64,000 bases of DNA from an uncultured Bacteroidales bacterium (GCA_947593515.1 CANQDQ010000003.1:22497-86496); one strand, 5' to 3'; shown: positions 1-64,000, counted from the stretch's first letter. The notes: generated from the sequence alone by a model not told the origin. Numbers and translations: made by a program.

Positions 1-366
1 ATTGCGCAGCCGCTCGCGCGGTATCTTGTTGAAGTCGGCATGCCCCGTGGCCCGGCAAGCGATGCCTTTTATCACGGTGGCGTTGCTCTCTCTGCCTACG
101 GCTTTCAGGTAGCCGCCGATGGCGGCCATGGCGCGTTTGCGCAGTTTATCCATCTCGCCGACACCCGTCCTTTCGTTCGCCTGTTCCGACAGTTTGCCGC
201 ATACGTCTATCAAGTCGTGCGTATCCATGTCGCGGCTGCTCTCAACACCATAGCTTTCAACTATGGCACGCTTTTCTGCTTCGGTAAGCCCCAATGCACT
301 GCAAAGGGTGTGGAATTTCTTTAAGATGTTTCGATGGATCGCGTCCATCGTCCTGTTCTCTGTCAT
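1..366 (-). CDS. Mu gp16/GemA-like phage protein (DUF1018-like); C-terminal part runs off the window
   Basis: Not in the ORF track because it is open at the window edge. My reverse-strand translation from the ATG at 366-364 reads MTENRTMDAIHRNILKKFHTLCSALGLTEAEKRAIVESYGVESSRDMDTHDLIDVCGKLSEQ... The IH..L..LGL...R......G..S..DM....L..V pattern resembles Mu gp16/GemA. It lies downstream of the A/B early genes. Confidence 0.5.
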   Translation of the reverse strand, partial: MTENRTMDAIHRNILKKFHTLCSALGLTEAEKRAIVESYGVESSRDMDTHDLIDVCGKLSEQANERTGVGEMDKLRKRAMAAIGGYLKAVGRESNATVIKGIACRATGHADFNKIPRERLRN

Positions 367-372
367 ATCGTT

Positions 373-1011
373 TTACATTTTATCAATCCAATATTCCTGT
401 GCGCCTTGCTCCCATATCACGAAGTCCGCGCCACCTTCGCCGAGTTCGGCTATTTCGTACCGAGAGGTTATAAATGCTTTGTAACCCTCTACTCGAGCCT
501 TTATATCGCTGTCGTATCGTATCTTTTCAGCTATTTTTCCATCAGGAAGCCCGTGTTTTTCATGGCATACGAAAATGAACAACTTATCGGGAAAGTCTTT
601 ACGTAGGTTTATATAATCCGACATTTTAAGTCCTAACCAGTAATGCACGCTGTCGATGACAATGACATCAGGGCTACGCTTTTTTTCCAACCGGAGGCGG
701 ACATCTTTCAAACCCTCTTTATTTAGTAGAATGATGCGATTACCGACTTCTGCCATGCCGACCCGCTCCCATGCTCGTTTTAGCGAGAGGCTTAAACCTT
801 GTTCCAAACTGTCGTATGCCACGCGGCGAAAGCGGGTAAGGTACTTGCAGATCTGTAACACAAAGGTGGTTTTACCGCAACCGCTGCCGCCGTAGATTAT
901 CCATGCGCCTCGCAGTTCCGGTCGCCCGAAGCTGGCAAGGAAAGTCCCCTCGAAGTCGGCTACTTCAAATTTGGCTGTCAGTACATTCTTATTGCTTATC
1001 GCTCGACCCAT
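373..1011 (-). CDS. phage P-loop NTPase of unknown role
   Basis: 212-aa ORF with Walker A 'YGGSGCGKTT' and a Walker-B-like 'DVIVIDSV'. It is packed tightly after the MuB-like gene in the same leftward operon. Confidence 0.6.
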   Translation of the reverse strand: MGRAISNKNVLTAKFEVADFEGTFLASFGRPELRGAWIIYGGSGCGKTTFVLQICKYLTRFRRVAYDSLEQGLSLSLKRAWERVGMAEVGNRIILLNKEGLKDVRLRLEKKRSPDVIVIDSVHYWLGLKMSDYINLRKDFPDKLFIFVCHEKHGLPDGKIAEKIRYDSDIKARVEGYKAFITSRYEIAELGEGGADFVIWEQGAQEYWIDKM

Positions 1012-1050
1012 GTTTATTTTCCCATCAGATAAGGTACATCGTTAATCGTC

Positions 1051-1911
1051 TTAATCGTTATGCTGTTCTCCGTTCTTTTGTATCGCCCAAATAGCGCGTT
1101 TTACGCGGCGCAGGTCGCATTCACAATCGTCTGCTATCCGATTTATTTCTTTGGTGTCGGTTATGCCGTTTGCCACGCAAACGGCGGCTATATCCGCCGT
1201 ATTCACGACCTGCAACTCCACGAACTTGCGCCCCATTCGGCTGTATATTTCCTCGTAGCCTTTACGTTTTATCCGCAACCCCTTTTTTATGCGTTTTTCC
1301 AGAAAATCTGTGGCGCAGAGAATGATGCCGCAATGTCCCTCTAACTGATTGTAAAGGCTGATGAAGAAATAGAGTACTTGATCACTCAACTTGTCTGCTT
1401 CGTCAAGAACCACCAACGGGAGTTCCTTGCGTTTCAGAGCGTCGATGATATCGTCCATCATGTCTGATACGGTAGCGCCGGAAAAATCCATGCCCATACA
1501 TTTGAGTAGTTTGCCCATGAACGTGCGACGATTCCAGTATTCAGAACAGCACAAATGATATACATTGCGATGAGTTGCAGCATAGTTTTTTATCGCCTCC
1601 GTTTTTCCACAGCCGGCATCGCCGGTAACAGCCAATACAAGACTGTCCTCACGAGCATTGTCGAGCAGGAAGCCCATGCGGCTATATGCACGTGTTTCGG
1701 CGATGTGCCACCTCTTTGCCTCGTGTCCCGTCTGGGCGGCTATCGTGCGCCACATTTCGTCACTAATTGTTTCCCAGTCGCCTGCCAGTACCTTGCTTAT
1801 GGTGGCAGAGCTGACTCCGTTCATACTGTTGGCCGCCTTATTTTGACTTCCTTTCCTGTCGCAGTAGCCTTTGAGGCTTGTAGCAATCTGTTGTTTTTCT
1901 TCCTGTAACAT
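1051..1911 (-). CDS. MuB-like transposition ATPase (AAA)
   Basis: 286 aa. N-terminal HTH-like 'NGVSSATISKVLAGDWETISDEMW', Walker A 'GDAGCGKTEA', Walker B 'LVVLDEADKL'. It lies immediately downstream of the transposase gene. Confidence 0.8.
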   Translation of the reverse strand: MLQEEKQQIATSLKGYCDRKGSQNKAANSMNGVSSATISKVLAGDWETISDEMWRTIAAQTGHEAKRWHIAETRAYSRMGFLLDNAREDSLVLAVTGDAGCGKTEAIKNYAATHRNVYHLCCSEYWNRRTFMGKLLKCMGMDFSGATVSDMMDDIIDALKRKELPLVVLDEADKLSDQVLYFFISLYNQLEGHCGIILCATDFLEKRIKKGLRIKRKGYEEIYSRMGRKFVELQVVNTADIAAVCVANGITDTKEINRIADDCECDLRRVKRAIWAIQKNGEQHND

Positions 1912-1923
1912 ATTATATGTAGT

Positions 1924-3954
1924 TTAGAAAATGGAATAATCGTCTTTATCCGAAGCTGGCGCGCCTTGTGGCATCAACGGAATTTCGACGGTATTCACAT
2001 CAACACTGTTAATATCCGCTGCGCTGAGGCGTCGTTTTGCTTTGGGCAGTTTGTGCTGCCCGTCGCTGTTGCATATCAGCAAGCGACTGAGTATGTTGTC
2101 AGATCCGCTGCCGATTAAATGTTCTACTTTGGCATTTGCCAATGCGCGCTGTTCAATAATGTGCTGTTCCAGTTGTCGATTGAATGTTACCACACGGGCA
2201 AGTTCTGCTGCATCACCATCTTTCCGTTCAGCCAAAGCCATTGGCTGCACATATTTTTCCGTGAGCATGAATCTGAGTGTACCGTCCTCACTGACGGCAA
2301 GAATTTCGTGTAAATCGTCAGGGTCGTATTTTATCGTCCATCGCTTGCCTGCATATTCACGAAAACGTATGTCAAAACAATCGTAATCACGTTTCACCCC
2401 GAGTAATGTAGGTCGCAAACCTCCGCCCTCAATGGCATTCTTGTGTCCCGATTCTGCACCGAAATGTAGCAGGTACGATTCTCGACTCAATGGCAGACGA
2501 CGCTCTGCCGGAAGGTTGTCCATCATTTTTCGGAACTCAGAGACTTTTTGCTGACGTTCTAATTGCATCATGTTCTCTATCTGTCGGCGCAGACCGTCTT
2601 CGTCGGGAAAATGGTGCCGCAAATTATTCAATGCCTCGCTGTTAGGTTGTTTTTCAGGATTGGTTGTAATACCATAGCCCGACCAGTTATTGAATAGGCG
2701 GCAATAGGTCTTGTTTAAGTAACCGAAGTACGGTTCGACGACTTTTGCTTTGGCATTTTTGACCTGAGCCGGCGTCAGTATTGCCGCCATCGCATTATAA
2801 AGGGGCATCATGGTCTTGAATGCGTAATGGTCGCATTGCAATTGATTCGCCCGCAACATCGAGCCGAAGAGTTCTTTGCTGTGTTTAGCGGCGTCGCGCA
2901 AGGCTGCGGCAATCAAATCGGGTGTCTCGTGGGTGCCTATTGCGTAGCCTATCGGATAATTGCAACAAGGGTCTAATACCACCTCCAATGTCAGACGGTT
3001 GCAATAGCTCGTAATTGAATGTCCGTTTTTGTCTGTCGTAGTTTTCTGATACAACAGCTCCACGTCCCAACCGTCGAGTGTCCACATCAAGAAAGGTGCT
3101 TTCGGGCGACTGCGTTTTATCTGCATACTCTTTTTGTTACGGAATTGTGCGGTTCCCAGTCGTCCGGCAGATGTTGTCAAGTCCAGTTTCTCACGCCATA
3201 CGCCAACGGCGCCGGGAGTAATAGATTTCCAGCCACACTCTTTGGCTTTGGTATTGTATAGATTAGCTATTAGTACATTATCGAGGTTATTATGGTGCCC
3301 GATAAGTAATGCCAGCAAACTTTCCTTCTCGTCATTATCCACCTTTGCTGCATTGTTGTTTTGGTACTTTTTGCTGATAAAGCAACTGTACCCGTCGCGT
3401 AGGTATTCATTGAACTTGCGTTGGAGACGGCGGGCGCTTTCGGGTAGCGAATGAGGAAACCTATCCGCAAGCCGTGGCAATGCGCCGGCAGCTTTGTCCC
3501 AAAACGCCATTTTATTCAGCCGAGACTTGCTTTGCCGCATACGTTGGCTGTTACTCTTGTCAATACACGTGCGAAACGCATTCATAATAGCGCAGTTGTT
3601 CGCATATTCCACCTGTTTTCCCGTCGGCAGATGGCGACCGTCCGCCAAAACATAATCGGCATAGAACTGCATTGCTCTACCGTCAGGCATTATCGTATCA
3701 ATAAATGGCTTGCTATTGGCACTTTCTTGTAAATCCGGATAACGGCGGTACACCTTCGTCCGATATTTCAACGGTAAACTATTAACGGCAAACAGCGCGG
3801 GGGTACCGTAACAGGCACGTCGCACCTGTTCTAACTTCCCGCGTCGCACCATTGCCGAAATGTTAGGTTTAGACAGAATACCGTCTGTCAGTTCCGCGTG
3901 GCTTATACAAAGTGTGTTGTTATAATACTCCATCGCGTTGTCGTTTTCTTGCAC
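1924..3954 (-). CDS. Mu-type (MuA-like) DDE transposase
   Basis: 676 aa. It sits between the ner-like gene and the B-type ATPase. It has an integrase-core-like segment 'FLMWTLDGWDVELLY'. The size and gene order match Mu-like early regions. Confidence 0.75.
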   Translation of the reverse strand: MQENDNAMEYYNNTLCISHAELTDGILSKPNISAMVRRGKLEQVRRACYGTPALFAVNSLPLKYRTKVYRRYPDLQESANSKPFIDTIMPDGRAMQFYADYVLADGRHLPTGKQVEYANNCAIMNAFRTCIDKSNSQRMRQSKSRLNKMAFWDKAAGALPRLADRFPHSLPESARRLQRKFNEYLRDGYSCFISKKYQNNNAAKVDNDEKESLLALLIGHHNNLDNVLIANLYNTKAKECGWKSITPGAVGVWREKLDLTTSAGRLGTAQFRNKKSMQIKRSRPKAPFLMWTLDGWDVELLYQKTTTDKNGHSITSYCNRLTLEVVLDPCCNYPIGYAIGTHETPDLIAAALRDAAKHSKELFGSMLRANQLQCDHYAFKTMMPLYNAMAAILTPAQVKNAKAKVVEPYFGYLNKTYCRLFNNWSGYGITTNPEKQPNSEALNNLRHHFPDEDGLRRQIENMMQLERQQKVSEFRKMMDNLPAERRLPLSRESYLLHFGAESGHKNAIEGGGLRPTLLGVKRDYDCFDIRFREYAGKRWTIKYDPDDLHEILAVSEDGTLRFMLTEKYVQPMALAERKDGDAAELARVVTFNRQLEQHIIEQRALANAKVEHLIGSGSDNILSRLLICNSDGQHKLPKAKRRLSAADINSVDVNTVEIPLMPQGAPASDKDDYSIF

Positions 3955-4007
3955 CCGTGTCCGTATTGATTTGATTCAATGTTTGTGTATTCACGGTTCT
4001 ACTCATG

Positions 4008-4376
4008 CTATAACTTTTGTGCTTCCGCTTGTATAGCAGAAAAACAGTCTAATCTTACATCGGCATAACTTTTTACGGACTTGCCGTCTTTGATGATGTC
4101 CACACGCCCCGTTTTTTTGTCGCATTCCAGCATCACGCCGTTGGGGAAATACTGACGCATAAAGTCGTCGGCATCATGTATGGTTTCCATGGCATGGGCA
4201 ACCACCATTAATATACCGCCCCTCAATTGTGCCAACCGCCGAATCTTACACGCCAGTTCGCTGTCGCCGCCTCGGTCGGCAAATGTCAAAGCCCGCCATA
4301 CAGTTGGCTTGGACGTATTGAATGCCTTTTGTAAGAACTCTCTACATTCTTTTGTTACTGCTATGTACTTTTCCAT
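4008..4376 (-). CDS. small Ner/Cro-like early regulator (putative DNA-binding)
   Basis: 122 aa with an HTH-like 'TSKPTVWRALTF'. It is the first gene of the leftward early operon and is divergent from the repressor gene. The role is inferred from position. Confidence 0.45.
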   Translation of the reverse strand: MEKYIAVTKECREFLQKAFNTSKPTVWRALTFADRGGDSELACKIRRLAQLRGGILMVVAHAMETIHDADDFMRQYFPNGVMLECDKKTGRVDIIKDGKSVKSYADVRLDCFSAIQAEAQKL

Positions 4377-4407
4377 ATTGTAATATTTTGTTTTCGTCTT
4401 TTTTTCT

Positions 4408-4415
4408 TATCTTTG
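4408..4415 (+). promoter_or_regulatory. -7 box TAtcTTTG, candidate repressor promoter
   Basis: Exact match to the Bacteroides TAnnTTTG -7 consensus, about 50 nt upstream of the repressor ATG at 4466. Confidence 0.45.
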
Positions 4416-4440
4416 ACGGCTGTGTTATTTATTTCACGGG

Positions 4441-4448
4441 CAAATATA
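4441..4448 (-). promoter_or_regulatory. -7 box (reverse complement TATATTTG), candidate early promoter
   Basis: CAAATATA on the + strand is TATATTTG on the - strand. It points at the ner-like/A/B operon, whose first start is at 4376. Confidence 0.4.
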
Positions 4449-4465
4449 GACGAGATAATTCGATT

Positions 4466-5182
4466 ATGCAAGAAAAAAGACAAGAAAAATCGCCCATCAA
4501 GCAAAAAATCCTGCTCTTTCTCTCAAAAAAAGGGATAAGCCAGTATGATTTTTATCGAAAAACAGGCATAACCCGTGGTATATTGGGTCAAAGTAATGGA
4601 ATCAGTGAGGAAAATATAGCAAAATTTCTTGCTTATTATCCGGAGGTGTCGGTAGATTGGCTACTTACTGGCAGGGGTAATATGTTTCGCGAATCGGATA
4701 TTCAATTAGCGACCCCAACTGTTCAAAGCAAGTTTCCCCTCAGTACCGATTGCTCAGTCGCCCAACAAAGTATCCCGCTTTACGAATTGGACGCCACTGC
4801 TGGTCTGGTTTCTCTATTCGATACAGCAACTCATCATACCCCGATTAGCTATTTACAAATTCCCGACCTGCCACCATGCGATGGGGCTTTATATGTGCGA
4901 GGTGATTCGATGTATCCGCTATTGAAAAGTGGGGATATTGTGTTATATAAGGAGGTTCCAAACCTTGCGGCTGGAATTATTTGGGGTGAAATGTATCTTT
5001 TGTCGTTTGTCCTTGACGGGGAAAGTTATATTGCAATCAAATATATTCAGAAAGCGGACAGCAACAAGTTCGTGCGACTGGTAAGTTATAACCCGCATTT
5101 TTCACCGCAGGATATTCCGGCAGATTCCATCAGAGCATTGGCATTGATTAAAGCCAGCATTCGATTCAATACAATGGGTTAA
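4466..5182 (+). CDS. CI/LexA-type phage repressor (XRE HTH + S24 peptidase)
   Basis: 238 aa from the ATG at 4466. The 4322 start in the track is an upstream extension through the promoter region. HTH 'KKGISQYDFYRKTGITRGILGQ'; S24 signature 'GDSMYPLLKSGDIVLYK'. Confidence 0.85.
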   Translation: MQEKRQEKSPIKQKILLFLSKKGISQYDFYRKTGITRGILGQSNGISEENIAKFLAYYPEVSVDWLLTGRGNMFRESDIQLATPTVQSKFPLSTDCSVAQQSIPLYELDATAGLVSLFDTATHHTPISYLQIPDLPPCDGALYVRGDSMYPLLKSGDIVLYKEVPNLAAGIIWGEMYLLSFVLDGESYIAIKYIQKADSNKFVRLVSYNPHFSPQDIPADSIRALALIKASIRFNTMG

Positions 5183-5692
5183 AAGCTCGACATACGATCT
5201 GTTCCCAATGTAGGCAGATCCGCTTCGTTATTTCCCAACATTGATGTACCCTCCCATATACCCTTTTCAGACACCTAACAGGGGCGATTATGCTGTTTTC
5301 ACGTGTTTTTATCGCAAAAACACGTTTTAATCGCTAATTATCAGCAGCTTAAACACTTATTTAAGGGTTTTGTTTCTATATCTGTTTGGATATTAAAGGG
5401 GGTAGATTCTCACGAAAAAGCCGCTTTTTATGTCGATTTTTTCCATTATAGGGTATTATTCGTGCTTAAAAAGTATGCCCAACTGTATGCCCAACACTAT
5501 TTTGTGGTTTGAATTGCCCATTGCAATACACTCCCGCATTTTTTCTGTCCGTTCAACTCGAGTTATTCGTTTTTTGTTCGTTTAATAACCAATTGTAATG
5601 AATAAAAGACGCCGCTTTGAATTGCCTCGAATCTGGCTGTAAATTGCCTTAAATTGGGCGTTTAAGCCATTTGAGGCATCAGATAAGAGGTA

Positions 5693-5734
5693 GTGAAAAA
5701 AGGCGGACAAACAGCCCAAAGCCATCTGTCCGCC
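5693..5734 (-). terminator. intrinsic terminator (minus-strand orientation)
   Basis: An 8-bp stem GGCGGACA(5702-5709)/TGTCCGCC(5727-5734) is preceded on + by an A run. On the - strand this gives a hairpin followed by TTTTTTCAC. Confidence 0.5.
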
Positions 5735-6049
5735 CATAATTAAACAGAATTAAAGTTGTGGTAAAACAGTATTAAACGATTTCGAGAAAACTTTACTCGA
5801 AACTTAAAGTAAAATTAAAGCAGATTAAAGTTTTTGTACGTTTCGTTTTTTCTTTTCACATTCAAACGACATCGTATATCTATCAATTTATCAGTTATTT
5901 ACGCATTATATCTTTCTGATAAATATTGTACAATTCGTTTTTATGCCCATACTTGTTCGGCAAATCATTTGCAGGCGGGGGATTGGTGAAAAAACGATAA
6001 CGCTGCATTATTTCCTTGTCGGTTCGGTGCAACGTGCCGCTTTATGCGT

Positions 6050-6057
6050 TATCTTTG
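6050..6057 (+). promoter_or_regulatory. -7 box TAtcTTTG for uvrA
   Basis: Exact TAnnTTTG match 29 nt upstream of the uvrA ATG. Confidence 0.5.
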
Positions 6058-6085
6058 CACTTCTGAATTTTTTGGGAAAACATTC

Positions 6086-8872
6086 ATGGGCGAACACACC
6101 ATATCGGTCAAAGGGGCACGAGTCAATAATCTGAAAAACATCGACTTGGAGATACCCCGCAACAAGTTGATTGTCATCACGGGACTTTCGGGGTCGGGCA
6201 AGTCGTCGCTGGCATTCGACACGCTGTATGCCGAAGGGCAGCGGCGTTACGTGGAGAGTCTGTCGGCTTACGCCCGCCAGTTTCTCGGGCGCATGGGCAA
6301 GCCGGAGTGCGACTACATAAAAGGCATACCGCCCGCCATCGCCATCGAACAGAAAGTCAATACGCGCAACCCGCGTTCCACCGTGGGCACCTCGACCGAA
6401 ATATACGACTACCTGCGTATGCTCTTTGCCCGCGTGGGCAGGACGATTTCGCCGGTGTCGGGCACGGAGGTGAAGAAGCACACCGTCGAAGATGTGGTAC
6501 AGTGCGCTCTGTCCTACCCCGACGGCACGCGCATGGCGGTGCTTACGCCGGTGCATTTCACGACCGACCGTCCGCCCCGCACGACGCTGGAAATTCTGCT
6601 CAAAGGAGGCTACAACCGCATGGAGCAGGCGGGCGAAATCGTGCGCATCGAAGAGTTGATGCAGCTCGACGAAAAGACGTTGCTCGCCCAACCGCTGTTC
6701 CTGTTGATAGACCGCACGGTGGCAGCCCACACGCCCGACGCGGTGAGCCGTATGGCGGACTCGGCGGAAACGGCTTTTTTCGAGGGGCAGGGCGAATGCG
6801 TGCTGCGGATATATGGCGAGGAGGTGAAATCGCACACCTTTTCCAACCGCTTCGAGGCAGACGGCATGACGTTCGAGGAGCCGTCGGATTTGATGTTCAA
6901 TTTCAACAGCCCCGCCGGTGCGTGCCCCGTGTGCGAAGGATTCGGGCGCACGATAGGCATCGACGAAAATCTGGTGGTGCCCAACAAATCGCTGTCGGTG
7001 TACGACGATGCCGTCGTATGCTGGAAAGGCGAGAAAATGAGCGAATGGAAACGGGAGTTCATACGGGTGGCAGGCTCGATGAATTTCCCCATACACAGAC
7101 CTTATTTCCAACTCACAGCCGAACAGAAAGAGCGGCTGTGGCACGGAAACGGCCGTTTCCCGGGCATCGACGGATTTTTCCGCATGCTCGAAGAAAATCA
7201 ATATAAAATACAGTACCGCGTGATGCTGTCGCGCTATCGGGGCAAAACTACCTGTCCCGCCTGCAAAGGCTCGCGGCTGAAACCGGAGGCGCAATACGTG
7301 AAAGTGGGCGGACGCACCATTTCGGAACTGGTGGCGATGCCCGTGTCGGAACTGACGCGCTTCTTCGACGAATTGCAGCTCGACGAGCACGATGCCGCCG
7401 TGGCAAAACGACTGCTGACGGAGATACGCAGCCGCCTTCGTTTTCTTATCGACGTAGGGTTGGACTACCTGTCGCTCGACCGGCTGTCGTCGTCGCTTTC
7501 GGGCGGCGAGAGCCAGCGCATCAATTTAGCCACGTCGTTAGGCAGCAGTTTAGTCGGCTCGCTCTACATTCTCGACGAACCGAGCATCGGGCTGCATTCG
7601 CGCGACACCGAGCGGCTCATCGGCGTGCTGCGCCGCCTGCAACAGTTGGGCAACACGGTCATCGTGGTGGAGCACGACGAGGAGATAATCCGCGCCGCCG
7701 ACTACATCATCGACATCGGACCGAAGGCGGGGCGGCTCGGCGGCGAAGTGGTGTATCAGGGCGACCTCGCCCACCTCGCGGAAGCCGAAAACAGCTACAC
7801 GGCAAAATACCTCACGGGAAAAGAGCGCATCGAAGTGCCCGCCATGCGGCGACGCTGGCACAACTATATCGAAGTGGAAGGCGCCGTACACAACAACCTC
7901 AAAAACGTTTCCGTGCGCTTCCCGCTCTACGTGATGACGGTCGTAACGGGCGTGAGCGGTTCGGGAAAATCGTCGCTCGTGCGCGATGTCTTCTACCGCT
8001 CGCTGGCACGCCACTACGAAGGCGAGGGCGAAACGCCCGGCTCCTACGGCGGCTTGTCGGGCGATATGCAGCTGATGCAGCACATCGAATTCGTGGATCA
8101 GAATCCTATCGGGCATTCCTCCCGCTCCAATCCCGCCATCTACCTGAAAGCGTTCGACGAAATACGCAAGCTGTTCGCCGAACAGAAACTCGCCAAGCAA
8201 ATGGGCTTCACGGCGGCGCATTTTTCGTTCAACGTCGAAGGCGGCCGCTGCGAGGAGTGCAAAGGCGACGGCACGATTACGGTCGAAATGCAGTTCATGG
8301 CAGACCTCGTGCTCACGTGCGAATCGTGCCACGGCAAACGGTTCAAGTCGGACATTCTCGAAGTGGAGTATCGCGGCAAAAACATCTCCGACATTCTCGA
8401 CATGACGGTGAATCAGGCAGTGGAATTTTTCTCCGAAAGCAACGGGGCGACCGAGAAAAAAATCATACGACGGCTGCAACCGCTGCAAAGCGTGGGGTTG
8501 GGCTACATAAAAATGGGGCAGACCTCCTCCACCCTCTCGGGCGGCGAAAACCAGCGGGTGAAGCTGGCGTATTTCCTGAGCAACGAAAAACAGGAGCCGA
8601 CGATATTCGTGTTCGACGAGCCGACCACCGGTCTGCACATACACGACATAAAAACGCTGCTCGGGTCGTTCAACGCATTGATAGAGAAAGGACACACCGT
8701 CATCATCATCGAGCACAACATGGAGGTAATCAAATGTGCCGACCACATCATAGACATGGGGCTCGAAGGGGGCGACGCCGGCGGCAATGTGGTGTGCTGC
8801 GGCACGCCCGAAGAGGTGGCTGCACACCCCGACTCCTACACCGGACGATACCTGCGCGAGAAACTCCGTTAA
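6086..8872 (+). CDS. uvrA: excinuclease ABC subunit A
   Basis: 928 aa from the ATG at 6086. '[23 protein letters not shown]'; zinc modules 'CPVCEGFG', 'CPACKGSR', 'CEECKGDG'; second ABC module '[10 protein letters not shown]'; signature 'LSGGE(S/N)QR' occurs twice. Confidence 0.97.
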
Positions 8873-8887
8873 TTTTTCTTCTTCATA

Positions 8888-8930
8888 AAAGCCGCTGCCG
8901 AAAGCCTTATTCGGCAGCGGCTTCTGTTTG
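8888..8930 (+). terminator. intrinsic terminator after uvrA
   Basis: A 12-bp stem GCCGCTGCCGAA/TTCGGCAGCGGC followed by CTTCTGTTTG. Confidence 0.65.
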
Positions 8931-9036
8931 CGAAAAGCGAAATATACCGGCATTCGTCCCGAAAATTTTTTCAAACAAATTTATCCCGACAAATGTTTTC
9001 AACTACCCGTTACGGTCGAATCAACGAGTAGAGAAT

Positions 9037-9612
9037 ATGAAACGGATATTTTTGTTGCTGCTGTTCGTCCTACCGGCAGCCTTTACGCAAGCGCAGAAAG
9101 CCGGTATCAAGAGCAATCTTTTTTACGATGCGCTGGCTACGGTAAGCGTCGGAGCGGAAATCGGACTGACGCCCCACTGGACGTTGGATATTTCGGGCAA
9201 CTACAAAGGGTGGACGATACAGGGACGCCGAACGAAGCACTGGCTGATACAGCCCGAAGCCCGCTATTGGCTCCGCTCGTGTTTCTCGGGACATTTTTTA
9301 GGCATACACCTGATAGGCGGACAATACAACATGGGCGGCTTCCGTGCGAATTTTCATTTCTTGGGCAGCGACTTCCGCCAGCTGAAAAGCAACCGCTATC
9401 AAGGCTGGGGCGCAGGTGCGGGCATCGCCTACGGCTATGCGTGGATATTGGGGAAACATTGGAGCATCGAAGGCGAAATAGGGCTCGGATTCGTCTATAC
9501 CCGTTACGACGTGTTCGAGTGTGCCGGCTGCGGAAAGCGCACGGAAAACGACAGGGCACATCATTATGTGGGTCCCACGAAAGCGGCAGTCAACCTTATC
9601 TATCTGTTTTAA
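9037..9612 (+). CDS. DUF3575-type outer-membrane beta-barrel protein
   Basis: 191 aa from the ATG at 9037, which is the last part of track ORF 8257..9612. Signal peptide 'MKRIFLLLLFVLPAAFTQAQ', glycine/aromatic-rich strands, C-terminal 'AVNLIYLF'. Confidence 0.7.
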   Translation: MKRIFLLLLFVLPAAFTQAQKAGIKSNLFYDALATVSVGAEIGLTPHWTLDISGNYKGWTIQGRRTKHWLIQPEARYWLRSCFSGHFLGIHLIGGQYNMGGFRANFHFLGSDFRQLKSNRYQGWGAGAGIAYGYAWILGKHWSIEGEIGLGFVYTRYDVFECAGCGKRTENDRAHHYVGPTKAAVNLIYLF

Positions 9613-9614
9613 GG

Positions 9615-9655
9615 ATAAAAAAGGCAGCAACAAAAATGTTGCTGCCGAAATATTT
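9615..9655. terminator. bidirectional intrinsic terminator between convergent genes
   Basis: Stem GGCAGCAAC/GTTGCTGCC with an A run on the left and a T-rich stretch on the right. Confidence 0.7.
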
Positions 9656-9676
9656 TACTTTTTCTTATCGTCAAGG

Positions 9677-11050
9677 TCATTTTATGCCGGGCAAGGCATC
9701 GAAGCAGGCGCGTATATCGGGCGACGAGGGTCGCAGAGCGTTTTCATCGACGATATTTCCGTCGGGGTCGAGCAAGATGAAACGGGGTATGCCGTTCACC
9801 TTGTAGAGCTTCGTAAAAGAGGACGACGAACCCAAATAGAGTTGGGTACCCGTCATCGTCTGTTTTTCGAGAAAATCTTTCCATTCGGCGCTGCGTTCAT
9901 CGACAGAGAGGGAAACGAAAGCGATGTTCCGTCCCTCGTATTCCTGCTCCAATTTCCGCAAGAAAGGTATTTCGCGGCGACACGGCATACACCATGTAGC
10001 CCACAAGTCGATATAGAGGTAGCGACCTTTGAAATTTTCGAGGGTATAGGGGGTGCCGTCTTTGTCGAAGGCACGGAAATCGGGCGAAGGCTTGCCTTTG
10101 CGCACGACGTCCCACCGGTCGTACTTTTCACGGAAAGCCGCCTGCAACACGGGATCGGTAACGAATGTGCGGTGGTAATTGAGCAGGTCGTCGATGCCGT
10201 CAATACCGTACTGCTCGACCTGTTCTACCGCCAACACGTTAAGAAGGTTTTGCAAGACGACTTCATCGGCGAGCCGGTCGATCAGAAATTCCATTTCGCA
10301 CAACGTCTTTTTATACGGGTCGGTGATGCGCTGCCCGCGCGCCGAAAGCACGTAAGCCGCCTCTTTCATGTATTCGCGATACTCTTTGAGTCCGACCAAG
10401 TCGCGGTCTTCGCGCACATAGGCGGCAATGGCATCGTAATAGGCACTATCGGGACGATACGAAGCGTCCTGCGTTACAGCGGTGTGTCCGACGGGATACA
10501 TGAGCAGCATCGACGCCAAAGCGTAGCGAATGCGATTTTCCTCGATTTTGGCGAAGAGAGGTGAAACGGCATCGAGTTTCCACGCTTTCAACAGGCGGAG
10601 CGCCGTGCGCTCTTTCGAAACGAGCAGCGCCGCGTAGTCGTCGAACGGCAGGGCGAAATCGTCGTTCGACAAGGCGGACAGCGATATTTCGTTGAGATAC
10701 TTGCATATTTTTTCTTTGGCGGGATTGTTCCCGACCCGGAAAGCGAATGTTTCGCCGAAATTTTTTCCGTCGAAAGCGATTTCTATTTTGTCGCCGTCTT
10801 CGAGAAAAATTTTCTTGCTATCCATACCGTAGTAAAAGTCGGCATGAACGGCAGGGAGATTTTCGAGTACGCACTCGCCGTGCCCTTTCTCATCGAGAGG
10901 TATTTCGACAATCGTGGTCTGATAGACGAGTACGGCTTGCGAACGGGTCTTGTCGGCATCATCGACCGAAAGATGAATGGCGGCGCCGGTATTTGCAACT
11001 CCGGCACCCAAAAGGACAACGAAACTTGTTATTGCTGTCAAATATTTCAT
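9677..11050 (-). CDS. TlpA/AhpC-TSA family thiol-disulfide oxidoreductase (exported)
   Basis: 457 aa with a signal peptide. It has an intact thioredoxin motif 'LWATWCMPCRREIPFL' (CXXC encoded at 9980-9991). It is the last gene of the SusC/D operon. Confidence 0.85.
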   Translation of the reverse strand: MKYLTAITSFVVLLGAGVANTGAAIHLSVDDADKTRSQAVLVYQTTIVEIPLDEKGHGECVLENLPAVHADFYYGMDSKKIFLEDGDKIEIAFDGKNFGETFAFRVGNNPAKEKICKYLNEISLSALSNDDFALPFDDYAALLVSKERTALRLLKAWKLDAVSPLFAKIEENRIRYALASMLLMYPVGHTAVTQDASYRPDSAYYDAIAAYVREDRDLVGLKEYREYMKEAAYVLSARGQRITDPYKKTLCEMEFLIDRLADEVVLQNLLNVLAVEQVEQYGIDGIDDLLNYHRTFVTDPVLQAAFREKYDRWDVVRKGKPSPDFRAFDKDGTPYTLENFKGRYLYIDLWATWCMPCRREIPFLRKLEQEYEGRNIAFVSLSVDERSAEWKDFLEKQTMTGTQLYLGSSSSFTKLYKVNGIPRFILLDPDGNIVDENALRPSSPDIRACFDALPGIK

Positions 11051-11062
11051 AACGCAGTTTTT

Positions 11063-12652
11063 TTATTCACGATAAATGACATCGACGATGGGAGCGAATC
11101 CGCGTCCGATTTCTTCGGGCTGCGCATTCGCAAAATCGCCTTCGTTCCCGAAACCGTCGTACACGCGCAACACGCCTTCGCCATCGGCGGTAGTGCTGCC
11201 GACAAGCAGGTCATAGCTGCGATTTTCGGGGTCGTCGCCGACAAAGAGATTGAATTTGAGCAGGGTTATATCTTCGTCGCCCAAGTCGAGCTGCAACACG
11301 GCTTCGGGTTTTGCAGCGGTGAAATTGACGGCATATATCTTGCTGCCCACCGAATAGTAGAACATTGTTTTCAGCGAACTGAACGCAAAATGCGAAGCCT
11401 GCGCAATATCGGTGCAAGAAGAAACATCGACGTAATAGGCTTTTTCGTATGCCGTACCGTATTTGTCCACCCCGTCGAGAATGCCGACCAAATCACCCAA
11501 TATGATACCGTAAAGGTAACGGGAATCGCCTTTGGCAAGTATGGCATAAGAAACCCCGCTCCCCGTCTGGTTCTTGTCGTAACGGGTATTTTCGAGACAG
11601 CACAACGTCATGTTGTCGGAGCGTTTAGGCCAACTGAAAAGGGCATCGTTGGTCGCCACAAAACCCAAGCCCACCAAATCGGACATGGGAATATCGCCGG
11701 TCGCATACAGCGGCATACCGAGCGACGCGAACTGGTCGGTGCAGACGAAAAAGGTCTTGTTGGTAACGTCCCACAACATGAACAACGGCATAAATTGTTC
11801 CGCCAACACATTGCAGCCTACGGCAGGCCACTTCCGGAAACCGGTATAGACACCCGGCATATTTTTACGTGCTCCGCCGAAAAGTCCGTCGCCCATCAAT
11901 GTGTTGCAATAATAGGAATATCCCGTATTGTCGATGAGCATTTTGCCCGGATATTCATTTATCAAAAACGCCACCTTTTTGGTAAATTGGGCACCGGAAA
12001 ATTCATTGCTTATCATGTACGACTCGTTCCATTGAAATTCATTGTCGCTGAGACGGGTGGTACCGCTGCCCGAAACGAGATAGAAAGGTTCCGCCATATC
12101 GGGGGCATAGACCAGTTGGCGGGGGTCCTGCCAATTTTCGAGTTCGGTTTCCCGCAACAAATCATGGTAAGTTTCGCCGGTGATGTGGGAAATCATATCC
12201 AGACGCACCCGTCCGTTGTCGGAACAAAGCGCCAGCCAGCCGCGCGAAGTGGTGGTTTTCACCTCCAAATCGGAAATGCGGCGATAGAAATAGCCGGCAT
12301 CTTTTTCCTTGACGGTAAACGCCAGTTTGTACATACCGGGCACCAACGACACATAATAATCGAGATTCCGTTCCGAGCCTATGACGACGGGAGTATCCGT
12401 ACCGGCAGTTTCATACACTTTCCACTCGTAATCGTAGGCATCGGGCGAAAACCCACGCCCCGAAAGGTCGGGCACAATGGAAAGCGTATCGCGTATCAGC
12501 ACCGAATAGGCATCGTCCATTACAATCGCCACCTCATCGAGCTCCACATAATCGTAATTGCCCTTGTCGCCGTAGCACGCCGGCAAAAGAGCCGTCGCCA
12601 CCGACACAAGAAACAAGTATATTTTCCGACAGTTTTTCATACTCTTTTTCAT
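11063..12652 (-). CDS. PKD-like family surface lipoprotein (SusC/D-associated)
   Basis: 529 aa with lipobox 'LLPAC'. It sits in the recurrent Bacteroidota order SusC-SusD-DUF4843-PKD-like-TlpA. The family call is from synteny and memory, not a search. Confidence 0.5.
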   Translation of the reverse strand: MKKSMKNCRKIYLFLVSVATALLPACYGDKGNYDYVELDEVAIVMDDAYSVLIRDTLSIVPDLSGRGFSPDAYDYEWKVYETAGTDTPVVIGSERNLDYYVSLVPGMYKLAFTVKEKDAGYFYRRISDLEVKTTTSRGWLALCSDNGRVRLDMISHITGETYHDLLRETELENWQDPRQLVYAPDMAEPFYLVSGSGTTRLSDNEFQWNESYMISNEFSGAQFTKKVAFLINEYPGKMLIDNTGYSYYCNTLMGDGLFGGARKNMPGVYTGFRKWPAVGCNVLAEQFMPLFMLWDVTNKTFFVCTDQFASLGMPLYATGDIPMSDLVGLGFVATNDALFSWPKRSDNMTLCCLENTRYDKNQTGSGVSYAILAKGDSRYLYGIILGDLVGILDGVDKYGTAYEKAYYVDVSSCTDIAQASHFAFSSLKTMFYYSVGSKIYAVNFTAAKPEAVLQLDLGDEDITLLKFNLFVGDDPENRSYDLLVGSTTADGEGVLRVYDGFGNEGDFANAQPEEIGRGFAPIVDVIYRE

Positions 12653-13449
12653 TCGCTATATACCGGAGTAAAATCGAGAAGATTGCCATTTTCATCAAGA
12701 GCGTCTTCATCGACCTTGCCGGGAGACCACCCGCGCATGATAGCCTCTTGTTCATACATATATTCGTTCACGGACTGCGCCATATAGATCCATTGATTGA
12801 ACGGTATCAAGTAACGTTGATAATAGTTTTCGCGGGGAATATAGTCAAACAGTTTCCACAACAGACGTAACTTGCGCTCGGAAAACACGCCGACATATTC
12901 GGGACGCCACCCTTCGGGCGCCATACTGAAAAAATTGGAATAGGCGATGCGGTAATGCAACATATCGACATAGGGATATTCGCTGTCTCCGGTGGCGCTT
13001 TTCTCCAAAAAAGTTTCGAAATATTCATTCGCCCGCAATTCAAGATTGACAATTTTTATTTCCGAAGAAAGGGCGTCTGTCTTTTTCACGCGCACATGGT
13101 AGATAAACTGCGAAGTGTGCGCCGGCATGAGAGCGGGAGTTATCAGCTCGTAGTCGATGCCCTCCACAGCATTGTCCGACGAAACCCGTATATCGACAGG
13201 ACGGTCGATGTCAGCCTGCCAGCCGACCGACTGCACGACAACGGGAACGTCGATATACTCGACGCTGTCAGGCTGGTAAACGAAAGTCGTCGTAAGGGTA
13301 TCGACAAGGGCGTTACCTGTGGTACGGTTGTTGAAATAAATACCGTCGGGCGCACCGTACGGGTCGGGCGTACTCTCCTTGCAGGAGCACATCGCCCACA
13401 CCGGCAACAGCAGTACAGCGGCTATTTTCATTATTTTTCTCATAGACAT
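12649..13449 (-). CDS. DUF4843-like lipoprotein (SusC/D-associated)
   Basis: 266 aa with lipobox 'WAMCSC'. It has a 4-nt overlap with the downstream gene and lies directly after SusD. Confidence 0.55.
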   Translation of the reverse strand: MSMRKIMKIAAVLLLPVWAMCSCKESTPDPYGAPDGIYFNNRTTGNALVDTLTTTFVYQPDSVEYIDVPVVVQSVGWQADIDRPVDIRVSSDNAVEGIDYELITPALMPAHTSQFIYHVRVKKTDALSSEIKIVNLELRANEYFETFLEKSATGDSEYPYVDMLHYRIAYSNFFSMAPEGWRPEYVGVFSERKLRLLWKLFDYIPRENYYQRYLIPFNQWIYMAQSVNEYMYEQEAIMRGWSPGKVDEDALDENGNLLDFTPVYSE

Positions 13450-13453
13450 TTCG

Positions 13454-14944
13454 TTATTGGCGGTTTTCGGTTTCGGTATCGGGCATGGGTATCACGTAAA
13501 GTTTCTCCGAACGGGAAACCGTTTCGTCGCCCATATCCGAAAACTTTACCGTAATATTTCTATAATTTCTTTTGTAATAATAGAAAATCTGACCTTCGCC
13601 ATAAAGTTCGCGCACGAGTTCATATTCCCATCTTGCCCGGATATATCCCGATTCCCGCAGCGAAGAGACACCCCGATGCTCGCGGAGGAGATTGACCCAT
13701 TTCACACTTTCCGATTTGTCGTTATTCTGCAAATACAAATCGGCAATAATCAAGTACATTTCACCCAATCGTATCATGGGAATCATGGTGTTGCGAAGGA
13801 GGGACACGTCGGGCAGGTCAGCAAACTTGTAGAAAGCATAGGACTCGCCTATCTTCGACCAGTTGGCAATATAGCGGTAGTCGTCGGTAGAGCCGCCATA
13901 CTCGCCACCGAAATAGATGGTTTCGAGGTTGGAAGGCACTATCGTAAAGTAGGGACGCGGCACCAGCGAGGGGTCGAAATTGACTTTGAACAGTTGTCCG
14001 CGATTGACATTCGTCAAAGCAAAGATGCATTCGGTATGGAAAATGCGGTCGGGATTTTCGGGCGAGCCGAGTACCAACGAGCGATCGACGAAAGGAAATT
14101 TCTGCGAAGAAATCACCGTGTCAGCGCAGGCGATGGCGTTCTCGATATATTGCGGGGTATTCTCCGAAGTTTCATCGGAAGCGGCATAATAATAGACGCG
14201 CGCCAAGAGGGCTTGCACGGCATAATAGTTGAGCCGCAGCGCCCGATAGGCGGTGAACACGGAGCCGTCGGCGGGTGCGGGAGCCAGCGGGTCGTCGGTG
14301 AATATCGGGTCGTTTTGCAGACAGCAGGCGGCTTCGTTGAGGTCGTCGAGCAGGCGTTGTATCACTTCGTTGGCGGGCAACAGCTCCTGTACCTGCAAAT
14401 CGGTGGTCGTGCAGTAAGGTATGCTTATTCCTTCGGGGTCGTTTTTATAGACCGGACCGAAAAGGCGGAACATGTCGAAATGCAGCAGCGCCCGCAACGC
14501 CAGCGCTTCGCCCCGTATGAGGTTGTAGTTGTCGCCGGTGAAAACTTCGCGGTGCAGCTCCATGTTTTCGAGCAGCGTATTGCAGTTGCGTATGAGGGCG
14601 TAGGCTTTGTTCCACGTATCATCGAAACGGCGGCGCCAATAGTCGCTCGTGAAATTGCGGTCGCGCAGATTGATGTAATCGCCCCAATACGTGGGGTCAT
14701 CGTCTATCTTGTAATTGTATGCCAGAAGCTCCACCATCTCCACCGTCAGGGTGCGACCGTAGAGGGCATCGTCGTTGAGGTCGATATAGATGCCGTTGAG
14801 CAGGCGTTGGAATCCGCTCTCCGTAGAGAAAAGTTCGCTTTCGGAAATTTTGTCGTAGGGCTGTACGTCGAGCCACTTGCTGCACCCCGTCATCGTCATG
14901 GCAAGGAGGCATATTGCTGCGTATGTTATATATCTTTTCATCAT
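13454..14944 (-). CDS. susD: RagB/SusD family nutrient-binding lipoprotein
   Basis: 496 aa. The N-terminus 'LAMTMTGCSKWLDVQPYDKISESELFSTESGFQRLLNGIY' is typical of SusD. It lies immediately downstream of SusC. Confidence 0.9.
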   Translation of the reverse strand: MMKRYITYAAICLLAMTMTGCSKWLDVQPYDKISESELFSTESGFQRLLNGIYIDLNDDALYGRTLTVEMVELLAYNYKIDDDPTYWGDYINLRDRNFTSDYWRRRFDDTWNKAYALIRNCNTLLENMELHREVFTGDNYNLIRGEALALRALLHFDMFRLFGPVYKNDPEGISIPYCTTTDLQVQELLPANEVIQRLLDDLNEAACCLQNDPIFTDDPLAPAPADGSVFTAYRALRLNYYAVQALLARVYYYAASDETSENTPQYIENAIACADTVISSQKFPFVDRSLVLGSPENPDRIFHTECIFALTNVNRGQLFKVNFDPSLVPRPYFTIVPSNLETIYFGGEYGGSTDDYRYIANWSKIGESYAFYKFADLPDVSLLRNTMIPMIRLGEMYLIIADLYLQNNDKSESVKWVNLLREHRGVSSLRESGYIRARWEYELVRELYGEGQIFYYYKRNYRNITVKFSDMGDETVSRSEKLYVIPMPDTETENRQ

Positions 14945-14955
14945 ACCTTCTTTTT

Positions 14956-17900
14956 TTAGAATGTTGCCGACAGCGAGAACGAAACCGTGCGGGCAAAGGG
15001 GTAATCGATACCGCGCTCGGCTTTTACAGTCGAAATATAGAATATATCGTTCATGTTGGCTTGTAAAGTGAGGGACGAAAGTTTCGCCTTGCCGATAAGC
15101 GACTTCGGAAATTCATAACCGATCGTGAACGATTCGCCGCTGAGCGTGTTTTCGTCCATGACGAAACGCGAGGACTTTTCGGTGCGCTGCACCAAAGAGA
15201 TGCCTTTGAAACGGGCGTCTTGCCCCGGCTCCGACCAACGGTCGTAAAGGGCGCGCCGGTCTTGGTTGTAGGCGATGCTCGTAATGTCGATGTTCTCCAC
15301 TTTGTCGTAAAGGGCGTAGTTGAAGGTCTGCCCGCCCAAGCGATAACGCAGATAGGCTCCCAACGAAAATCCTTTCCAATAGAACGTCGTACCGATGACG
15401 CCCTCGACTTTGGGTCGGGTGTCGCCCACGACCACTTCGTCGCTGACATCGTAGGTGAACGAATAGGTGCCGTCTTTGCGTATGAACAACTCCTGTCCCG
15501 TAGCGGGGTCGATGCCGGCGGAACGCACCGCCCATATCGCCGTAGGACTTCCGCCGTCGTAGTAACGGGTGGTCGCCGTAGCAGAAGCCTGCCCTTCTTT
15601 GTTCAACTCGCTCAACGAGTTGCCTATATTGGCATACCATGCTTTGTCTGCCGCAGCGCTCAAACTGATTGTCCAGTTGATGCCCTTACGGAGGTTGTAA
15701 ACGGGCGATACGCGCACAGTCGTTTCCAAACCGTTGGTATGCTGCTCGCCCGCATTCATGGCAACGCTTTTCACACCGACAGAACCCGGCACGGTAAGTA
15801 CCGCCAAGAGCGGATTGGTGATTTTGCGGAAGAGGTCGAAATTGAAACTGAACCGGTTGTCGAACATCGCAGCATCAAGACCGACGGTGTAAATATAGGT
15901 TTCCTGCCACTTCAAGTCGGGGTTTCCCAACGAGGAGATAAGCACGCCCGCCCCGAAGACATTGGTCATCATGCTGTTGAACATATAGGTGGTAAACGCC
16001 TGATATGCCGAAAAATTCTGGTTGCCCGGATTGCCCACCGACGCTCTCGGTTTGAGCAAAGAGATGACCGACTGCGAGCGCATGAATTTTTCATTGTGCA
16101 TATTCCAGCCTACGCCCACCGACCACGTGTCGCGGAAACGGTTGTTCGTCCCGAACATCGACGCGCCGTCTTTGCGGTAATTGACGTCGATGAGATAACG
16201 GTTGTCGTAGGCATAGCCGCCATTAATATAGAAACTGGCGGCACGGGTGGTGCTTTCGGAATAAGCGGGCTTTCCGCCGTTGGCATAACGGTTGGCGAAA
16301 GAGGGTGCGGCAAACTGGTCTTCGGTGAATCCGACTGCCGTATAGCCGTTGGAAACGGCTTTGGAATTTTCAAAGTTGAAGCCGCCAACGAGATTCAACA
16401 GATGTTTTTCTCCGAAAAGCTGTCCGTAGGTAATCGCGATGTCTCCTTCATATCCCAATTCGTCGGAGTCGGAATGCCGATACGACCCTTTCTCTGTTTC
16501 GCTCGCGCTGTCGAAATCGGTGTGCAGGGGCGAGAGGCGGGCATCGGTTTTCATATTGTCTTTCGTCAGACCGAATTTCGCCCGCACCCGCAAATGGTCG
16601 GTGGCAAAATATTCGGCAATGAAGTTGTTGGTGAAATTGAACTCCTTGCCTTTGTCGTAATTGTTGAGGTGGGCATTCCACAAAGGATTGACCACCGGCG
16701 AATCGTCGGCGCCCTCTTCGGGATAATAGAGGTATTTGTCGATTCCGCCGTCGGCATTGTATTTCCGGTAATAGGGGTCTGCCATGGCGTATTCCGAGAA
16801 CGGCACGACGGGGTCTTCGGTACCTACATAATTCAAGGTGAGTTTGTTACTGAACTGAAATTTTCCGGTGCGGTATATCAAATCGATGTTCCCGCTCAAC
16901 GTGCGGCGGTCGGAGCCTTTCATGACGCCCCGAATGTTGCCGTAGCTAAGCCCGATGCCGTAACGCACCCGCTCCTCGCCGCCTTCGGCGTAAATGTTGT
17001 GTTTTTGCGTGAAACCGGTGCGCAGCGGCTCGCTCAACCAATAGGTATCGACGCCGCGCGCCACTTCTTTCAAGCGTTCGTTCCGCAGATTTTCCAGCCG
17101 GAGCTGGTTGAGAGGATTGCCCGAACGGTCGGTATAGAAACCTGCCAAATCCTCAAAACGGATTTTCTCGGAGGCATTCATCAGGTTATAATCGGTGAGA
17201 TCGGCCATCGTTACGCCGAAATCGCCCTTGTAACTCACGCGCAGGCGACCGTTGGCGGGGCGCACGGTCTCGATGACCACGACGCCGTTGGCGGCTTTGG
17301 AGCCATAAATGGCGGTGGAGGCGGCGTCTTTAAGCAACGTAACGGAGGCTACCCTGTTCATGTTCAAGTCGGTAACCACTTCGAGCGTGGTCTCGAATCC
17401 GTCCAAAATAAACAGCGGCTGGTTGGGGTCGGTACCGTACTCCTCTTTCAAGCCCATGATGCTGCTTTTGCCGCGAATCTCGATGTCGGGCATACGGTTG
17501 GGGTCGGAACCGAACTGCACGTTATCGACGATTTTGAAAGCCGGGTCGAGCGTGCGCAAACTTTGCAACACGTTGGACGTGCCGACCTGTTTGAGTTCAT
17601 CTCCGGTGAACGTCGTGGTCGAGCCGGTAAAACTCTCCTTGCTGCGGGTATATATACCGGTTACGACGACCTCTTTCATCGTCTTCGCCGTCGGCACCAT
17701 GACCACGCGGGAGAAATCGCGCAAAGTCGAGGCAGAAAGTTTCATCGTCTTCTTTTCCATACCGATGTAGGTAAAAACGACCGCATATTCACCTTTCGGC
17801 AGGGAGAAAGCGAATTTGCCGTCGACATCGGTGGCGAGTACGATTTTCGTCCCTTCGACAGCAACGGAAACGCCTATCAATGGTTCTTCCGTTTCCTGTT

Positions 17901-18021
17901 CATACACCCGACCTTTTACTTCCATCGTTTCGGGCTGCTGCGCTCCGGCTGCGGCAAACGAAAAAATCGAGATGATGACAAACGTGATGTATTTCGCATA
18001 ATATGACAGCGTGTCTCTCAT
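14956..18021 (-). CDS. susC: SusC/RagA family TonB-linked outer-membrane transporter
   Basis: 1021 aa. Carboxypeptidase-regulatory-like N-domain 'VKGRVYEQETEEPLIGVSVAVEG', plug and barrel, terminal 'SFSLSATF'. Confidence 0.93.
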   Translation of the reverse strand: MRDTLSYYAKYITFVIISIFSFAAAGAQQPETMEVKGRVYEQETEEPLIGVSVAVEGTKIVLATDVDGKFAFSLPKGEYAVVFTYIGMEKKTMKLSASTLRDFSRVVMVPTAKTMKEVVVTGIYTRSKESFTGSTTTFTGDELKQVGTSNVLQSLRTLDPAFKIVDNVQFGSDPNRMPDIEIRGKSSIMGLKEEYGTDPNQPLFILDGFETTLEVVTDLNMNRVASVTLLKDAASTAIYGSKAANGVVVIETVRPANGRLRVSYKGDFGVTMADLTDYNLMNASEKIRFEDLAGFYTDRSGNPLNQLRLENLRNERLKEVARGVDTYWLSEPLRTGFTQKHNIYAEGGEERVRYGIGLSYGNIRGVMKGSDRRTLSGNIDLIYRTGKFQFSNKLTLNYVGTEDPVVPFSEYAMADPYYRKYNADGGIDKYLYYPEEGADDSPVVNPLWNAHLNNYDKGKEFNFTNNFIAEYFATDHLRVRAKFGLTKDNMKTDARLSPLHTDFDSASETEKGSYRHSDSDELGYEGDIAITYGQLFGEKHLLNLVGGFNFENSKAVSNGYTAVGFTEDQFAAPSFANRYANGGKPAYSESTTRAASFYINGGYAYDNRYLIDVNYRKDGASMFGTNNRFRDTWSVGVGWNMHNEKFMRSQSVISLLKPRASVGNPGNQNFSAYQAFTTYMFNSMMTNVFGAGVLISSLGNPDLKWQETYIYTVGLDAAMFDNRFSFNFDLFRKITNPLLAVLTVPGSVGVKSVAMNAGEQHTNGLETTVRVSPVYNLRKGINWTISLSAAADKAWYANIGNSLSELNKEGQASATATTRYYDGGSPTAIWAVRSAGIDPATGQELFIRKDGTYSFTYDVSDEVVVGDTRPKVEGVIGTTFYWKGFSLGAYLRYRLGGQTFNYALYDKVENIDITSIAYNQDRRALYDRWSEPGQDARFKGISLVQRTEKSSRFVMDENTLSGESFTIGYEFPKSLIGKAKLSSLTLQANMNDIFYISTVKAERGIDYPFARTVSFSLSATF

Positions 18022-18202
18022 TTTGTTTCCAATTATTTCTTGCTGTGGGCAAAGATAAGAAAAGCAAAATCAATTCAAAATAAAAACCGAATAAACATGC
18101 AAAAATTTAACAACTATCAAATAGCAAGGCTCTTTTTTACCTTTTTACAATCTAAAATTTATTAAAACATCTGTTTTCCGCCCTTTTATCGCACAGATTA
18201 GC

Positions 18203-18210
18203 TATCTTTG
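18203..18210 (+). promoter_or_regulatory. -7 box TAtcTTTG for the lptD-like gene
   Basis: Exact TAnnTTTG match 27 nt upstream of the TTG start at 18237. Confidence 0.45.
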
Positions 18211-18236
18211 CAAGTTAATTCCGATAGTGTGCGAAT

Positions 18237-21092
18237 TTGAAAAACGGAATCATTCATATAATCGCTGCAATACTGCTTCTTGCTTTCGGAAGCGCTACGC
18301 TTTCATCGGCTCCGGCAAATGTCGGGACGGGTGCGATGCGCGCCGAAATGGCGGCATGGCAGGCGTTTCTGCGACAGCATTATGCGTCTGCCGATACCAC
18401 GGCAGCGGGTGCCGATTCCGTCGCCGTCGATACGACGCTTGCCCTCCATACCGCAGTGAGGGATTCGCTTCTGCCGGCGACCGATAGTGTACAAGCCGCA
18501 GAAGCCGTACTGTCAACCGACACCGCAACGGCGGCAGCCGACTCTGCCGCCGCTCCCCGCAAAGAGGCATTCGACGATGTTATCAAATATCATGCGTCGG
18601 ACTCGGCACTGTTCACCAATAACAATAACGGATTTCTCTACGGCGATGGCGTGGTAACGTATCAGGAAATGGAACTTACCGCCGACGAAATGCATATGGA
18701 CATGGACAGCAGCCAGATATTCGCCGTCGGACGCCCCGATTCGGTGGGCGACATCGTGGGAAAACCGGTATTCAAAGACCCGAGCGGCGAATACGAAACT
18801 TCGACGATGAAATATAATTTCAAAAGCCAAAAGGCGTTCATCACCAATGTGGTAACGCAACAGGGCGAAGGCTATCTCACCGGAGGACAGACGAAGAAAA
18901 ATGCCGACGACTCCTATTATCTCAAAAACGGACGCTACACGACGTGCGACGAGCACGACCACCCGCACTTCTATCTGCAACTGACCAAAGCGAAGATGCG
19001 CCCGAACAAAGATGTGGTTACGGGTCCTGCCTACATGGTGCTGGGCGGAGTGCCGCTGCCGCTGGTGATACCTTTCGGATACTTCCCGTTCACCGAAAAA
19101 TACAGTTCGGGTATCATCATGCCGACATTCGGCGACGAAATGGCGCGCGGCTTTTACCTGCGCGACGGCGGTTACTACTTTGCCATCAGCGACTACATAG
19201 ACCTCGCTCTCACGGGCGAAATCTACACGAAAGGGTCGTGGGGCGTGAATGCGCGGTCGTCATACGCCAAACGCTACAAATTTTCGGGAAATTTCTTTCT
19301 CAGCTACCTCGTAACGGTATTGGGCGACAAGGGTATGCCCGACTACTCCAAGCAGACCAACTTCAAACTGACGTGGAGCCACACGCAAGACCGCAAAGCC
19401 AATCCCAATCTGAATTTTTCGGCGAGCGTGAATTTCTCGACCAGCGGTTACAGCCATAACAACCTGACCAACTACGGCAACTCCACCGCCTTCACGCAGA
19501 ACACGACGAGTTCGACCGTGAGCCTGTCGTACACGATTCCGCGCTCGATTTTCAGTTTTGCACTTACTGCCAACGTTACCCAACGCAACTCCGACTCCAC
19601 CCTGAACGTATCGTTCCCCAACCTCACCATCAACATGAGCCGTGTCTATCCGTTCAAACGGAAAAACCGCGCAGGCAAGGAAAAATGGTACGAGAAAATA
19701 AGCCTCAGCTACACGGGCAACCTCAAAAATTCCATACAGACAAAACAGAGCGACTTTCTCAAAGCCAACCTCATACGCGACTGGAGTAACGGTATGCAGC
19801 ACAACATTCCGGTATCGGCTACATTCAGCGTATTCAAATACATCAACATCACACCCTCGTTCAACTTCACCGACCGCATGTACACGCACCGCATCATGCA
19901 GGAGTGGGACCCGCGCAGCGCAGCAGTGGTGCGCGACACCACCTACGGATTTTACAATGTATATAACTACCGTTTCAGCGTGAGTGCGCAGACGAAACTT
20001 TACGGATATTACCGTCCGCTGCCGTTCATCGGGAAAAAAATTCCCATGATACGCCACGTACTCACGCCCTCTATCAGCTTCAACGGGGCGCCCGATTTCG
20101 GGAGCAAGCGTTTCGGATACTGGCAGCGCTATATGCGCATCGCCGACGGCGTGCCCACCGTCGTGTACTATTCGCCGTTCAGCGACGGCGGCTACGGCGT
20201 GCCCGGGCGAGGCAAAACGGGAAGTCTGTCGCTATCGCTCTCCAACAACCTCGAAATGAAAGTGAATACCGACAAAGACTCGACGGGCGTGCGGAAAATC
20301 AGCCTTATCGAAAACCTGTCGTTGAGCATGGGCTACAACTTCGCAGCCGACTCCATGAATTGGAGTAACCTCAACGCCTCGATACTTATCAAACTCACCA
20401 AGCAATTCAACCTGCAACTGAGCGCGGTATTCGACCCCTACACCTACCAACTCAACGCCAACGGCAGCCCCGTGCGGGTGAACGTGCCGCGCTGGAAGGC
20501 AGGCAAAGGATTCGCCCGACTGTCGAGCACGGGTACGTCGTTTTCGTACACATTCAACAACAATACGTTCAAACGCAAGAACAAACAATCATCGAAAACA
20601 CCCGAACCCAAACCCGAAGAAAACATCGACGACGGCGTGCTGTCGAATGCCGAACAGATAGGCGACACAGAAGAAAGTTCGAGCAAAAAAGAGCCCCTGC
20701 AAATGCGCGACGGTTATATGGTTTGGAACATTCCGTGGAGCCTGTCGGTAAACTACTCCATCAGTTACAGCTACGATTACAGCAAATTCGACAAAGAGAA
20801 AATGGAGTACAAGGGACGCTTCACCCAGAACCTCAGTATTTCGGGCAACATACAGCCGACGAAAAACTGGTCGTTCAACTTCTCGGCAAGCTACGATTTC
20901 AATACCCACCGCCTCGCCTACATGAATTGCAACATCTCGCGCGACCTGCACTGCTGGACGATGAGCGCCAGTTTCATACCCGTCGGTCCCTACAAATCGT
21001 ACAATTTCAGTATCCGTGTAAAATCGTCGATGCTCAGCGACCTGAAATACGACAAAAGCGGCAACTCCTACAACCACCTCGAGTGGTACTGA
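18237..21092 (+). CDS. LptD/OstA-like LPS-assembly outer-membrane protein (Bacteroidota type)
   Basis: 951 aa. The start codon in the track is TTG, so the start is uncertain. It has a signal peptide and an OstA-like segment '...MKYNFKSQKAFITNVVTQQGEGYL...GRYTTCDEHDHPHFYLQLTKAKM'. Confidence 0.7.
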   Translation: MKNGIIHIIAAILLLAFGSATLSSAPANVGTGAMRAEMAAWQAFLRQHYASADTTAAGADSVAVDTTLALHTAVRDSLLPATDSVQAAEAVLSTDTATAAADSAAAPRKEAFDDVIKYHASDSALFTNNNNGFLYGDGVVTYQEMELTADEMHMDMDSSQIFAVGRPDSVGDIVGKPVFKDPSGEYETSTMKYNFKSQKAFITNVVTQQGEGYLTGGQTKKNADDSYYLKNGRYTTCDEHDHPHFYLQLTKAKMRPNKDVVTGPAYMVLGGVPLPLVIPFGYFPFTEKYSSGIIMPTFGDEMARGFYLRDGGYYFAISDYIDLALTGEIYTKGSWGVNARSSYAKRYKFSGNFFLSYLVTVLGDKGMPDYSKQTNFKLTWSHTQDRKANPNLNFSASVNFSTSGYSHNNLTNYGNSTAFTQNTTSSTVSLSYTIPRSIFSFALTANVTQRNSDSTLNVSFPNLTINMSRVYPFKRKNRAGKEKWYEKISLSYTGNLKNSIQTKQSDFLKANLIRDWSNGMQHNIPVSATFSVFKYINITPSFNFTDRMYTHRIMQEWDPRSAAVVRDTTYGFYNVYNYRFSVSAQTKLYGYYRPLPFIGKKIPMIRHVLTPSISFNGAPDFGSKRFGYWQRYMRIADGVPTVVYYSPFSDGGYGVPGRGKTGSLSLSLSNNLEMKVNTDKDSTGVRKISLIENLSLSMGYNFAADSMNWSNLNASILIKLTKQFNLQLSAVFDPYTYQLNANGSPVRVNVPRWKAGKGFARLSSTGTSFSYTFNNNTFKRKNKQSSKTPEPKPEENIDDGVLSNAEQIGDTEESSSKKEPLQMRDGYMVWNIPWSLSVNYSISYSYDYSKFDKEKMEYKGRFTQNLSISGNIQPTKNWSFNFSASYDFNTHRLAYMNCNISRDLHCWTMSASFIPVGPYKSYNFSIRVKSSMLSDLKYDKSGNSYNHLEWY

Positions 21093-21154
21093 TACCCCCC
21101 CCTATTCGTTCGGCAGGAAAATCGTTATAATGACTTTTTTTCGCGAAAAATTTT

Positions 21155-21162
21155 TAACTTTG
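21155..21162 (+). promoter_or_regulatory. -7 box TAacTTTG upstream of the helicase-nuclease gene
   Basis: Exact TAnnTTTG match about 104 nt upstream of the ATG at 21266. Confidence 0.35.
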
Positions 21163-21265
21163 CATGAATAAACGCGATACAAAATTTTATAGCTGGCGAA
21201 ATGAAATTCTCCACAACAGAGTATGCCATTGAGTAACACAAAATAGAAGAACTATTTCTTGTTTT

Positions 21266-24200
21266 ATGGGACGGGAACTGAATAAAAGGATTGATATTTG
21301 GAAAAAACTTTTGCTAGACTTTGGCAAAAGGAATCGCCTTATTAATTTTAAGGAGGGGAAACGCTCCAATGTGTGCATCACTGCGCCATCGTATGACAAG
21401 TTGTTTGACCTTATCGCTGTACGCGAGAAGGATATCCGCTTCCCATATGCAAGGAAAACTCGTATAGATGATGAGGGCGAGGAGATGTACGATGAAATAA
21501 TAAAAGGTGATGTTGAAACTTCTAAACCGGTTGGCGAGCTGCAAAAAACATTGAAAGTTCTCCGGTATAGAGCGAACACCTCCATCGAAGAGCAAGGCAT
21601 CAATATTTTGTTTCTCGCATTCGGTTTGTTGAAGTGGTCTGAACGGGAGGATTCCGAACAAACATTGTCTTCACCTATCGTACTCGTTCCTGTAAAACTT
21701 ACTATCGAATCGCTAACATCGCCATATAAATTAGAACCGCACGAGGACGAGATTGTTGTAAACCCAACGCTGCGGCACAAACTGGACAATGATTTTGGAA
21801 TCAAACTGCCGGAGTTTGACGAATCACAAGATGATATTACCGATTATCTCGATAAGACAGAGCAAATAATCAGCAAAAAAGGTTGGAAGATTGAACGTTG
21901 TATTCATCTAACCAATCTTTCATTTCTGAAAATCAATATGTATAAGGATTTGGAGCGCAACGAAGAGAAGTTGAACTCCAATCCTATCATTACTGCGATA
22001 GCAGGTGAACACGAACCGATACAGGGATTCGAGGGACTCGATGGATTTGATCACGACAAGAATGTCAGACCCATCGACACATTTCAAGTTGTGGATGCTG
22101 ATTCAAGCCAGCAAGATGCTATACTACTGTCAAAGCGAGGCGTAAGTTTTGTGTTGCAAGGTCCTCCGGGAACGGGCAAGAGCCAAACCATTACCAACAT
22201 TATCTCAGAAGCTATCGCCGACGGTAAAAAAGTGTTGTTCGTCTCAGAAAAGATGGCTGCCCTGCAAGTCGTATATAACCGGTTGGTCAGTGTGGGGCTT
22301 GGTGATTTTTGCTTTACGCTTCACAGCCACAAAGCAAATAAAAAGGAGATACTACGCGAACTGGCTCATTCCATTTCGATAGATAGGAAAAAAGTTACCG
22401 ATGAGGCTCTGACCCAACTGCATAATCTTGAACGGAAACGGGCAAACCTTAATGAGTATCAACAGGAACTGCACACTCCTTGCTCCGGATTGAACAAGAC
22501 GATATTCGAGATAAACGGACGACTTGCCAAACTATCGGATATTCCAGAAGTAATATTTGGGATTGAAAATATCGATAAGGTTACGACTCAAGAACTTGAC
22601 GACCGCCTTTATCTTCTGCGGGAACTATCGAAGACTATCGGCAAGCGTAATGAGGACTATGCGGATAATGTCTGGCGAAATTCTACTATTAAATTTCTGT
22701 CGAATGAGCTGCGCCACGATATTGATTCCAACATATCGATATTGCTGCCATTGCTGTCAGAGGCAGAACAATGTCTGAAATCCAGTTGCGATATATTGGA
22801 TATTTTTATAGCCCCGACCGTGTATGGCTTGGAATCAATCGTAAAGATAATGGAGTTGGCTAAAGATGCGCCGAATATCCCGACAAACTGGTTGATAAAT
22901 ACAAATATATTGTCCGATATTGAACGAGATTTTAGCGCATGCAGGATTAAACATGAAGAAATCATATCAGACAACAAAGATATTCTGCAAATATTTGACA
23001 AAGAGATATTCACATTAGATTTCTATCCAATTCTGCATCGATACAGAAACAAGTATCAGTCTTGTTTCAGGGTGCTTAGATGGAGATATTGGGCAGATAA
23101 ACGAGCCATTAAACAATACCTATCCAACGACGCACAATTATCTTATGATGATACTTTACGTCTGTTGAATTTGCTGAAAACGGTAAAGGAGAAAACATCC
23201 GAAATAGAGAGTGAGAAAGCTCAATATATATCAAAATACGATACTTATTACAAAGGGGTTGAAACAAATTGGAATGAATTGGAGAATGCGTTGCATTTTG
23301 CAAAAAGATTACATAACGTAAAAGAGTCGTACAAACTCACAGATGCGTTTACACAACAAATTTGTTCTGAACAAATTGTCAAATCGTATTGTCAAGATAA
23401 CGTTGAAAAATATTCATCGATTTTAGAGTCCATCGATAAACCATTGCAATGGTTCTCGTCTTTGTTTGACGGTACTGAATCATTCCGTACATATTCATTT
23501 ACCAAACTTGCGGACAGACTGACGGCTTGCAAAGACAAAAAATATCTTCTCGAAGAGTGGGTGGACTATTGCGCTAACAAGCAGAAATGCGAGAACGTGG
23601 GATTATTGCCATATATCGTCGAATTTGAGACTAAAGCCGTTAATCCTGAGTATCTTGTCGATGCTTATCTGAAACGCTTTTACCGTTTGTGGCTCGATGC
23701 GATGTTGCCGCAGTTTCCTGCTGTGCTGAATTTCAGAGGTAGAATACATGAACAGACCATCAATGAGTTCCGCCAATTGGACAAAGATCAGTTCAAAATT
23801 GCACAAGCACGAGTGCGTGAACGAGTTGTTAGCAGAATTCCAGACTTCAACGCAGTAACTTCGACACGCGACGAAATAGGAATATTGAAACGGGAACTGA
23901 ACAAACAGCGACGCTTAATGCCTCTGCGCAAGTTGTTTATGGCAATTCCCAACCTCATCACATCACTCCGCCCCTGTTTTATGATGTCGCCGCTTTCGGT
24001 GAGTGTCTTCCTTGAAGCGCAGAGTTATGATTTCGATTTGGTAATCTTTGATGAAGCATCACAGGTACATACCGAAGATGCTATCGGAGCAATTATGCGT
24101 GGAAAGCAGGTTATCATTGTTGGTGATACGCAGCAACTGCCGCCCACCAATTTCTTCGCATCTTCGCTCAACGACGAAGATTTTGACAGTGAAGAAGATG

Positions 24201-25909
24201 ATGACTCAAAGAGTAATGATGCCGGAGCATATGATTCCATACTTGAAGAAGCTGTAACGGTATTGCCGGAGCGTAGTCTGCGCTGGCATTACAGAAGTCG
24301 CCATGAACATTTGATAGCATTCTCGAATATCAAGATATATAAGGGTTCTCTTATCACATTCCCTGCTTCGATAGAGAAAGCTCCAGATTATGGTGTGGAA
24401 TATATCTATGTATCTGACGGTGTGTATGACAGAAGCGGCAAACGTAACAATGTAATTGAGGCGCGAAAGGTCGCAGACTTGGTATTTGAGCATTTCCGCA
24501 AATATCCGAACCGATCTTTGGGCGTTGTTACATTCAGCGAGGCACAGCAAAACGCGGTAGATGCAGCCATCAGACAAAAACGCTATCAAAATGCAGCATT
24601 TGAGCGTTACTTTGTTGAAGATAAGGACGAACCATTCTTTATCAAAAATTTGGAGAATGTGCAGGGCGATGAACGCGACACGATTATATTCAGCATCGGA
24701 TATGCCAAAGACGCACACGGAATAATGTATATGAATTTTGGTCCGTTGAGTCGAGACGGAGGATATCGACGATTGAATGTAGCTATTACACGTGCAAAAT
24801 ACAATGTCAAACTTGTTGGTTCTATCGTGCCGACAGATATAGATGTTGACAAGACTTCGTCAGAAGGGGTTAGAATGTTACGTTCATATATCGAGTTTGC
24901 GCAGAATGGTATAACTGCTCTTGAAAAAGAGCTTACTTTCAGTAACGAGATAACTTTTGATTCTCCGTTTGAGGAGTCTGTCTATGATTTCTTGCAGACC
25001 AAAGGATATAATGTCGTTACACAGGTAGGTTGTTCGGGTTTCAGAATTGATATGGCAATCAAACATCCGGTGCAGAGCGGTTGCTTTGTCATTGGTATCG
25101 AGTGCGACGGTGCTACATATCATAGTTCCAGAACTGCGCGAGAGCGAGATCGACTGCGTCAGACTGTTTTGGAAGATATGGGTTGGACTATCTATCGAAT
25201 ATGGTCGACAGACTGGATTAAAGATCAACGAACAGAAGAGCAGAAATTGGTAGCCGCTGTCGAAAGGGCATTGGGGCTTGCTACCGAAATAAATATACCT
25301 GACGAAGATGCGGAAATTGTAGAAACACCATCAGAAGATATTATCATAGAAGAACCGGTTGAAATCCTTGCCGAGACGCAAAATGGATATGGTTTTATTG
25401 AGTATCAACAGGCTAATATCTATGATTACTATTCCAAGTTGAGTGCAGAGGATATTATCAAGAAGGTCATTGAGATAGAGCAACCGATTCATTTTGAGGA
25501 GTTATGCCGCAGAGTTGCGCCGTTATATGGCAACTATAAAGCGACTTCAAAAATTCGCAATGAAGTACAACTGGCATTCAAATATCATCTAACGGATGCG
25601 ATAAAACAAGAGAATGATTTTATTACACTTGCGGACTTTAATAATTTACAAGTCCGTATTCCGAGCAGTACCGACGATTATATTCGCCCCATTGTCAATA
25701 TCAGTGATGACGAACTGGCTTTGGCAATGTCTACCATTGTAGAACATTGTTTTGGAATAGCTCCAGAAGACTTGTTTAGAGAGACTGCCCGTGTGTTTGG
25801 GTTCAAACGCACCGGAGAAAATATTGTATCTTCTCTGCGACGAGTGTACAACGATATGCTAACAAACTGTCAGGTCAGGGAGGTTGACGGGAAAGTAAGT
25901 AAAATGTAG
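21266..25909 (+). CDS. DUF4011-like / SF1 (Upf1-type AAA_11+AAA_12) helicase / Vsr-DUF559-type PD-(D/E)xK nuclease / DUF3320-like fusion protein (Hhe-like)
   Basis: 1547 aa. Walker A 'LQGPPGTGKSQTI' (about 22160-22183). Walker B 'LVIFDEASQ' (about 24041-24064). 'GDTQQLPPT', 'VQGDERD', 'NVAITRAK'. Nuclease block 'GFRIDMAIKHP...IGIECDGATYHSSRTARERDRLRQTVLEDMGWTIYRIWSTDW' (about 25030-25225). Confidence 0.85.
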   Translation: MGRELNKRIDIWKKLLLDFGKRNRLINFKEGKRSNVCITAPSYDKLFDLIAVREKDIRFPYARKTRIDDEGEEMYDEIIKGDVETSKPVGELQKTLKVLRYRANTSIEEQGINILFLAFGLLKWSEREDSEQTLSSPIVLVPVKLTIESLTSPYKLEPHEDEIVVNPTLRHKLDNDFGIKLPEFDESQDDITDYLDKTEQIISKKGWKIERCIHLTNLSFLKINMYKDLERNEEKLNSNPIITAIAGEHEPIQGFEGLDGFDHDKNVRPIDTFQVVDADSSQQDAILLSKRGVSFVLQGPPGTGKSQTITNIISEAIADGKKVLFVSEKMAALQVVYNRLVSVGLGDFCFTLHSHKANKKEILRELAHSISIDRKKVTDEALTQLHNLERKRANLNEYQQELHTPCSGLNKTIFEINGRLAKLSDIPEVIFGIENIDKVTTQELDDRLYLLRELSKTIGKRNEDYADNVWRNSTIKFLSNELRHDIDSNISILLPLLSEAEQCLKSSCDILDIFIAPTVYGLESIVKIMELAKDAPNIPTNWLINTNILSDIERDFSACRIKHEEIISDNKDILQIFDKEIFTLDFYPILHRYRNKYQSCFRVLRWRYWADKRAIKQYLSNDAQLSYDDTLRLLNLLKTVKEKTSEIESEKAQYISKYDTYYKGVETNWNELENALHFAKRLHNVKESYKLTDAFTQQICSEQIVKSYCQDNVEKYSSILESIDKPLQWFSSLFDGTESFRTYSFTKLADRLTACKDKKYLLEEWVDYCANKQKCENVGLLPYIVEFETKAVNPEYLVDAYLKRFYRLWLDAMLPQFPAVLNFRGRIHEQTINEFRQLDKDQFKIAQARVRERVVSRIPDFNAVTSTRDEIGILKRELNKQRRLMPLRKLFMAIPNLITSLRPCFMMSPLSVSVFLEAQSYDFDLVIFDEASQVHTEDAIGAIMRGKQVIIVGDTQQLPPTNFFASSLNDEDFDSEEDDDSKSNDAGAYDSILEEAVTVLPERSLRWHYRSRHEHLIAFSNIKIYKGSLITFPASIEKAPDYGVEYIYVSDGVYDRSGKRNNVIEARKVADLVFEHFRKYPNRSLGVVTFSEAQQNAVDAAIRQKRYQNAAFERYFVEDKDEPFFIKNLENVQGDERDTIIFSIGYAKDAHGIMYMNFGPLSRDGGYRRLNVAITRAKYNVKLVGSIVPTDIDVDKTSSEGVRMLRSYIEFAQNGITALEKELTFSNEITFDSPFEESVYDFLQTKGYNVVTQVGCSGFRIDMAIKHPVQSGCFVIGIECDGATYHSSRTARERDRLRQTVLEDMGWTIYRIWSTDWIKDQRTEEQKLVAAVERALGLATEINIPDEDAEIVETPSEDIIIEEPVEILAETQNGYGFIEYQQANIYDYYSKLSAEDIIKKVIEIEQPIHFEELCRRVAPLYGNYKATSKIRNEVQLAFKYHLTDAIKQENDFITLADFNNLQVRIPSSTDDYIRPIVNISDDELALAMSTIVEHCFGIAPEDLFRETARVFGFKRTGENIVSSLRRVYNDMLTNCQVREVDGKVSKM

Positions 25910-26015
25910 ATGAATTTGATATGTAGCTATGAATCATATATATTTGAATGCTAAAATGAATACATTATGTGCGGCTTAAAAACGTCCTCATCGGCTCAAT
26001 GATTAAACTAATGAA

Positions 26016-26309
26016 ATGAAAGACGACAATAAAATAATCATCTACCAAGACGACAACGAGGTAACGCGAGTGTCTGTTCGTTTCGCCGACGAAGATTTGT
26101 GGCTTACGCAAAATCAATTGGCTGAGATATACGATACGACACAAGAGAATATATCTATGCACATCACAAGCATCTATCGCGACGGTGAATTGGCGCAAGA
26201 TCGAACTTATAAGAAATTCTTATTAGTTCGTACCGAAGGCTCTCGGCAGGTGAAACGCAATATCGACCATTACAACCTCGATATGATTATTGCTTTGGGC
26301 TATCGTGTC
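26016..26309 (+). pseudogene. rhuM: rhuM-family gene, 5' fragment only (about 98 codons)
   Basis: 'IIIYQDDNEVTRVSVRFADEDLWLTQNQLAEIYDTTQENISMHITSIYRDGEL...HYNLDMIIALGYRV' matches the RhuM N-terminus. Similarity stops after GYRV (26309). The rest of the track ORF (to 26495) is antisense to hxlR. Confidence 0.7.
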
Positions 26310-26665
26310 GGGGAGGCGGTGCGGGAATATTTTTTGCTGAAAAGCCGGGTATTCCGATTGCCCCACGCTATCATGGCATCGATAATGGGTATCAATGTAG
26401 CGCCCAACGGGGTAATGGCGTACTCGGAACGGGGCGGCAATTCGGGAAAAATGGTTTTGGACACGAGCCCGTCGTCGACCAATTCTTTGAGTTGAAGGTC
26501 GAGCACGCGGGGCGCAGCTTCGGGAAAGAGTTTGTGCAATTCGCTGGGGCGCAGCGGTTTGTAACGAAGTTCGTCCAAGATGCAGGATTTCCACTTCGAG
26601 CCGATGAGGCTCATGGTCAGGCGCAAGGGACAATCTAAATCGACAGGTATTTTTCGTTCGTACAT
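26300..26665 (-). CDS. HxlR family transcriptional regulator
   Basis: 121 aa from the ATG at 26665 (MYERK...). 'CPLRLTMSLIGSKWKSCILDEL...RPSELHKLFPEAAPRVLDLQLKELVDDGLVSKTIFPELPPRSEYAITPLG'. Confidence 0.85.
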   Translation of the reverse strand: MYERKIPVDLDCPLRLTMSLIGSKWKSCILDELRYKPLRPSELHKLFPEAAPRVLDLQLKELVDDGLVSKTIFPELPPRSEYAITPLGATLIPIIDAMIAWGNRNTRLFSKKYSRTASPTR

Positions 26666-26724
26666 CGTTTCATATATTATTACACGACAAATATAGTAAT
26701 AGTCCGCCATTTCCGGAGTATAGG

Positions 26725-26760
26725 GAAAAATTTTTCGGTACATGAAAAATTTTTCGGTAC
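26725..26760. promoter_or_regulatory. tandem 17-bp repeats GAAAAATTTTTCGGTAC x2 (candidate HxlR operator)
   Basis: Two identical units at 26725-26741 and 26744-26760. Each contains the perfect 12-bp palindrome GAAAAATTTTTC. They lie in the divergent hxlR / NTF2-like intergenic region. Confidence 0.5.
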
Positions 26761-26824
26761 TTGCCTGAATGAAAGTATCGGTATAATTTTGCTTACATAA
26801 TTTTCATCTAAAAATCGAAATCGT

Positions 26825-27208
26825 ATGAGAGCAAGTATCGAAGAGTATCGGGCAGTGGAAGCTGCCGCCATGAAGTTTGTAAAGAGTGTAGCCGAAGGCA
26901 ACAGCCGCCATGCCAAAGAGTTGTTCATCGACGAAGCGGTGCTGTTCGGGTATCTGGACGGCAAATTGGAACACGGCAGCATAGAACAGTTTTACCATAA
27001 TGTGGACAGTGTGGGCGCAGGCGACGATTTCAAAGCGCGCATCGACGTGATAGCGGTGGAAGAGACGCTCGCCGTCGTACGCGTATTGGAAGAGAAATGG
27101 GGCGGTCGCATCGACTTCACCGACTACCTTCTGCTGATGAAAATGAACGGCGAATGGAAATGTGTCGCCAAAGCGTATAACCAAAATTCCAACACCATAA
27201 TAAAATAG
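26825..27208 (+). CDS. NTF2-like (SnoaL/lumazine-binding-type) small protein
   Basis: 127 aa, divergent from hxlR. 'AKELFIDEAVLFGYLDGKL...DYLLLMKMNGEWKCVAKAY' is typical of the NTF2-fold family. Confidence 0.65.
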   Translation: MRASIEEYRAVEAAAMKFVKSVAEGNSRHAKELFIDEAVLFGYLDGKLEHGSIEQFYHNVDSVGAGDDFKARIDVIAVEETLAVVRVLEEKWGGRIDFTDYLLLMKMNGEWKCVAKAYNQNSNTIIK

Positions 27209-27288
27209 GACATCTTCAATTGCAGACATCACGCATATCGCTCCGCGCATTTCACGATTGCGGAGTTATATGCGTTTTGCATAAATAT

Positions 27289-28122
27289 TCACAAACATTC
27301 GCGCACTGCCTGCAAAAACGCATTCTGCAACGATGCATTGGCGGCTACGACATCGAAAGGCGACGATGCCCAGCCCCGCGGGTCGGGAACGGCGTCCAGC
27401 CAGTCGGCGCCCGAAAAATCGACGGTGCTGCCGCCCGCCTCGCGCAAAATGAGCATTCCGGCGGCTATATCCCAGATGTGCAGAGCCGGCTCCACATAGG
27501 CATCGACCCTACCTGCCGCCACGTCGCAAATATCCATTGCCGCCGAGCCGCAGATGCGCACGCCGCCCACTTTGCCGTAGAAGCGGTGCAGCAGCGCCGA
27601 CACCGCAGCGCCATGACGCACGGCATCGTAGGGCAACCCGATATGTATGTATGCCGCCCCTAAGGCAGCGACCGGTGAAACGCCGATGCGGCGGTCGTCG
27701 AGATACGCCCCACCGCCTTTCAACGCCCAAAAACACTCGTCGCGGCACGGCTCGTAAACGACACCCGCCACTATGCCGTCGGTAAGATGTGCCAACGCCA
27801 CGCTCACGGCGTAGGGCGATGCACCGTGCACGTAATTGGTGGTACCGTCGAGCGGGTCGATAATCCAGAACCATGCCTCGCCGGAATAGGCGGCAGTAGC
27901 CTCTTCGGTAATGAAACCCGCCGAAGGCAGCAGCCGCGACAAGGCGGCAACCAAACGCCGCTCGGACTCCTTATCGACATACGAAACATAGTCGTGCAAG
28001 TTCTTTTCCTCGACCCGCGAGGCATCAAACACCAAACGCTCGCGCCGCTGAAATAATCCCGTTTCGCGAGCGGCGGCGCAAATCTTCCGGACAAACTCCG
28101 GCGTCAAAATCTCCGTTTTCAT
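27289..28122 (-). CDS. suhB: inositol monophosphatase family protein
   Basis: 277 aa with 'WIIDPLDGTTNYVHG' and 'WDIAAG' motifs. Confidence 0.88.
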   Translation of the reverse strand: MKTEILTPEFVRKICAAARETGLFQRRERLVFDASRVEEKNLHDYVSYVDKESERRLVAALSRLLPSAGFITEEATAAYSGEAWFWIIDPLDGTTNYVHGASPYAVSVALAHLTDGIVAGVVYEPCRDECFWALKGGGAYLDDRRIGVSPVAALGAAYIHIGLPYDAVRHGAAVSALLHRFYGKVGGVRICGSAAMDICDVAAGRVDAYVEPALHIWDIAAGMLILREAGGSTVDFSGADWLDAVPDPRGWASSPFDVVAANASLQNAFLQAVRECL

Positions 28123-28255
28123 TCCATAATATATAAGACTCCAAAGATACGGAATGTATAAATATGATACGCCGTATCAATGAAAAAAAATAGCGGATTC
28201 CATTTTCTCTTGATATTTTTTTCGCCAATTTTTTTTTGTTTTGAAAAAGAAATTC

Positions 28256-28263
28256 TATATTTG
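28256..28263 (+). promoter_or_regulatory. -7 box TAtaTTTG for the exbB operon
   Basis: Exact TAnnTTTG match. It implies a leader of about 230 nt before the exbB ATG at 28499. Confidence 0.45.
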
Positions 28264-28498
28264 AGCCACATTTTGCGATAAAAGGATATCGCAAAATGGG
28301 CGAACGACCTTGACTGATACCATGTAACGCTGTCAAACAGAAACGATTTCCGTTGTCGCCGACATGGGTAATGGTGTGTCAAATTTTGTCTCGACCGACT
28401 GTCACGTCTTGATTTTTCGTCCGATTGCAATAAAGATTTTGAAACAAATAACATAAAAATTCACAAATTGTAAACCAACAAAAAAAGAATCTTTTATT

Positions 28499-29335
28499 AT
28501 GGAGACAAAACAACCCAAAGCTCAAAAAGCAAAGAAGGAATCGAAAGGATTCCGCGGTATTGAATCGGCATTCGCCGTAATCGTCGTATGCTTCATCATC
28601 GCACTCTGTATCTACAATTTCGTATTGGGAGATGTATCGAACTTTACCGATGAAACCCGCAGCGAGCCTGTTCCGGGCAACTTGTTGGGTACTATCTACA
28701 AAGGTGGTGTCATCGTGCCCGTGCTGCAAACGTTGCTGCTCACCGTATTGGTGCTGAGTATCGAACGTGCATTCGCCATCATGACCGCCAAAGGTAAAGG
28801 CAGCCTCACCAAATTCGTTGCCAACGTGAAAGCCGCTCTCGCAGCCAACGACCTCGACAAAGCACAACAGCTCTGCAACAAACAAAAAGGTTCGGTAGGC
28901 AGCGTGGTAACCTCCGTATTGAAAAAATACGCCGAAATGGAAGGCAACAACGAACTGACCAAAGAACAGAAACTCGCCAGCATACAGAAAGAGGTGGAAG
29001 AAGCTACCGCTCTCGAATTGCCGACACTGGAAATGAACCTCGCCGTCATCGCGACCATGACCACACTCGGTACTCTCGTCGGACTTCTCGGTACTGTGTT
29101 GGGTATGATCAAATCGTTCGCCGCTCTGGCAACCGCAACCGGCGCTCCCGACTCCGTAGCCCTCTCGACCGGTATTTCGGAAGCCCTTGTAAATACCGCT
29201 TTCGGTATCGCAACCGGTGCTTGCGCTGTTATTTCGTATAACTTCTTCACCAGCAAAATCGACAAAATCACTTACGCCATCGACGAAGTAGGTTTCTCCA
29301 TCGTACAATCTTACGCAGCAAACCACAGCAAGTAA
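28499..29335 (+). CDS. exbB: MotA/TolQ/ExbB proton-channel protein
   Basis: 278 aa, multi-TM. C-terminal 'MTTLGTLVGLLGTVLGMIKSFAAL...GISEALVNTAFGI' is the ExbB/TolQ signature region. Confidence 0.9.
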   Translation: METKQPKAQKAKKESKGFRGIESAFAVIVVCFIIALCIYNFVLGDVSNFTDETRSEPVPGNLLGTIYKGGVIVPVLQTLLLTVLVLSIERAFAIMTAKGKGSLTKFVANVKAALAANDLDKAQQLCNKQKGSVGSVVTSVLKKYAEMEGNNELTKEQKLASIQKEVEEATALELPTLEMNLAVIATMTTLGTLVGLLGTVLGMIKSFAALATATGAPDSVALSTGISEALVNTAFGIATGACAVISYNFFTSKIDKITYAIDEVGFSIVQSYAANHSK

Positions 29336-29364
29336 TCGAAAACAACTTCTGAAACAGTAAGATT

Positions 29365-29988
29365 ATGCCAAAAGTAAAAGTAAAAAGGAAGAGTACCGCC
29401 ATCGACATGACCGCGATGAGCGACGTAACCGTGCTTCTGCTTACTTTCTTCATGCTGACCTCTACTTTCGTAGAACCGGAACCGGTACAGATTTCCGTAC
29501 CTTCGTCCGTTTCGGAAATTAAAATTCCCGAAACCAACGTTCTCCAAATTCTGGTGGAAGCGGACGGACGAATCTTCATGGGAGTAGATGGTCCGGCTAT
29601 CCGGGTAGCCATGCTGAGAGATGTTGCAGAACAATACGGATACGAATTTACCGACCAAGAGTTGGTCAACTTCCAAGAATCCGCTTTCTTCGGCGTACCC
29701 CTTTCACAATTGAAAGCGTTGCTCGACCTGCCTCTTGAAGACCAAGAGAAAGTAATGGTCGCACAAGGCACCGGCGTTCCTATCGACTCGACCGCCAACC
29801 CGAGCAACGAATTCAAAGCATGGGTAAAAGCCGCCCGTAAAGCCAATCGCGACGTAAGAATCTCTATCAAGGCTGCCTCGGACACGCCTTATTCGAAGAT
29901 TCATTTGGTGATGTCGTCGTTGCAGGATATTCGCGAAAACCGCTATAACCTGATAACCACGCTCAAAAGCGTTGCCGGCGATTTTTAA
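29365..29988 (+). CDS. exbD: ExbD/TolR biopolymer transport protein
   Basis: 207 aa. 'IDMTAMSDVTVLLLTFFML' is the N-terminal TM typical of ExbD. Confidence 0.85.
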   Translation: MPKVKVKRKSTAIDMTAMSDVTVLLLTFFMLTSTFVEPEPVQISVPSSVSEIKIPETNVLQILVEADGRIFMGVDGPAIRVAMLRDVAEQYGYEFTDQELVNFQESAFFGVPLSQLKALLDLPLEDQEKVMVAQGTGVPIDSTANPSNEFKAWVKAARKANRDVRISIKAASDTPYSKIHLVMSSLQDIRENRYNLITTLKSVAGDF

Positions 29989-30010
29989 TAACTGTTAGAA
30001 TGTAAGAATT

Positions 30011-30667
30011 ATGGCAGAAGTACAACAAAAAGACGGCGGCAAGAAGAAAGGCAAACAGAAAAAAATGAATATTCGTGTCGATTTCACCCCTATGGTCGAT
30101 ATGAATATGTTGCTCCTCACTTTCTTTATGCTCTGTACCACCATGAGCAAACCTCAGACGATGGAAATCAGTATGCCGTCGAACGACAAAACACTGACAG
30201 AGCAGGAACGGGATAAAGTGGCAGCCTCCCGCGCTATCACTATTATTCTCGGTGGCGAAGACCGCGTGTACTACTATACGGGAGAACCCAACTACGAAGA
30301 TTGGACTTCTCTGCAAGAAACTTCTTACGCCGACGATGGTCTGCGTGCCATGCTGTTGGGTCGTAACCAAGAAGTGGTAGCAAAAATACGCGAGCTGAAA
30401 AAAGAAAAGATCGATACCGGTATGTCCGATGAAGAATACGACAAGCGCGCAAGCGAAATAAAAGACGCCAAAACCGCACCTATCGTCATCATCAAGGCAA
30501 CCGACGACTCCACCTACAAAAACCTTGTCGATGCCCTCGACGAAATGCACATTTGCAGTATCAACAAATATGCGATTGTCGATATCACCGACGGCGATGA
30601 ATGGTTGGTCGAAAACTACGAAAAGAAGGGTGAACTCACCGATCAAATCGATAGAGACCAGATGTAA
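30011..30667 (+). CDS. exbD: ExbD/TolR biopolymer transport protein (second copy)
   Basis: 218 aa with 'VDFTPMVDMNMLLLTFFML'. Confidence 0.85.
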   Translation: MAEVQQKDGGKKKGKQKKMNIRVDFTPMVDMNMLLLTFFMLCTTMSKPQTMEISMPSNDKTLTEQERDKVAASRAITIILGGEDRVYYYTGEPNYEDWTSLQETSYADDGLRAMLLGRNQEVVAKIRELKKEKIDTGMSDEEYDKRASEIKDAKTAPIVIIKATDDSTYKNLVDALDEMHICSINKYAIVDITDGDEWLVENYEKKGELTDQIDRDQM

Positions 30668-30694
30668 TGTTGATTCACATAAAATCGAAAGAAA

Positions 30695-31519
30695 ATGGCA
30701 AAAATAGATTTAACTTCCAAAGATTGGTGTGAATTGATTTTCGAGGGCAGAAACAAAGCCTACGGCGCATACAGTATGCGGCAAGGCTCTGCCAAACGAC
30801 ACAATATGGCGACATTGATTGTCGTTGTAGGTGTCATTCTGGTCATCGTACTCCCGATGTTGATCAAGTTTATCACACCCGAAAAAGAAAATAAAATCGT
30901 TGTAACAGAGGTAACCACGCTGGCGAAACTGCCCGATGCCGAAATCAAACGGAATGAGGAACTGCAGCCCGCCATGCGTCCGACCACCCCTCCGCCTCCT
31001 TTGAAGAGTTCTATCAAATTTACCGCTCCCGTCATCAAGAAAGACGAAGAAGTGGGTGAAGAAGATGAAATCAAATCACAGGACGAACTGGCAGCGCGCG
31101 GCAATGTAGCCATCTCCGTAGCCGACGTAAAAGGTAACGACGAAATCGACGGTCAGGATATTGCCGACTTCAAAGATTTCATCGCCCCCGAAGTCGAAGA
31201 AGAAGAGGTATATATCGCCGTAGAAGAAATGCCTATGTTCCCCGGCGGAGAAGAAGCGTTGATGAAGTACATTCACGACCATCTCCAATATCCGCAAATC
31301 GCTGTGGAAAGAGGGCTTGAAGGTCGCGTAACGGTACGCTTCGTCGTAAACAAAGAGGGTTATGTACAAGATGTTACCGTATTACGTGGCGTTCACGAAC
31401 TGCTCGACCGCGAAGCCGTGCGCGTGATTCAAAGCCTCCCGCGTTTTGCACCGGGTCGTCAAAACGGTAATTCCGTAAACGTTTATTACAACGTTCCGGT
31501 GGCATTCCGCCTCGAATAA
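30695..31519 (+). CDS. tonB: TonB family energy transducer
   Basis: 274 aa with an N-terminal TM and a Pro-rich linker 'RPTTPPPPLK'. C-terminal TonB domain 'FPGGEEALMKYIHDHLQYPQIAVERGLEGRVTVRFVVNKEGYVQDVTVLRG'. Confidence 0.9.
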   Translation: MAKIDLTSKDWCELIFEGRNKAYGAYSMRQGSAKRHNMATLIVVVGVILVIVLPMLIKFITPEKENKIVVTEVTTLAKLPDAEIKRNEELQPAMRPTTPPPPLKSSIKFTAPVIKKDEEVGEEDEIKSQDELAARGNVAISVADVKGNDEIDGQDIADFKDFIAPEVEEEEVYIAVEEMPMFPGGEEALMKYIHDHLQYPQIAVERGLEGRVTVRFVVNKEGYVQDVTVLRGVHELLDREAVRVIQSLPRFAPGRQNGNSVNVYYNVPVAFRLE

Positions 31520-31538
31520 TACGGAATCCTATTCCTTG

Positions 31539-31575
31539 AAAACTCCGTGCAAACAGTGGTTTGCACGGAGTTTTT
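31539..31575 (+). terminator. intrinsic terminator after tonB
   Basis: Perfect 12-bp stem CTCCGTGCAAAC/GTTTGCACGGAG with a 4-nt loop, followed by TTTTT. Confidence 0.85.
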
Positions 31576-31677
31576 GCTTTCCCGTTTCACTCGAAAACCA
31601 CATTTCGTCCGACTGTCGAAATGTCACTTATTAAATATAAGTAACACCTTTTTGTTTCTTTATCGAAAATATTTATT

Positions 31678-31685
31678 TATCTTTG
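31678..31685 (+). promoter_or_regulatory. -7 box TAtcTTTG
   Basis: Exact TAnnTTTG match about 50 nt upstream of the ATG at 31735. Confidence 0.45.
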
Positions 31686-31734
31686 AAGCCGTGATGTAAA
31701 AAATGAAAGGGCGGAGACAACTCCCATTCAGAAA

Positions 31735-31977
31735 ATGAACGAAGAAAAGAATACACAACTGTCTGAAAATGAAAATATAAAACCGAAAGCAAAAATAAGC
31801 CGCGTCGGTTTTATTTTCGGTATCGTCATGCTGGTGGTATATTTCGGCATGGTCTATCTGTTGTTGTTTTCCCCCATATTCGAGGCAACATTCAAGCCCC
31901 TAATGCGTTATATATTTGCAGCAATATTTGCCGCATACGCCGTATTCCGCAGCTATCGTTTCGTCAAACAGCTATAA
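31735..31977 (+). CDS. small two-TM membrane protein, unknown function
   Basis: 80 aa with two hydrophobic helices (GFIFGIVMLVVYFGMVYLLLF; YIFAAIFAAYAVF). It lies directly upstream of the pstS-like gene. Confidence 0.5.
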   Translation: MNEEKNTQLSENENIKPKAKISRVGFIFGIVMLVVYFGMVYLLLFSPIFEATFKPLMRYIFAAIFAAYAVFRSYRFVKQL

Positions 31978-31981
31978 TTCG

Positions 31982-32941
31982 ATGAAAACACCGCTATTTT
32001 TTATCGGAACTTTATGTTTGGGATTATCCGTCCTGACGGGTTGTAGGGGAGAGAAACGTCCGGAAAGCACACTGCCGAAAGAAACGACCACATCGGGCAT
32101 TATCACCATCTGCGTCGATGAAACCCTCAAACCCATCATACAGGAAGAAATCGAAGTATTCGAGGGGCTTTATGCCAACGCCGACATCATACCGAAATAC
32201 ACCACCGAAGTCGAAGCGTTCAACGAATTATTCGCCGACAGCGTAAAACTCATCATAGCGACACGCCCCCTTACCGACAACGAAATCGCTGCACTGAAAA
32301 GCCGCAAGCTCTTTCCGAAAATATCGAAAATAGCCATCGACGGCATCGCCCTCATCACCAACCGGAACAATCCCGATTCGCTGATTACGATGGAGCAGCT
32401 GCACGATATATTCACCGGAAAAACGACCCGCTGGAACCAGATATACCCCGACTCCCGCATGGGTGAACTCGAAGTGGTATTCGACAACACCAATTCGAGC
32501 ACCGTGCGCCATATCATCGAGCAGGTATGCAAAGGCGATTCGCTCGCCGGCAACATCAAAGCACGGAAAGACAACGAAGACGTCATCGAATACATCACCC
32601 AAGTGCCCAACGCCATCGGCGTGATAGGCTCGAACTGGATAGGCAATGCCGACGACTCGACCCATCTCTCTTTCTCCGACCGGATACAAGTGATGCTCGT
32701 CAGCTCCGACCCCATCGCTTTCAACGGAAACAGCTATCAGCCGTTCCAAGCCTATCTGGCAATGCAGACCTATCCGCTGCGGCGGGAAATTTACATGATA
32801 TGCACCTCGAACCGCACAAGCCTGCCTTACGGTTTCACCTCGTTCGTCAGCTCGGAAAAAGGGCAGCGCATCATTCTCAAATCGGGAATACTGCCTGCCA
32901 CACAACCCTTACGTGTAGTCAATATCAGAGAAAATTTATAA
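31982..32941 (+). CDS. PstS-like periplasmic substrate-binding lipoprotein
   Basis: 319 aa from the ATG at 31982. Lipobox 'LSVLTGC'. It has a PBP-like fold sequence (IIATRPLTDNE..., GVIGSNWIG). Confidence 0.65.
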   Translation: MKTPLFFIGTLCLGLSVLTGCRGEKRPESTLPKETTTSGIITICVDETLKPIIQEEIEVFEGLYANADIIPKYTTEVEAFNELFADSVKLIIATRPLTDNEIAALKSRKLFPKISKIAIDGIALITNRNNPDSLITMEQLHDIFTGKTTRWNQIYPDSRMGELEVVFDNTNSSTVRHIIEQVCKGDSLAGNIKARKDNEDVIEYITQVPNAIGVIGSNWIGNADDSTHLSFSDRIQVMLVSSDPIAFNGNSYQPFQAYLAMQTYPLRREIYMICTSNRTSLPYGFTSFVSSEKGQRIILKSGILPATQPLRVVNIRENL

Positions 32942-32960
32942 CACAAACACAAAATCTATT

Positions 32961-34697
32961 ATGCAAACTAAAACACTGTTAGTATCGAGCCTCCTCCTTA
33001 TCGGAGGCGTATCGACTCCGCTCTTCGCACAAAACTATGCCGACGGAATCGAGTACTTCAAATCGGGACAACCCGACCGCGCCAAAATCATTTTGGAACG
33101 CACGTTGAACGATGCCGAAACCAACAAAACGGAATCGTACTACTATCTCGGAGAAATCGCTTTCCCTACAAGCAAAGACTCTGCGTTGATGTACTACGAA
33201 CTGGGTATCGCAGCAGACCCCATGTTCCCGCTCAACTACATCGGTCGCGGTAAAGTCGCTATGGGTCAACCCGCAGCCAACGACGAGAAATCGGTAAAAG
33301 CTGCTGTAAAAGCCGGCGATAAAATGATGAAAGAGGCTTTCAAAATCAAAGGCGCCAAGAAAGACCCCGCCGTCGCTCTTGCCTATCTGAAAGCCTATCA
33401 CGACAATGTATTGCCTTTCGAGGATATCAAAGACAAATACTATGAAAGCCATCTCGCCGACTACGCTCCTTACTACGTATTTCTCGGCGATATAGAGGCT
33501 GCCAAAGAAAATTGGGGCGATGCCTGCAAAAATTACGAACTGGCATTCGACTGGTACGACACCGCCTGCGTGGAAGCCTACATCAAATATGCCGGCATCT
33601 ATTTCCACATCAGACCCGATATGGCTATCGAAAAAGTGTTGAAACTCCTTGCCATGCGTCCGACTTCGGCTATCGCCCAACGCGAACTTGCCGAATCGTA
33701 CTACCGCGCCGACCAATTCAACAACGCCGTAACCGCCTACGAGGTCTATATGGCTAACCCGAACGCCTTTGTAACCGACCGTCCCCGCTATGCCGCCCTG
33801 CTCTACTACGACAAACGGTATGACGAGTCGCTGGACCTGACGGAAGAATTGTTGAAGAGCTTCCCCGACAACCTGATGTTGAAACGTCTGGCGATGTACA
33901 ACAATTATGAAATAAAAGACTATACCGCAGCCTTGAAAGCTGCCGACGCTTTCTTCTCCACACCTGACGCAGAGTTCAACAGCCGCGACTACGTGCAATA
34001 CGGCAAATTGTGCCTCGAAACCGGAAGTATCGATAAAGGTATCGAAGCGCTCGAAAAAGCCATTGAAATCGACCCGACCCGTCTCGAAAACTACAAAGAG
34101 CTGACAAATGCACTCTCCAAAAACGGCAGATACCTGCGCCGCGCCGAAGTGAACGAAAAATACATCAACCAGCTGGAGGCATTGGAACAGGAAAAAACGC
34201 AAGACTATTTCGTCGGCGGTCGTTACTACTATATGGCTGCATCGCGGGCTTTCCAAAACAACGACCAAACAGAAACGGCATTTGCCGCGGCAAAAGCCGA
34301 CAGCCTCTTTGCCATCGTAGTGGAAAAAGCTCCGGAAGACTATCGCGGTCATATGTGGAGAGCCACTTCCACAGCCTTGCTCGACCCCGAGCGCAAGACC
34401 GGCGTTGCCATTCCGTTCTACGAAAAAACCATCGAAGTCATTCTCAATGACCTCAACAATACCGAAACGCCGCCTTCTGCTGCTGTTACCGCCCGTCTGC
34501 AAAAAGACCTCATCGATGCTTATACCTATATGGCAAACTTCGATTACATGGCAGAATACAACAAATATCTGACACTGCCGGAGGAACAGAAAGCCACTTT
34601 CAAATTCGCGAAGACCATCGAATGGTGTAACAAGATTCTCGCTATCGACCCCAACCACGAAGCGACCAAAGAATTTCTTGCTATCATCAGTCAATAA
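32961..34697 (+). CDS. TPR-repeat protein (exported)
   Basis: 578 aa with a signal peptide and repeated TPR-like A/Y/L patterns (e.g. 'AVTAYEVYMANPN', 'GIEALEKAIEIDP', 'CNKILAIDPNHE'). Confidence 0.75.
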   Translation: MQTKTLLVSSLLLIGGVSTPLFAQNYADGIEYFKSGQPDRAKIILERTLNDAETNKTESYYYLGEIAFPTSKDSALMYYELGIAADPMFPLNYIGRGKVAMGQPAANDEKSVKAAVKAGDKMMKEAFKIKGAKKDPAVALAYLKAYHDNVLPFEDIKDKYYESHLADYAPYYVFLGDIEAAKENWGDACKNYELAFDWYDTACVEAYIKYAGIYFHIRPDMAIEKVLKLLAMRPTSAIAQRELAESYYRADQFNNAVTAYEVYMANPNAFVTDRPRYAALLYYDKRYDESLDLTEELLKSFPDNLMLKRLAMYNNYEIKDYTAALKAADAFFSTPDAEFNSRDYVQYGKLCLETGSIDKGIEALEKAIEIDPTRLENYKELTNALSKNGRYLRRAEVNEKYINQLEALEQEKTQDYFVGGRYYYMAASRAFQNNDQTETAFAAAKADSLFAIVVEKAPEDYRGHMWRATSTALLDPERKTGVAIPFYEKTIEVILNDLNNTETPPSAAVTARLQKDLIDAYTYMANFDYMAEYNKYLTLPEEQKATFKFAKTIEWCNKILAIDPNHEATKEFLAIISQ

Positions 34698-34709
34698 ACA
34701 TCTTACCAC

Positions 34710-34741
34710 AAAAAAGCCCGACCGATGGTCGGGCTTTTTTT
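34710..34741. terminator. bidirectional intrinsic terminator
   Basis: AAAAAA-GCCCGACC-gat-GGTCGGGC-TTTTTTT, shared by convergent genes. Confidence 0.85.
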
Positions 34742-34778
34742 ACCTATAACAAATCTTCTTCCCCCTACATATAAAATT

Positions 34779-35387
34779 TTAGCGGTGGGGAGGCTTCTCA
34801 TCTTGCTTGCGCATCATCTCAAAAGAGAAACGCGACTCGGCATCATATACCCGCAGCAACTTTTCTGCCGGCAATATCCGTTTGAATTTTTCAAAATATT
34901 CGTTTTGCAACCGCGCCTCTTCTGTCGCAGCATCGAGGCGTTTCTGCACGGCAGCCTGATACTCGGCATCGGGAATTTTTCTATTGTCCTTGTTCCGCAA
35001 CAAACGTTTGACCGTGCGCTGGGCATCGTCATGCAGCTTGAATATCGCAGTCTGCAACTCTTCATAGAGAGGGAAAAAGCGGGCGCTTTCCTGTTCCGTC
35101 AAGCCGGCTTGTTCTCGCAAAAAATCACGCTTGCGGGCTTTGAACAATTCGACTTTACAATAGCCTACCTTTCGACCCGTCTCCCGTAACGTTTTACGAG
35201 CTTCCTCTTGTTTGTTTTGAGGCAATGCCTGTACGGCGGCTTTTTCTTTTTTATATTCTTCCTGTGCTGCTTTCAGTTGGGTTTCGGCTTCGGCTACAGT
35301 AAGAAGATGCTCCTGCGCAACGCCGCTCAACGGCATGGAAACCCACAGACAAAAAATAAATGCCGAAAGAATGGATTTTTTCATCAT
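34779..35387 (-). CDS. periplasmic Spy/CpxP-like (LTXXQ-type) protein
   Basis: About 202 aa from the ATG at 35387 (MMKKSIL...). It has a signal peptide, is helical and K/E/Q-rich, and carries 'GLTEQESARFFPLY'. It is the third gene of the ECF sigma operon. Confidence 0.55.
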   Translation of the reverse strand: MMKKSILSAFIFCLWVSMPLSGVAQEHLLTVAEAETQLKAAQEEYKKEKAAVQALPQNKQEEARKTLRETGRKVGYCKVELFKARKRDFLREQAGLTEQESARFFPLYEELQTAIFKLHDDAQRTVKRLLRNKDNRKIPDAEYQAAVQKRLDAATEEARLQNEYFEKFKRILPAEKLLRVYDAESRFSFEMMRKQDEKPPHR

Positions 35388-35400
35388 ATCGTTGATTATT

Positions 35401-35748
35401 TTAATAGTCATACGCATCGGCTAAATAAATATATACATCGCCGTTATCGACACACGACGTCCAGATAAGTTCGTCATAGAATGCCTCTTGCGACTGCTCT
35501 TTGGCAAGCAAATCGTCTTGATTTCGGGCAGGCGAAAATATCCGTATCATCAAAGCGATACCCACGAACATGGCTGCCATATAAACCCACGTCTGTATGT
35601 GCGACCAAAGGGTTATTTTCGGTTTTTGCGGAAATTCGAGTTCCGGCAGCTGCTCTTCCATGCGTGCGGCGAATCGCTCGAAGTAGTCTTTGCCGGGTTC
35701 GGTGAATCCGTGTTTGCGATCGATTTTTTGCCAGATTTCGTTTTTCAT
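35401..35748 (-). CDS. single-TM protein, putative anti-sigma factor
   Basis: 115 aa with a central TM 'VYMAAMFVGIALMIRIF'. It lies directly downstream of the ECF sigma factor gene. Confidence 0.5.
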   Translation of the reverse strand: MKNEIWQKIDRKHGFTEPGKDYFERFAARMEEQLPELEFPQKPKITLWSHIQTWVYMAAMFVGIALMIRIFSPARNQDDLLAKEQSQEAFYDELIWTSCVDNGDVYIYLADAYDY

Positions 35749-35791
35749 TTTCTTCGTATTTGATATATAGACTGAATCGTAAACAAAAGGT

Positions 35792-36346
35792 TTAATTTGT
35801 GGACGTTAAATATTCTTCGATTTTTTTGACGGCATGATGATACGAGGCTTTCAAGGCACCGACAGAGGTACCGAGAATGCGGGAAATATCTTCATACTTC
35901 ATCTCGTCGAAATAGTGCATATTGAAGATAAGCCGCTGCTTTTCGGGCAGACGGAAGACTGCCTCCTGCAAAAGGCGTTGGGCTTCATCGCCGTCGAACC
36001 ATTCGTCGCTTTCGAGCTGTTCTATCAGGAAAGAGTCTTCGCCGTCGAGCGGGACGTTGTTTTGTTGGCGCTGCCGGGCAAGGAAAGTAAGCGTTTCGTT
36101 TATCGCTATGCGATAGAGCCATGTCGATAGCCGTGCATCGCCTCGAAAATAGATGATGTTCTGCCACGCTTTGAGAAAGGTGTTTTGCAGCAGGTCGTCG
36201 GCATCGTCGTGCGAAACGACCATCTTGCGTATCTGCCAATAAAGCGATTCGCTGTACTGCTTCACCACCTGCGTAAAGGCTTCGCGGCAATGGCGCGGGT
36301 CTTGCAGTCGGGCAACGATGACTTCTTCGTTATAGACAGATGACAT
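35792..36346 (-). CDS. ECF-type RNA polymerase sigma-70 factor
   Basis: 184 aa from the ATG at 36346 (MSSVYNEE...). Region 2 'DADDLLQNTFLKAWQNI...STWLYRIAINETL'. Region 4 'YEDISRILGTSVGALKASYHHAVKKI'. Confidence 0.9.
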   Translation of the reverse strand: MSSVYNEEVIVARLQDPRHCREAFTQVVKQYSESLYWQIRKMVVSHDDADDLLQNTFLKAWQNIIYFRGDARLSTWLYRIAINETLTFLARQRQQNNVPLDGEDSFLIEQLESDEWFDGDEAQRLLQEAVFRLPEKQRLIFNMHYFDEMKYEDISRILGTSVGALKASYHHAVKKIEEYLTSTN

Positions 36347-36528
36347 ATTTTCTCGTTTTCGGCGATATTTCTTTCTTCTTTCCGATAATCGCGATTTAGA
36401 CTGAATCCGGTCGGAAAGGTTTAACAGGCAAAAATATTTCGGGTATAAAGGTAAAATAAAAAAACGAATCCGATAAAAAACGCGTCGGACTATTGCGTAT
36501 TTCTCAAAAATGAATTTACTTTGCCGAC

Positions 36529-36584
36529 ACGATTTGTGGATGGATTTGGCTGCTTGCAACCACATAAAAAAACTGCTAAAACGA
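36529..36584 (+). promoter_or_regulatory. candidate SAM-II-like riboswitch (H-type pseudoknot) in the metK leader
   Basis: CGAUUUGUGGAUGGAUUUGGCUGCUUGCAACCACAUAAAAAAACUGCUAAAACG. P1 is UGUGG(36535-39)/CCACA(36560-64). Loop UUUGGC(36545-50) can pair with the 3' GCUAAA(36575-80). The A-rich linker and GCUAAAA tail recall the SAM-II consensus as I remember it. No covariance search was run. Confidence 0.45.
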
Positions 36585-36677
36585 TCGCACCTCCGGCTTT
36601 TCTGCCGGCAAAAATGTTCCTCTTTTACAGCGTTTTTCCCATCTCTTGTCGCAAATTTTCTACTTAAAAACGATAAG

Positions 36678-37967
36678 ATGAATTACCTGTTTACCTCTGA
36701 ATCGGTATCGGAAGGGCACCCCGACAAGGTTGCCGACCAGATTTCCGATGCCGTACTCGACGAATTTCTCGCCTACGACCCGCAATCGAAAGTGGCTTGC
36801 GAAACGCTGGTAACGACCGGTCAGGTGGTGTTGGCGGGCGAAGTGAAATCGAATGCTTACATCGATCTGCACGAAGTGGCGCGCCGCGTCATCAACCGCA
36901 TCGGCTACACACGGAGCGAATACAAATTCGACGGCGACTCCTGCGGCGTATTTTCAGCCATACACGAACAATCCGCCGACATAAATCGCGGCGTGGAACG
37001 TGCCGACGCCATGAATCAGGGTGCCGGCGACCAAGGCATGATGTTCGGTTACGCCTGCAACGAAACCGACAATTATATGCCGCTGCCGTTGGAGCTTTCG
37101 CATCTGATACTCATGGAGCTGGCGAATATTCGCCGCGAACACAGCGAGATGCCTTACCTGCGCCCCGACGCCAAGTCGCAGGTAACCATCGAGTACGACG
37201 AGTCGCGCCACCCCGTAAGGATACACACCATCGTACTCTCCACGCAGCACGACGAATTCGTAGCCCCCGACAACGACACCCCCGAAGCCCAAGCAACTGC
37301 CGATGAAAAAATGCTGCACCGCATTGCCGACGATGTGCGCCGCATCGTACTGCCCCGCGTCATCGCCCGCCTGCCCGAACGGGTGCGCCGGCTTTTCGAC
37401 GACAAGCTGATTCTGCACGTCAATCCTACGGGAAAATTCGTCATCGGCGGACCGCACGGCGACACGGGGCTCACCGGTCGCAAAATCATCGTCGACACCT
37501 ACGGGGGCAAAGGGGCGCACGGCGGCGGCGCTTTTTCGGGAAAAGACCCCTCGAAGGTCGATCGCTCGGCGGCTTATGCAGCCCGCCACATCGCCAAAAA
37601 CATGGTGGCTGCCGGCATTGCCGACGAAGTGCTGGTACAGATTTCGTATGCCATAGGAATCGCACGTCCGGTAAGCATATTCGTCGATACCTACGGCACC
37701 TCGCACGTCCGGCAGAGCGATGCCGAAATTGCCGCCCGTATCGGCGAAATCTTCGACTTGCGCCCGAAAGCCATCGAGGAGCGGCTGAAACTCCGCAACC
37801 CCATTTACGAAGAAACCGCCTCTTACGGGCACATGGGTCGCCAGCCCCGCATCGTACACAAGACTTTCCGGTCGCGCTACGAACAGCCGGTGGAAACAGA
37901 CGTGGAACTTTTCACATGGGAAAAACTCGATTATGTCGATGTCCTGAAAAAGGCATTCAGTCTGTAA
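36678..37967 (+). CDS. metK: S-adenosylmethionine synthetase
   Basis: 429 aa from the ATG at 36678. '[25 protein letters not shown]', '[12 protein letters not shown]', '[19 protein letters not shown]'. Confidence 0.97.
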
Positions 37968-38051
37968 TCCGCTTGTTCCGCAGCGACTTTTTACAAATTC
38001 CGTACCGATAAATCGGAAATTTTACCTATGTTTGTATAGCCATTAAAAAAC

Positions 38052-39212
38052 ATGATTCGATATATCTCGTACATAGCGGCATTGCTCTGTTTCGTTTCCT
38101 GCTCCGACGGGGACAAGACGGGTTATGCGCTCACCGTAGAACTCGATGTGCCCGAACAATCGTATCTCTACTTCTGGCAGGAGCAATACAAAAAAGGCAT
38201 TGCTGTCGATTCGGTGCTGGTGAAAAAAGGGAAAGCCGTATTCAAAGGTACGGGCGACGACCTGACACGAGTAGAAATTTTCACCGAAGCCGGCGAGCGA
38301 GTAACATGGCTGTATGTAAAAAACGGCGATAAAGTGAAACTGAAAGGTTCGACGGCAACGCCTTACGAAATAACGATAAGCGGCTCGCCCGAACAGGAAA
38401 CCGTCAGCCGCTTCCGAAAGGAAAATCACGAACTCCTGCAAGAAATAGAAGCCGATGATTCCGCTTTCTACGCCTGTTCCGAAGATACGCTTTTTCTGGC
38501 GGCACACCGCAGCCGGCTCGACACCCTCCACCGCAGGGTAAAAGATTTCGTAACCGCCACCCCTCACTCCTACGCCTCGACGATACTTATATACGATTAT
38601 TTGCTTGATGAATATTCCTCCCGCACGGCAGACACCATGCTGCGACAGCTGCCGCCGGAAGCCAAACCGGTATCGCTGCTCGCCAAGTCGGAACTTTTCA
38701 TATCGGGCAACGAAAAAAAACTCACAGGCAAACCCATTCCGTATATGACTTTCCGAACAGGAAGCGACAGCCTTATCAATACGAACAGCTTTCGCAACCG
38801 CACGACCCTCCTTTCGGTATGGGCATCTTACGATACGCTATCCCGACGGAAATTGCAGACCGTCCGTCGGTTGGGGAAAAAATATCCAACCGATTACCTC
38901 CGTCTTGTAAGCGTATCGCTCGATACCGACAAAGAGGCATGGAACAATGCCATTCGGCAAGACTCGCTCGAACAGGGGCTGCACTGCCGTCTGCCCGAAG
39001 GGTGGAATGCCAATCAGATAGCGTCGCTCGACATCAGACAACTGCCTGCTACATACCTTATCGACGGGAAAGGATACATCATAGCACGGGATTTGCCCGA
39101 CAGCCTGTTGATGGCTGCCGTCGATTCGTTGGTAGCCAAAACGGGTGAAGACAAAACGCTCGACGTCAAAGCTAAAAAGAAAGAGAGCGCAAAAAAATCC
39201 AAAAAGAAATAG
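38052..39212 (+). CDS. thioredoxin-fold (TlpA-like) lipoprotein with degenerate active site
   Basis: 386 aa with lipobox 'LCFVSCS'. The thioredoxin-like C-domain reads 'TLLSVWASYDTLSRR' where the family has W-C-x-x-C. It has a Lys-rich tail 'KAKKKESAKKSKKK'. Confidence 0.7.
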   Translation: MIRYISYIAALLCFVSCSDGDKTGYALTVELDVPEQSYLYFWQEQYKKGIAVDSVLVKKGKAVFKGTGDDLTRVEIFTEAGERVTWLYVKNGDKVKLKGSTATPYEITISGSPEQETVSRFRKENHELLQEIEADDSAFYACSEDTLFLAAHRSRLDTLHRRVKDFVTATPHSYASTILIYDYLLDEYSSRTADTMLRQLPPEAKPVSLLAKSELFISGNEKKLTGKPIPYMTFRTGSDSLINTNSFRNRTTLLSVWASYDTLSRRKLQTVRRLGKKYPTDYLRLVSVSLDTDKEAWNNAIRQDSLEQGLHCRLPEGWNANQIASLDIRQLPATYLIDGKGYIIARDLPDSLLMAAVDSLVAKTGEDKTLDVKAKKKESAKKSKKK

Positions 39213-39216
39213 CCGT

Positions 39217-40755
39217 ATGCTGGTAAAAGTTTTCGGAGCAGCCATGCAGGGCATCGACGCCCTCACCGTAACCATCGAAGTGAACTGTTCGCAAGGCATT
39301 CATTTCTATATGGTAGGTTTGCCCGACACTGCCGTCAAGGAGAGCCACGAGCGCATTCGCTCGGCACTACTGCACAACGGCTACAAATTTCCTCACCGCC
39401 AGCTGATTATCAATCTTGCTCCCGCCGACATTCGGAAAGAAGGCTCTGCCTACGACCTGCCGCTTGCTATCGGCATTCTGGCTGCTGCCGAAGACATCGC
39501 GCCCGACCGGCTCGACCGCTACATGGTCATGGGCGAACTCTCGCTCGACGGGTCGATACTCCCCATCAAAGGCGCGCTACCCATTGCCATACAAGCGCGC
39601 AAAGAGGGATTCAAAGGGCTTATCGTGCCCAAAGCCAACGTGCGCGAAGCTGCCGTAGTCGATAAACTCGACGTATTCGGGGTGGAAAACATCAAAGAAG
39701 TGGTCGATTTTTTCAACGGGACGCACGAACTGACCCCGACGGTCATCGACACCCGTGCCGAGTTTTTTGCGGCGCAGGGCAATTTCGACCTCGATTTTGC
39801 CGACGTAAAAGGGCAGGAAAGTGTAAAACGGGCTTTCGAGGTGGCTGCCGCCGGCGGACACAACCTCATCATGATAGGTCCGCCCGGCTCGGGCAAGTCG
39901 ATGATGGCGAAACGCATCTCGTCGATACTTCCGCCGCTCTCGCTGCAAGAGGCGCTCGAAACCACCAAGATACATTCGGTCGCGGGAAAAATGGATCGCG
40001 ACAGTTCGCTGCTGACGCAACGTCCTTTCCGCGCCCCGCATCATACCATATCGAGCGTGGCGCTGGTGGGCGGCGGCACCTTTCCGCAGCCCGGCGAAAT
40101 ATCGCTGGCGCACAATGGCGTGCTGTTTCTCGACGAGCTTCCCGAATTTTCCAGACAGGTGCTCGAAGTGATGCGCCAGCCGCTCGAAGACCGAAAAATT
40201 ACCGTTTCTCGTGCCAAATATTCTATCGAATATCCGGCGAGCGTGATGCTTATCGCCTCGATGAATCCCTGTCCCTGCGGCTATTACAATCACCCCGAAA
40301 AGAAATGTATCTGCCCGCCGGGTGCCGTGCGCCGCTATCTCAACCGCATATCGGGTCCGCTGCTCGACCGCATCGACATACAGATAGAAATCGTCCCCGT
40401 GCCGTTTGAGAAAATCTCCGACAGCCGTGCCGGAGAAACGAGTGCTGCCATTCGCGAGCGCGTGATTCGGGCGCGGGAAATACAGGCTGCCCGTTTCAAA
40501 AATGTGCCGGGTGTTTACTGCAATGCGCAGATGAACAGTCGGTTGCTCAATACCTACGCCCGCCCCGACGAAGCGGGTCTCGAAAGACTGCGCACGGCGA
40601 TGAAACGCTTTAACCTCTCGGCGCGCGCCTATGACCGCATACTGAAAGTAGCCCGCACCATAGCCGACCTCGCCGGCAGCGAAACCGTAGAGCCGGCGCA
40701 TCTGGCTGAGGCAATCAATTACCGCAACCTCGACCGCGAAAATTGGGCGGGATAA
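39217..40755 (+). CDS. comM: YifB/ComM family Mg-chelatase-like ATPase
   Basis: 512 aa from the ATG at 39217. Lon-like N-domain 'GLPDTAVKESHERIRSAL'. Walker A 'GPPGSGKSM'. 'NGVLFLDELPEF'. Zn-ribbon-like 'CPCGYYNHPEKKCICP'. Confidence 0.92.
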   Translation: MLVKVFGAAMQGIDALTVTIEVNCSQGIHFYMVGLPDTAVKESHERIRSALLHNGYKFPHRQLIINLAPADIRKEGSAYDLPLAIGILAAAEDIAPDRLDRYMVMGELSLDGSILPIKGALPIAIQARKEGFKGLIVPKANVREAAVVDKLDVFGVENIKEVVDFFNGTHELTPTVIDTRAEFFAAQGNFDLDFADVKGQESVKRAFEVAAAGGHNLIMIGPPGSGKSMMAKRISSILPPLSLQEALETTKIHSVAGKMDRDSSLLTQRPFRAPHHTISSVALVGGGTFPQPGEISLAHNGVLFLDELPEFSRQVLEVMRQPLEDRKITVSRAKYSIEYPASVMLIASMNPCPCGYYNHPEKKCICPPGAVRRYLNRISGPLLDRIDIQIEIVPVPFEKISDSRAGETSAAIRERVIRAREIQAARFKNVPGVYCNAQMNSRLLNTYARPDEAGLERLRTAMKRFNLSARAYDRILKVARTIADLAGSETVEPAHLAEAINYRNLDRENWAG

Positions 40756-40765
40756 ATCCGCCGCC

Positions 40766-42139
40766 CTACGCTTTTCTTTCTTTTAACAAAGAGATGGTTT
40801 CATCGGGCAGGAGCTGCTGCTGCTCGCCGGTCGTCATGTTTTTGACCGTGATTTTTCCGGAAGCTATTTCGTCTTCGCCCACCAATGCCACGAAAGGAAT
40901 TTTCTTGTCATCGGCATACCCCATCTGTTTTTTCATTTTGGCAGCTTCGGGATAGATTTCCGTGCGAATGCCTTCGGCGCGCAGACGGGCGGCATACTCC
41001 ATGCACGCCTCGACTTCACGTTCGCCGAAATTGACGAAAAGCAGCTGCGTGGTCTGTAAAGAATCCGACGGATAGAGATCGAGCTGATTGAGGACATCGT
41101 AGATGCGGTCGGCTCCGAACGAGATACCCACGCCCGAAACATCGGGCAGACCGAACACTCCCGTCAGGTTGTCGTAGCGTCCGCCGCCGGTGATGCTGCC
41201 TATCGCCACATCGAGTGCCTTTACCTCGACAATGGCACCGGTGTAATAATTGAGTCCGCGCGCCAGCGTGAGGTCTATTTCGAGAGCGGCGCGCAGAGGT
41301 GAACGGTCGAGTTTGCCGAGTATGTATTCCAACTCCTCGATACCCTTTCGACCGATTTCCGAAGCGGCAAGCTCGGTGCGCAGCGTCGCCAGCTTGCTGC
41401 GGTTATCGCCTTCGAGCAAAATAATGGGCTGCAACCGCGCTATGGCATCTTCGGCGAGCCCCTTTTCCCGCAGCTCGACATTCACCTTGTCAAGACCTAT
41501 TTTATCGAGTTTGTCGATGGCAACGGTTATATCGACGATTTTTTCGGGGGCGCCTATCATTTCGGCAATACCGCTCAATATTTTCCGGTTGTTGAGTTTC
41601 ACCGCCACCCGTATGCCAAAGCGCGCGAAAACTTCGTCGATGAGCCGCAGCAGCTCCACTTCGTTGAGAAGCGAGTCGGAGCCCACCACGTCGGCATCGC
41701 ATTGATAAAATTCACGGTAACGCCCTTTTTGCGGGCGGTCGGCACGCCATACGGGCTGTATCTGGTAGCGCTTGAACGGGAACGACAACTCGCCTCGGTG
41801 CATGACCACGAAACGGGCAAACGGCACGGTAAGGTCGTAGCGCAGCCCCTTTTCGCACAGACGTGCGGCAAAATGCGTCGTGTTGCGCGCCGTCAGGTCG
41901 GCATCGCTCAAATCGGCAAGGAAGTCGCCGGAGTTGAGTACCTTGAAAAGCAGCTTGTCGCCTTCCTCGCCGTACTTTCCCATAAGCGTGGAGAGATTTT
42001 CCATCGCCGGCGTCTCGATTTGCCGGAAACCGAAGAGATGAAAAACGTCGCGAATGGTGTTGAAAATATAGTTGCGCTTCGCCATTTCTTCGGGCGAAAA
42101 GTCGCGCGTGCCTTTGGGTATGGAGGGTTTTGTCGTCAT
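40766..42139 (-). CDS. hisS: histidine--tRNA ligase
   Basis: 457 aa. '[12 protein letters not shown]', '[27 protein letters not shown]', 'GGGRYDNL', 'GISFGADRI'. Confidence 0.96.
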
Positions 42140-42754
42140 GCCTTTTCGTTATTGGATTTCGAGTACAAATATACGACATTTGCCATTCAGTGAAGAAAGA
42201 AGCACGACAAAAAGAGGAAAATATTTGCACTTAAAGTCCGTGCAACATAAAAATAAAATCGGAAAACATCTTTTCGAAAAACTTAAAACCGAATCGTGCC
42301 GATTGATTTTAGTCGATTTTGCAATAAATACATTCCGATATCGGAACTGCATTTCCCTGTTATCTGTTTGGATAATCACCGGATAAACCATAAATTTGCG
42401 ATTATTCTCTCTGTCGCAGATACGTTTTCCGTACCGGACAAGAGAATCTATATTTTTGAAAAGCGTTTATTTACGCTTATTCTTGGCTGTCTCTGAAATG
42501 TGGCAATTTCAAACTTCATGTCAAGAATAATGCGACGATAGATGCTCATGAGGTATGTTATATACCCGACTTCTCTTGGCCCATAATACGGTCGAGAGGA
42601 AAAGGTACATTCATATCGGCGTGAGGTCATCGTTGCTTGTTCTACATGAAAAGGCGATGCCACATGCCTGAGACAGCGGGACGAGCAACAAATATGGCTC
42701 TCACGCTTTTATTTGTTATGCCGTGAAGAGAGCACACGGAACAACAAAACCGCA

Positions 42755-43681
42755 ATGGCACACGAAATAAAACGCTCTCGCATTCATATCGTCCTGCTCT
42801 CTATCTGTATGTGTTTTGTGCCGATAACCGCAAGAGCCCAAGCGACACCCGAAACGCCATCGCAGTCCGGAGTAAGCTGTATATCTCCTTATTATTTCGG
42901 ACCGAACGCCTTTCCTGTTCCCAACATCGTCTATAAGGTAAGCGAAGACTTGCGCATCGAAATCGCCGGCGACTATTTCAAAGGCCGTCGGGGCGATGTC
43001 GTGTATGATATTGCTCTCAAAGCCAATATACCTCTGTTTACCCCGCGTGTGAATCTGTCGCTATGGATTCCGGCAATGGAGTGGTATCGCAACAGCGAAC
43101 TCAATATGAATATCTGCCGAGTACCCGCCGAAAATCGGAAGCACGCTCGTCGCGGCTCAATGGCCGGCGACGCTTATGTGAGCGTCGATATACAAGTTTT
43201 GGCAGAAGGGCGCTACTTACCCGATGCGGTAATTAGAGCAGCTATCAAATCCGCCTCCGGCGGAGGCTATTCATTAGCCCGTTACTACGATAGCCCCGGC
43301 TATTTCTTCGATGCGGCAATAGCGAAATCATTTCTGATAATCAAACCCTGCCAACTGCGTTTGCGTGTTGCTGCCACAAGCGGGTTCTTATGCTGGCAGA
43401 CCGGTGCCGGACGACAGAACGATGCCGTCCGGTTCGGCGCTCTGCTCAACCTATATACTCGCCGCTGGTCGGTTACCGAAAGTTTTGCCGGATATGCCGG
43501 GTGGGAAAACAGCATCTCGTCCGCCGCACACGACCGACCGATGGTGCTGACAAGCGAAATCGCATACCATATCAAACAATTCGAACTGCTTGCTTCTTTC
43601 TGCCATGGTTTCACCGATTATCCTTACGACCAATTTCGCATAGGTATGGCGTATCACCTGAACATACTCGGCAAACGATAA
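42755..43681 (+). CDS. hypothetical exported protein
   Basis: 308 aa from the ATG at 42755 with signal-like 'IVLLSICMCFVPITARAQ'. I recognised no family. Confidence 0.5.
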   Translation: MAHEIKRSRIHIVLLSICMCFVPITARAQATPETPSQSGVSCISPYYFGPNAFPVPNIVYKVSEDLRIEIAGDYFKGRRGDVVYDIALKANIPLFTPRVNLSLWIPAMEWYRNSELNMNICRVPAENRKHARRGSMAGDAYVSVDIQVLAEGRYLPDAVIRAAIKSASGGGYSLARYYDSPGYFFDAAIAKSFLIIKPCQLRLRVAATSGFLCWQTGAGRQNDAVRFGALLNLYTRRWSVTESFAGYAGWENSISSAAHDRPMVLTSEIAYHIKQFELLASFCHGFTDYPYDQFRIGMAYHLNILGKR

Positions 43682-43847
43682 AATCGTTCCGAGACAAGCG
43701 CCATTTCAAAAACAGATTCTTCAAACATTTTCCTTCATGTCGCACAAGTCTGTTGATTCCGTCCAAAACTTTTTTACGGCAAAGCTGCCCGTTTTCACGA
43801 AAAAAGAGTATATTTAGGGGTCAAACTGTACAAAAAGAATTTTTATC

Positions 43848-44717
43848 ATGAAACATTTTCCTGCTTCCGAATTGATGATTAATGACGACGGCTCGGTATT
43901 TCATCTGCATCTGCGACCGGAACAACTGGCTGATAAGGTGATACTTGTGGGCGACCCGGCACGGGTCGATACGGTGGCATCGCATTTCGACAGTCGGGAG
44001 TGCGAAGTGTCCAACCGCGAATTTCACTCGATTACAGGCTCGTATCATGGAAAGCGGCTGACAGTGGTATCGCACGGCATCGGTACGGACAACATCGACA
44101 TCGTGCTGAACGAACTCGATGCGTTGGCGAATATCGACTTTGCGACACGCGAGGAGCGGGCATCGCTGCGGTCATTGACCTTAGTGCGCATCGGCACGTC
44201 GGGAGGCTTGCAACCCCATGTGCCGATAGGTACGTATGTGATTTCGGAAAAATCGATCGGATTCGACGGGGTACTCAATTTTTACGCGGGACGCGACCGT
44301 GTGAGCGACTTGGCTTTTGAGCGGGCTTTCTGCGACTTCGTGGGGTGGCACCCGCAGTGGGCGGCGCCATACGTGGTCGATGCCGACCGCGAACTGGTAC
44401 AGCGCATCGGGCAGGGAGAAATGGTGCTCGGCGTAACGATTTCGGCAAACGGTTTTTACGGACCGCAGGGACGGGAATTGCGCCTGCCGCTGGCTGTTCC
44501 CGACCTCAACCGGCGTATCGAAGCCTTTTCCTACGAGGGGAAAGTCGTAACGAACTACGAAATGGAAAGCTCGGCTCTGGCAGGGCTGGCGCGCCTGATG
44601 GGGCACCATGCCATGACGGTGTGCTGCATCATCGCCAACCGGCGCGCGGGCGAAGCCAATGTCGGCTACAAAGGTTCGATAGAGGCTCTTATCGAAAAAG
44701 TACTGGAACGCATCTGA
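43848..44717 (+). CDS. nucleoside phosphorylase (PNP/UDP family)
   Basis: 289 aa. 'VILVGDPARVD', 'VSHGIGTDNIDIVLNEL', 'LVRIGTSGGL', 'NYEMESSALAGL'. Confidence 0.85.
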   Translation: MKHFPASELMINDDGSVFHLHLRPEQLADKVILVGDPARVDTVASHFDSRECEVSNREFHSITGSYHGKRLTVVSHGIGTDNIDIVLNELDALANIDFATREERASLRSLTLVRIGTSGGLQPHVPIGTYVISEKSIGFDGVLNFYAGRDRVSDLAFERAFCDFVGWHPQWAAPYVVDADRELVQRIGQGEMVLGVTISANGFYGPQGRELRLPLAVPDLNRRIEAFSYEGKVVTNYEMESSALAGLARLMGHHAMTVCCIIANRRAGEANVGYKGSIEALIEKVLERI

Positions 44718-44734
44718 CCCATTCATGGAAAAAG

Positions 44735-44762
44735 AAAAATCCCGCTCGCGAGCGGGATTTTT
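44735..44762. terminator. bidirectional intrinsic terminator
   Basis: AAAAAT-CCCGCTC-gc-GAGCGGG-ATTTTT between convergent genes. Confidence 0.8.
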
Positions 44763-44787
44763 CGTATAGGGGCGAAGAGAAAGGCGG

Positions 44788-46359
44788 TTATTTGATTTCA
44801 ATCTCTTCTTTCAGGTCTATTTCATTTCCCTCGCCGTCGTATATCTTATATTCGAGCAGGGCGAGAGATTCGTTGGGAATCAACCTGAAACGACGGGTAT
44901 ATTTACGTTTCCAACGCCATTTCAGAGAGAAAATTCCCCGATTGATGTACGCCGCTATATAGGGGTGTACGTGTAAGGAAAATTTCTTCACTTTGAATTT
45001 ACTCACCAGAAAAGCGATTTTTTCTTCGAGCTTGTCGGTGAAAAGAATCGACGGAGGTATTTTGCCTTTTCCGTTGCAGACGGGGCAGCTCTCGTCGGTC
45101 ATGATGTCGAGTGCGGGACGCACGCGGTGGCGGGTAATCTGCATCAACCCGAATTTGCTCAACGGCAGAATGTTATGCCGTGCGCGGTCGCTCTCCATCA
45201 ACTCTTTCATGCGGTCATAGAGTTTTTGGCGATTGTCGGCTTCGTTCATGTCGATGTAGTCGATGACGATAATACCGCCGATATCGCGCAGCCGCAGCTG
45301 GCGGGCTATCTCTTCGGCGGCAGCCATGTTCACTTCAAACGCCGTGTTTTCTTGGTCGGCATCGGGTTTGGTGCGATTTCCGCTGTTTACGTCGATGACA
45401 TGAAGCGCCTCCGTGTGTTCGATGATGAGGTAGGCACCGTTTTTGAAAGAAACGGTTTTCCCGAAAGATGATTTGACCTGTTTCGTAATGGCAAAGTGGT
45501 CGAAAATGGGAAGCTCGTCGGTATAGTGCTTGACAATGCCTTTGCACTCGGGAGCGATAATGTTTACATAATCGCTGATTTGGTGAAAGGTCTCTTCGTC
45601 ATTGACGTAAATGTTTTCAAAAGAGGGATTGAAAATATCCCGTAACAGTCCGACAGCCCGACCCGTTTCTTCGTAGAGAAGCGAGGGGGCTTTGGCTTTT
45701 TGCAGTTTGACGAGGCTGTCTTCCCAACGTTTCACCAACGTTTTCATTTCGTTGTCGAGTTCGGCAACCCGTTTGCCTTCTGCCACCGTGCGCACGATGA
45801 CGCCGAAGTTCTGCGGCTTGATGCTGTGGATAAGCTGCCGCAACCGGTTTTTCTCCTCGTTCGATTTTATCTTCTGCGACACTGACACTTTGTCGGCAAA
45901 GGGGATAAGCACCAGATAACGACCGGCAAAAGAGAGTTCTGCCGTAAGGCGCGGACCTTTGGTGGAAATGGATTCTTTGGTAATCTGCACCAAAATTTCA
46001 CGACCGACAGTGAGCAAGTCGCCTATCGACCCTTCCTTGTCGTGCTCTTTCAACATTTTGAACTTGGGAAGGGAAAGCACGTGCTTGCGGTCGGACAGCG
46101 ACTGTCTGGTAAATTTTTCACTCGACGTGAAAAACGGACCCAAGTCCTGATAGTGAAGAAATGCGTCTTTACCGTAACCTATATCTATAAAAGCAGCATT
46201 CAATCCCGGCATCAATTTTTTGACGCGACCCAAATAAATATCGCCCAGTGCGAACGATATGTTGCAAGGCTCCTTTTGCAGCTCGACCAACCGCTTGTCG
46301 TGGAGCAAAGCGATAGAGACCTCTTTGGGTTGTACATCAACTACTAATTCGCTTGACAC
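44788..46359 (-). CDS. rng: ribonuclease E/G family (RNase G-like)
   Basis: 523 aa. S1-like N-terminus 'GDIYLGRVKKLMPGLNAAFIDIG', 'GGIIVIDYIDM', 'CPVCNGKG'. Confidence 0.92.
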   Translation of the reverse strand: MSSELVVDVQPKEVSIALLHDKRLVELQKEPCNISFALGDIYLGRVKKLMPGLNAAFIDIGYGKDAFLHYQDLGPFFTSSEKFTRQSLSDRKHVLSLPKFKMLKEHDKEGSIGDLLTVGREILVQITKESISTKGPRLTAELSFAGRYLVLIPFADKVSVSQKIKSNEEKNRLRQLIHSIKPQNFGVIVRTVAEGKRVAELDNEMKTLVKRWEDSLVKLQKAKAPSLLYEETGRAVGLLRDIFNPSFENIYVNDEETFHQISDYVNIIAPECKGIVKHYTDELPIFDHFAITKQVKSSFGKTVSFKNGAYLIIEHTEALHVIDVNSGNRTKPDADQENTAFEVNMAAAEEIARQLRLRDIGGIIVIDYIDMNEADNRQKLYDRMKELMESDRARHNILPLSKFGLMQITRHRVRPALDIMTDESCPVCNGKGKIPPSILFTDKLEEKIAFLVSKFKVKKFSLHVHPYIAAYINRGIFSLKWRWKRKYTRRFRLIPNESLALLEYKIYDGEGNEIDLKEEIEIK

Positions 46360-46471
46360 GTTTCTGAATGATTATTTAGGTTACTTGCATAGAGTTTTAC
46401 ACACAAAAGACAAACTCTTGAACGCGTCAGGAGTCTGTCCTTTGCTTGTTTAAGAAGAAACGCGGAATCGA

Positions 46472-46561
46472 TTATTTCTTCTTATGTCTGTTTTTTCTCA
46501 GTCTTTTTTTACGCTTGTGCGTAGCCATTTTATGGCCTTTTCTTTTTTTTCCGCTGGGCAT
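46472..46561 (-). CDS. 29-aa ultra-basic peptide, probable small ribosomal protein (bTHX-like)
   Basis: Below the ORF-track size cutoff. The reverse strand ATG..TAA translates to MPSGKKRKGHKMATHKRKKRLRKNRHKKK. It lies between hup and rng on the same strand. I recall near-identical peptides annotated as bTHX in Bacteroidota, but this is not verified. Confidence 0.55.
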   Translation of the reverse strand: MPSGKKRKGHKMATHKRKKRLRKNRHKKK

Positions 46562-46597
46562 AATATATGGTTTAGAAAGTTAATAGTTCGGCTTCGT

Positions 46598-46870
46598 TTA
46601 TTTCACGTTGCCCATGAATGTTTTAGCGGGTTTGAACGCGGGTATGTTGTGAGCCGGAATGATAATGGTCGTATTTTTGGAGATGTTGCGAGCGGTTTTC
46701 TGTGCTCTTTTCTTCACGATGAAGCTGCCGAATCCTCTCAAATATACGTTATTACCTTTGGACAAAGAGCCTTTTACCGATTCCATGAACTCTTCTACGG
46801 TAGCCAATACGATAGCTTTTTCGATTCCTGTATTTTTAGAAATCTCGTTTACGATGTCTGCTTTTGTCAT
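46598..46870 (-). CDS. hup: HU family DNA-binding protein
   Basis: 90 aa. 'MTKADIVNEISKNTGIEKAIVLATVEEFM...VYLRGFGSFIVKKRAQKTARNI...IPAHNIPAFKP'. Confidence 0.95.
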   Translation of the reverse strand: MTKADIVNEISKNTGIEKAIVLATVEEFMESVKGSLSKGNNVYLRGFGSFIVKKRAQKTARNISKNTTIIIPAHNIPAFKPAKTFMGNVK

Positions 46871-47071
46871 TGCTTTTTGATTTTATGTTGATTAGCGTTT
46901 GTATTTTAGTCTGCAAATGTACAGCTTTTTCTTTTATGTCGGTAATAAAATCGAGGAAATTTTTTTATTGCTTTTCTCCTTCTATCCCGAATCGAGTGCG
47001 AATATCGGAATTTTTTTTGAATTTACGGCATAGAATACGGATAAAATCTTTTCATGCCGTTTATTTCCGTG

Positions 47072-47698
47072 TTATTTCACAAAACGGCGTCCGTTCCAAC
47101 GATAGACGAGCGGGGCAGTGTTTAGATGTGGAACTATCTGTTTGTAAGCATCTTCCGGAAGAAAATCCTGTAAATGTTGTTCGACGTAGAGGGTATCGCC
47201 ACTTATCCAGTATTCCATCGGCAGCATCGGAAGCGATTGTGCGGTATCGGCTTTTTCCTGCCGGTTTCCGACAAAAAAGTCTTCGGGGCGCGGCGGGGTA
47301 AGGAGCGACGCGGCATCGCGCGCAGTCCAACCGGTATCGTAAAAGTCGATGCGGCTGTCGGCTGCCGGCATTTTCACGGTTTGCACGACGGCGACGACAG
47401 GCGACGATTTCGCCGGCAGCAGAGCTATCTGCATGATCGATTTTTCCGAAAGCGACAAGAGGAGCGTTTTTTCGTCGAGCCGTTCGAGCGTGATGTTCCC
47501 CATGCGCCCCTTGACGCTGCCGGCGTGTCCGGCTTTATGCAGGTCGAGCAAGTCTTTGCGGGCATTGACATCGAGTTGGGGAAGCAAGGCGTCGGGCATC
47601 GTTATGAAACAGGTTTCGAGCGTCGTCCGTTCTTGCGCTTCACTTTCGGAAGCGAATGAAAAGAAAAATAAAAATATCGGAAAAATCCATTTTTTCAT
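47072..47698 (-). CDS. hypothetical exported protein (possibly DUF3256-like)
   Basis: 208 aa with signal peptide 'MKKWIFPIFLFFFSFASESEAQ'. The family guess is from memory only. Confidence 0.5.
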   Translation of the reverse strand: MKKWIFPIFLFFFSFASESEAQERTTLETCFITMPDALLPQLDVNARKDLLDLHKAGHAGSVKGRMGNITLERLDEKTLLLSLSEKSIMQIALLPAKSSPVVAVVQTVKMPAADSRIDFYDTGWTARDAASLLTPPRPEDFFVGNRQEKADTAQSLPMLPMEYWISGDTLYVEQHLQDFLPEDAYKQIVPHLNTAPLVYRWNGRRFVK

Positions 47699-47734
47699 AC
47701 CCTTATATTTTTAGTTTATAATCAATTGTATGTT

Positions 47735-48640
47735 TCATCGTGTACCCAAGTAGAGGAAATACATACCGATAAGCACCAGCAGCAAATCGACGGCTTTACT
47801 GCGAATGTTTTTCTCGTGGAAGAACAGGGCGCCGAAAAGGAAGCTCACCACCACGCCGCTGCGCCGCGCCATCGAGACGATGGAAATCATGGAATCGGGG
47901 AAGCTGAGGGCGTAGAAGTAAATGAAGTCGGCAGCCACGAGAAAGAGCGAAATGAAAAAGATGCTCGGACGCCACCGGAAGGGGGTGGAGTCTTTGCGTC
48001 CGCGATACCACACGAGCAAGATGCCCGCCATGATAATCATCTGGTAATAGGTGTACCACACTTGCACGACCATGCGGTCGAACCCGTTGGACAGCAGGTA
48101 TTTGTCGTAGAGCGCGCTGAGTGCGCCGGTGAGGGTGGCGAGCACGATGAAATAAATCCAGCGGTCGTGGGCGAAGCGTATGCCCTCTTTTTTGCCTGCC
48201 GACGAGAGCATGAAAAAGGAGACTATCGACACGATAACACCTATCCACTGGTAGAGGTTGAGGCGCTCGCCGAAGATGAGCAGCGCGCCCAAAAGGGTGA
48301 GCACGGGCTGCGACGCCTTTATCGTTCCGGCTATGGTGAGGGGCAGGTGTTTCATGGCAAAGTAGGCGAACACCCACGACGACAGCACGATAACAGCTTT
48401 CAATACGATATAGAGATGTGTCGCAAAGTCGGCACGCGGCAGGTAGAACAGGGTATTTTCGACTGTCTCGGGGAAAAATCGGGAGAGCAGTATGGCGGGC
48501 AGGAAAAGCAGGCTGCAAAAGAGCGTGTTGAGGAAAAGTACGGGTATGACGGCATTGTTGTCGAGCGCCATTTTTTTGAACACTTCGTACATGCCTAACA
48601 ATACTGCCGATATGAAAGCGAAAATCAACCACATACGCAA
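47735..48640 (-). CDS. EamA/DMT family transporter
   Basis: 301 aa with about 10 hydrophobic helices arranged as two EamA-like halves. Confidence 0.8.
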   Translation of the reverse strand: MRMWLIFAFISAVLLGMYEVFKKMALDNNAVIPVLFLNTLFCSLLFLPAILLSRFFPETVENTLFYLPRADFATHLYIVLKAVIVLSSWVFAYFAMKHLPLTIAGTIKASQPVLTLLGALLIFGERLNLYQWIGVIVSIVSFFMLSSAGKKEGIRFAHDRWIYFIVLATLTGALSALYDKYLLSNGFDRMVVQVWYTYYQMIIMAGILLVWYRGRKDSTPFRWRPSIFFISLFLVAADFIYFYALSFPDSMISIVSMARRSGVVVSFLFGALFFHEKNIRSKAVDLLLVLIGMYFLYLGTR

Positions 48641-48645
48641 ATCTT

Positions 48646-49431
48646 TTATACGATAAACACGGCATCGGGATAGACGATGTCGTAGAGGAACAGCCCGTTG
48701 GCGGGCGCCGAGCTGCCGGCACGGCAGCGGTCTTTGGCTTCGACGATGCGCCGGAAGTCGGGCAAGGTGAGTTTTCCCCGCCCCACCTCGACGAGCGTGC
48801 CGACGACAGCGCGCACCATGTTGCGCAGAAAGCGGTCGGCGGTGATTTCAAATATCAGATCGCCGCCTTCCCCAAACCAGTGCGCCTGCGAGAGGCGGCA
48901 ATTGTAGGTCTTCACGTCGGTATGCACGCGGCTGAAACTCTTGAAGTCGGTGTATTGCAGGAGCTGTGCGGCGGCATCGTTCATGGCGGCGACGTCGAGG
49001 GCGGCGGTGTTCATCGCCCAGCGGTAGCGCCCCGCGAAAGGGTCTTTCCGGTCGGTGAGGTAGTAGCGGTAGGTGCGCGACAGGGCATCGAAGCGGCTGT
49101 GGGCGTCGGGAGCGACGGGCACGATACGGTTTACGGCGATGTCGGGCGGGAGTATGCGGTTGAGGCGCATCGTCCACTCGGCGGGGTCGTCGAGCGGAGC
49201 CGGCAGGTCGATGTGCGCCGTCATCACACGGGCGTGCACGCCCGTGTCGGTGCGCCCTGCGCCGGTGGCGGGCACCGGTCGGCGGGCAAGCAGGGCGAGG
49301 GCGTTTTCGAGGCACTCCTGCACAGTGATGCCGTTGGGCTGGCGCTGCCACCCGTGATAAGCCGTGCCGTCGTAAGAGAGGTACAGGAAATAACGAAATC
49401 GACTGTCGTCCGTCGCCGCCATCTGCCGCAT
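48646..49431 (-). CDS. truA: tRNA pseudouridine(38-40) synthase
   Basis: Starts at the ATG at 49431 (MRQMAAT...). 'YFLYLSYDGTAYHGWQRQP', 'GAGRTDTGVHA'. Its start overlaps the speA stop (TGATG). Confidence 0.92.
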   Translation of the reverse strand: MRQMAATDDSRFRYFLYLSYDGTAYHGWQRQPNGITVQECLENALALLARRPVPATGAGRTDTGVHARVMTAHIDLPAPLDDPAEWTMRLNRILPPDIAVNRIVPVAPDAHSRFDALSRTYRYYLTDRKDPFAGRYRWAMNTAALDVAAMNDAAAQLLQYTDFKSFSRVHTDVKTYNCRLSQAHWFGEGGDLIFEITADRFLRNMVRAVVGTLVEVGRGKLTLPDFRRIVEAKDRCRAGSSAPANGLFLYDIVYPDAVFIV

Positions 49432-51329
49432 CAATCTTTTTCGAGGTAGGTATATCCGTAAAGCCCCGAGCGGTAGTTCGAGAGAAATTCGCGACCCTCT
49501 TCGGGGGTTATCACGCCGGCTTTCATCGAAGTGGTTACCCACGTCTCGACGCTGCGCACCATTTTTTTTGGGTTGAACTGCACGTAGTCGAGCACTTCGG
49601 CGACGGTTTCGCCGTCGATGACCTGATCGATTTCGTAGCGGTCTTTATACACGCTCACGTGCACGGCGTTGGTGTCGCCGAAGAGGTTGTGCAGGTCGCC
49701 CAAAATCTCCTGATAGGCGCCCACGAGAAAGACGCCGATGTAGTACGGCTCCTTGCCGTTGAACGTATGCACGGGCAGGTGGTAGTTGAAATTCCGGGCG
49801 GAGATGAAGTTGTCGATTTTTCCGTCGGAGTCGCACGTGATGTCCTGCAAGGTTGCCGAGCGCGTAGGTTTCTCGTCGAGGCGGCTGATGGGCATGATGG
49901 GGAATATCTGGTCTATCGCCCACGAATCGGGGAGCGACTGAAACAGGGAGAAGTTGCAGAAATATTTGTCGGGGAGCATTTTGGCGATTTTCCGCAGCTC
50001 TTCGGGGGCGTGTTTTATTTCGTTCGCCATTTCGTACACTTCGCGGGCTATCGACCAGAAGAGGCGTTCTATCTGGGCGCGGGTGCGCAGGTCGAGCAGC
50101 CCCAGCCCGAAGAGTTCGAGCGCCTCGTCGCGTATCTGCAAAGCGTCGTGCCACGTTTCTATGAGGTCGTGTTGATTGAGGTTGTCCCACGACGTGTAGA
50201 GTTCGCGCACGAGTTCGTGGTCGCTGTCCGACACTTCGGTATCGTCGTCCCATGCAGGGAGGGTGGTCGTTTCGAGTACCTCGAATATCAGCACGGAGTG
50301 GTGGGCGGTAAGCGAGCGCCCCGACTCGGTGATGATATTGGGCTGCGGCAGGTTGTTTTTGGTGCATACATCGACGAGCGTCCATATCGAGTCGTTCACG
50401 TACTCCTGTATGGAGTAGTTCATGCTGCTCTCGCTGGCGGAGGAGCGGGTGCCGTCGTAGTCAACGCCCAGCCCGCCGCCTATATCCACGAAGTCGATAC
50501 CGTAGCCCATTTTGCGCAGCTGCACGTAGAATTGCGAGGCTTCGCGCAGGGCGTTTTTGATGCGGCGTATTTTGGTTATCTGGCTGCCGATATGGAAGTG
50601 TATGAGTTTCAGGCAGTCCTGCATTTTGTTTTTTTCGAGTATGTCGAGGGCTTCGAGCAGCTCGCTCGAATTGAGTCCGAATTTGCTCACATCGCCGCCC
50701 GACTCCTCCCACTTGCCGCTGCCGGTGCTCGACAGTTTGATGCGGATTCCGATGTTGGGGCGTATTTTCAGCCGTTTCGATATGGAGGCGATGAGGCTCA
50801 ATTCGTTGAGTTTCTCGACCACGAGAAAGATGCGGCGCCCCATTTTCTGGGCGAGCAGGGCGAGCTCGATGTAATTTTCGTCTTTGTAGCCGTTGCAGAT
50901 AATCAGCGAATTGGAATCGACGTTAATGGCGAGTACGGCGTGAAGTTCGGGTTTGGAGCCGGCTTCGAGTCCGATGTTGAATTTCTTGCCGTGGCTCACG
51001 ATTTCTTCGACGACCGGATTCATCTGATTCACCTTTATGGGGTAGATGATGAAGTTTTGGGCGGTGTAGCCGTACTGGTCGGCAGCCTGCCGGAAGCAGT
51101 TCGATATTTTTTCGATGCGGTTGTCGAGTATGTCGGGGAAGCGCACCAGCACGGGGGCGGAAACGTCGCGCACCTGCAATTCGTCCATCAATTCTTTCAA
51201 ATCGACGGAGGCGTAGCCCTCTTTGGGTGTTACGGTGGCATGACCTTTCTCGTTGATAGAGAAGTACTTCAATCCCCAACCGGTGATGTTGTAGAGTTCC
51301 GACGAGTCTTCAATGCGCCATTTTCTCAT
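49431..51329 (-). CDS. speA: biosynthetic arginine decarboxylase
   Basis: 632 aa from the ATG at 51329 (MRKWRIEDS...). 'YNITGWGLKYFSIN', 'IIYPIKVNQ', 'GLEAGSKPEL', 'HFHIGSQ', 'DIGGGLGVDYDG'. Confidence 0.95.
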   Translation of the reverse strand: MRKWRIEDSSELYNITGWGLKYFSINEKGHATVTPKEGYASVDLKELMDELQVRDVSAPVLVRFPDILDNRIEKISNCFRQAADQYGYTAQNFIIYPIKVNQMNPVVEEIVSHGKKFNIGLEAGSKPELHAVLAINVDSNSLIICNGYKDENYIELALLAQKMGRRIFLVVEKLNELSLIASISKRLKIRPNIGIRIKLSSTGSGKWEESGGDVSKFGLNSSELLEALDILEKNKMQDCLKLIHFHIGSQITKIRRIKNALREASQFYVQLRKMGYGIDFVDIGGGLGVDYDGTRSSASESSMNYSIQEYVNDSIWTLVDVCTKNNLPQPNIITESGRSLTAHHSVLIFEVLETTTLPAWDDDTEVSDSDHELVRELYTSWDNLNQHDLIETWHDALQIRDEALELFGLGLLDLRTRAQIERLFWSIAREVYEMANEIKHAPEELRKIAKMLPDKYFCNFSLFQSLPDSWAIDQIFPIMPISRLDEKPTRSATLQDITCDSDGKIDNFISARNFNYHLPVHTFNGKEPYYIGVFLVGAYQEILGDLHNLFGDTNAVHVSVYKDRYEIDQVIDGETVAEVLDYVQFNPKKMVRSVETWVTTSMKAGVITPEEGREFLSNYRSGLYGYTYLEKD

Positions 51330-51528
51330 TTCTCGAATAAATTTCTTACGGTTAATAGGTTGAACAACGGGTTTTCGTTCGGAAACGAATCGCAAAAATA
51401 GGTATAAAAAACGAACTTCCGCAACGATAGCGGCGGAAATATGCGTGCCGGCTGTCGCATTTTTGCGTTTTGACGGTCGTATGTGAAATAAAATCTTTCC
51501 GACAGGCGAAAAAAAGAATAAATTTTTT

Positions 51529-51536
51529 TATATTTG
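51529..51536 (+). promoter_or_regulatory. -7 box TAtaTTTG for fba
   Basis: Exact TAnnTTTG match 47 nt upstream of the fba ATG. Confidence 0.45.
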
Positions 51537-51582
51537 CACGATACGAAATCGCAATTTATTTTTTTAGAAAAACAAATAAAAA

Positions 51583-52590
51583 ATGGTTAGTTACAAAGAA
51601 TTAGGTTTGGTGAACACCCGGGAGATGTTTGCCAAAGCAATCAAAGGAGGCTATGCCGTACCGGCATTCAATTTCAACAACATGGAACAGTTGCAGGCAA
51701 TCATACAGGCGACGGTCGAAACCAAGTCGCCCGTAATCCTGCAAGTATCGAAGGGCGCACGCCAGTATGCCAACCAGACGCTGCTGCGCTATATGGCAGA
51801 GGGCGCTGTGGAATATGCCAAAGAGTTGGGCTGCCCGAAACCCGAAATCGTGCTGCACCTCGACCACGGCGATTCGTTCGAGCTGTGCAAATCGTGCATC
51901 GACATGGGCTTCTCGTCGGTGATGATCGACGGGTCGCACCTGCCCTACGACGAGAATGTGGCTCTCACCAAGAAAGTGGTGGAATACGCTCATCAGTTCG
52001 ACGTTACCGTCGAAGGCGAGCTGGGCGTGCTTGCCGGTGTCGAAGATGAAGTGTCGGCAGAGCACCACACCTACACCCGTCCCGAAGAGGTCGTCGACTT
52101 CGTAACGAAAACGGGCTGCGACAGTCTGGCAATCTCCATCGGCACGTCGCACGGCGCCAACAAATTCACGCCGGCACAGTGCACGCGCGATGCCAACGGC
52201 CGCCTCGTGCCGCCGCCCCTGCGCTTCGACGTGCTCGAAGGCGTCGAAAAAGAGCTGCCCGGATTCCCCATCGTGCTGCACGGCTCGTCGTCGGTTCCTC
52301 AGGAAGAGGTCGACACCATCAACAAATACGGCGGTGCGCTCAAAGACGCTATCGGCATTCCCGAAGAGCAGCTGCGCAAAGCCGCTGCATCGGCTGTCTG
52401 CAAAATCAATATAGACTCCGACAGCCGCCTTGCCATGACGGCCGCCATACGCGAGACGATGGCGCTGAAACCCGCCGAGTTCGACCCGCGCAAATACATG
52501 GGTCCGGCACGCGACAATATGAAGAAACTCTACATTCACAAAATTGTCGATGTGTTGGGCAGCGCCGGAAAATGCGCCTGCGCCCGATAA
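51583..52590 (+). CDS. fba: class II fructose-bisphosphate aldolase
   Basis: 335 aa. 'YAVPAFNFNNMEQ', 'LHLDHG', 'SVMIDGS', 'EGELG', 'LAISIGTSHG', 'LHGSS'. Confidence 0.95.
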   Translation: MVSYKELGLVNTREMFAKAIKGGYAVPAFNFNNMEQLQAIIQATVETKSPVILQVSKGARQYANQTLLRYMAEGAVEYAKELGCPKPEIVLHLDHGDSFELCKSCIDMGFSSVMIDGSHLPYDENVALTKKVVEYAHQFDVTVEGELGVLAGVEDEVSAEHHTYTRPEEVVDFVTKTGCDSLAISIGTSHGANKFTPAQCTRDANGRLVPPPLRFDVLEGVEKELPGFPIVLHGSSSVPQEEVDTINKYGGALKDAIGIPEEQLRKAAASAVCKINIDSDSRLAMTAAIRETMALKPAEFDPRKYMGPARDNMKKLYIHKIVDVLGSAGKCACAR

Positions 52591-52612
52591 CATGCCTGTC
52601 AGCTGAATAAGC

Positions 52613-52647
52613 AACGCGCTCCCTCGCACGAGGGGGCGCGTTTTTTA
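52613..52647 (+). terminator. intrinsic terminator after fba
   Basis: GC-rich stem CGCGCTCCCTCG/CGAGGGGGCGCG with one G-U pair, followed by TTTTTT. Confidence 0.8.
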
Positions 52648-52712
52648 TCGCCCCTGCCCACGCGTATTGCAAAAAAATTCGCCCGCGATTTGGCAATCTG
52701 CCGAAAAGGCAC

Positions 52713-52740
52713 TATATTTGTACATAAAAATGTACATACC
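52713..52740 (+). promoter_or_regulatory. TA-operon promoter/operator: TAtaTTTG -7 box overlapping two TGTACA palindromes
   Basis: TATATTTGTACATAAAAATGTACATACC. The -7 box is at 52713-52720. The TGTACA hexamers start at 52719 and 52731, giving a 12-bp phase. Confidence 0.5.
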
Positions 52741-52747
52741 GACCCTT

Positions 52748-53029
52748 ATGAATGCCATTACAATCAGTCCGACGGAATTGCGCGCCAATCAAAAAAAGTA
52801 TTTCGATATGGCAGAAACCACCCGCATTTTCGTAAAACGGGGACGTAAACTTATCGAATTGGTGGTAAAAGATGCTATCGACGACAACCCGAGCCCGAGC
52901 GGCGATGCGTGGTTCGACGACCCGCGAAACATCGCGGAGCTGTCGCGCCGCATAGAGGCGGTACGTCAAGGAAACGCCCGTTTTACTCCTCTCGAAGAAT
53001 TGCGCAAATCATGGGAAGATACCGAGTAG
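52748..53029 (+). CDS. type II antitoxin (partner of the YoeB-like toxin)
   Basis: 93 aa from the ATG at 52748. It overlaps the toxin start by 19 nt. 'ITISPTELRANQKKYFDMAE...' has a Phd/YefM-like N-terminal style. The role is inferred mainly from gene pairing. Confidence 0.65.
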   Translation: MNAITISPTELRANQKKYFDMAETTRIFVKRGRKLIELVVKDAIDDNPSPSGDAWFDDPRNIAELSRRIEAVRQGNARFTPLEELRKSWEDTE

Positions 53030-53286
53030 TTATCGAAAAACAGGCGCAGGTCGATATAGAAATTCATCTGAAAAGCGGAGATAAAAATTCGATTAAACGT
53101 CTGTTTCGAATCTTGGACGAATTGGAAATACACCCCGAATCGGGTACCGGTCGTCCCGAACGTTTGAAATACGCTTTTGCCGGATATTGGTCAAGACGCA
53201 TTACCGAGCGCCACCGCCTTATTTACAAAATAGACGGCGAACAGGTAACGGTATTCGTCATCTCGGCTTTCGGTCATTACGAATAA
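53011..53286 (+). CDS. yoeB: Txe/YoeB family toxin
   Basis: 91 aa. 'IHPESGTGRPERLKYAFAGYWSRRITERHRLIYKIDGEQVTVFVISAFGHYE' matches the YoeB C-terminal signature (G.PE.L......WSRRI...HRL.Y......HY). Confidence 0.85.
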   Translation: MGRYRVVIEKQAQVDIEIHLKSGDKNSIKRLFRILDELEIHPESGTGRPERLKYAFAGYWSRRITERHRLIYKIDGEQVTVFVISAFGHYE

Positions 53287-53303
53287 AAGATTAAAATAAG
53301 CGG

Positions 53304-53412
53304 TTATACATTTTTTGTATAACGATTTTTGTACATAAAATGTGTAACACTTTTTGTATATACAATTTTTGTGTACACAATTTGTGTATATACATTTTTT
53401 GTAGTATATTTG
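53304..53412. repeat. phased array of TGT..ACA palindromes in T-rich spacers
   Basis: Perfect palindromes TTGTATATACAA (53354-65), TTGTGTACACAA (53369-80) and TGTATATACA (53385-94), with centres exactly 15 bp apart. Also TTATACA-n5-TGTATAA (53304-22), TGTACA (53330-35), GTGTAACAC (53342-50) and a degenerate TGTAGTATA. The array ends in the -7 box at 53405-12. Confidence 0.8.
53405..53412 (+). promoter_or_regulatory. -7 box TAtaTTTG for the ATPase gene
   Basis: Exact TAnnTTTG match 26 nt upstream of the ATG at 53438. Confidence 0.45.
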
Positions 53413-53437
53413 TTGCGAAACAAAAAACGCATACATC

Positions 53438-54571
53438 ATGGAAACTCCGTTTGTTTTCGGAAAAATCGCTACGGAAAAGAATTTTACCGACCGCGAAAAA
53501 GAAACGGCAGAGCTGGTGCAGCAATTCACCTCTCTTATCAATACGATTATCATCTCGCCCCGCCGCTGGGGCAAGAGTTCGCTGGTGAACAAGGCGGCTA
53601 CGGCGGCCATGGCGCAGGACGAGCGGCTGCGGATTTGCCACATCGACCTGTTCAACGTGCGCAACGAAGAAGGATTCTATACCCTCTTGGCGCAAAAGGT
53701 CATTGCGGCTACCGCCACGAAATGGGAGGAGGCGGTCGAAAACGTAAAAGCGTTTTTCTCGCACCTCGTTCCGAAAATAGCCATCGGCACCGCGCCGGGC
53801 AATGAGATTTCCCTCGACTTCGATTGGGAGGAGGTGCGGCGCAATCCCGACGAAGTGCTCGACCTTGCCGAGAAAATCGCCGAAGAGAAGGGGTTGAAAA
53901 TCGTCGTCTGCATCGACGAGTTTCAAAACATTTCAGAGTTTGCCGACTCCGTCGGATTCCCAAAGCGGCTGCGTGCGCACTGGCAGCGGCACCGGCACGC
54001 CGCCTATTGTCTTTACGGCAGCAAGCGGCACATGATGATGGAGGTGTTCACCGGCGCGTCCATGCCGTTTTACAAGTTCGGCACGTTGATTTTTCTCGAA
54101 AAAATCGGGACGCCGCAACTCACGGCGTTTTTCAAAAGCCGCTTTGCCGACACGGGCAAAAGCATCGACGAGGCGGCTGCCTGCCTTATTGCCGAGCTGA
54201 CGGACAATCACCCCTACTATGCCCAACAGCTGGCACAGCTGTCGTGGCTGCGCACCCACGACCGGTGCAGCGAAGAAATCGTGCGCGAGGCGCACGCCGC
54301 CTTGGTGGAGCAGCTGAGCCTGCTGTTCGTTACCATTACCGAAACGCTGACCACGCAGCAGCTCTGCTACCTCCATGCGCTGACTGCCGGCGAGAAGGCT
54401 ATCCACTCGACGGCGGTCATGAGCCGCTACCGCATATCGTCGGCAACGAGCATTGCCCGCTCGAAAGCGGCGCTCGTCGAATGCGATATACTCGACAACA
54501 AGGGCGGAGAGGTTTCATTTCAAGACCCGATTTACGCCTACTGGCTGAAAACGCAATATTTTGCCGGATAG
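53438..54571 (+). CDS. Arch_ATPase/DUF234-type AAA ATPase
   Basis: 377 aa. 'FTDREKETAELVQQF...IIISPRRWGKSSLVNKA' (Walker A variant), 'VVCIDEFQNI' (Walker B), and a winged-helix-like C-terminus. Confidence 0.75.
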   Translation: METPFVFGKIATEKNFTDREKETAELVQQFTSLINTIIISPRRWGKSSLVNKAATAAMAQDERLRICHIDLFNVRNEEGFYTLLAQKVIAATATKWEEAVENVKAFFSHLVPKIAIGTAPGNEISLDFDWEEVRRNPDEVLDLAEKIAEEKGLKIVVCIDEFQNISEFADSVGFPKRLRAHWQRHRHAAYCLYGSKRHMMMEVFTGASMPFYKFGTLIFLEKIGTPQLTAFFKSRFADTGKSIDEAAACLIAELTDNHPYYAQQLAQLSWLRTHDRCSEEIVREAHAALVEQLSLLFVTITETLTTQQLCYLHALTAGEKAIHSTAVMSRYRISSATSIARSKAALVECDILDNKGGEVSFQDPIYAYWLKTQYFAG

Positions 54572-54623
54572 GAGCCGTCGCGGCACGACAACCGCCGACA
54601 CATAAACATTTTCCCAGACAGAC

Positions 54624-54662
54624 AAAAAGAGAGGGGCGACCGTGCGGTCGCCCCTCTTTCTA
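54624..54662. terminator. bidirectional intrinsic terminator
   Basis: 12-bp stem AGAGGGGCGACC/GGTCGCCCCTCT with loop GTGC, an A run on the left and a T-rich stretch on the right. It lies between convergent genes. Confidence 0.8.
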
Positions 54663-54679
54663 TCAGTCGTTATCGGTTG

Positions 54680-57145
54680 TTATTTCACGATGAGTCTTTG
54701 GTTGTAGACTTTGTCGGGGGTCTGTACGAGTACCGTGTAAACACCGGCAGCCAAGTCGTCGACACCTACCGAAACCGTAGCGTCGGTTGCAGCTACCGAT
54801 TTCACGAGTTGTCCGGCGAGGTTGTAGATGGCAACGACACCCGTAACATCGGCGGGCAGAGCCACCGTTACGTTATCGACGGCAGGATTGGGATATACCT
54901 GCATGGAGGCAGCAGCTTCCACTTCTTCGATAGCATCGTAGTCGGGTTGTTCCATTTCCGCTTCAGCCGTGCCGCTGCCGGCAGCGGTAGCGACAGCGAT
55001 GAGCTGCCACTCGGAGTCAATCTCATCGTAGTCTTGTTTGTCTGGATTCCACACTTGAACGGCGGGCGTCCACAGCGTATCGAGTTTGAATACTGCGGTT
55101 CCAAGACCGCTGAGCGACAATTCGAAACTTTCAGGACCTATCACCTCGTCTGAGCTCGAGCCGTAAGCGCGATACGATTTCATGAGCACGAGGGTATCGC
55201 CTTCGGCTACCGACCATTCGCCGCGCGGAGCCAGCGAGAGGTTTACTTTACTCTCTTTGCCCTCCATGAAGCGAATGTCGCGTTGTACGAGTATGTTGTC
55301 GTAGTGGTCTTTATTGGTGAGTTCAAATTCCATTTTCGCGCCGTTGTGGATGTAGAGGTTAGCATTGCTGCCTTTTCCTCTTATTGTGCCGTAATAAGTG
55401 GTATCCACTAAGGTAACGATAGTGGTATCGGTTTCTGTTTTTATCGTGTCGGTCGATGCCTTACCTTTAAAGAAGGCATTACCGCTGGCTATGTTGTTCG
55501 GAATGCCGGAACCGGCCTTTGCGTAAGAAGAGCGTTCTGCATGAGAACCGTCGATGCGGAAAGTGGCAATCGAATTGTTGCCCGGAACCAACGTACCGTA
55601 GAGTTCGGTGGTGCCGCCTATCGTTCCCGTACCGCCGATAAGGGCATCTTCCCGGCAAATCACGGTAGCACCCGACTGAGCTTGTCCGGTGGCAGAGGTG
55701 TTTTCGGGGTCGGGGTTGTTGAACATCACAGCGCCTTCGTACACATCGATACCTTTCAGGAACGTGTTATCGATGGCGGTAATGACGTACGTTCCCGTTC
55801 CCTCTTTGATAAGACCGGCTCCGCAGGCGTTCCAAATTTGATAACCTTCTTGATCGCTGCCGTTTTTCTTCGCAGCGGAAAAGGTTCCGGCTATATGGCG
55901 ATCTTCATTGTCGCTGCCGGTCATGATTATCATGTTGGGGTTGGAGTCCTTGTAATAGCCGATTACCATACCTCTCGGTCCCAGCGTAAGGCTTCTCGTT
56001 CTCACCAAGGTGGTACCACCGCCCGTCGACGAACAAGACAAAGCTCCGAGATTGTCGATCTCGAGGTCGATGTTTTTCCAATTGAGGCAAATAGTGTTTA
56101 AAATGTCGGTTTTTTCCGGATCGCCGGCTTTGGCGGCTTTCCATATGTTGTAGACCGTGCTGTCGCCCTCTACTTTGGAAACAAAATCGTTGGTATGACC
56201 GTTGCCTGCACCGAGAATGAACAGACTCACCGTCGAATCGTTCTCTTCCAAATTGTTTTGAAGAGTTACCTTTCCCTCGAATCCGGAGAAGTCGGTAACA
56301 TAGTCTTCCCATTTCGAGGTGCAGTTTTTCGACGACCAGTCATCGTTTTTGTTAGACCATTGTCCGGTTTCTTCATTAAAGAATATTTTGGAATGCCAAT
56401 CCTTGTTACCGCCTGCAAAGAAACGGGTTCCGGCGACATAGAAGTTGATCGTACCCTTGCCGGCGATATGCACGGTGGTATCCGTCCGCATCTTGCCGTA
56501 ACTCGGCAGGAAGAAATGGAGTTCGGCACCGTCGCCGATAACCAGCGAATCGACATTCAACGCAGGAAAATAAGCGGTACCGGTGGAATTTGCGGCTGAC
56601 ATAACCAGCGTTGCGTGCGCACCCGGTTCCACAGCGATTTTGCTGCCGAATACAGCCGACTCGGCGCTCTCTTTGCTCAAGCGACCCAGCGTACCGTTTT
56701 TCAGCACGGTGGTCATATTCTTCAAATCGACATCGGTGTAGAAAGCGCCTTCGCCGTCTTTCACCAATTGTGCGCCATCGGCACCGGTCAGGTTGCGCGT
56801 CCGTACATCAGGCTTTAGATCGAAGCGTATCGTATCGGCAGTAATCTCTATGCCGGTAGTCTGTACACCGTCGCTGTTAAACAATATGGAATACCCTCCG
56901 GTGTAAGGACCATTATACTCCTCGTCATGAACCGAAGCTGCCTCATCGGTAAAATATGCCTTGCCATTCTCAAACGCTGCGCCCTCCGCCTCTGGACTGG
57001 TGAAAGGCACCCAATTGGTTCCTCCCCACTCATACCTGTAATCTTTCGCATCAGGATCCACAGCGGTAAACGGAACAAATTGCTGCTGCGCGAATACACC
57101 TGTCGAAGCAAGCGCAAACGCCGCCAAAATAGTAATTTTTTTCAT
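54680..57145 (-). CDS. T9SS-secreted beta-helix surface protein (type A C-terminal sorting domain)
   Basis: 821 aa with a signal peptide. It has autotransporter-like beta-strand repeats ('LVKDGEGAFY', 'LIKEGTGTYVITA', 'GGTGTIGGTTELYGTL'). C-terminal 'VYPNPAVDNVTVALP...YNLAGQLV...LAAGVYTVLVQT' is the Por/T9SS tail. Confidence 0.85.
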   Translation of the reverse strand: MKKITILAAFALASTGVFAQQQFVPFTAVDPDAKDYRYEWGGTNWVPFTSPEAEGAAFENGKAYFTDEAASVHDEEYNGPYTGGYSILFNSDGVQTTGIEITADTIRFDLKPDVRTRNLTGADGAQLVKDGEGAFYTDVDLKNMTTVLKNGTLGRLSKESAESAVFGSKIAVEPGAHATLVMSAANSTGTAYFPALNVDSLVIGDGAELHFFLPSYGKMRTDTTVHIAGKGTINFYVAGTRFFAGGNKDWHSKIFFNEETGQWSNKNDDWSSKNCTSKWEDYVTDFSGFEGKVTLQNNLEENDSTVSLFILGAGNGHTNDFVSKVEGDSTVYNIWKAAKAGDPEKTDILNTICLNWKNIDLEIDNLGALSCSSTGGGTTLVRTRSLTLGPRGMVIGYYKDSNPNMIIMTGSDNEDRHIAGTFSAAKKNGSDQEGYQIWNACGAGLIKEGTGTYVITAIDNTFLKGIDVYEGAVMFNNPDPENTSATGQAQSGATVICREDALIGGTGTIGGTTELYGTLVPGNNSIATFRIDGSHAERSSYAKAGSGIPNNIASGNAFFKGKASTDTIKTETDTTIVTLVDTTYYGTIRGKGSNANLYIHNGAKMEFELTNKDHYDNILVQRDIRFMEGKESKVNLSLAPRGEWSVAEGDTLVLMKSYRAYGSSSDEVIGPESFELSLSGLGTAVFKLDTLWTPAVQVWNPDKQDYDEIDSEWQLIAVATAAGSGTAEAEMEQPDYDAIEEVEAAASMQVYPNPAVDNVTVALPADVTGVVAIYNLAGQLVKSVAATDATVSVGVDDLAAGVYTVLVQTPDKVYNQRLIVK

Positions 57146-57313
57146 GATACTTTTTTTTAGTTTATTATTTGGTTATTAACAAAATACGTTTCCCGTCGCC
57201 CGCACCGATTCACAGATAGGGAATTTCGTTTACAAATAAAAGGGTAATCCCTTCGGAGCGGGATTGCGATTTTGACGGAAACAGTGCGTTTTTTGATTTT
57301 ACCCGTAGCAGGG

Positions 57314-58207
57314 TCAGGGGTTCATGCGGCGGTCGAGGGTGCAGATGAAGCCCAGCTTGTAGAGGTCGAGCAGGCGCACAAGAGGGCGGCAGCCGAGCAG
57401 GTTGCGGCGCAGGGGGCGGCGGAAGAGGGCGAAGAGCAGGCGCACAAGGGGCTGCAAGCCGAGCCGCCGCAGGCGCTCCTGCACGCCGAGTATGCGCACG
57501 CAGCCGTGCAGGCGGTCGCGGTAGCGGAGGGCATTGACGAGGGTCGATTCGGTCTTGCGCAGGTAGCCGGCATTGGTATCGGCAACGGGGTGAACGACGG
57601 GGTTGTCGATGTATCGCACGGGCACTCCGGCGGCTTGCAGCTCCTTGCCGAAGAGGGTGTCCTCGTGCCCGTAGGTGGTGATTTCGTCGCAGAATCGCAC
57701 CTGCTCGAAAACGGCACGCGGCGCCATGCAGCTGAATGCGGCGAACGAAGCGTAGGGGGCGCGTGCGCGCTCCTGCGCCGTGTGTTCTTCGCGCACCCGC
57801 GCATAGACATAGCGCAGGCTGCTGCGCGGGTCGATGCCGGCGGGCGGACGGAAAACAATGGTGCCGCAGACGACGGAACGCCCGTCGGCAGCCTCGACGT
57901 AGCGGGCGAGAAAGCGGTCGTCGGCAGGCATGAGGTCGCTGTCGAGCCACAGCAGGTGGTCGTATCGCGCCTGCTCCGCCAGAAAATTGCGCATGTATGC
58001 CAGCCCCCTGTTCTCGGAGCGCTCGATAAGGCGGACGTGCGGCAGACGGTTTATCGCGCGGTTGGCGGCGCGGGCGGAGGCATCGTCGGAGGCGTCGTCG
58101 CCGACGATGATTTCGCAGGGCACCGACAGGGCGTCGGCTTGTGCCGAGAGGGCGGCGACGAAGGCGGTGCAGTCGTCATTGTAAACGGGTATGAGTATCG
58201 AGAGCAT
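57314..58207 (-). CDS. family 2 glycosyltransferase
   Basis: 297 aa from the ATG at 58207. 'LSILIPVYNDD', 'IVGDDASDD', 'LLWLDSDL'. Confidence 0.85.
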   Translation of the reverse strand: MLSILIPVYNDDCTAFVAALSAQADALSVPCEIIVGDDASDDASARAANRAINRLPHVRLIERSENRGLAYMRNFLAEQARYDHLLWLDSDLMPADDRFLARYVEAADGRSVVCGTIVFRPPAGIDPRSSLRYVYARVREEHTAQERARAPYASFAAFSCMAPRAVFEQVRFCDEITTYGHEDTLFGKELQAAGVPVRYIDNPVVHPVADTNAGYLRKTESTLVNALRYRDRLHGCVRILGVQERLRRLGLQPLVRLLFALFRRPLRRNLLGCRPLVRLLDLYKLGFICTLDRRMNP

Positions 58208-58220
58208 GGCGGCGGGGGGG

Positions 58221-60197
58221 CTACATAAGACGGTAATCGACATCGAGCACACGGAACTCTGTGCGGCGGTTGAGGGCGTTGGCAATCTCCTGCAAGTCGG
58301 GGGGCAGGGCGAGTATGTATTCTTCGGTGAGGACGTCGCCTTCGTGGAACTCGGGATATTCGCGCGCCTGCCGGCGGGTAATAACGCGGGGCTGCGTCTT
58401 GCCGTAGCCTTTGGGGGTGAGGCGGTCGGGGGCGACGCCGTGCTGTATGAGATAATCGACGACGGCGCGGGCGCGTCGCTCGGAAAGGCGGAGGTTGTAG
58501 TCGTCGCTGCCCTTCATGTCGGTGTGCGCGCTCAACTCTATCGACACGTTGGGGTTGTCTTCGAGGGTGCGAATGATGCCGTCGAGGGCGGCAGCCGACT
58601 CGGGGGTGAGGTCGGCGCGGTCGAATTCGTAAAAGACGTTTTCGACGATGACGGGCTTGTCGATGGCGGCGAGAATGAAGTCGAGCCCGTAGGTTTCGTC
58701 GCGCTCTTCGGAATCGCTGGTGAACTCGCCGCGCGAATTGAGGTAGCCGCGGCAGCCTGCCATCATGACGTAATCGACGCCCAAATTGAGTGGGAAACGG
58801 TAGGTGCCGTCGTCGCGGGCATAGGCTTTCTGGTTGGAGCCGTCCTTGCCCACGATGCGTATCACGGCATTGGGCACGGGCTCCTCGTCTTGGTCGAGCA
58901 CGTAGCCGGTAATCCATATTTCGAGGCGGGGCAGCTCGAAGCTGAACAGATGGTCGTAACCACGCGCGTCGCCGCGGTTGGAGCTGAAAAATCCGGCTTC
59001 GCGCCCGGTTTCGAAGGTGATGCCGAAATCGTCGCCGGCGGAGTTGACGGGGACGCCGAGATTTTCGATTTTCCAGACGCCGAACTCGTTGAGCGTGGCG
59101 CGGAAGAGGTCGAGCCCGCCCATGCCCGGGTGGCCGTCGGAGGCGAAATAGAGGTCGCCGTTGTCGCGTATGTAGGGGAACATTTCGTCGCCGGCGGTGT
59201 TGATTTGCACACCGAGATTTTCAGCGATGCCGTCGCGGGCTTGGAGGTCGATGCGGTAGAGGTCTTTGCCGCCGGAGCCGCCGGGCATATCGGAGGCGAA
59301 ATAGAGGTATCGCCCGTCGGGCGAAACGGCGGGGTGTGCAAAGGCAGAGAGTGTGTCGCCGGTAATGGGAAAGGGCGCGGGGGCGCTCCACTTGGCATCG
59401 GAGCGCGAGGAGGTGCATATCTCGACGGAGGTATCGATGCCCTCCTCGTGGCGGGCGCGGGTGAGATACATCGTGTTGCCGTCGGGCGTAAAGGAGATGA
59501 TGCCCTCGTCGGCTTCGGTATTGATGCCGCCTTCGGCAGGCTCTGGACGCTGCCAGACGCCTTTTTCGTTTTTCTTGGCGAAAAATATGTCGTTGCTCTT
59601 GATGCCGGTGATGTCGCTCTTTTTGTCGCCGGAGGCTTTGTCGTTGGCGGAGCAGAAATAGAGCAGGTCGTTTTCGGTGCCGAGAAACATGGGTGCGCAC
59701 TCGCTGCGGCGGGAGTTGAAGAGTTTGGCGGGCTTCACGACGTAGCGGGTGGGCGCGGCTTTCCACTCGGGGGCGGCGTCGCAGCCGCGTATGCCGTTCA
59801 GCGCGAGGCGGTCGCCGGGCTTGTAGTCGAGAAAGGCGGCATACTGCTTGCGGGCGTCCTTGTACTTGCCCTGCATGTGCAGCTCGCGCGCCAGATAATA
59901 GACGGCGATGCTGTCGGGGTATTTGTAGCGCATGGCATTCTGGTAACCCGCCGCCGCACGCGGGGCGGAGTTCAGCCGGCGGTAGCACTCGCCGATGCGG
60001 AAAGCGATTTGCGCGCGCGCGGGCTTGTCCTTCGGCGAAGTCTTGTTATAGACCTTGCGGTAGGTGGCGGCGGCGGCAAAATACTCGCCCCGCTCGTACT
60101 GCGCATGGGCAGTGGAGAGCTTGGCTCCGCAGCCCGCCGCCGCCAACAGCAGGAGGCAGCCCGCAGAGAGGGTGAGGTATTTCAACACGCGAACCAT
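58221..60197 (-). CDS. OmpA-family peptidoglycan-anchoring lipoprotein with TPR and TolB-like beta-propeller regions
   Basis: 658 aa with lipobox 'LAAAGCG'. PD40-like repeats ('AHPAVSPDGRYLYFASD'). OmpA_C 'FDRADLTPESAAALDGI...LSAHTDMKGSDDYNLRLSERRARAV'. Confidence 0.88.
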   Translation of the reverse strand: MVRVLKYLTLSAGCLLLLAAAGCGAKLSTAHAQYERGEYFAAAATYRKVYNKTSPKDKPARAQIAFRIGECYRRLNSAPRAAAGYQNAMRYKYPDSIAVYYLARELHMQGKYKDARKQYAAFLDYKPGDRLALNGIRGCDAAPEWKAAPTRYVVKPAKLFNSRRSECAPMFLGTENDLLYFCSANDKASGDKKSDITGIKSNDIFFAKKNEKGVWQRPEPAEGGINTEADEGIISFTPDGNTMYLTRARHEEGIDTSVEICTSSRSDAKWSAPAPFPITGDTLSAFAHPAVSPDGRYLYFASDMPGGSGGKDLYRIDLQARDGIAENLGVQINTAGDEMFPYIRDNGDLYFASDGHPGMGGLDLFRATLNEFGVWKIENLGVPVNSAGDDFGITFETGREAGFFSSNRGDARGYDHLFSFELPRLEIWITGYVLDQDEEPVPNAVIRIVGKDGSNQKAYARDDGTYRFPLNLGVDYVMMAGCRGYLNSRGEFTSDSEERDETYGLDFILAAIDKPVIVENVFYEFDRADLTPESAAALDGIIRTLEDNPNVSIELSAHTDMKGSDDYNLRLSERRARAVVDYLIQHGVAPDRLTPKGYGKTQPRVITRRQAREYPEFHEGDVLTEEYILALPPDLQEIANALNRRTEFRVLDVDYRLM

Positions 60198-60330
60198 TTT
60201 CTTACCTGTACATTATATATACGTAAACGGCGCCGTTTTATTTTATCGCCCCGCGCAACAGAAATTTTTTCCTGCGCCTTTTCTCCGCGCAAAAGGACGA
60301 AACGGGCGAAAAAATCATTATCTTTGCGGC

Positions 60331-60729
60331 ATGAAATTTTTACGACGCTTTTATCTTACGTTTATCGTCGCAGCAGCCATTTTGGGGCTGTCGCTGGCAC
60401 ACATCTCGCCCGACAACGACCTGCCCGACATTCCTTATCTCGACAAGGCGGCGCACTGCCTGATGTATCTGGGTTTGGTGGCGACGTTCTGTTTCGACCT
60501 CTACCGCGCGACGCCCGCGCGCACTTCGTACCGGAAACCGCTGTGGACAGGGTGGCTGCTCGCCGTGCTGCTGGGCGGCGCCATGGAGGCGGCGCAGCTC
60601 TGCCTCACGACGTACCGGTCGGGCGACTGGGGCGACATGGCTGCCAACCTGCTGGGCGCCACGTTAGGTATCGTTGCGGGAATATTCGTGTCGAAACCGC
60701 TATCCGCCCGCATCGGGCGTTATTTCTGA
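60331..60729 (+). CDS. VanZ family membrane protein
   Basis: 132 aa from the ATG at 60331 with 4 TM segments and 'DKAAHCLMYLGL'. Confidence 0.6.
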   Translation: MKFLRRFYLTFIVAAAILGLSLAHISPDNDLPDIPYLDKAAHCLMYLGLVATFCFDLYRATPARTSYRKPLWTGWLLAVLLGGAMEAAQLCLTTYRSGDWGDMAANLLGATLGIVAGIFVSKPLSARIGRYF

Positions 60730-61116
60730 GGCGGGCTCCTCTGCTGCCGGCGGCTCGGCGGCGGGCTTCGCACCGGCAGACAACTCGCGGCAAATATCGG
60801 CAAGCTCGGCGCGTATGGTGCGCAGCCGGCTGATGACTTCGTAGCGCGCCTCCGTTTCGGCGGGCTTCTTGCGCAACCGCTCTTTGGCGCCGCTCAACGT
60901 CATGCCCTGCTCTTTGAGCAGATGATAAATCAATCCGATATTGTGTATGTCTTTGGCGGTGTAGGAACGTATCTGCCGCTTGTTGTCGGAACGCTTGGGG
61001 GCGATGATGTCGAACTCTTTTTCCCAAAAGCGCAGCGTGGGCTCGCTCACACCGAAATGCTGCGCCACTTCGGTAATGGTGTAAAACATTTTTTCGGGGA
61101 GATCTTTCCTTTTCAT
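60700..61116 (-). CDS. MerR family transcriptional regulator
   Basis: 138 aa. 'FYTITEVAQHFGVSEPTLRFWEKEF'. It overlaps the convergent VanZ gene by 30 nt. Confidence 0.88.
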   Translation of the reverse strand: MKRKDLPEKMFYTITEVAQHFGVSEPTLRFWEKEFDIIAPKRSDNKRQIRSYTAKDIHNIGLIYHLLKEQGMTLSGAKERLRKKPAETEARYEVISRLRTIRAELADICRELSAGAKPAAEPPAAEEPASEITPDAGG

Positions 61117-61129
61117 ACCGACGCCTCCG

Positions 61130-62098
61130 TCAATCCATCACCAGCCCGTTGTTTTCAGCCAGCTGTATCATCAGGTCGTAGTCTTCGGGTGTGAGGTCGA
61201 AGAAATAGTAGTTGATGGGATTCTGGTGCTTTCCCTGATAAATGACTTCGTAGTGCAGGTGGGGACCGGTGGACTTTCCGGTGCTGCCGACTTCGGCAAC
61301 CACCTCGCCGCGCACCACACGCTTGCCCCGCTTGGTGGTGATCTTGCTCAAATGCCCGTAAAGGGTGCGGTAGTTGTAGCCGTGGTCGATGATCACCGTG
61401 TTGCCGTAGCCCTGCTTCCAGCCGGTGAAAACCACCGTGCCGTTGGCGGTGGAATAGACCTGCGTGCCGGTGTTGGCGGCAAAGTCCATGCCGGCGTGGA
61501 ACTTGCGCGTATGATAAATGGGGTCGATGCGCCAGCCGTAACCCGAAGCGGTGCGCTTCAAGTCTTTGTTGGAAATGGGCTGAATGGCAGGCAGGCAGTT
61601 GATGCGGTCGTCGTTTTTGCGCACCAGCTCCATGATTTCGTTGAACGAATTGCTCTGCACATAGAGCTGCCGGCGCAGCAGGTCGAGCTTCTTGGTGGAG
61701 GAAACGATAAGCTCGGCATCGTCCAGATTCTGCAACTCGCGGTAGTGGGAGTCGTTGGCAATGCCGGCGTTGCGGGTCTCGGCATCGATGGGATTCGCCT
61801 GCATGATGATGCGGTAGAGGTTGTCGTCGCGCTGCTGCACGTCGTTCATCACCTCCAACGCTTCGTCAAGGCGGTGCGAGAGAATGCGGTACTGGGCGCT
61901 CATCTGCTCGTTGTCTTCGCGCAATTTTTTTTCACGGGACGACTCGTAGAACTTGTCGAACAAAAGAAAGAATACCGCTCCCAACGCCACGCAGAACAAC
62001 AAATACCGCACCACCGCCCATACGCGCGCGCCTACCGATAAATATACGCGCTCGTAGGTAAGTGTGTTCGGATTGTACTGGTAAATCTTGCGTGCCAT
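61130..62098 (-). CDS. M23 family metallopeptidase
   Basis: 322 aa with an N-terminal TM and a coiled region. 'FHAGMDFAANTGTQVYSTANGTVVF...GYGNTVIIDHG...TLYGHLS...GSTGKSTGPHLHYEV'. Confidence 0.93.
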   Translation of the reverse strand: MARKIYQYNPNTLTYERVYLSVGARVWAVVRYLLFCVALGAVFFLLFDKFYESSREKKLREDNEQMSAQYRILSHRLDEALEVMNDVQQRDDNLYRIIMQANPIDAETRNAGIANDSHYRELQNLDDAELIVSSTKKLDLLRRQLYVQSNSFNEIMELVRKNDDRINCLPAIQPISNKDLKRTASGYGWRIDPIYHTRKFHAGMDFAANTGTQVYSTANGTVVFTGWKQGYGNTVIIDHGYNYRTLYGHLSKITTKRGKRVVRGEVVAEVGSTGKSTGPHLHYEVIYQGKHQNPINYYFFDLTPEDYDLMIQLAENNGLVMD

Positions 62099-62252
62099 GT
62101 CTTCCCGTATTTTTTACCCGCCAAAAGGTAAAAAACAACCGTCGATACGATTTTTTATTCTTTAATGACGGCAAAAGTAATATTTTTGGTCTATTTTTGC
62201 AAACGCTTTTACACAAAAGCTCCATTTCTTTTGAATAATTAAAATAACCGAT

Positions 62253-64000
62253 ATGCTTACAGCTAAGGAAATACGCGAATCGTTCAAAAACTTTTTCGCC
62301 TCGAAACAACACCGCATCGTGCCGTCGGCACCAATGGTCGTGAAAGACGACCCGACCCTGATGTTCACCAACGCCGGCATGAATCAGTTCAAAGACATCA
62401 TTCTGGGCAACGCTCCCGCCAAATACCGCCGCGTGGCAGACTCGCAGAAATGCCTGCGCGTGAGCGGCAAACACAACGACCTCGAAGAGGTGGGACTCGA
62501 CACGTATCACCATACGATGTTTGAAATGCTGGGCAACTGGTCGTTCGGCGACTACTTCAAAAAAGAGGCTATCGACTGGGCGTGGGAGTATCTGGTCGAC
62601 GTGCTGAAACTCAACCCCGACCGACTGTATGCCACCGTGTTCGAGGGGTATGCCCCCGAAGGGCTGGAACGCGACAACGAAGCCGCCTCCTACTGGGAAC
62701 AACACCTGCCTGCCGCCCATATCATCAACGGCAACCGCCACGACAACTTCTGGGAAATGGGCGACACGGGTCCCTGCGGCCCCTGCTCGGAAATACACAT
62801 CGACCTGCGCAGCGACGCCGAACGCGCCAAAACCGACGGTCTTACGCTCGTGAACCAAAGCCACCCGCAAGTCATCGAAATATGGAACCTCGTGTTCATG
62901 CAGTACAACCGCAAAGCCGACGGCTCGCTGGAACCGCTGCCGGCAAAGGTCATCGACACGGGCATGGGCTTCGAACGGCTCTGCATGGCGTTGCAGGGAA
63001 AGACCTCGAACTACGACACCGACGTGTTCCAGCCGCTGATAAAAGCCATCGGAAAAATCGCCGGCAAACAGTACGGCGACGACGCCCACTGCGACATCGC
63101 CATGCGCGTGGTCGCCGACCATATACGCACCATCGCCTTCTCTATCACCGACGGACAGCTGCCCTCGAACGCCAAGGCGGGCTACGTGATACGCCGCATC
63201 TTGCGACGGGCGGTGCGCTACGGATATACGTTCCTCGACCAACAGCAGGCATTCCTCTACAAGCTGCTGCCCACCCTCATCGAAACGATGGGCGACGCCT
63301 ACCCCGAACTTTCGGCACAGAAGCCGCTGATAGAGAAGGTCATCAAAGAGGAGGAGGAGGCTTTCCTCCGCACCCTCTCGACGGGTATGCGGCTGCTCGA
63401 CAAAGTGATGGGCGATGCCCGCGCCGCCGGCAAGACGAGCATCAGCGGCGACGACGCTTTCGTGCTGTACGACACGTACGGATTCCCGCTCGACCTTACG
63501 GAACTGATTCTGAAAGAGAATAACCTGTCGGTGGATACCGACCGCTTCAACGTGCGCATGCAGGAACAAAAGGAGCGCGCCCGCAACGCAGCCGCCACCG
63601 AAACGGGCGACTGGGTGGTGCTGCACGAGGGCGAACCGCAATTCGTGGGCTACGACATGCTGTCGTGCGACACCGAAATACTCCGCTACCGGAAGATACG
63701 CCAAAAGAACAAGGAGTATTACCAGCTCGTGCTCTCCGCCACGCCGTTCTACGCCGAAATGGGCGGTCAGGTGGGCGACACCGGCACGCTGACAGCGGAC
63801 GACGACAAAGTGGCTGTCATTGCCACCAAACGGGAAAACAACCTCGGCGTACACCTCGTGGAAAAACTGCCGTCGGACGTTATGGCAACCTTCCGCGCCG
63901 AAGTGAATGCCGAAGACCGGTTGGCTACCGCCTGCAACCACACGGCGACTCACCTGCTGCACGAGGCGCTGCGCGAAGTGCTCGGCACGCACGTGGAACA
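62253..64000 (+). CDS. alaS: alanine--tRNA ligase, N-terminal part (runs off the window)
   Basis: Not in the ORF track because there is no stop in the window. My translation from the ATG at 62253 reads [53 protein letters not shown]... The track's 61932..63992 (-) ORF is its antisense shadow. Confidence 0.93.

What the first reader, a model, noticed from the sequence alone, without database searches (positions are those of the whole stretch)
21093..26309. AT-rich islet with one giant DUF4011 / SF1-helicase / Vsr-DUF559 nuclease / DUF3320 protein: an Hhe-like single-gene defence candidate
Seen: base composition drops sharply right after the lptD-like stop (21092) and recovers at about 26310. 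Within that span there is essentially one gene (21266-25909, 1547 aa). It has four recognisable blocks. The first is a long N-terminal region of the DUF4011 type. The second is a Upf1-like SF1 helicase core (GPPGTGKS, VIFDEASQ, GDTQQLPPT, VQGDERD, NVAITRAK). The third is a PD-(D/E)xK block of the Vsr/DUF559 type (GFRIDMAI...IECDGATYH...RDRLRQTVLEDMGWTIYRIWSTDW). The fourth is a C-terminal DUF3320-like tail. Established, from memory: this helicase plus Vsr-like endonuclease architecture is what was named Hhe among the single-gene antiphage systems. RhuM-family genes often ride in the same islands. Inference: this is an acquired defence islet in a Bacteroidales genome, where such systems are poorly characterised. 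Its trigger and the role of the DUF4011 and DUF3320 modules are unknown. It is the best candidate in the window for a stand-alone, experimentally untested system.
Basis: partly seen in the sequence, partly recalled or inferred. Interest (0 to 1): 0.72.

Follow-up and report, generated by a model that had tools for sequence, protein, structure and literature searches.

The report
Acquired single-gene helicase-nuclease defence islet
A gut Bacteroidales chromosome carries, in a slot where its closest relative holds a restriction-modification system instead, one imported 1547-residue helicase-nuclease gene; it belongs to an already catalogued candidate anti-phage family (PADLOC PDC-S37, related to ProA and Hhe), so it is a real but not new kind of defence gene.

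Summary
A 4.8-kb segment at 41% GC (the window is 51%) follows lptD and holds one intact 1547-aa ORF plus a truncated rhuM stub. The ORF has a DUF4011 domain, a split Upf1-like SF1B helicase, a Vsr-fold MTES_1575 nuclease and a DUF3320 tail. All catalytic motifs are invariant across 81 homologues.

The nearest genome (95.5-97% DNA identity in both flanks) has a type II methylase, a type IIG-like enzyme and a PDC-S31 gene at the same position. The site is therefore a cargo-swapping defence hotspot.

The "Hhe" label is only partly right:
- Hhe: 904 bits against NCBIfam's cutoff of 2000, and curated Hhe lacks the DUF3320 tail.
- ProA: 1353 bits against a cutoff of 1500, and ProA's ~355-aa N-terminal extension is absent.
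- PADLOC PDC-S37: matches end to end (1498 bits).

It is a new member of a known candidate family with 9,216 clusters at 50% identity. Relatives occur on plasmids and as the sole cargo of a mobilizable element.

New details:
- The tail models as two winged helices.
- The DUF4011 model has no PDB match.
- The helicase carries a length-quantised, hypervariable, recombining helical arm.

Anti-phage function and mechanism remain inferred, not shown.

The parts
18237..21092 (+). lptD-like gene, the conserved left flank of the hotspot
   Evidence: Pfam LptD_2, 1e-169. It is 96% identical in protein to L001, and the region is 95.5% identical in DNA.
21093..21207 (+). Shared 115-bp spacer downstream of lptD. 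It contains a Bacteroidota -7-like box, TAACTTTG, at 21155-21162. Homology with the nearest relative ends at 21207.
   Evidence: The alignment to L001 is near-identical up to 21207 and then diverges. In L001 the first cargo gene's ATG lies in this shared part. Promoter function is inferred.
21208..26021 (+). The swapped cassette: the segment replaced in the nearest relative by a 6.1-kb restriction-modification plus PDC-S31 cargo
   Evidence: blastn of window against L001. Junction alignments. GC is 41.2%, z = -3.2. No flanking direct or inverted repeats, no tRNA.
21266..25909 (+). Giant gene, 1547 aa: a PDC-S37 / ProA-like helicase-nuclease
   Evidence: ORF. PADLOC PDC-S37, 1497.7 bits, aa 4-1544 against profile 5-1544 of 1550. 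NCBIfam ProA 1352.9 (cutoff 1500) and Hhe 903.7 (cutoff 2000).
21266..22015 (+). N-terminal alpha/beta domain containing DUF4011 (aa 1-250). The fold has no solved counterpart.
   Evidence: Pfam DUF4011, aa 16-173, 6e-39. AF2 model: pLDDT 79.7, pTM 0.75. Best Foldseek PDB hit has E = 0.21 and prob < 0.1. No phmmer PDB hit at E <= 1.
22103..22345 (+). Helicase domain 1A, N-terminal part, with Walker A GPPGTGKS (K305)
   Evidence: Pfam AAA_19 and AAA_30. PDB hit to IGHMBP2 over aa 267-340. Walker A is invariant in 81 of 81 sequences.
22346..23965 (+). 540-aa insertion ('arm', aa 361-900) splitting helicase domain 1A. Predicted to be mostly helical. Its length is quantised across the family.
   Evidence: Pro+Gly is 4.6% and hydrophobic residues show helical periodicity. 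No PDB sequence hit. Length classes are about 320, 450, 600, 740, 880 and 1150 aa. Long forms have paired insertions at Q549 and Q671.
22766..23515 (+). Hypervariable, recombining core of the arm (aa 501-750)
   Evidence: Identity to P0002 is 34-54% here and 90-100% everywhere else. There is no nucleotide similarity to L081 over 22771-23419, while the flanks are 94% identical.
23966..24835 (+). Helicase 1A C-terminal part plus domain 2A (motifs II-VI: DEASQ, GDTQQLPP, VQGDERD, NVAITRAK)
   Evidence: Pfam AAA_11 and AAA_12. PDB hits to Sen1, Upf1 and DNA2. Motifs are invariant.
24968..25258 (+). Vsr-fold MTES_1575 nuclease (aa 1235-1331); putative catalytic residues D1262, E1279, D1281, H1286
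   Evidence: Pfam MTES_1575, 3e-38. The AF2 model matches the I-Bth0305I catalytic domain 3r3p with prob 1.0 and target TM 0.76-0.82. The residues are invariant in 81 of 81 sequences. Classified as a Vsr REase fold in PMC3710099.
25292..25384 (+). Acidic disordered linker (aa 1343-1373)
   Evidence: pLDDT below 50. D+E is 33% and K+R is 0% over aa 1341-1376.
25394..25906 (+). Tandem winged-helix tail (aa 1377-1547), including DUF3320. Shared with ProA; no counterpart detected in Hhe.
   Evidence: The AF2 model has pLDDT above 90 and two helix-helix-helix-hairpin units. Foldseek matches SelB WH2-4, cullin WHB, Nse3 and JetB. Pfam DUF3320. BLAST matches ProA but gives no Hhe hit, and Pfam finds no DUF3320 in Hhe. 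PMC3710099 states that DUF3320 overlaps wHTH domains.
25915..25946 (+). Bacteroidota-type promoter motif (TTTG-N20-TATATTTG) between the giant gene and the rhuM remnant
   Evidence: The pattern occurs 10 times in the window against 1.3 expected. Function is inferred.
26016..26309 (+). Truncated rhuM (PDC-S05-type) remnant: the first 98 codons only, fused to the 3' end of hxlR. Homology to the nearest relative resumes at 26022.
   Evidence: Pfam RhuM profile positions 2-37 of 252. PADLOC PDC-S05 N-terminal match. 100% identical in protein in L001. A 25-aa stub follows the homologous gene in L081 and L082.
26300..26743 (-). hxlR-family regulator, the conserved right flank
   Evidence: Pfam HxlR, 5e-22. 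98% identical in L001.

Best explanation
Window 21208-26021 is horizontally acquired cargo in a chromosomal defence hotspot, between lptD and a decayed rhuM/hxlR junction. Its single gene encodes an intact, self-contained helicase-nuclease of the PADLOC PDC-S37 family. This is the same superfamily as the anti-phage proteins ProA and Hhe.

Shown here:
- Acquisition and cargo swapping.
- The domain composition.
- Intact and strongly conserved ATPase and nuclease motifs.
- A tandem winged-helix tail (from the model).
- A hypervariable, length-quantised arm inserted in helicase domain 1A.
- Mobility of close homologues on plasmids and on one mobilizable element.

Inferred mechanism: the protein acts alone and has no modification partner. 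The winged helices and the DUF4011 domain hold nucleic acid. The Upf1-like SF1B motor uses ATP to translocate 5'->3' along a strand exposed in invading or replicating foreign DNA. The Vsr-fold nuclease then nicks or cuts that DNA. This either destroys the invader or, if the host genome is also hit, aborts the infection. The hypervariable arm is the most likely specificity or regulatory element: it either senses a phage-made structure or protein, or it is the surface that phage inhibitors attack.
For: Acquisition and hotspot:
- GC is 41.2% against 51.8% (z = -3.2) and GC3 is 0.42 against 0.70.
- The nearest relative, L001, is 95.5-97% identical in both flanks. Between the same breakpoints it carries a type II MTase, a ResIII/Eco57I type IIG-like enzyme and a PDC-S31 gene.

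Family:
- PDC-S37 matches end to end at 1497.7 bits.
- The protein is collinear with a bona fide ProA, aa 3-1515 against 363-1947.
- The catalytic core is 44-45% identical to both Hhe and ProA.

Integrity:
- Walker A, motifs II, III, V and VI, and D1262, E1279, D1281 and H1286 are invariant in 81 of 81 sequences from two clades.

Folds:
- The helicase matches IGHMBP2, Sen1, Upf1 and DNA2.
- The nuclease matches the Vsr-like homing endonuclease I-Bth0305I. The tail matches tandem winged-helix modules. This agrees with PMC3710099.

Stand-alone and mobile:
- No partner gene is conserved across eight contexts.
- P0046 is the sole cargo of an integrase-relaxase element at three insertion sites. P0120 is on a Rep3/ParA contig. 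562 plasmid records carry homologues.

Arm:
- Quantised lengths.
- Identity falls from 90-100% to 34-54% within aa 501-750, and DNA homology is lost there.

Related system:
- For Hhe, PhageMaP reports phage DNA-metabolism genes as triggers and toxicity on co-expression of a phage gene (10.1101/2024.10.10.617714).
Against: - No experiment exists for this protein or, as far as I could find, for its Bacteroidales clade. PDC systems are candidates only.
- I could not locate the evidence behind NCBIfam's 'ProA' label.
- No empty site was found, and only one close relative is available.
- A DUF4011 gene is a conserved core gene flanking a hotspot in every P. aeruginosa isolate, rather than variable cargo (PMC10250203). 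Family members are therefore not always accessory.
- Upf1-like helicases and RAP-type folds also act on RNA, so the substrate could be RNA or R-loops.
- Translocation polarity, substrate, trigger and the role of the arm are all inferred.
- The arm was not modelled structurally.
Confidence: 0.62

Rival explanations
1. It is a true orthologue of Hhe (Gao et al. 2020) and should simply be annotated as Hhe.
For: It has the same order of DUF4011, split SF1 helicase and MTES_1575 nuclease. The Hhe models give significant hits (631.7 bits in PADLOC, 903.7 bits in NCBIfam). The catalytic core is 44.4% identical to curated Hhe.
Against: The score is below half of NCBIfam's equivalog cutoff of 2000. The PADLOC best hit is PDC-S37, with more than twice the score and full coverage. 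BLAST finds no similarity to Hhe in the arm or the tail. Curated Hhe gave no Pfam DUF3320 hit and ends about 130 aa after the nuclease.
Confidence: 0.08
2. The gene serves mobile elements rather than the host. It would act as an exclusion or competition weapon, or an addiction module, of plasmids and integrative mobilizable elements. Its target would be rival plasmids or incoming conjugative DNA, not phages.
For: Homologues occur in 562 plasmid records, of which 228 are conjugative and 154 mobilizable. P0046 is the only cargo of an integrase-primase-MobC-relaxase element found at three insertion sites. P0120 is on a Rep3/ParA contig. The family is almost absent from phage genomes, with 1 full-length hit in 50,697 records. 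A 5'->3' ssDNA translocase would suit the single strand that enters during conjugation (inference).
Against: In this window the gene is chromosomal, with no integrase, relaxase or replication genes in the cassette. The alternative occupant of the site is a restriction-modification plus PDC-S31 set, which is typical anti-phage cargo. Relatives Hhe and ProA are labelled anti-phage. Anti-plasmid and anti-phage activity are not mutually exclusive.
Confidence: 0.2
3. It is a housekeeping genome-maintenance helicase-nuclease (DNA2- or AddAB-like repair or replication-restart enzyme) that happens to lie in a variable region.
For: The SF1B core resembles DNA2, Sen1 and IGHMBP2. A DUF4011 gene is core in P. 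aeruginosa (PMC10250203). Several homologues sit alone among metabolic genes.
Against: The gene is absent from the closest relative at 95.5% DNA identity and from the next relatives, which have galE-like and rubrerythrin genes after lptD. Its base composition is strongly foreign. Homologues are mobile. It has a hypervariable recombining module, which is atypical for repair enzymes. It matches defence-candidate HMMs.
Confidence: 0.06
4. It is a decaying, non-functional relic, like the adjacent rhuM stub.
For: The neighbouring rhuM is truncated to 98 codons. The gene is the short-arm minority form, 3 of the 120 closest homologues.
Against: The ORF is uninterrupted at 4.6 kb and all catalytic motifs are intact. 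Independent short-form homologues at 63-75% identity are full-length and collinear. An identical protein was recovered from another assembly (P0001).
Confidence: 0.04

Closest known systems
PADLOC phage-defence candidate PDC-S37 (model PDLC05009)
   Same: The match is end to end (aa 4-1544 against profile 5-1544 of 1550; 1497.7 bits). It is a single-gene system. The model length equals the short-arm form found here.
   Different: Nothing structural. PDC-S37 is a bioinformatic candidate with no published test that I could find. The model also captures ProA (1181.7 bits) and the long-arm forms, so it is broader than this clade.
Anti-phage protein ProA (NCBIfam NF058533). Example: Klebsiella variicola plasmid pLY161, WP_302074231.1, 1963 aa
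   Same: DUF4011, split SF1B helicase, MTES_1575 and DUF3320 tail are collinear (aa 3-1515 against 363-1947, 30.8% identity; core 45.5%). The arm is the same short class, about 320 aa. All catalytic residues are shared.
   Different: The window protein lacks ProA's ~355-360-aa N-terminal extension. The ORF cannot extend, because only 173 nt separate it from the lptD stop. It scores 1352.9 against a cutoff of 1500. The host range also differs: Bacteroidales against Enterobacterales and Pseudomonas. I found no paper describing ProA.
Hhe (Gao et al. 2020 single-gene system; NCBIfam NF042953; PADLOC PDLC02194). Example: K. pneumoniae pKP3302, WP_021314612.1, 1911 aa
   Same: A DUF4011 N-terminal domain, a Upf1-like helicase split by a long insertion, and an MTES_1575 Vsr-fold nuclease. 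The core is 44.4% identical. It is a single-gene system.
   Different: Hhe gave no Pfam DUF3320 hit and has no BLAST-detectable counterpart of the tail. It ends about 130 aa after the nuclease. It has an insertion inside DUF4011 (aa 30-308) and a longer arm with no detectable similarity. The window protein scores 903.7 against a cutoff of 2000.
Mokosh (MkoA/MkoC) and eukaryotic Upf1-like SF1B helicases (Upf1, Sen1, IGHMBP2, DNA2)
   Same: The same helicase superfamily and motifs. PADLOC MkoA and MkoC hits are 1e-28 and 1e-25. PDB hits are listed. DNA2 is likewise a helicase-nuclease fusion.
   Different: The similarity is limited to the motor. Mokosh uses a PLD nuclease, and DNA2 a PD-(D/E)xK nuclease N-terminal to the helicase. 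None has DUF4011, the long arm or the tandem winged-helix tail.
Core-gene-flanked defence hotspots (for example cDHS1 of P. aeruginosa, PMC10250203)
   Same: Fixed flanking genes with interchangeable defence cargo and no integrase.
   Different: Here the evidence rests on only two genomes. The right flank is a decayed rhuM stub fused to hxlR. In P. aeruginosa a DUF4011 gene is the flank; here the DUF4011-containing gene is the cargo.

Membership tests
Hhe (NCBIfam NF042953 / PADLOC PDLC02194) | Whole-protein score at or above the curated equivalog cutoff (2000 bits) | tested here: not met
   903.7 bits, matching the profile only in part (aa 632-1350 against profile 980-1694 of 1797).
Hhe (NCBIfam NF042953 / PADLOC PDLC02194) | The Hhe model is the best-scoring defence model | tested here: not met
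   PADLOC Hhe gives 631.7 bits (partial); PDC-S37 gives 1497.7 bits (full length).
Hhe (NCBIfam NF042953 / PADLOC PDLC02194) | Architecture of DUF4011 + split SF1 helicase + MTES_1575 Vsr-type nuclease | tested here: met
   Pfam hits in the window protein and in curated Klebsiella Hhe.
Hhe (NCBIfam NF042953 / PADLOC PDLC02194) | End-to-end collinearity with a curated Hhe protein | tested here: not met
   BLASTP aligns only aa 91-470 and 818-1357. There is no hit for the arm or the tail. Hhe gave no Pfam DUF3320 hit.
Hhe (NCBIfam NF042953 / PADLOC PDLC02194) | Protection against phages when expressed alone | not testable with these tools
   Requires phage challenge experiments.
ProA (NCBIfam NF058533) | Whole-protein score at or above the curated cutoff (1500 bits) | tested here: not met
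   1352.9 bits. A Klebsiella plasmid protein scores 2223.6. All Bacteroidales relatives tested score 1348-1358.
ProA (NCBIfam NF058533) | N-terminal extension of about 355 aa preceding DUF4011 (profile positions 1-355) | tested here: not met
   The match starts at profile position 356. DUF4011 starts at aa 16 here and at aa 375 in ProA. The ORF begins 173 nt after the lptD stop.
ProA (NCBIfam NF058533) | Collinear DUF4011 - SF1B helicase with short arm - MTES_1575 - DUF3320 tail | tested here: met
   A single BLASTP alignment, aa 3-1515 against 363-1947. The tail and distal arm match ProA. The arm is in the ~320-aa class in both.
PADLOC PDC-S37 (candidate single-gene system) | Full-length match to model PDLC05009 | tested here: met
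   E = 0, 1497.7 bits, aa 4-1544 against profile 5-1544 of 1550.
PADLOC PDC-S37 (candidate single-gene system) | Stand-alone gene with no conserved partner | tested here: met
   Neighbours differ in all eight homologue contexts examined. In the window the gene is alone in the cassette.
PADLOC PDC-S37 (candidate single-gene system) | Demonstrated defence phenotype | not testable with these tools
   I found no publication. PDC entries are candidates.
Upf1-like SF1B helicases | Conserved motifs I, Ia, II, III, V and VI, and sequence similarity to solved members | tested here: met
   The motifs are invariant in 81 of 81 sequences. PDB hits are IGHMBP2 3.6e-11, Sen1 4.6e-10 and Upf1 3e-6. The 5'->3' polarity is inferred from the family, not tested.
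Vsr-fold / MTES_1575 restriction-endonuclease-like nucleases | The fold, and conserved acidic and His residues on the core strands | tested here: met
   Pfam 3e-38. The model matches 3r3p with prob 1.0 and target TM 0.76-0.82. D1262, E1279, D1281 and H1286 are invariant. Catalysis itself was not tested.
Defence island / hotspot cargo | Variable occupancy between close relatives, with other defence genes at the same site | tested here: met
   L001 carries an MTase, a type IIG-like enzyme and a PDC-S31 gene between identical breakpoints. Only one close relative was available.
Defence island / hotspot cargo | An empty site in a related genome | tested here: inconclusive
   No same-species contig exists in the metagenome collection. 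Genus-level relatives have different genes after lptD, so synteny is broken.

The most novel reading that the evidence does not exclude
The ~540-aa insertion in helicase domain 1A may be an antiparallel helical arm whose length changes in paired ~140-aa steps. Its ~250-aa core is exchanged by recombination between otherwise 94%-identical genes. On this reading the arm is a modular, fast-evolving specificity determinant. It would act as a 'variable receptor' built into a single-protein immune nuclease, setting which phage structure or protein triggers it or which inhibitor it escapes. DUF4011 would be a new nucleic-acid-handling fold. The arm would then explain how the whole Hhe/ProA/PDC-S37 superfamily tells foreign from self without a methylase.
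Probability: 0.25. Interest if true: 0.72.

Novelty: new member of a known kind. Interest (0 to 1): 0.45.

Why it matters
The gene itself would be called automatically by PADLOC, so the locus is not a discovery of a new system.

It is a clean natural example of a Bacteroidales chromosomal hotspot where a single-gene helicase-nuclease and a restriction-modification/PDC-S31 set replace one another between about 95%-identical genomes.

The family is very large: 9,216 clusters at 50% identity, spread across bacteria, archaea and plasmids. I found no published mechanism for it.

Three observations made here give concrete handles for experiments on Hhe/ProA-type immunity:
- The DUF3320 tail models as a tandem winged helix and separates ProA/PDC-S37 from Hhe.
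- The DUF4011 domain has no solved structural counterpart.
- The helicase carries a hypervariable arm with quantised length.

The short-arm Bacteroidales form (1547 aa) is the most compact full-length form seen among the homologues examined, so it may be a convenient one for structural work.

Tried and rejected
1. Literature on 'ProA', 'PDC-S37', 'DUF4011', 'DUF3320', 'MTES_1575' and 'Hhe'. I found no paper on ProA or PDC-S37. For Hhe I found only survey mentions and the PhageMaP preprint.
2. Empty-site search. The exact spacer scan of metagenome contigs found nothing. The LptD-based scan found no contig above 82% identity. GTDB genomes gave only one close relative. Genus-level relatives are not syntenic after lptD.
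3. Integrase-type boundaries. There are no meaningful direct or inverted repeats at the cassette ends, no tRNA in the window and no Rfam family in 17-30 kb.
4. Structural identity of DUF4011. Foldseek against the PDB and BFVD, and phmmer against the PDB, gave nothing convincing. The single BFVD hit, an 'AAA domain protein', has TM below 0.25.
5. Sequence search of the arm against the PDB gave nothing.
6. The sigma-70 promoter and terminator scan was no better than shuffles, as expected for Bacteroidota.
7. The idea that the 1547-aa length reflects a private deletion is rejected. Independent short forms exist at 63-75% identity, and the PDC-S37 model itself is 1550 positions long.
8. The idea that the window gene is simply P0002 with a deletion is rejected. 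The central segment is replaced by unrelated sequence, not merely shortened.

Full report
**1.

The ORF at 21266..25909 (+) encodes 1547 aa. It follows an LptD_2-family gene ending at 21092. It precedes an HxlR-family gene on the opposite strand whose stop codon is at 26300-26302.

GC content falls from about 0.53 to 0.34-0.46 across the span. The 4.8-kb core is 41.2% GC, against 51.8 +/- 3.3% for the other 4.8-kb windows (z = -3.2). It is the lowest such stretch in the 64 kb. The gene's GC3 is 0.42, against 0.69-0.70 for the upstream genes.

Pfam confirms all four blocks:
- DUF4011, aa 16-173, 6e-39.
- AAA_19 and AAA_30 around Walker A, AAA_11 at aa 918-961, and AAA_12 at aa 1001-1186.
- MTES_1575, aa 1235-1331, 3e-38.
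- DUF3320, aa 1396-1432, 27.5 bits against a gathering score of 25.

The 'RhuM' ORF at 26016 matches only profile positions 2-37 of 252. It then runs antisense into hxlR, so it is a 98-codon remnant.

**2. The site is a cargo-swapping hotspot**

I scanned one genome per GTDB species with LptD. This found a rabbit-gut Bacteroidales MAG (L001, CANQAM010000027.1) with LptD 96% and the upstream TonB-dependent receptor 99% identical.

At the DNA level:
- Window 9684-21207 matches L001 1452-12986 at 95.5% identity.
- Window 26022-27213 matches L001 19117-20307 at 97.0% identity.
- Between these points the window has the giant gene, 4.8 kb.
- L001 instead has 6.1 kb encoding a type II methyltransferase, a 1316-aa ResIII+Eco57I type IIG-like enzyme and a DUF2971/PDC-S31 protein.

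Both junctions are sharp. The left one lies in a shared spacer 115 bp after lptD, exactly at the ATG of L001's first cargo gene. The right one lies at codon 2-3 of the rhuM stub, which is 100% identical in protein in the two genomes.

There are no flanking repeats, no integrase and no tRNA. Exchange by homologous recombination in the flanks is the simplest reading (inference).

The next relatives are Candidatus Caccoplasma-like genomes with LptD 73-83% identical. There, lptD is followed by a GalE-like epimerase and a rubrerythrin at host-like GC. The lineage of the window and L001 therefore has a synteny break at this point.

I could not find an empty site. The species is absent from the metagenome collection.

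**3. What the gene is**

| Family model | Score (bits) | Curated cutoff | Coverage |
|---|---|---|---|
| PADLOC PDC-S37 | 1497.7 | none given | aa 4-1544 against profile 5-1544 of 1550 |
| PADLOC Hhe | 631.7 | none given | partial |
| NCBIfam ProA (NF058533) | 1352.9 | 1500 | starts at profile position 356 |
| NCBIfam Hhe (NF042953) | 903.7 | 2000 | partial |

I retrieved reference proteins from plasmids for direct comparison.

*ProA.* A Klebsiella variicola pLY161 protein (1963 aa) is a true ProA by NCBIfam's criterion, with 2223.6 bits over profile positions 2-1903. It has a ~360-aa N-terminal extension without Pfam domains ahead of DUF4011.

*Hhe.* A K. pneumoniae pKP3302 protein annotated 'hhe' (1911 aa) has DUF4011, the split helicase and MTES_1575. 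It gave no Pfam DUF3320 hit.

The window protein is collinear with ProA over aa 3-1515, at 30.8% identity. It aligns to Hhe only over aa 91-470 and 818-1357.

In the catalytic core it is equidistant from the two, 45.5% and 44.4%. Its tail and distal arm match ProA only.

PDC-S37 also captures ProA at 1181.7 bits.

The gene is therefore a member of the PDC-S37 family. It sits on a branch that shares ProA's body but lacks its N-terminal extension, and it is not Hhe by any curated criterion. All Bacteroidales relatives tested behave the same way, scoring 1348-1358 on ProA.

**4. Integrity and folds**

In an alignment of 81 sequences from the Bacteroidales and ProA clades, the following are invariant:
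- Walker A (GPPGTGKS).
- Motif II (DEASQ).
- GD..Q.PP, HYRSR, VQGDERD and the motif VI arginine.
- Nuclease residues D1262, E1279, D1281, H1286 and R1311.

By sequence, the motor resembles the SF1B helicases IGHMBP2, Sen1, Upf1 and DNA2.

The AlphaFold2 model of aa 1190-1547 has pLDDT 80.9. It shows a compact alpha/beta nuclease, a disordered acidic linker and two helix-helix-helix-hairpin units with pLDDT above 90.

Foldseek matches the nuclease to the Vsr-like catalytic domain of homing endonuclease I-Bth0305I (prob 1.0, target TM 0.76-0.82) and to RAP-domain proteins. It matches the tail to tandem winged-helix modules: SelB WH2-4, cullin WHB, Nse3 and JetB. These E-values are weak (all above 1e-3). 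This agrees with Anantharaman et al. 2013, who described MTES_1575 as a Vsr-fold REase and DUF3320 as overlapping two wHTH domains (PMC3710099).

The model of aa 1-290 (pLDDT 79.7, pTM 0.75) has no meaningful match:
- Foldseek against the PDB: best E = 0.21, prob < 0.1.
- Foldseek against BFVD: nothing convincing.
- phmmer against PDB sequences: no hit.

**5. The arm**

Helicase domain 1A is split by about 540 aa (aa 361-900). This region has the lowest Pro+Gly content in the protein (4.6%) and helical periodicity. It has no PDB sequence relative.

Of the 120 closest homologues, 3 are about 1547 aa, 99 are about 1830 aa and 18 are about 2125 aa.

Across 389 homologues, the distance between anchors at Q480 and Q800 falls into classes:
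- Main classes at about 320, 600, 880 and 1150 aa.
- Minor classes at about 450 and 740 aa.

The long forms carry two insertions, 133 aa at Q549 and 147 aa at Q671. These flank a retained core: Q539-676 matches P0002 674-809 at 48% identity. Symmetric paired lengthening suggests an antiparallel helical arm. This is inference and was not modelled.

The same region is hypervariable. Against P0002, every 50-aa bin is 90-100% identical except aa 501-750, which is 34-54%. At the DNA level the two genes are 94% identical on both sides, but have no detectable similarity over 22771-23419. The gene is a recombinant mosaic, and no sampled homologue exceeds about 60% identity in this segment.

**6. Distribution and mobility**

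The family has 9,216 clusters at 50% identity with E <= 1e-30. Full-length relatives at 30-40% identity occur in 562 plasmid records, including Klebsiella, Ralstonia, Acinetobacter, rhizobia and haloarchaea. Only one full-length hit occurs among 50,697 phage records.

Close homologues occur in several settings:
- As lone genes among housekeeping genes.
- Next to AlbA_2/HATPase_c_4 genes.
- On a Rep3/ParA contig.
- For P0046, as the only cargo of an integrase-DUF5906-Toprim-MobC-relaxase element inserted at three different chromosomal sites.

No partner gene is conserved, which supports a single-gene system.

**7. Mechanism (inferred)**

The protein has no methyltransferase partner. It combines a 5'->3' SF1B-type motor, a Vsr-fold nuclease and DNA-binding winged helices.

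I propose that it loads on nucleic-acid structures exposed by invading or replicating foreign DNA, translocates with ATP, and nicks or cleaves. The hypervariable arm would act as the specificity, regulatory or inhibitor-contact surface.

For the related Hhe, PhageMaP reports three things (10.1101/2024.10.10.617714):
- Deleting T7 class II DNA-metabolism genes relieves defence.
- A Bas63 gene is toxic only in hhe cells.
- NAD+-reconstitution genes weakly counter the system.

This fits sensing of phage DNA metabolism and possibly an abortive outcome. None of this has been shown for the present protein.

Rivals that remain open:
- An anti-plasmid or MGE-competition role (about 0.2).
- True Hhe orthology (about 0.08).
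- Housekeeping repair (about 0.06). A DUF4011 gene is core in P. aeruginosa (PMC10250203).
- A dead relic (about 0.04).

**8. Verdict**

Its family label should be corrected to PDC-S37/ProA-like, and its novelty toned down to a new member of a known candidate kind.

Its value lies in three things: the clean hotspot comparison, the domain-level clarifications, and the quantised, recombining arm, which is a testable lead for how this large and mechanistically unexplained family achieves specificity.

Noticed in passing
window 22346-23965 (aa 361-900); homologues P0002, P0029 and P0241-P0390: The insertion in helicase domain 1A comes in quantised lengths across the family: about 320, 450, 600, 740, 880 and 1150 aa between fixed anchors. 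Paired ~140-aa insertions lie on either side of a retained core. This suggests an antiparallel helical arm that is lengthened on both strands at once.
   Followed up: partly
window 22771-23419, against L081 5390-6878: The window gene and its 90%-identical relative P0002 are 94% identical in DNA on both sides but share no nucleotide similarity in this central segment. Protein identity falls from 90-100% to 34-54% over aa 501-750. The gene is a recombinant mosaic with an exchanged module.
   Followed up: partly
window 26016-26309; L001 19114-19404; L081 9534-9605; L082 5697-5768: rhuM (PDC-S05-type) 5' stubs of different lengths recur immediately downstream of defence cargo. A 98-codon stub lies in the window and, 100% identical, in L001 beside different cargo. 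A 25-codon stub follows the P0002 gene in an unrelated context. rhuM may act as a recombination anchor or a frequent breakpoint.
   Followed up: partly
L093, L094 and L095, positions 3748-15520: A ~12-kb integrative mobilizable element (tyrosine integrase, DUF5906, Toprim primase, MobC/NikA, relaxase) carries a 1839-aa homologue (P0046, 67% identical) as its only cargo. It is inserted at three different chromosomal sites in different metagenomes.
   Followed up: no
L001 12980-18968: The alternative cargo in the nearest relative is compositionally composite. The methylase and the ResIII/Eco57I gene are 46-58% GC, while the DUF2971/PDC-S31 gene is about 33% GC. This implies at least two separate acquisitions at the same slot.
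   Followed up: no
L085 4915-6000 (Klebsiella ProA, aa 1-360): The ~360-aa N-terminal extension that defines ProA relative to the window protein has no Pfam domain. Its nature was not examined.
   Followed up: no
window 3500-5500: A second low-GC patch (40-43%) contains a 286-aa gene with a Peptidase_S24 (LexA/UmuD/repressor-type) domain at 4322-5182. It lies next to a 676-aa ORF (1924-3954, minus strand) with no Pfam hit. This may be another acquired segment.
   Followed up: no
window, whole: The Bacteroidota promoter pattern TTTG-N17-23-TAnnTTTG occurs 10 times against 1.3 expected, mostly just upstream of ORF starts (for example 4387, 28235, 31651, 25915). It is a useful marker of the phylum and of likely transcription starts.
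   Followed up: no
L086 5980-18405 (Aristaeella lactis linear plasmid): The best plasmid homologue (2151 aa, 39.8% identical) overlaps by 8 nt a downstream Ser/Thr kinase gene. This is followed by an FHA-domain gene, a 4Fe-4S protein and an AAA ATPase, which may form a multi-gene variant of the system.
   Followed up: no
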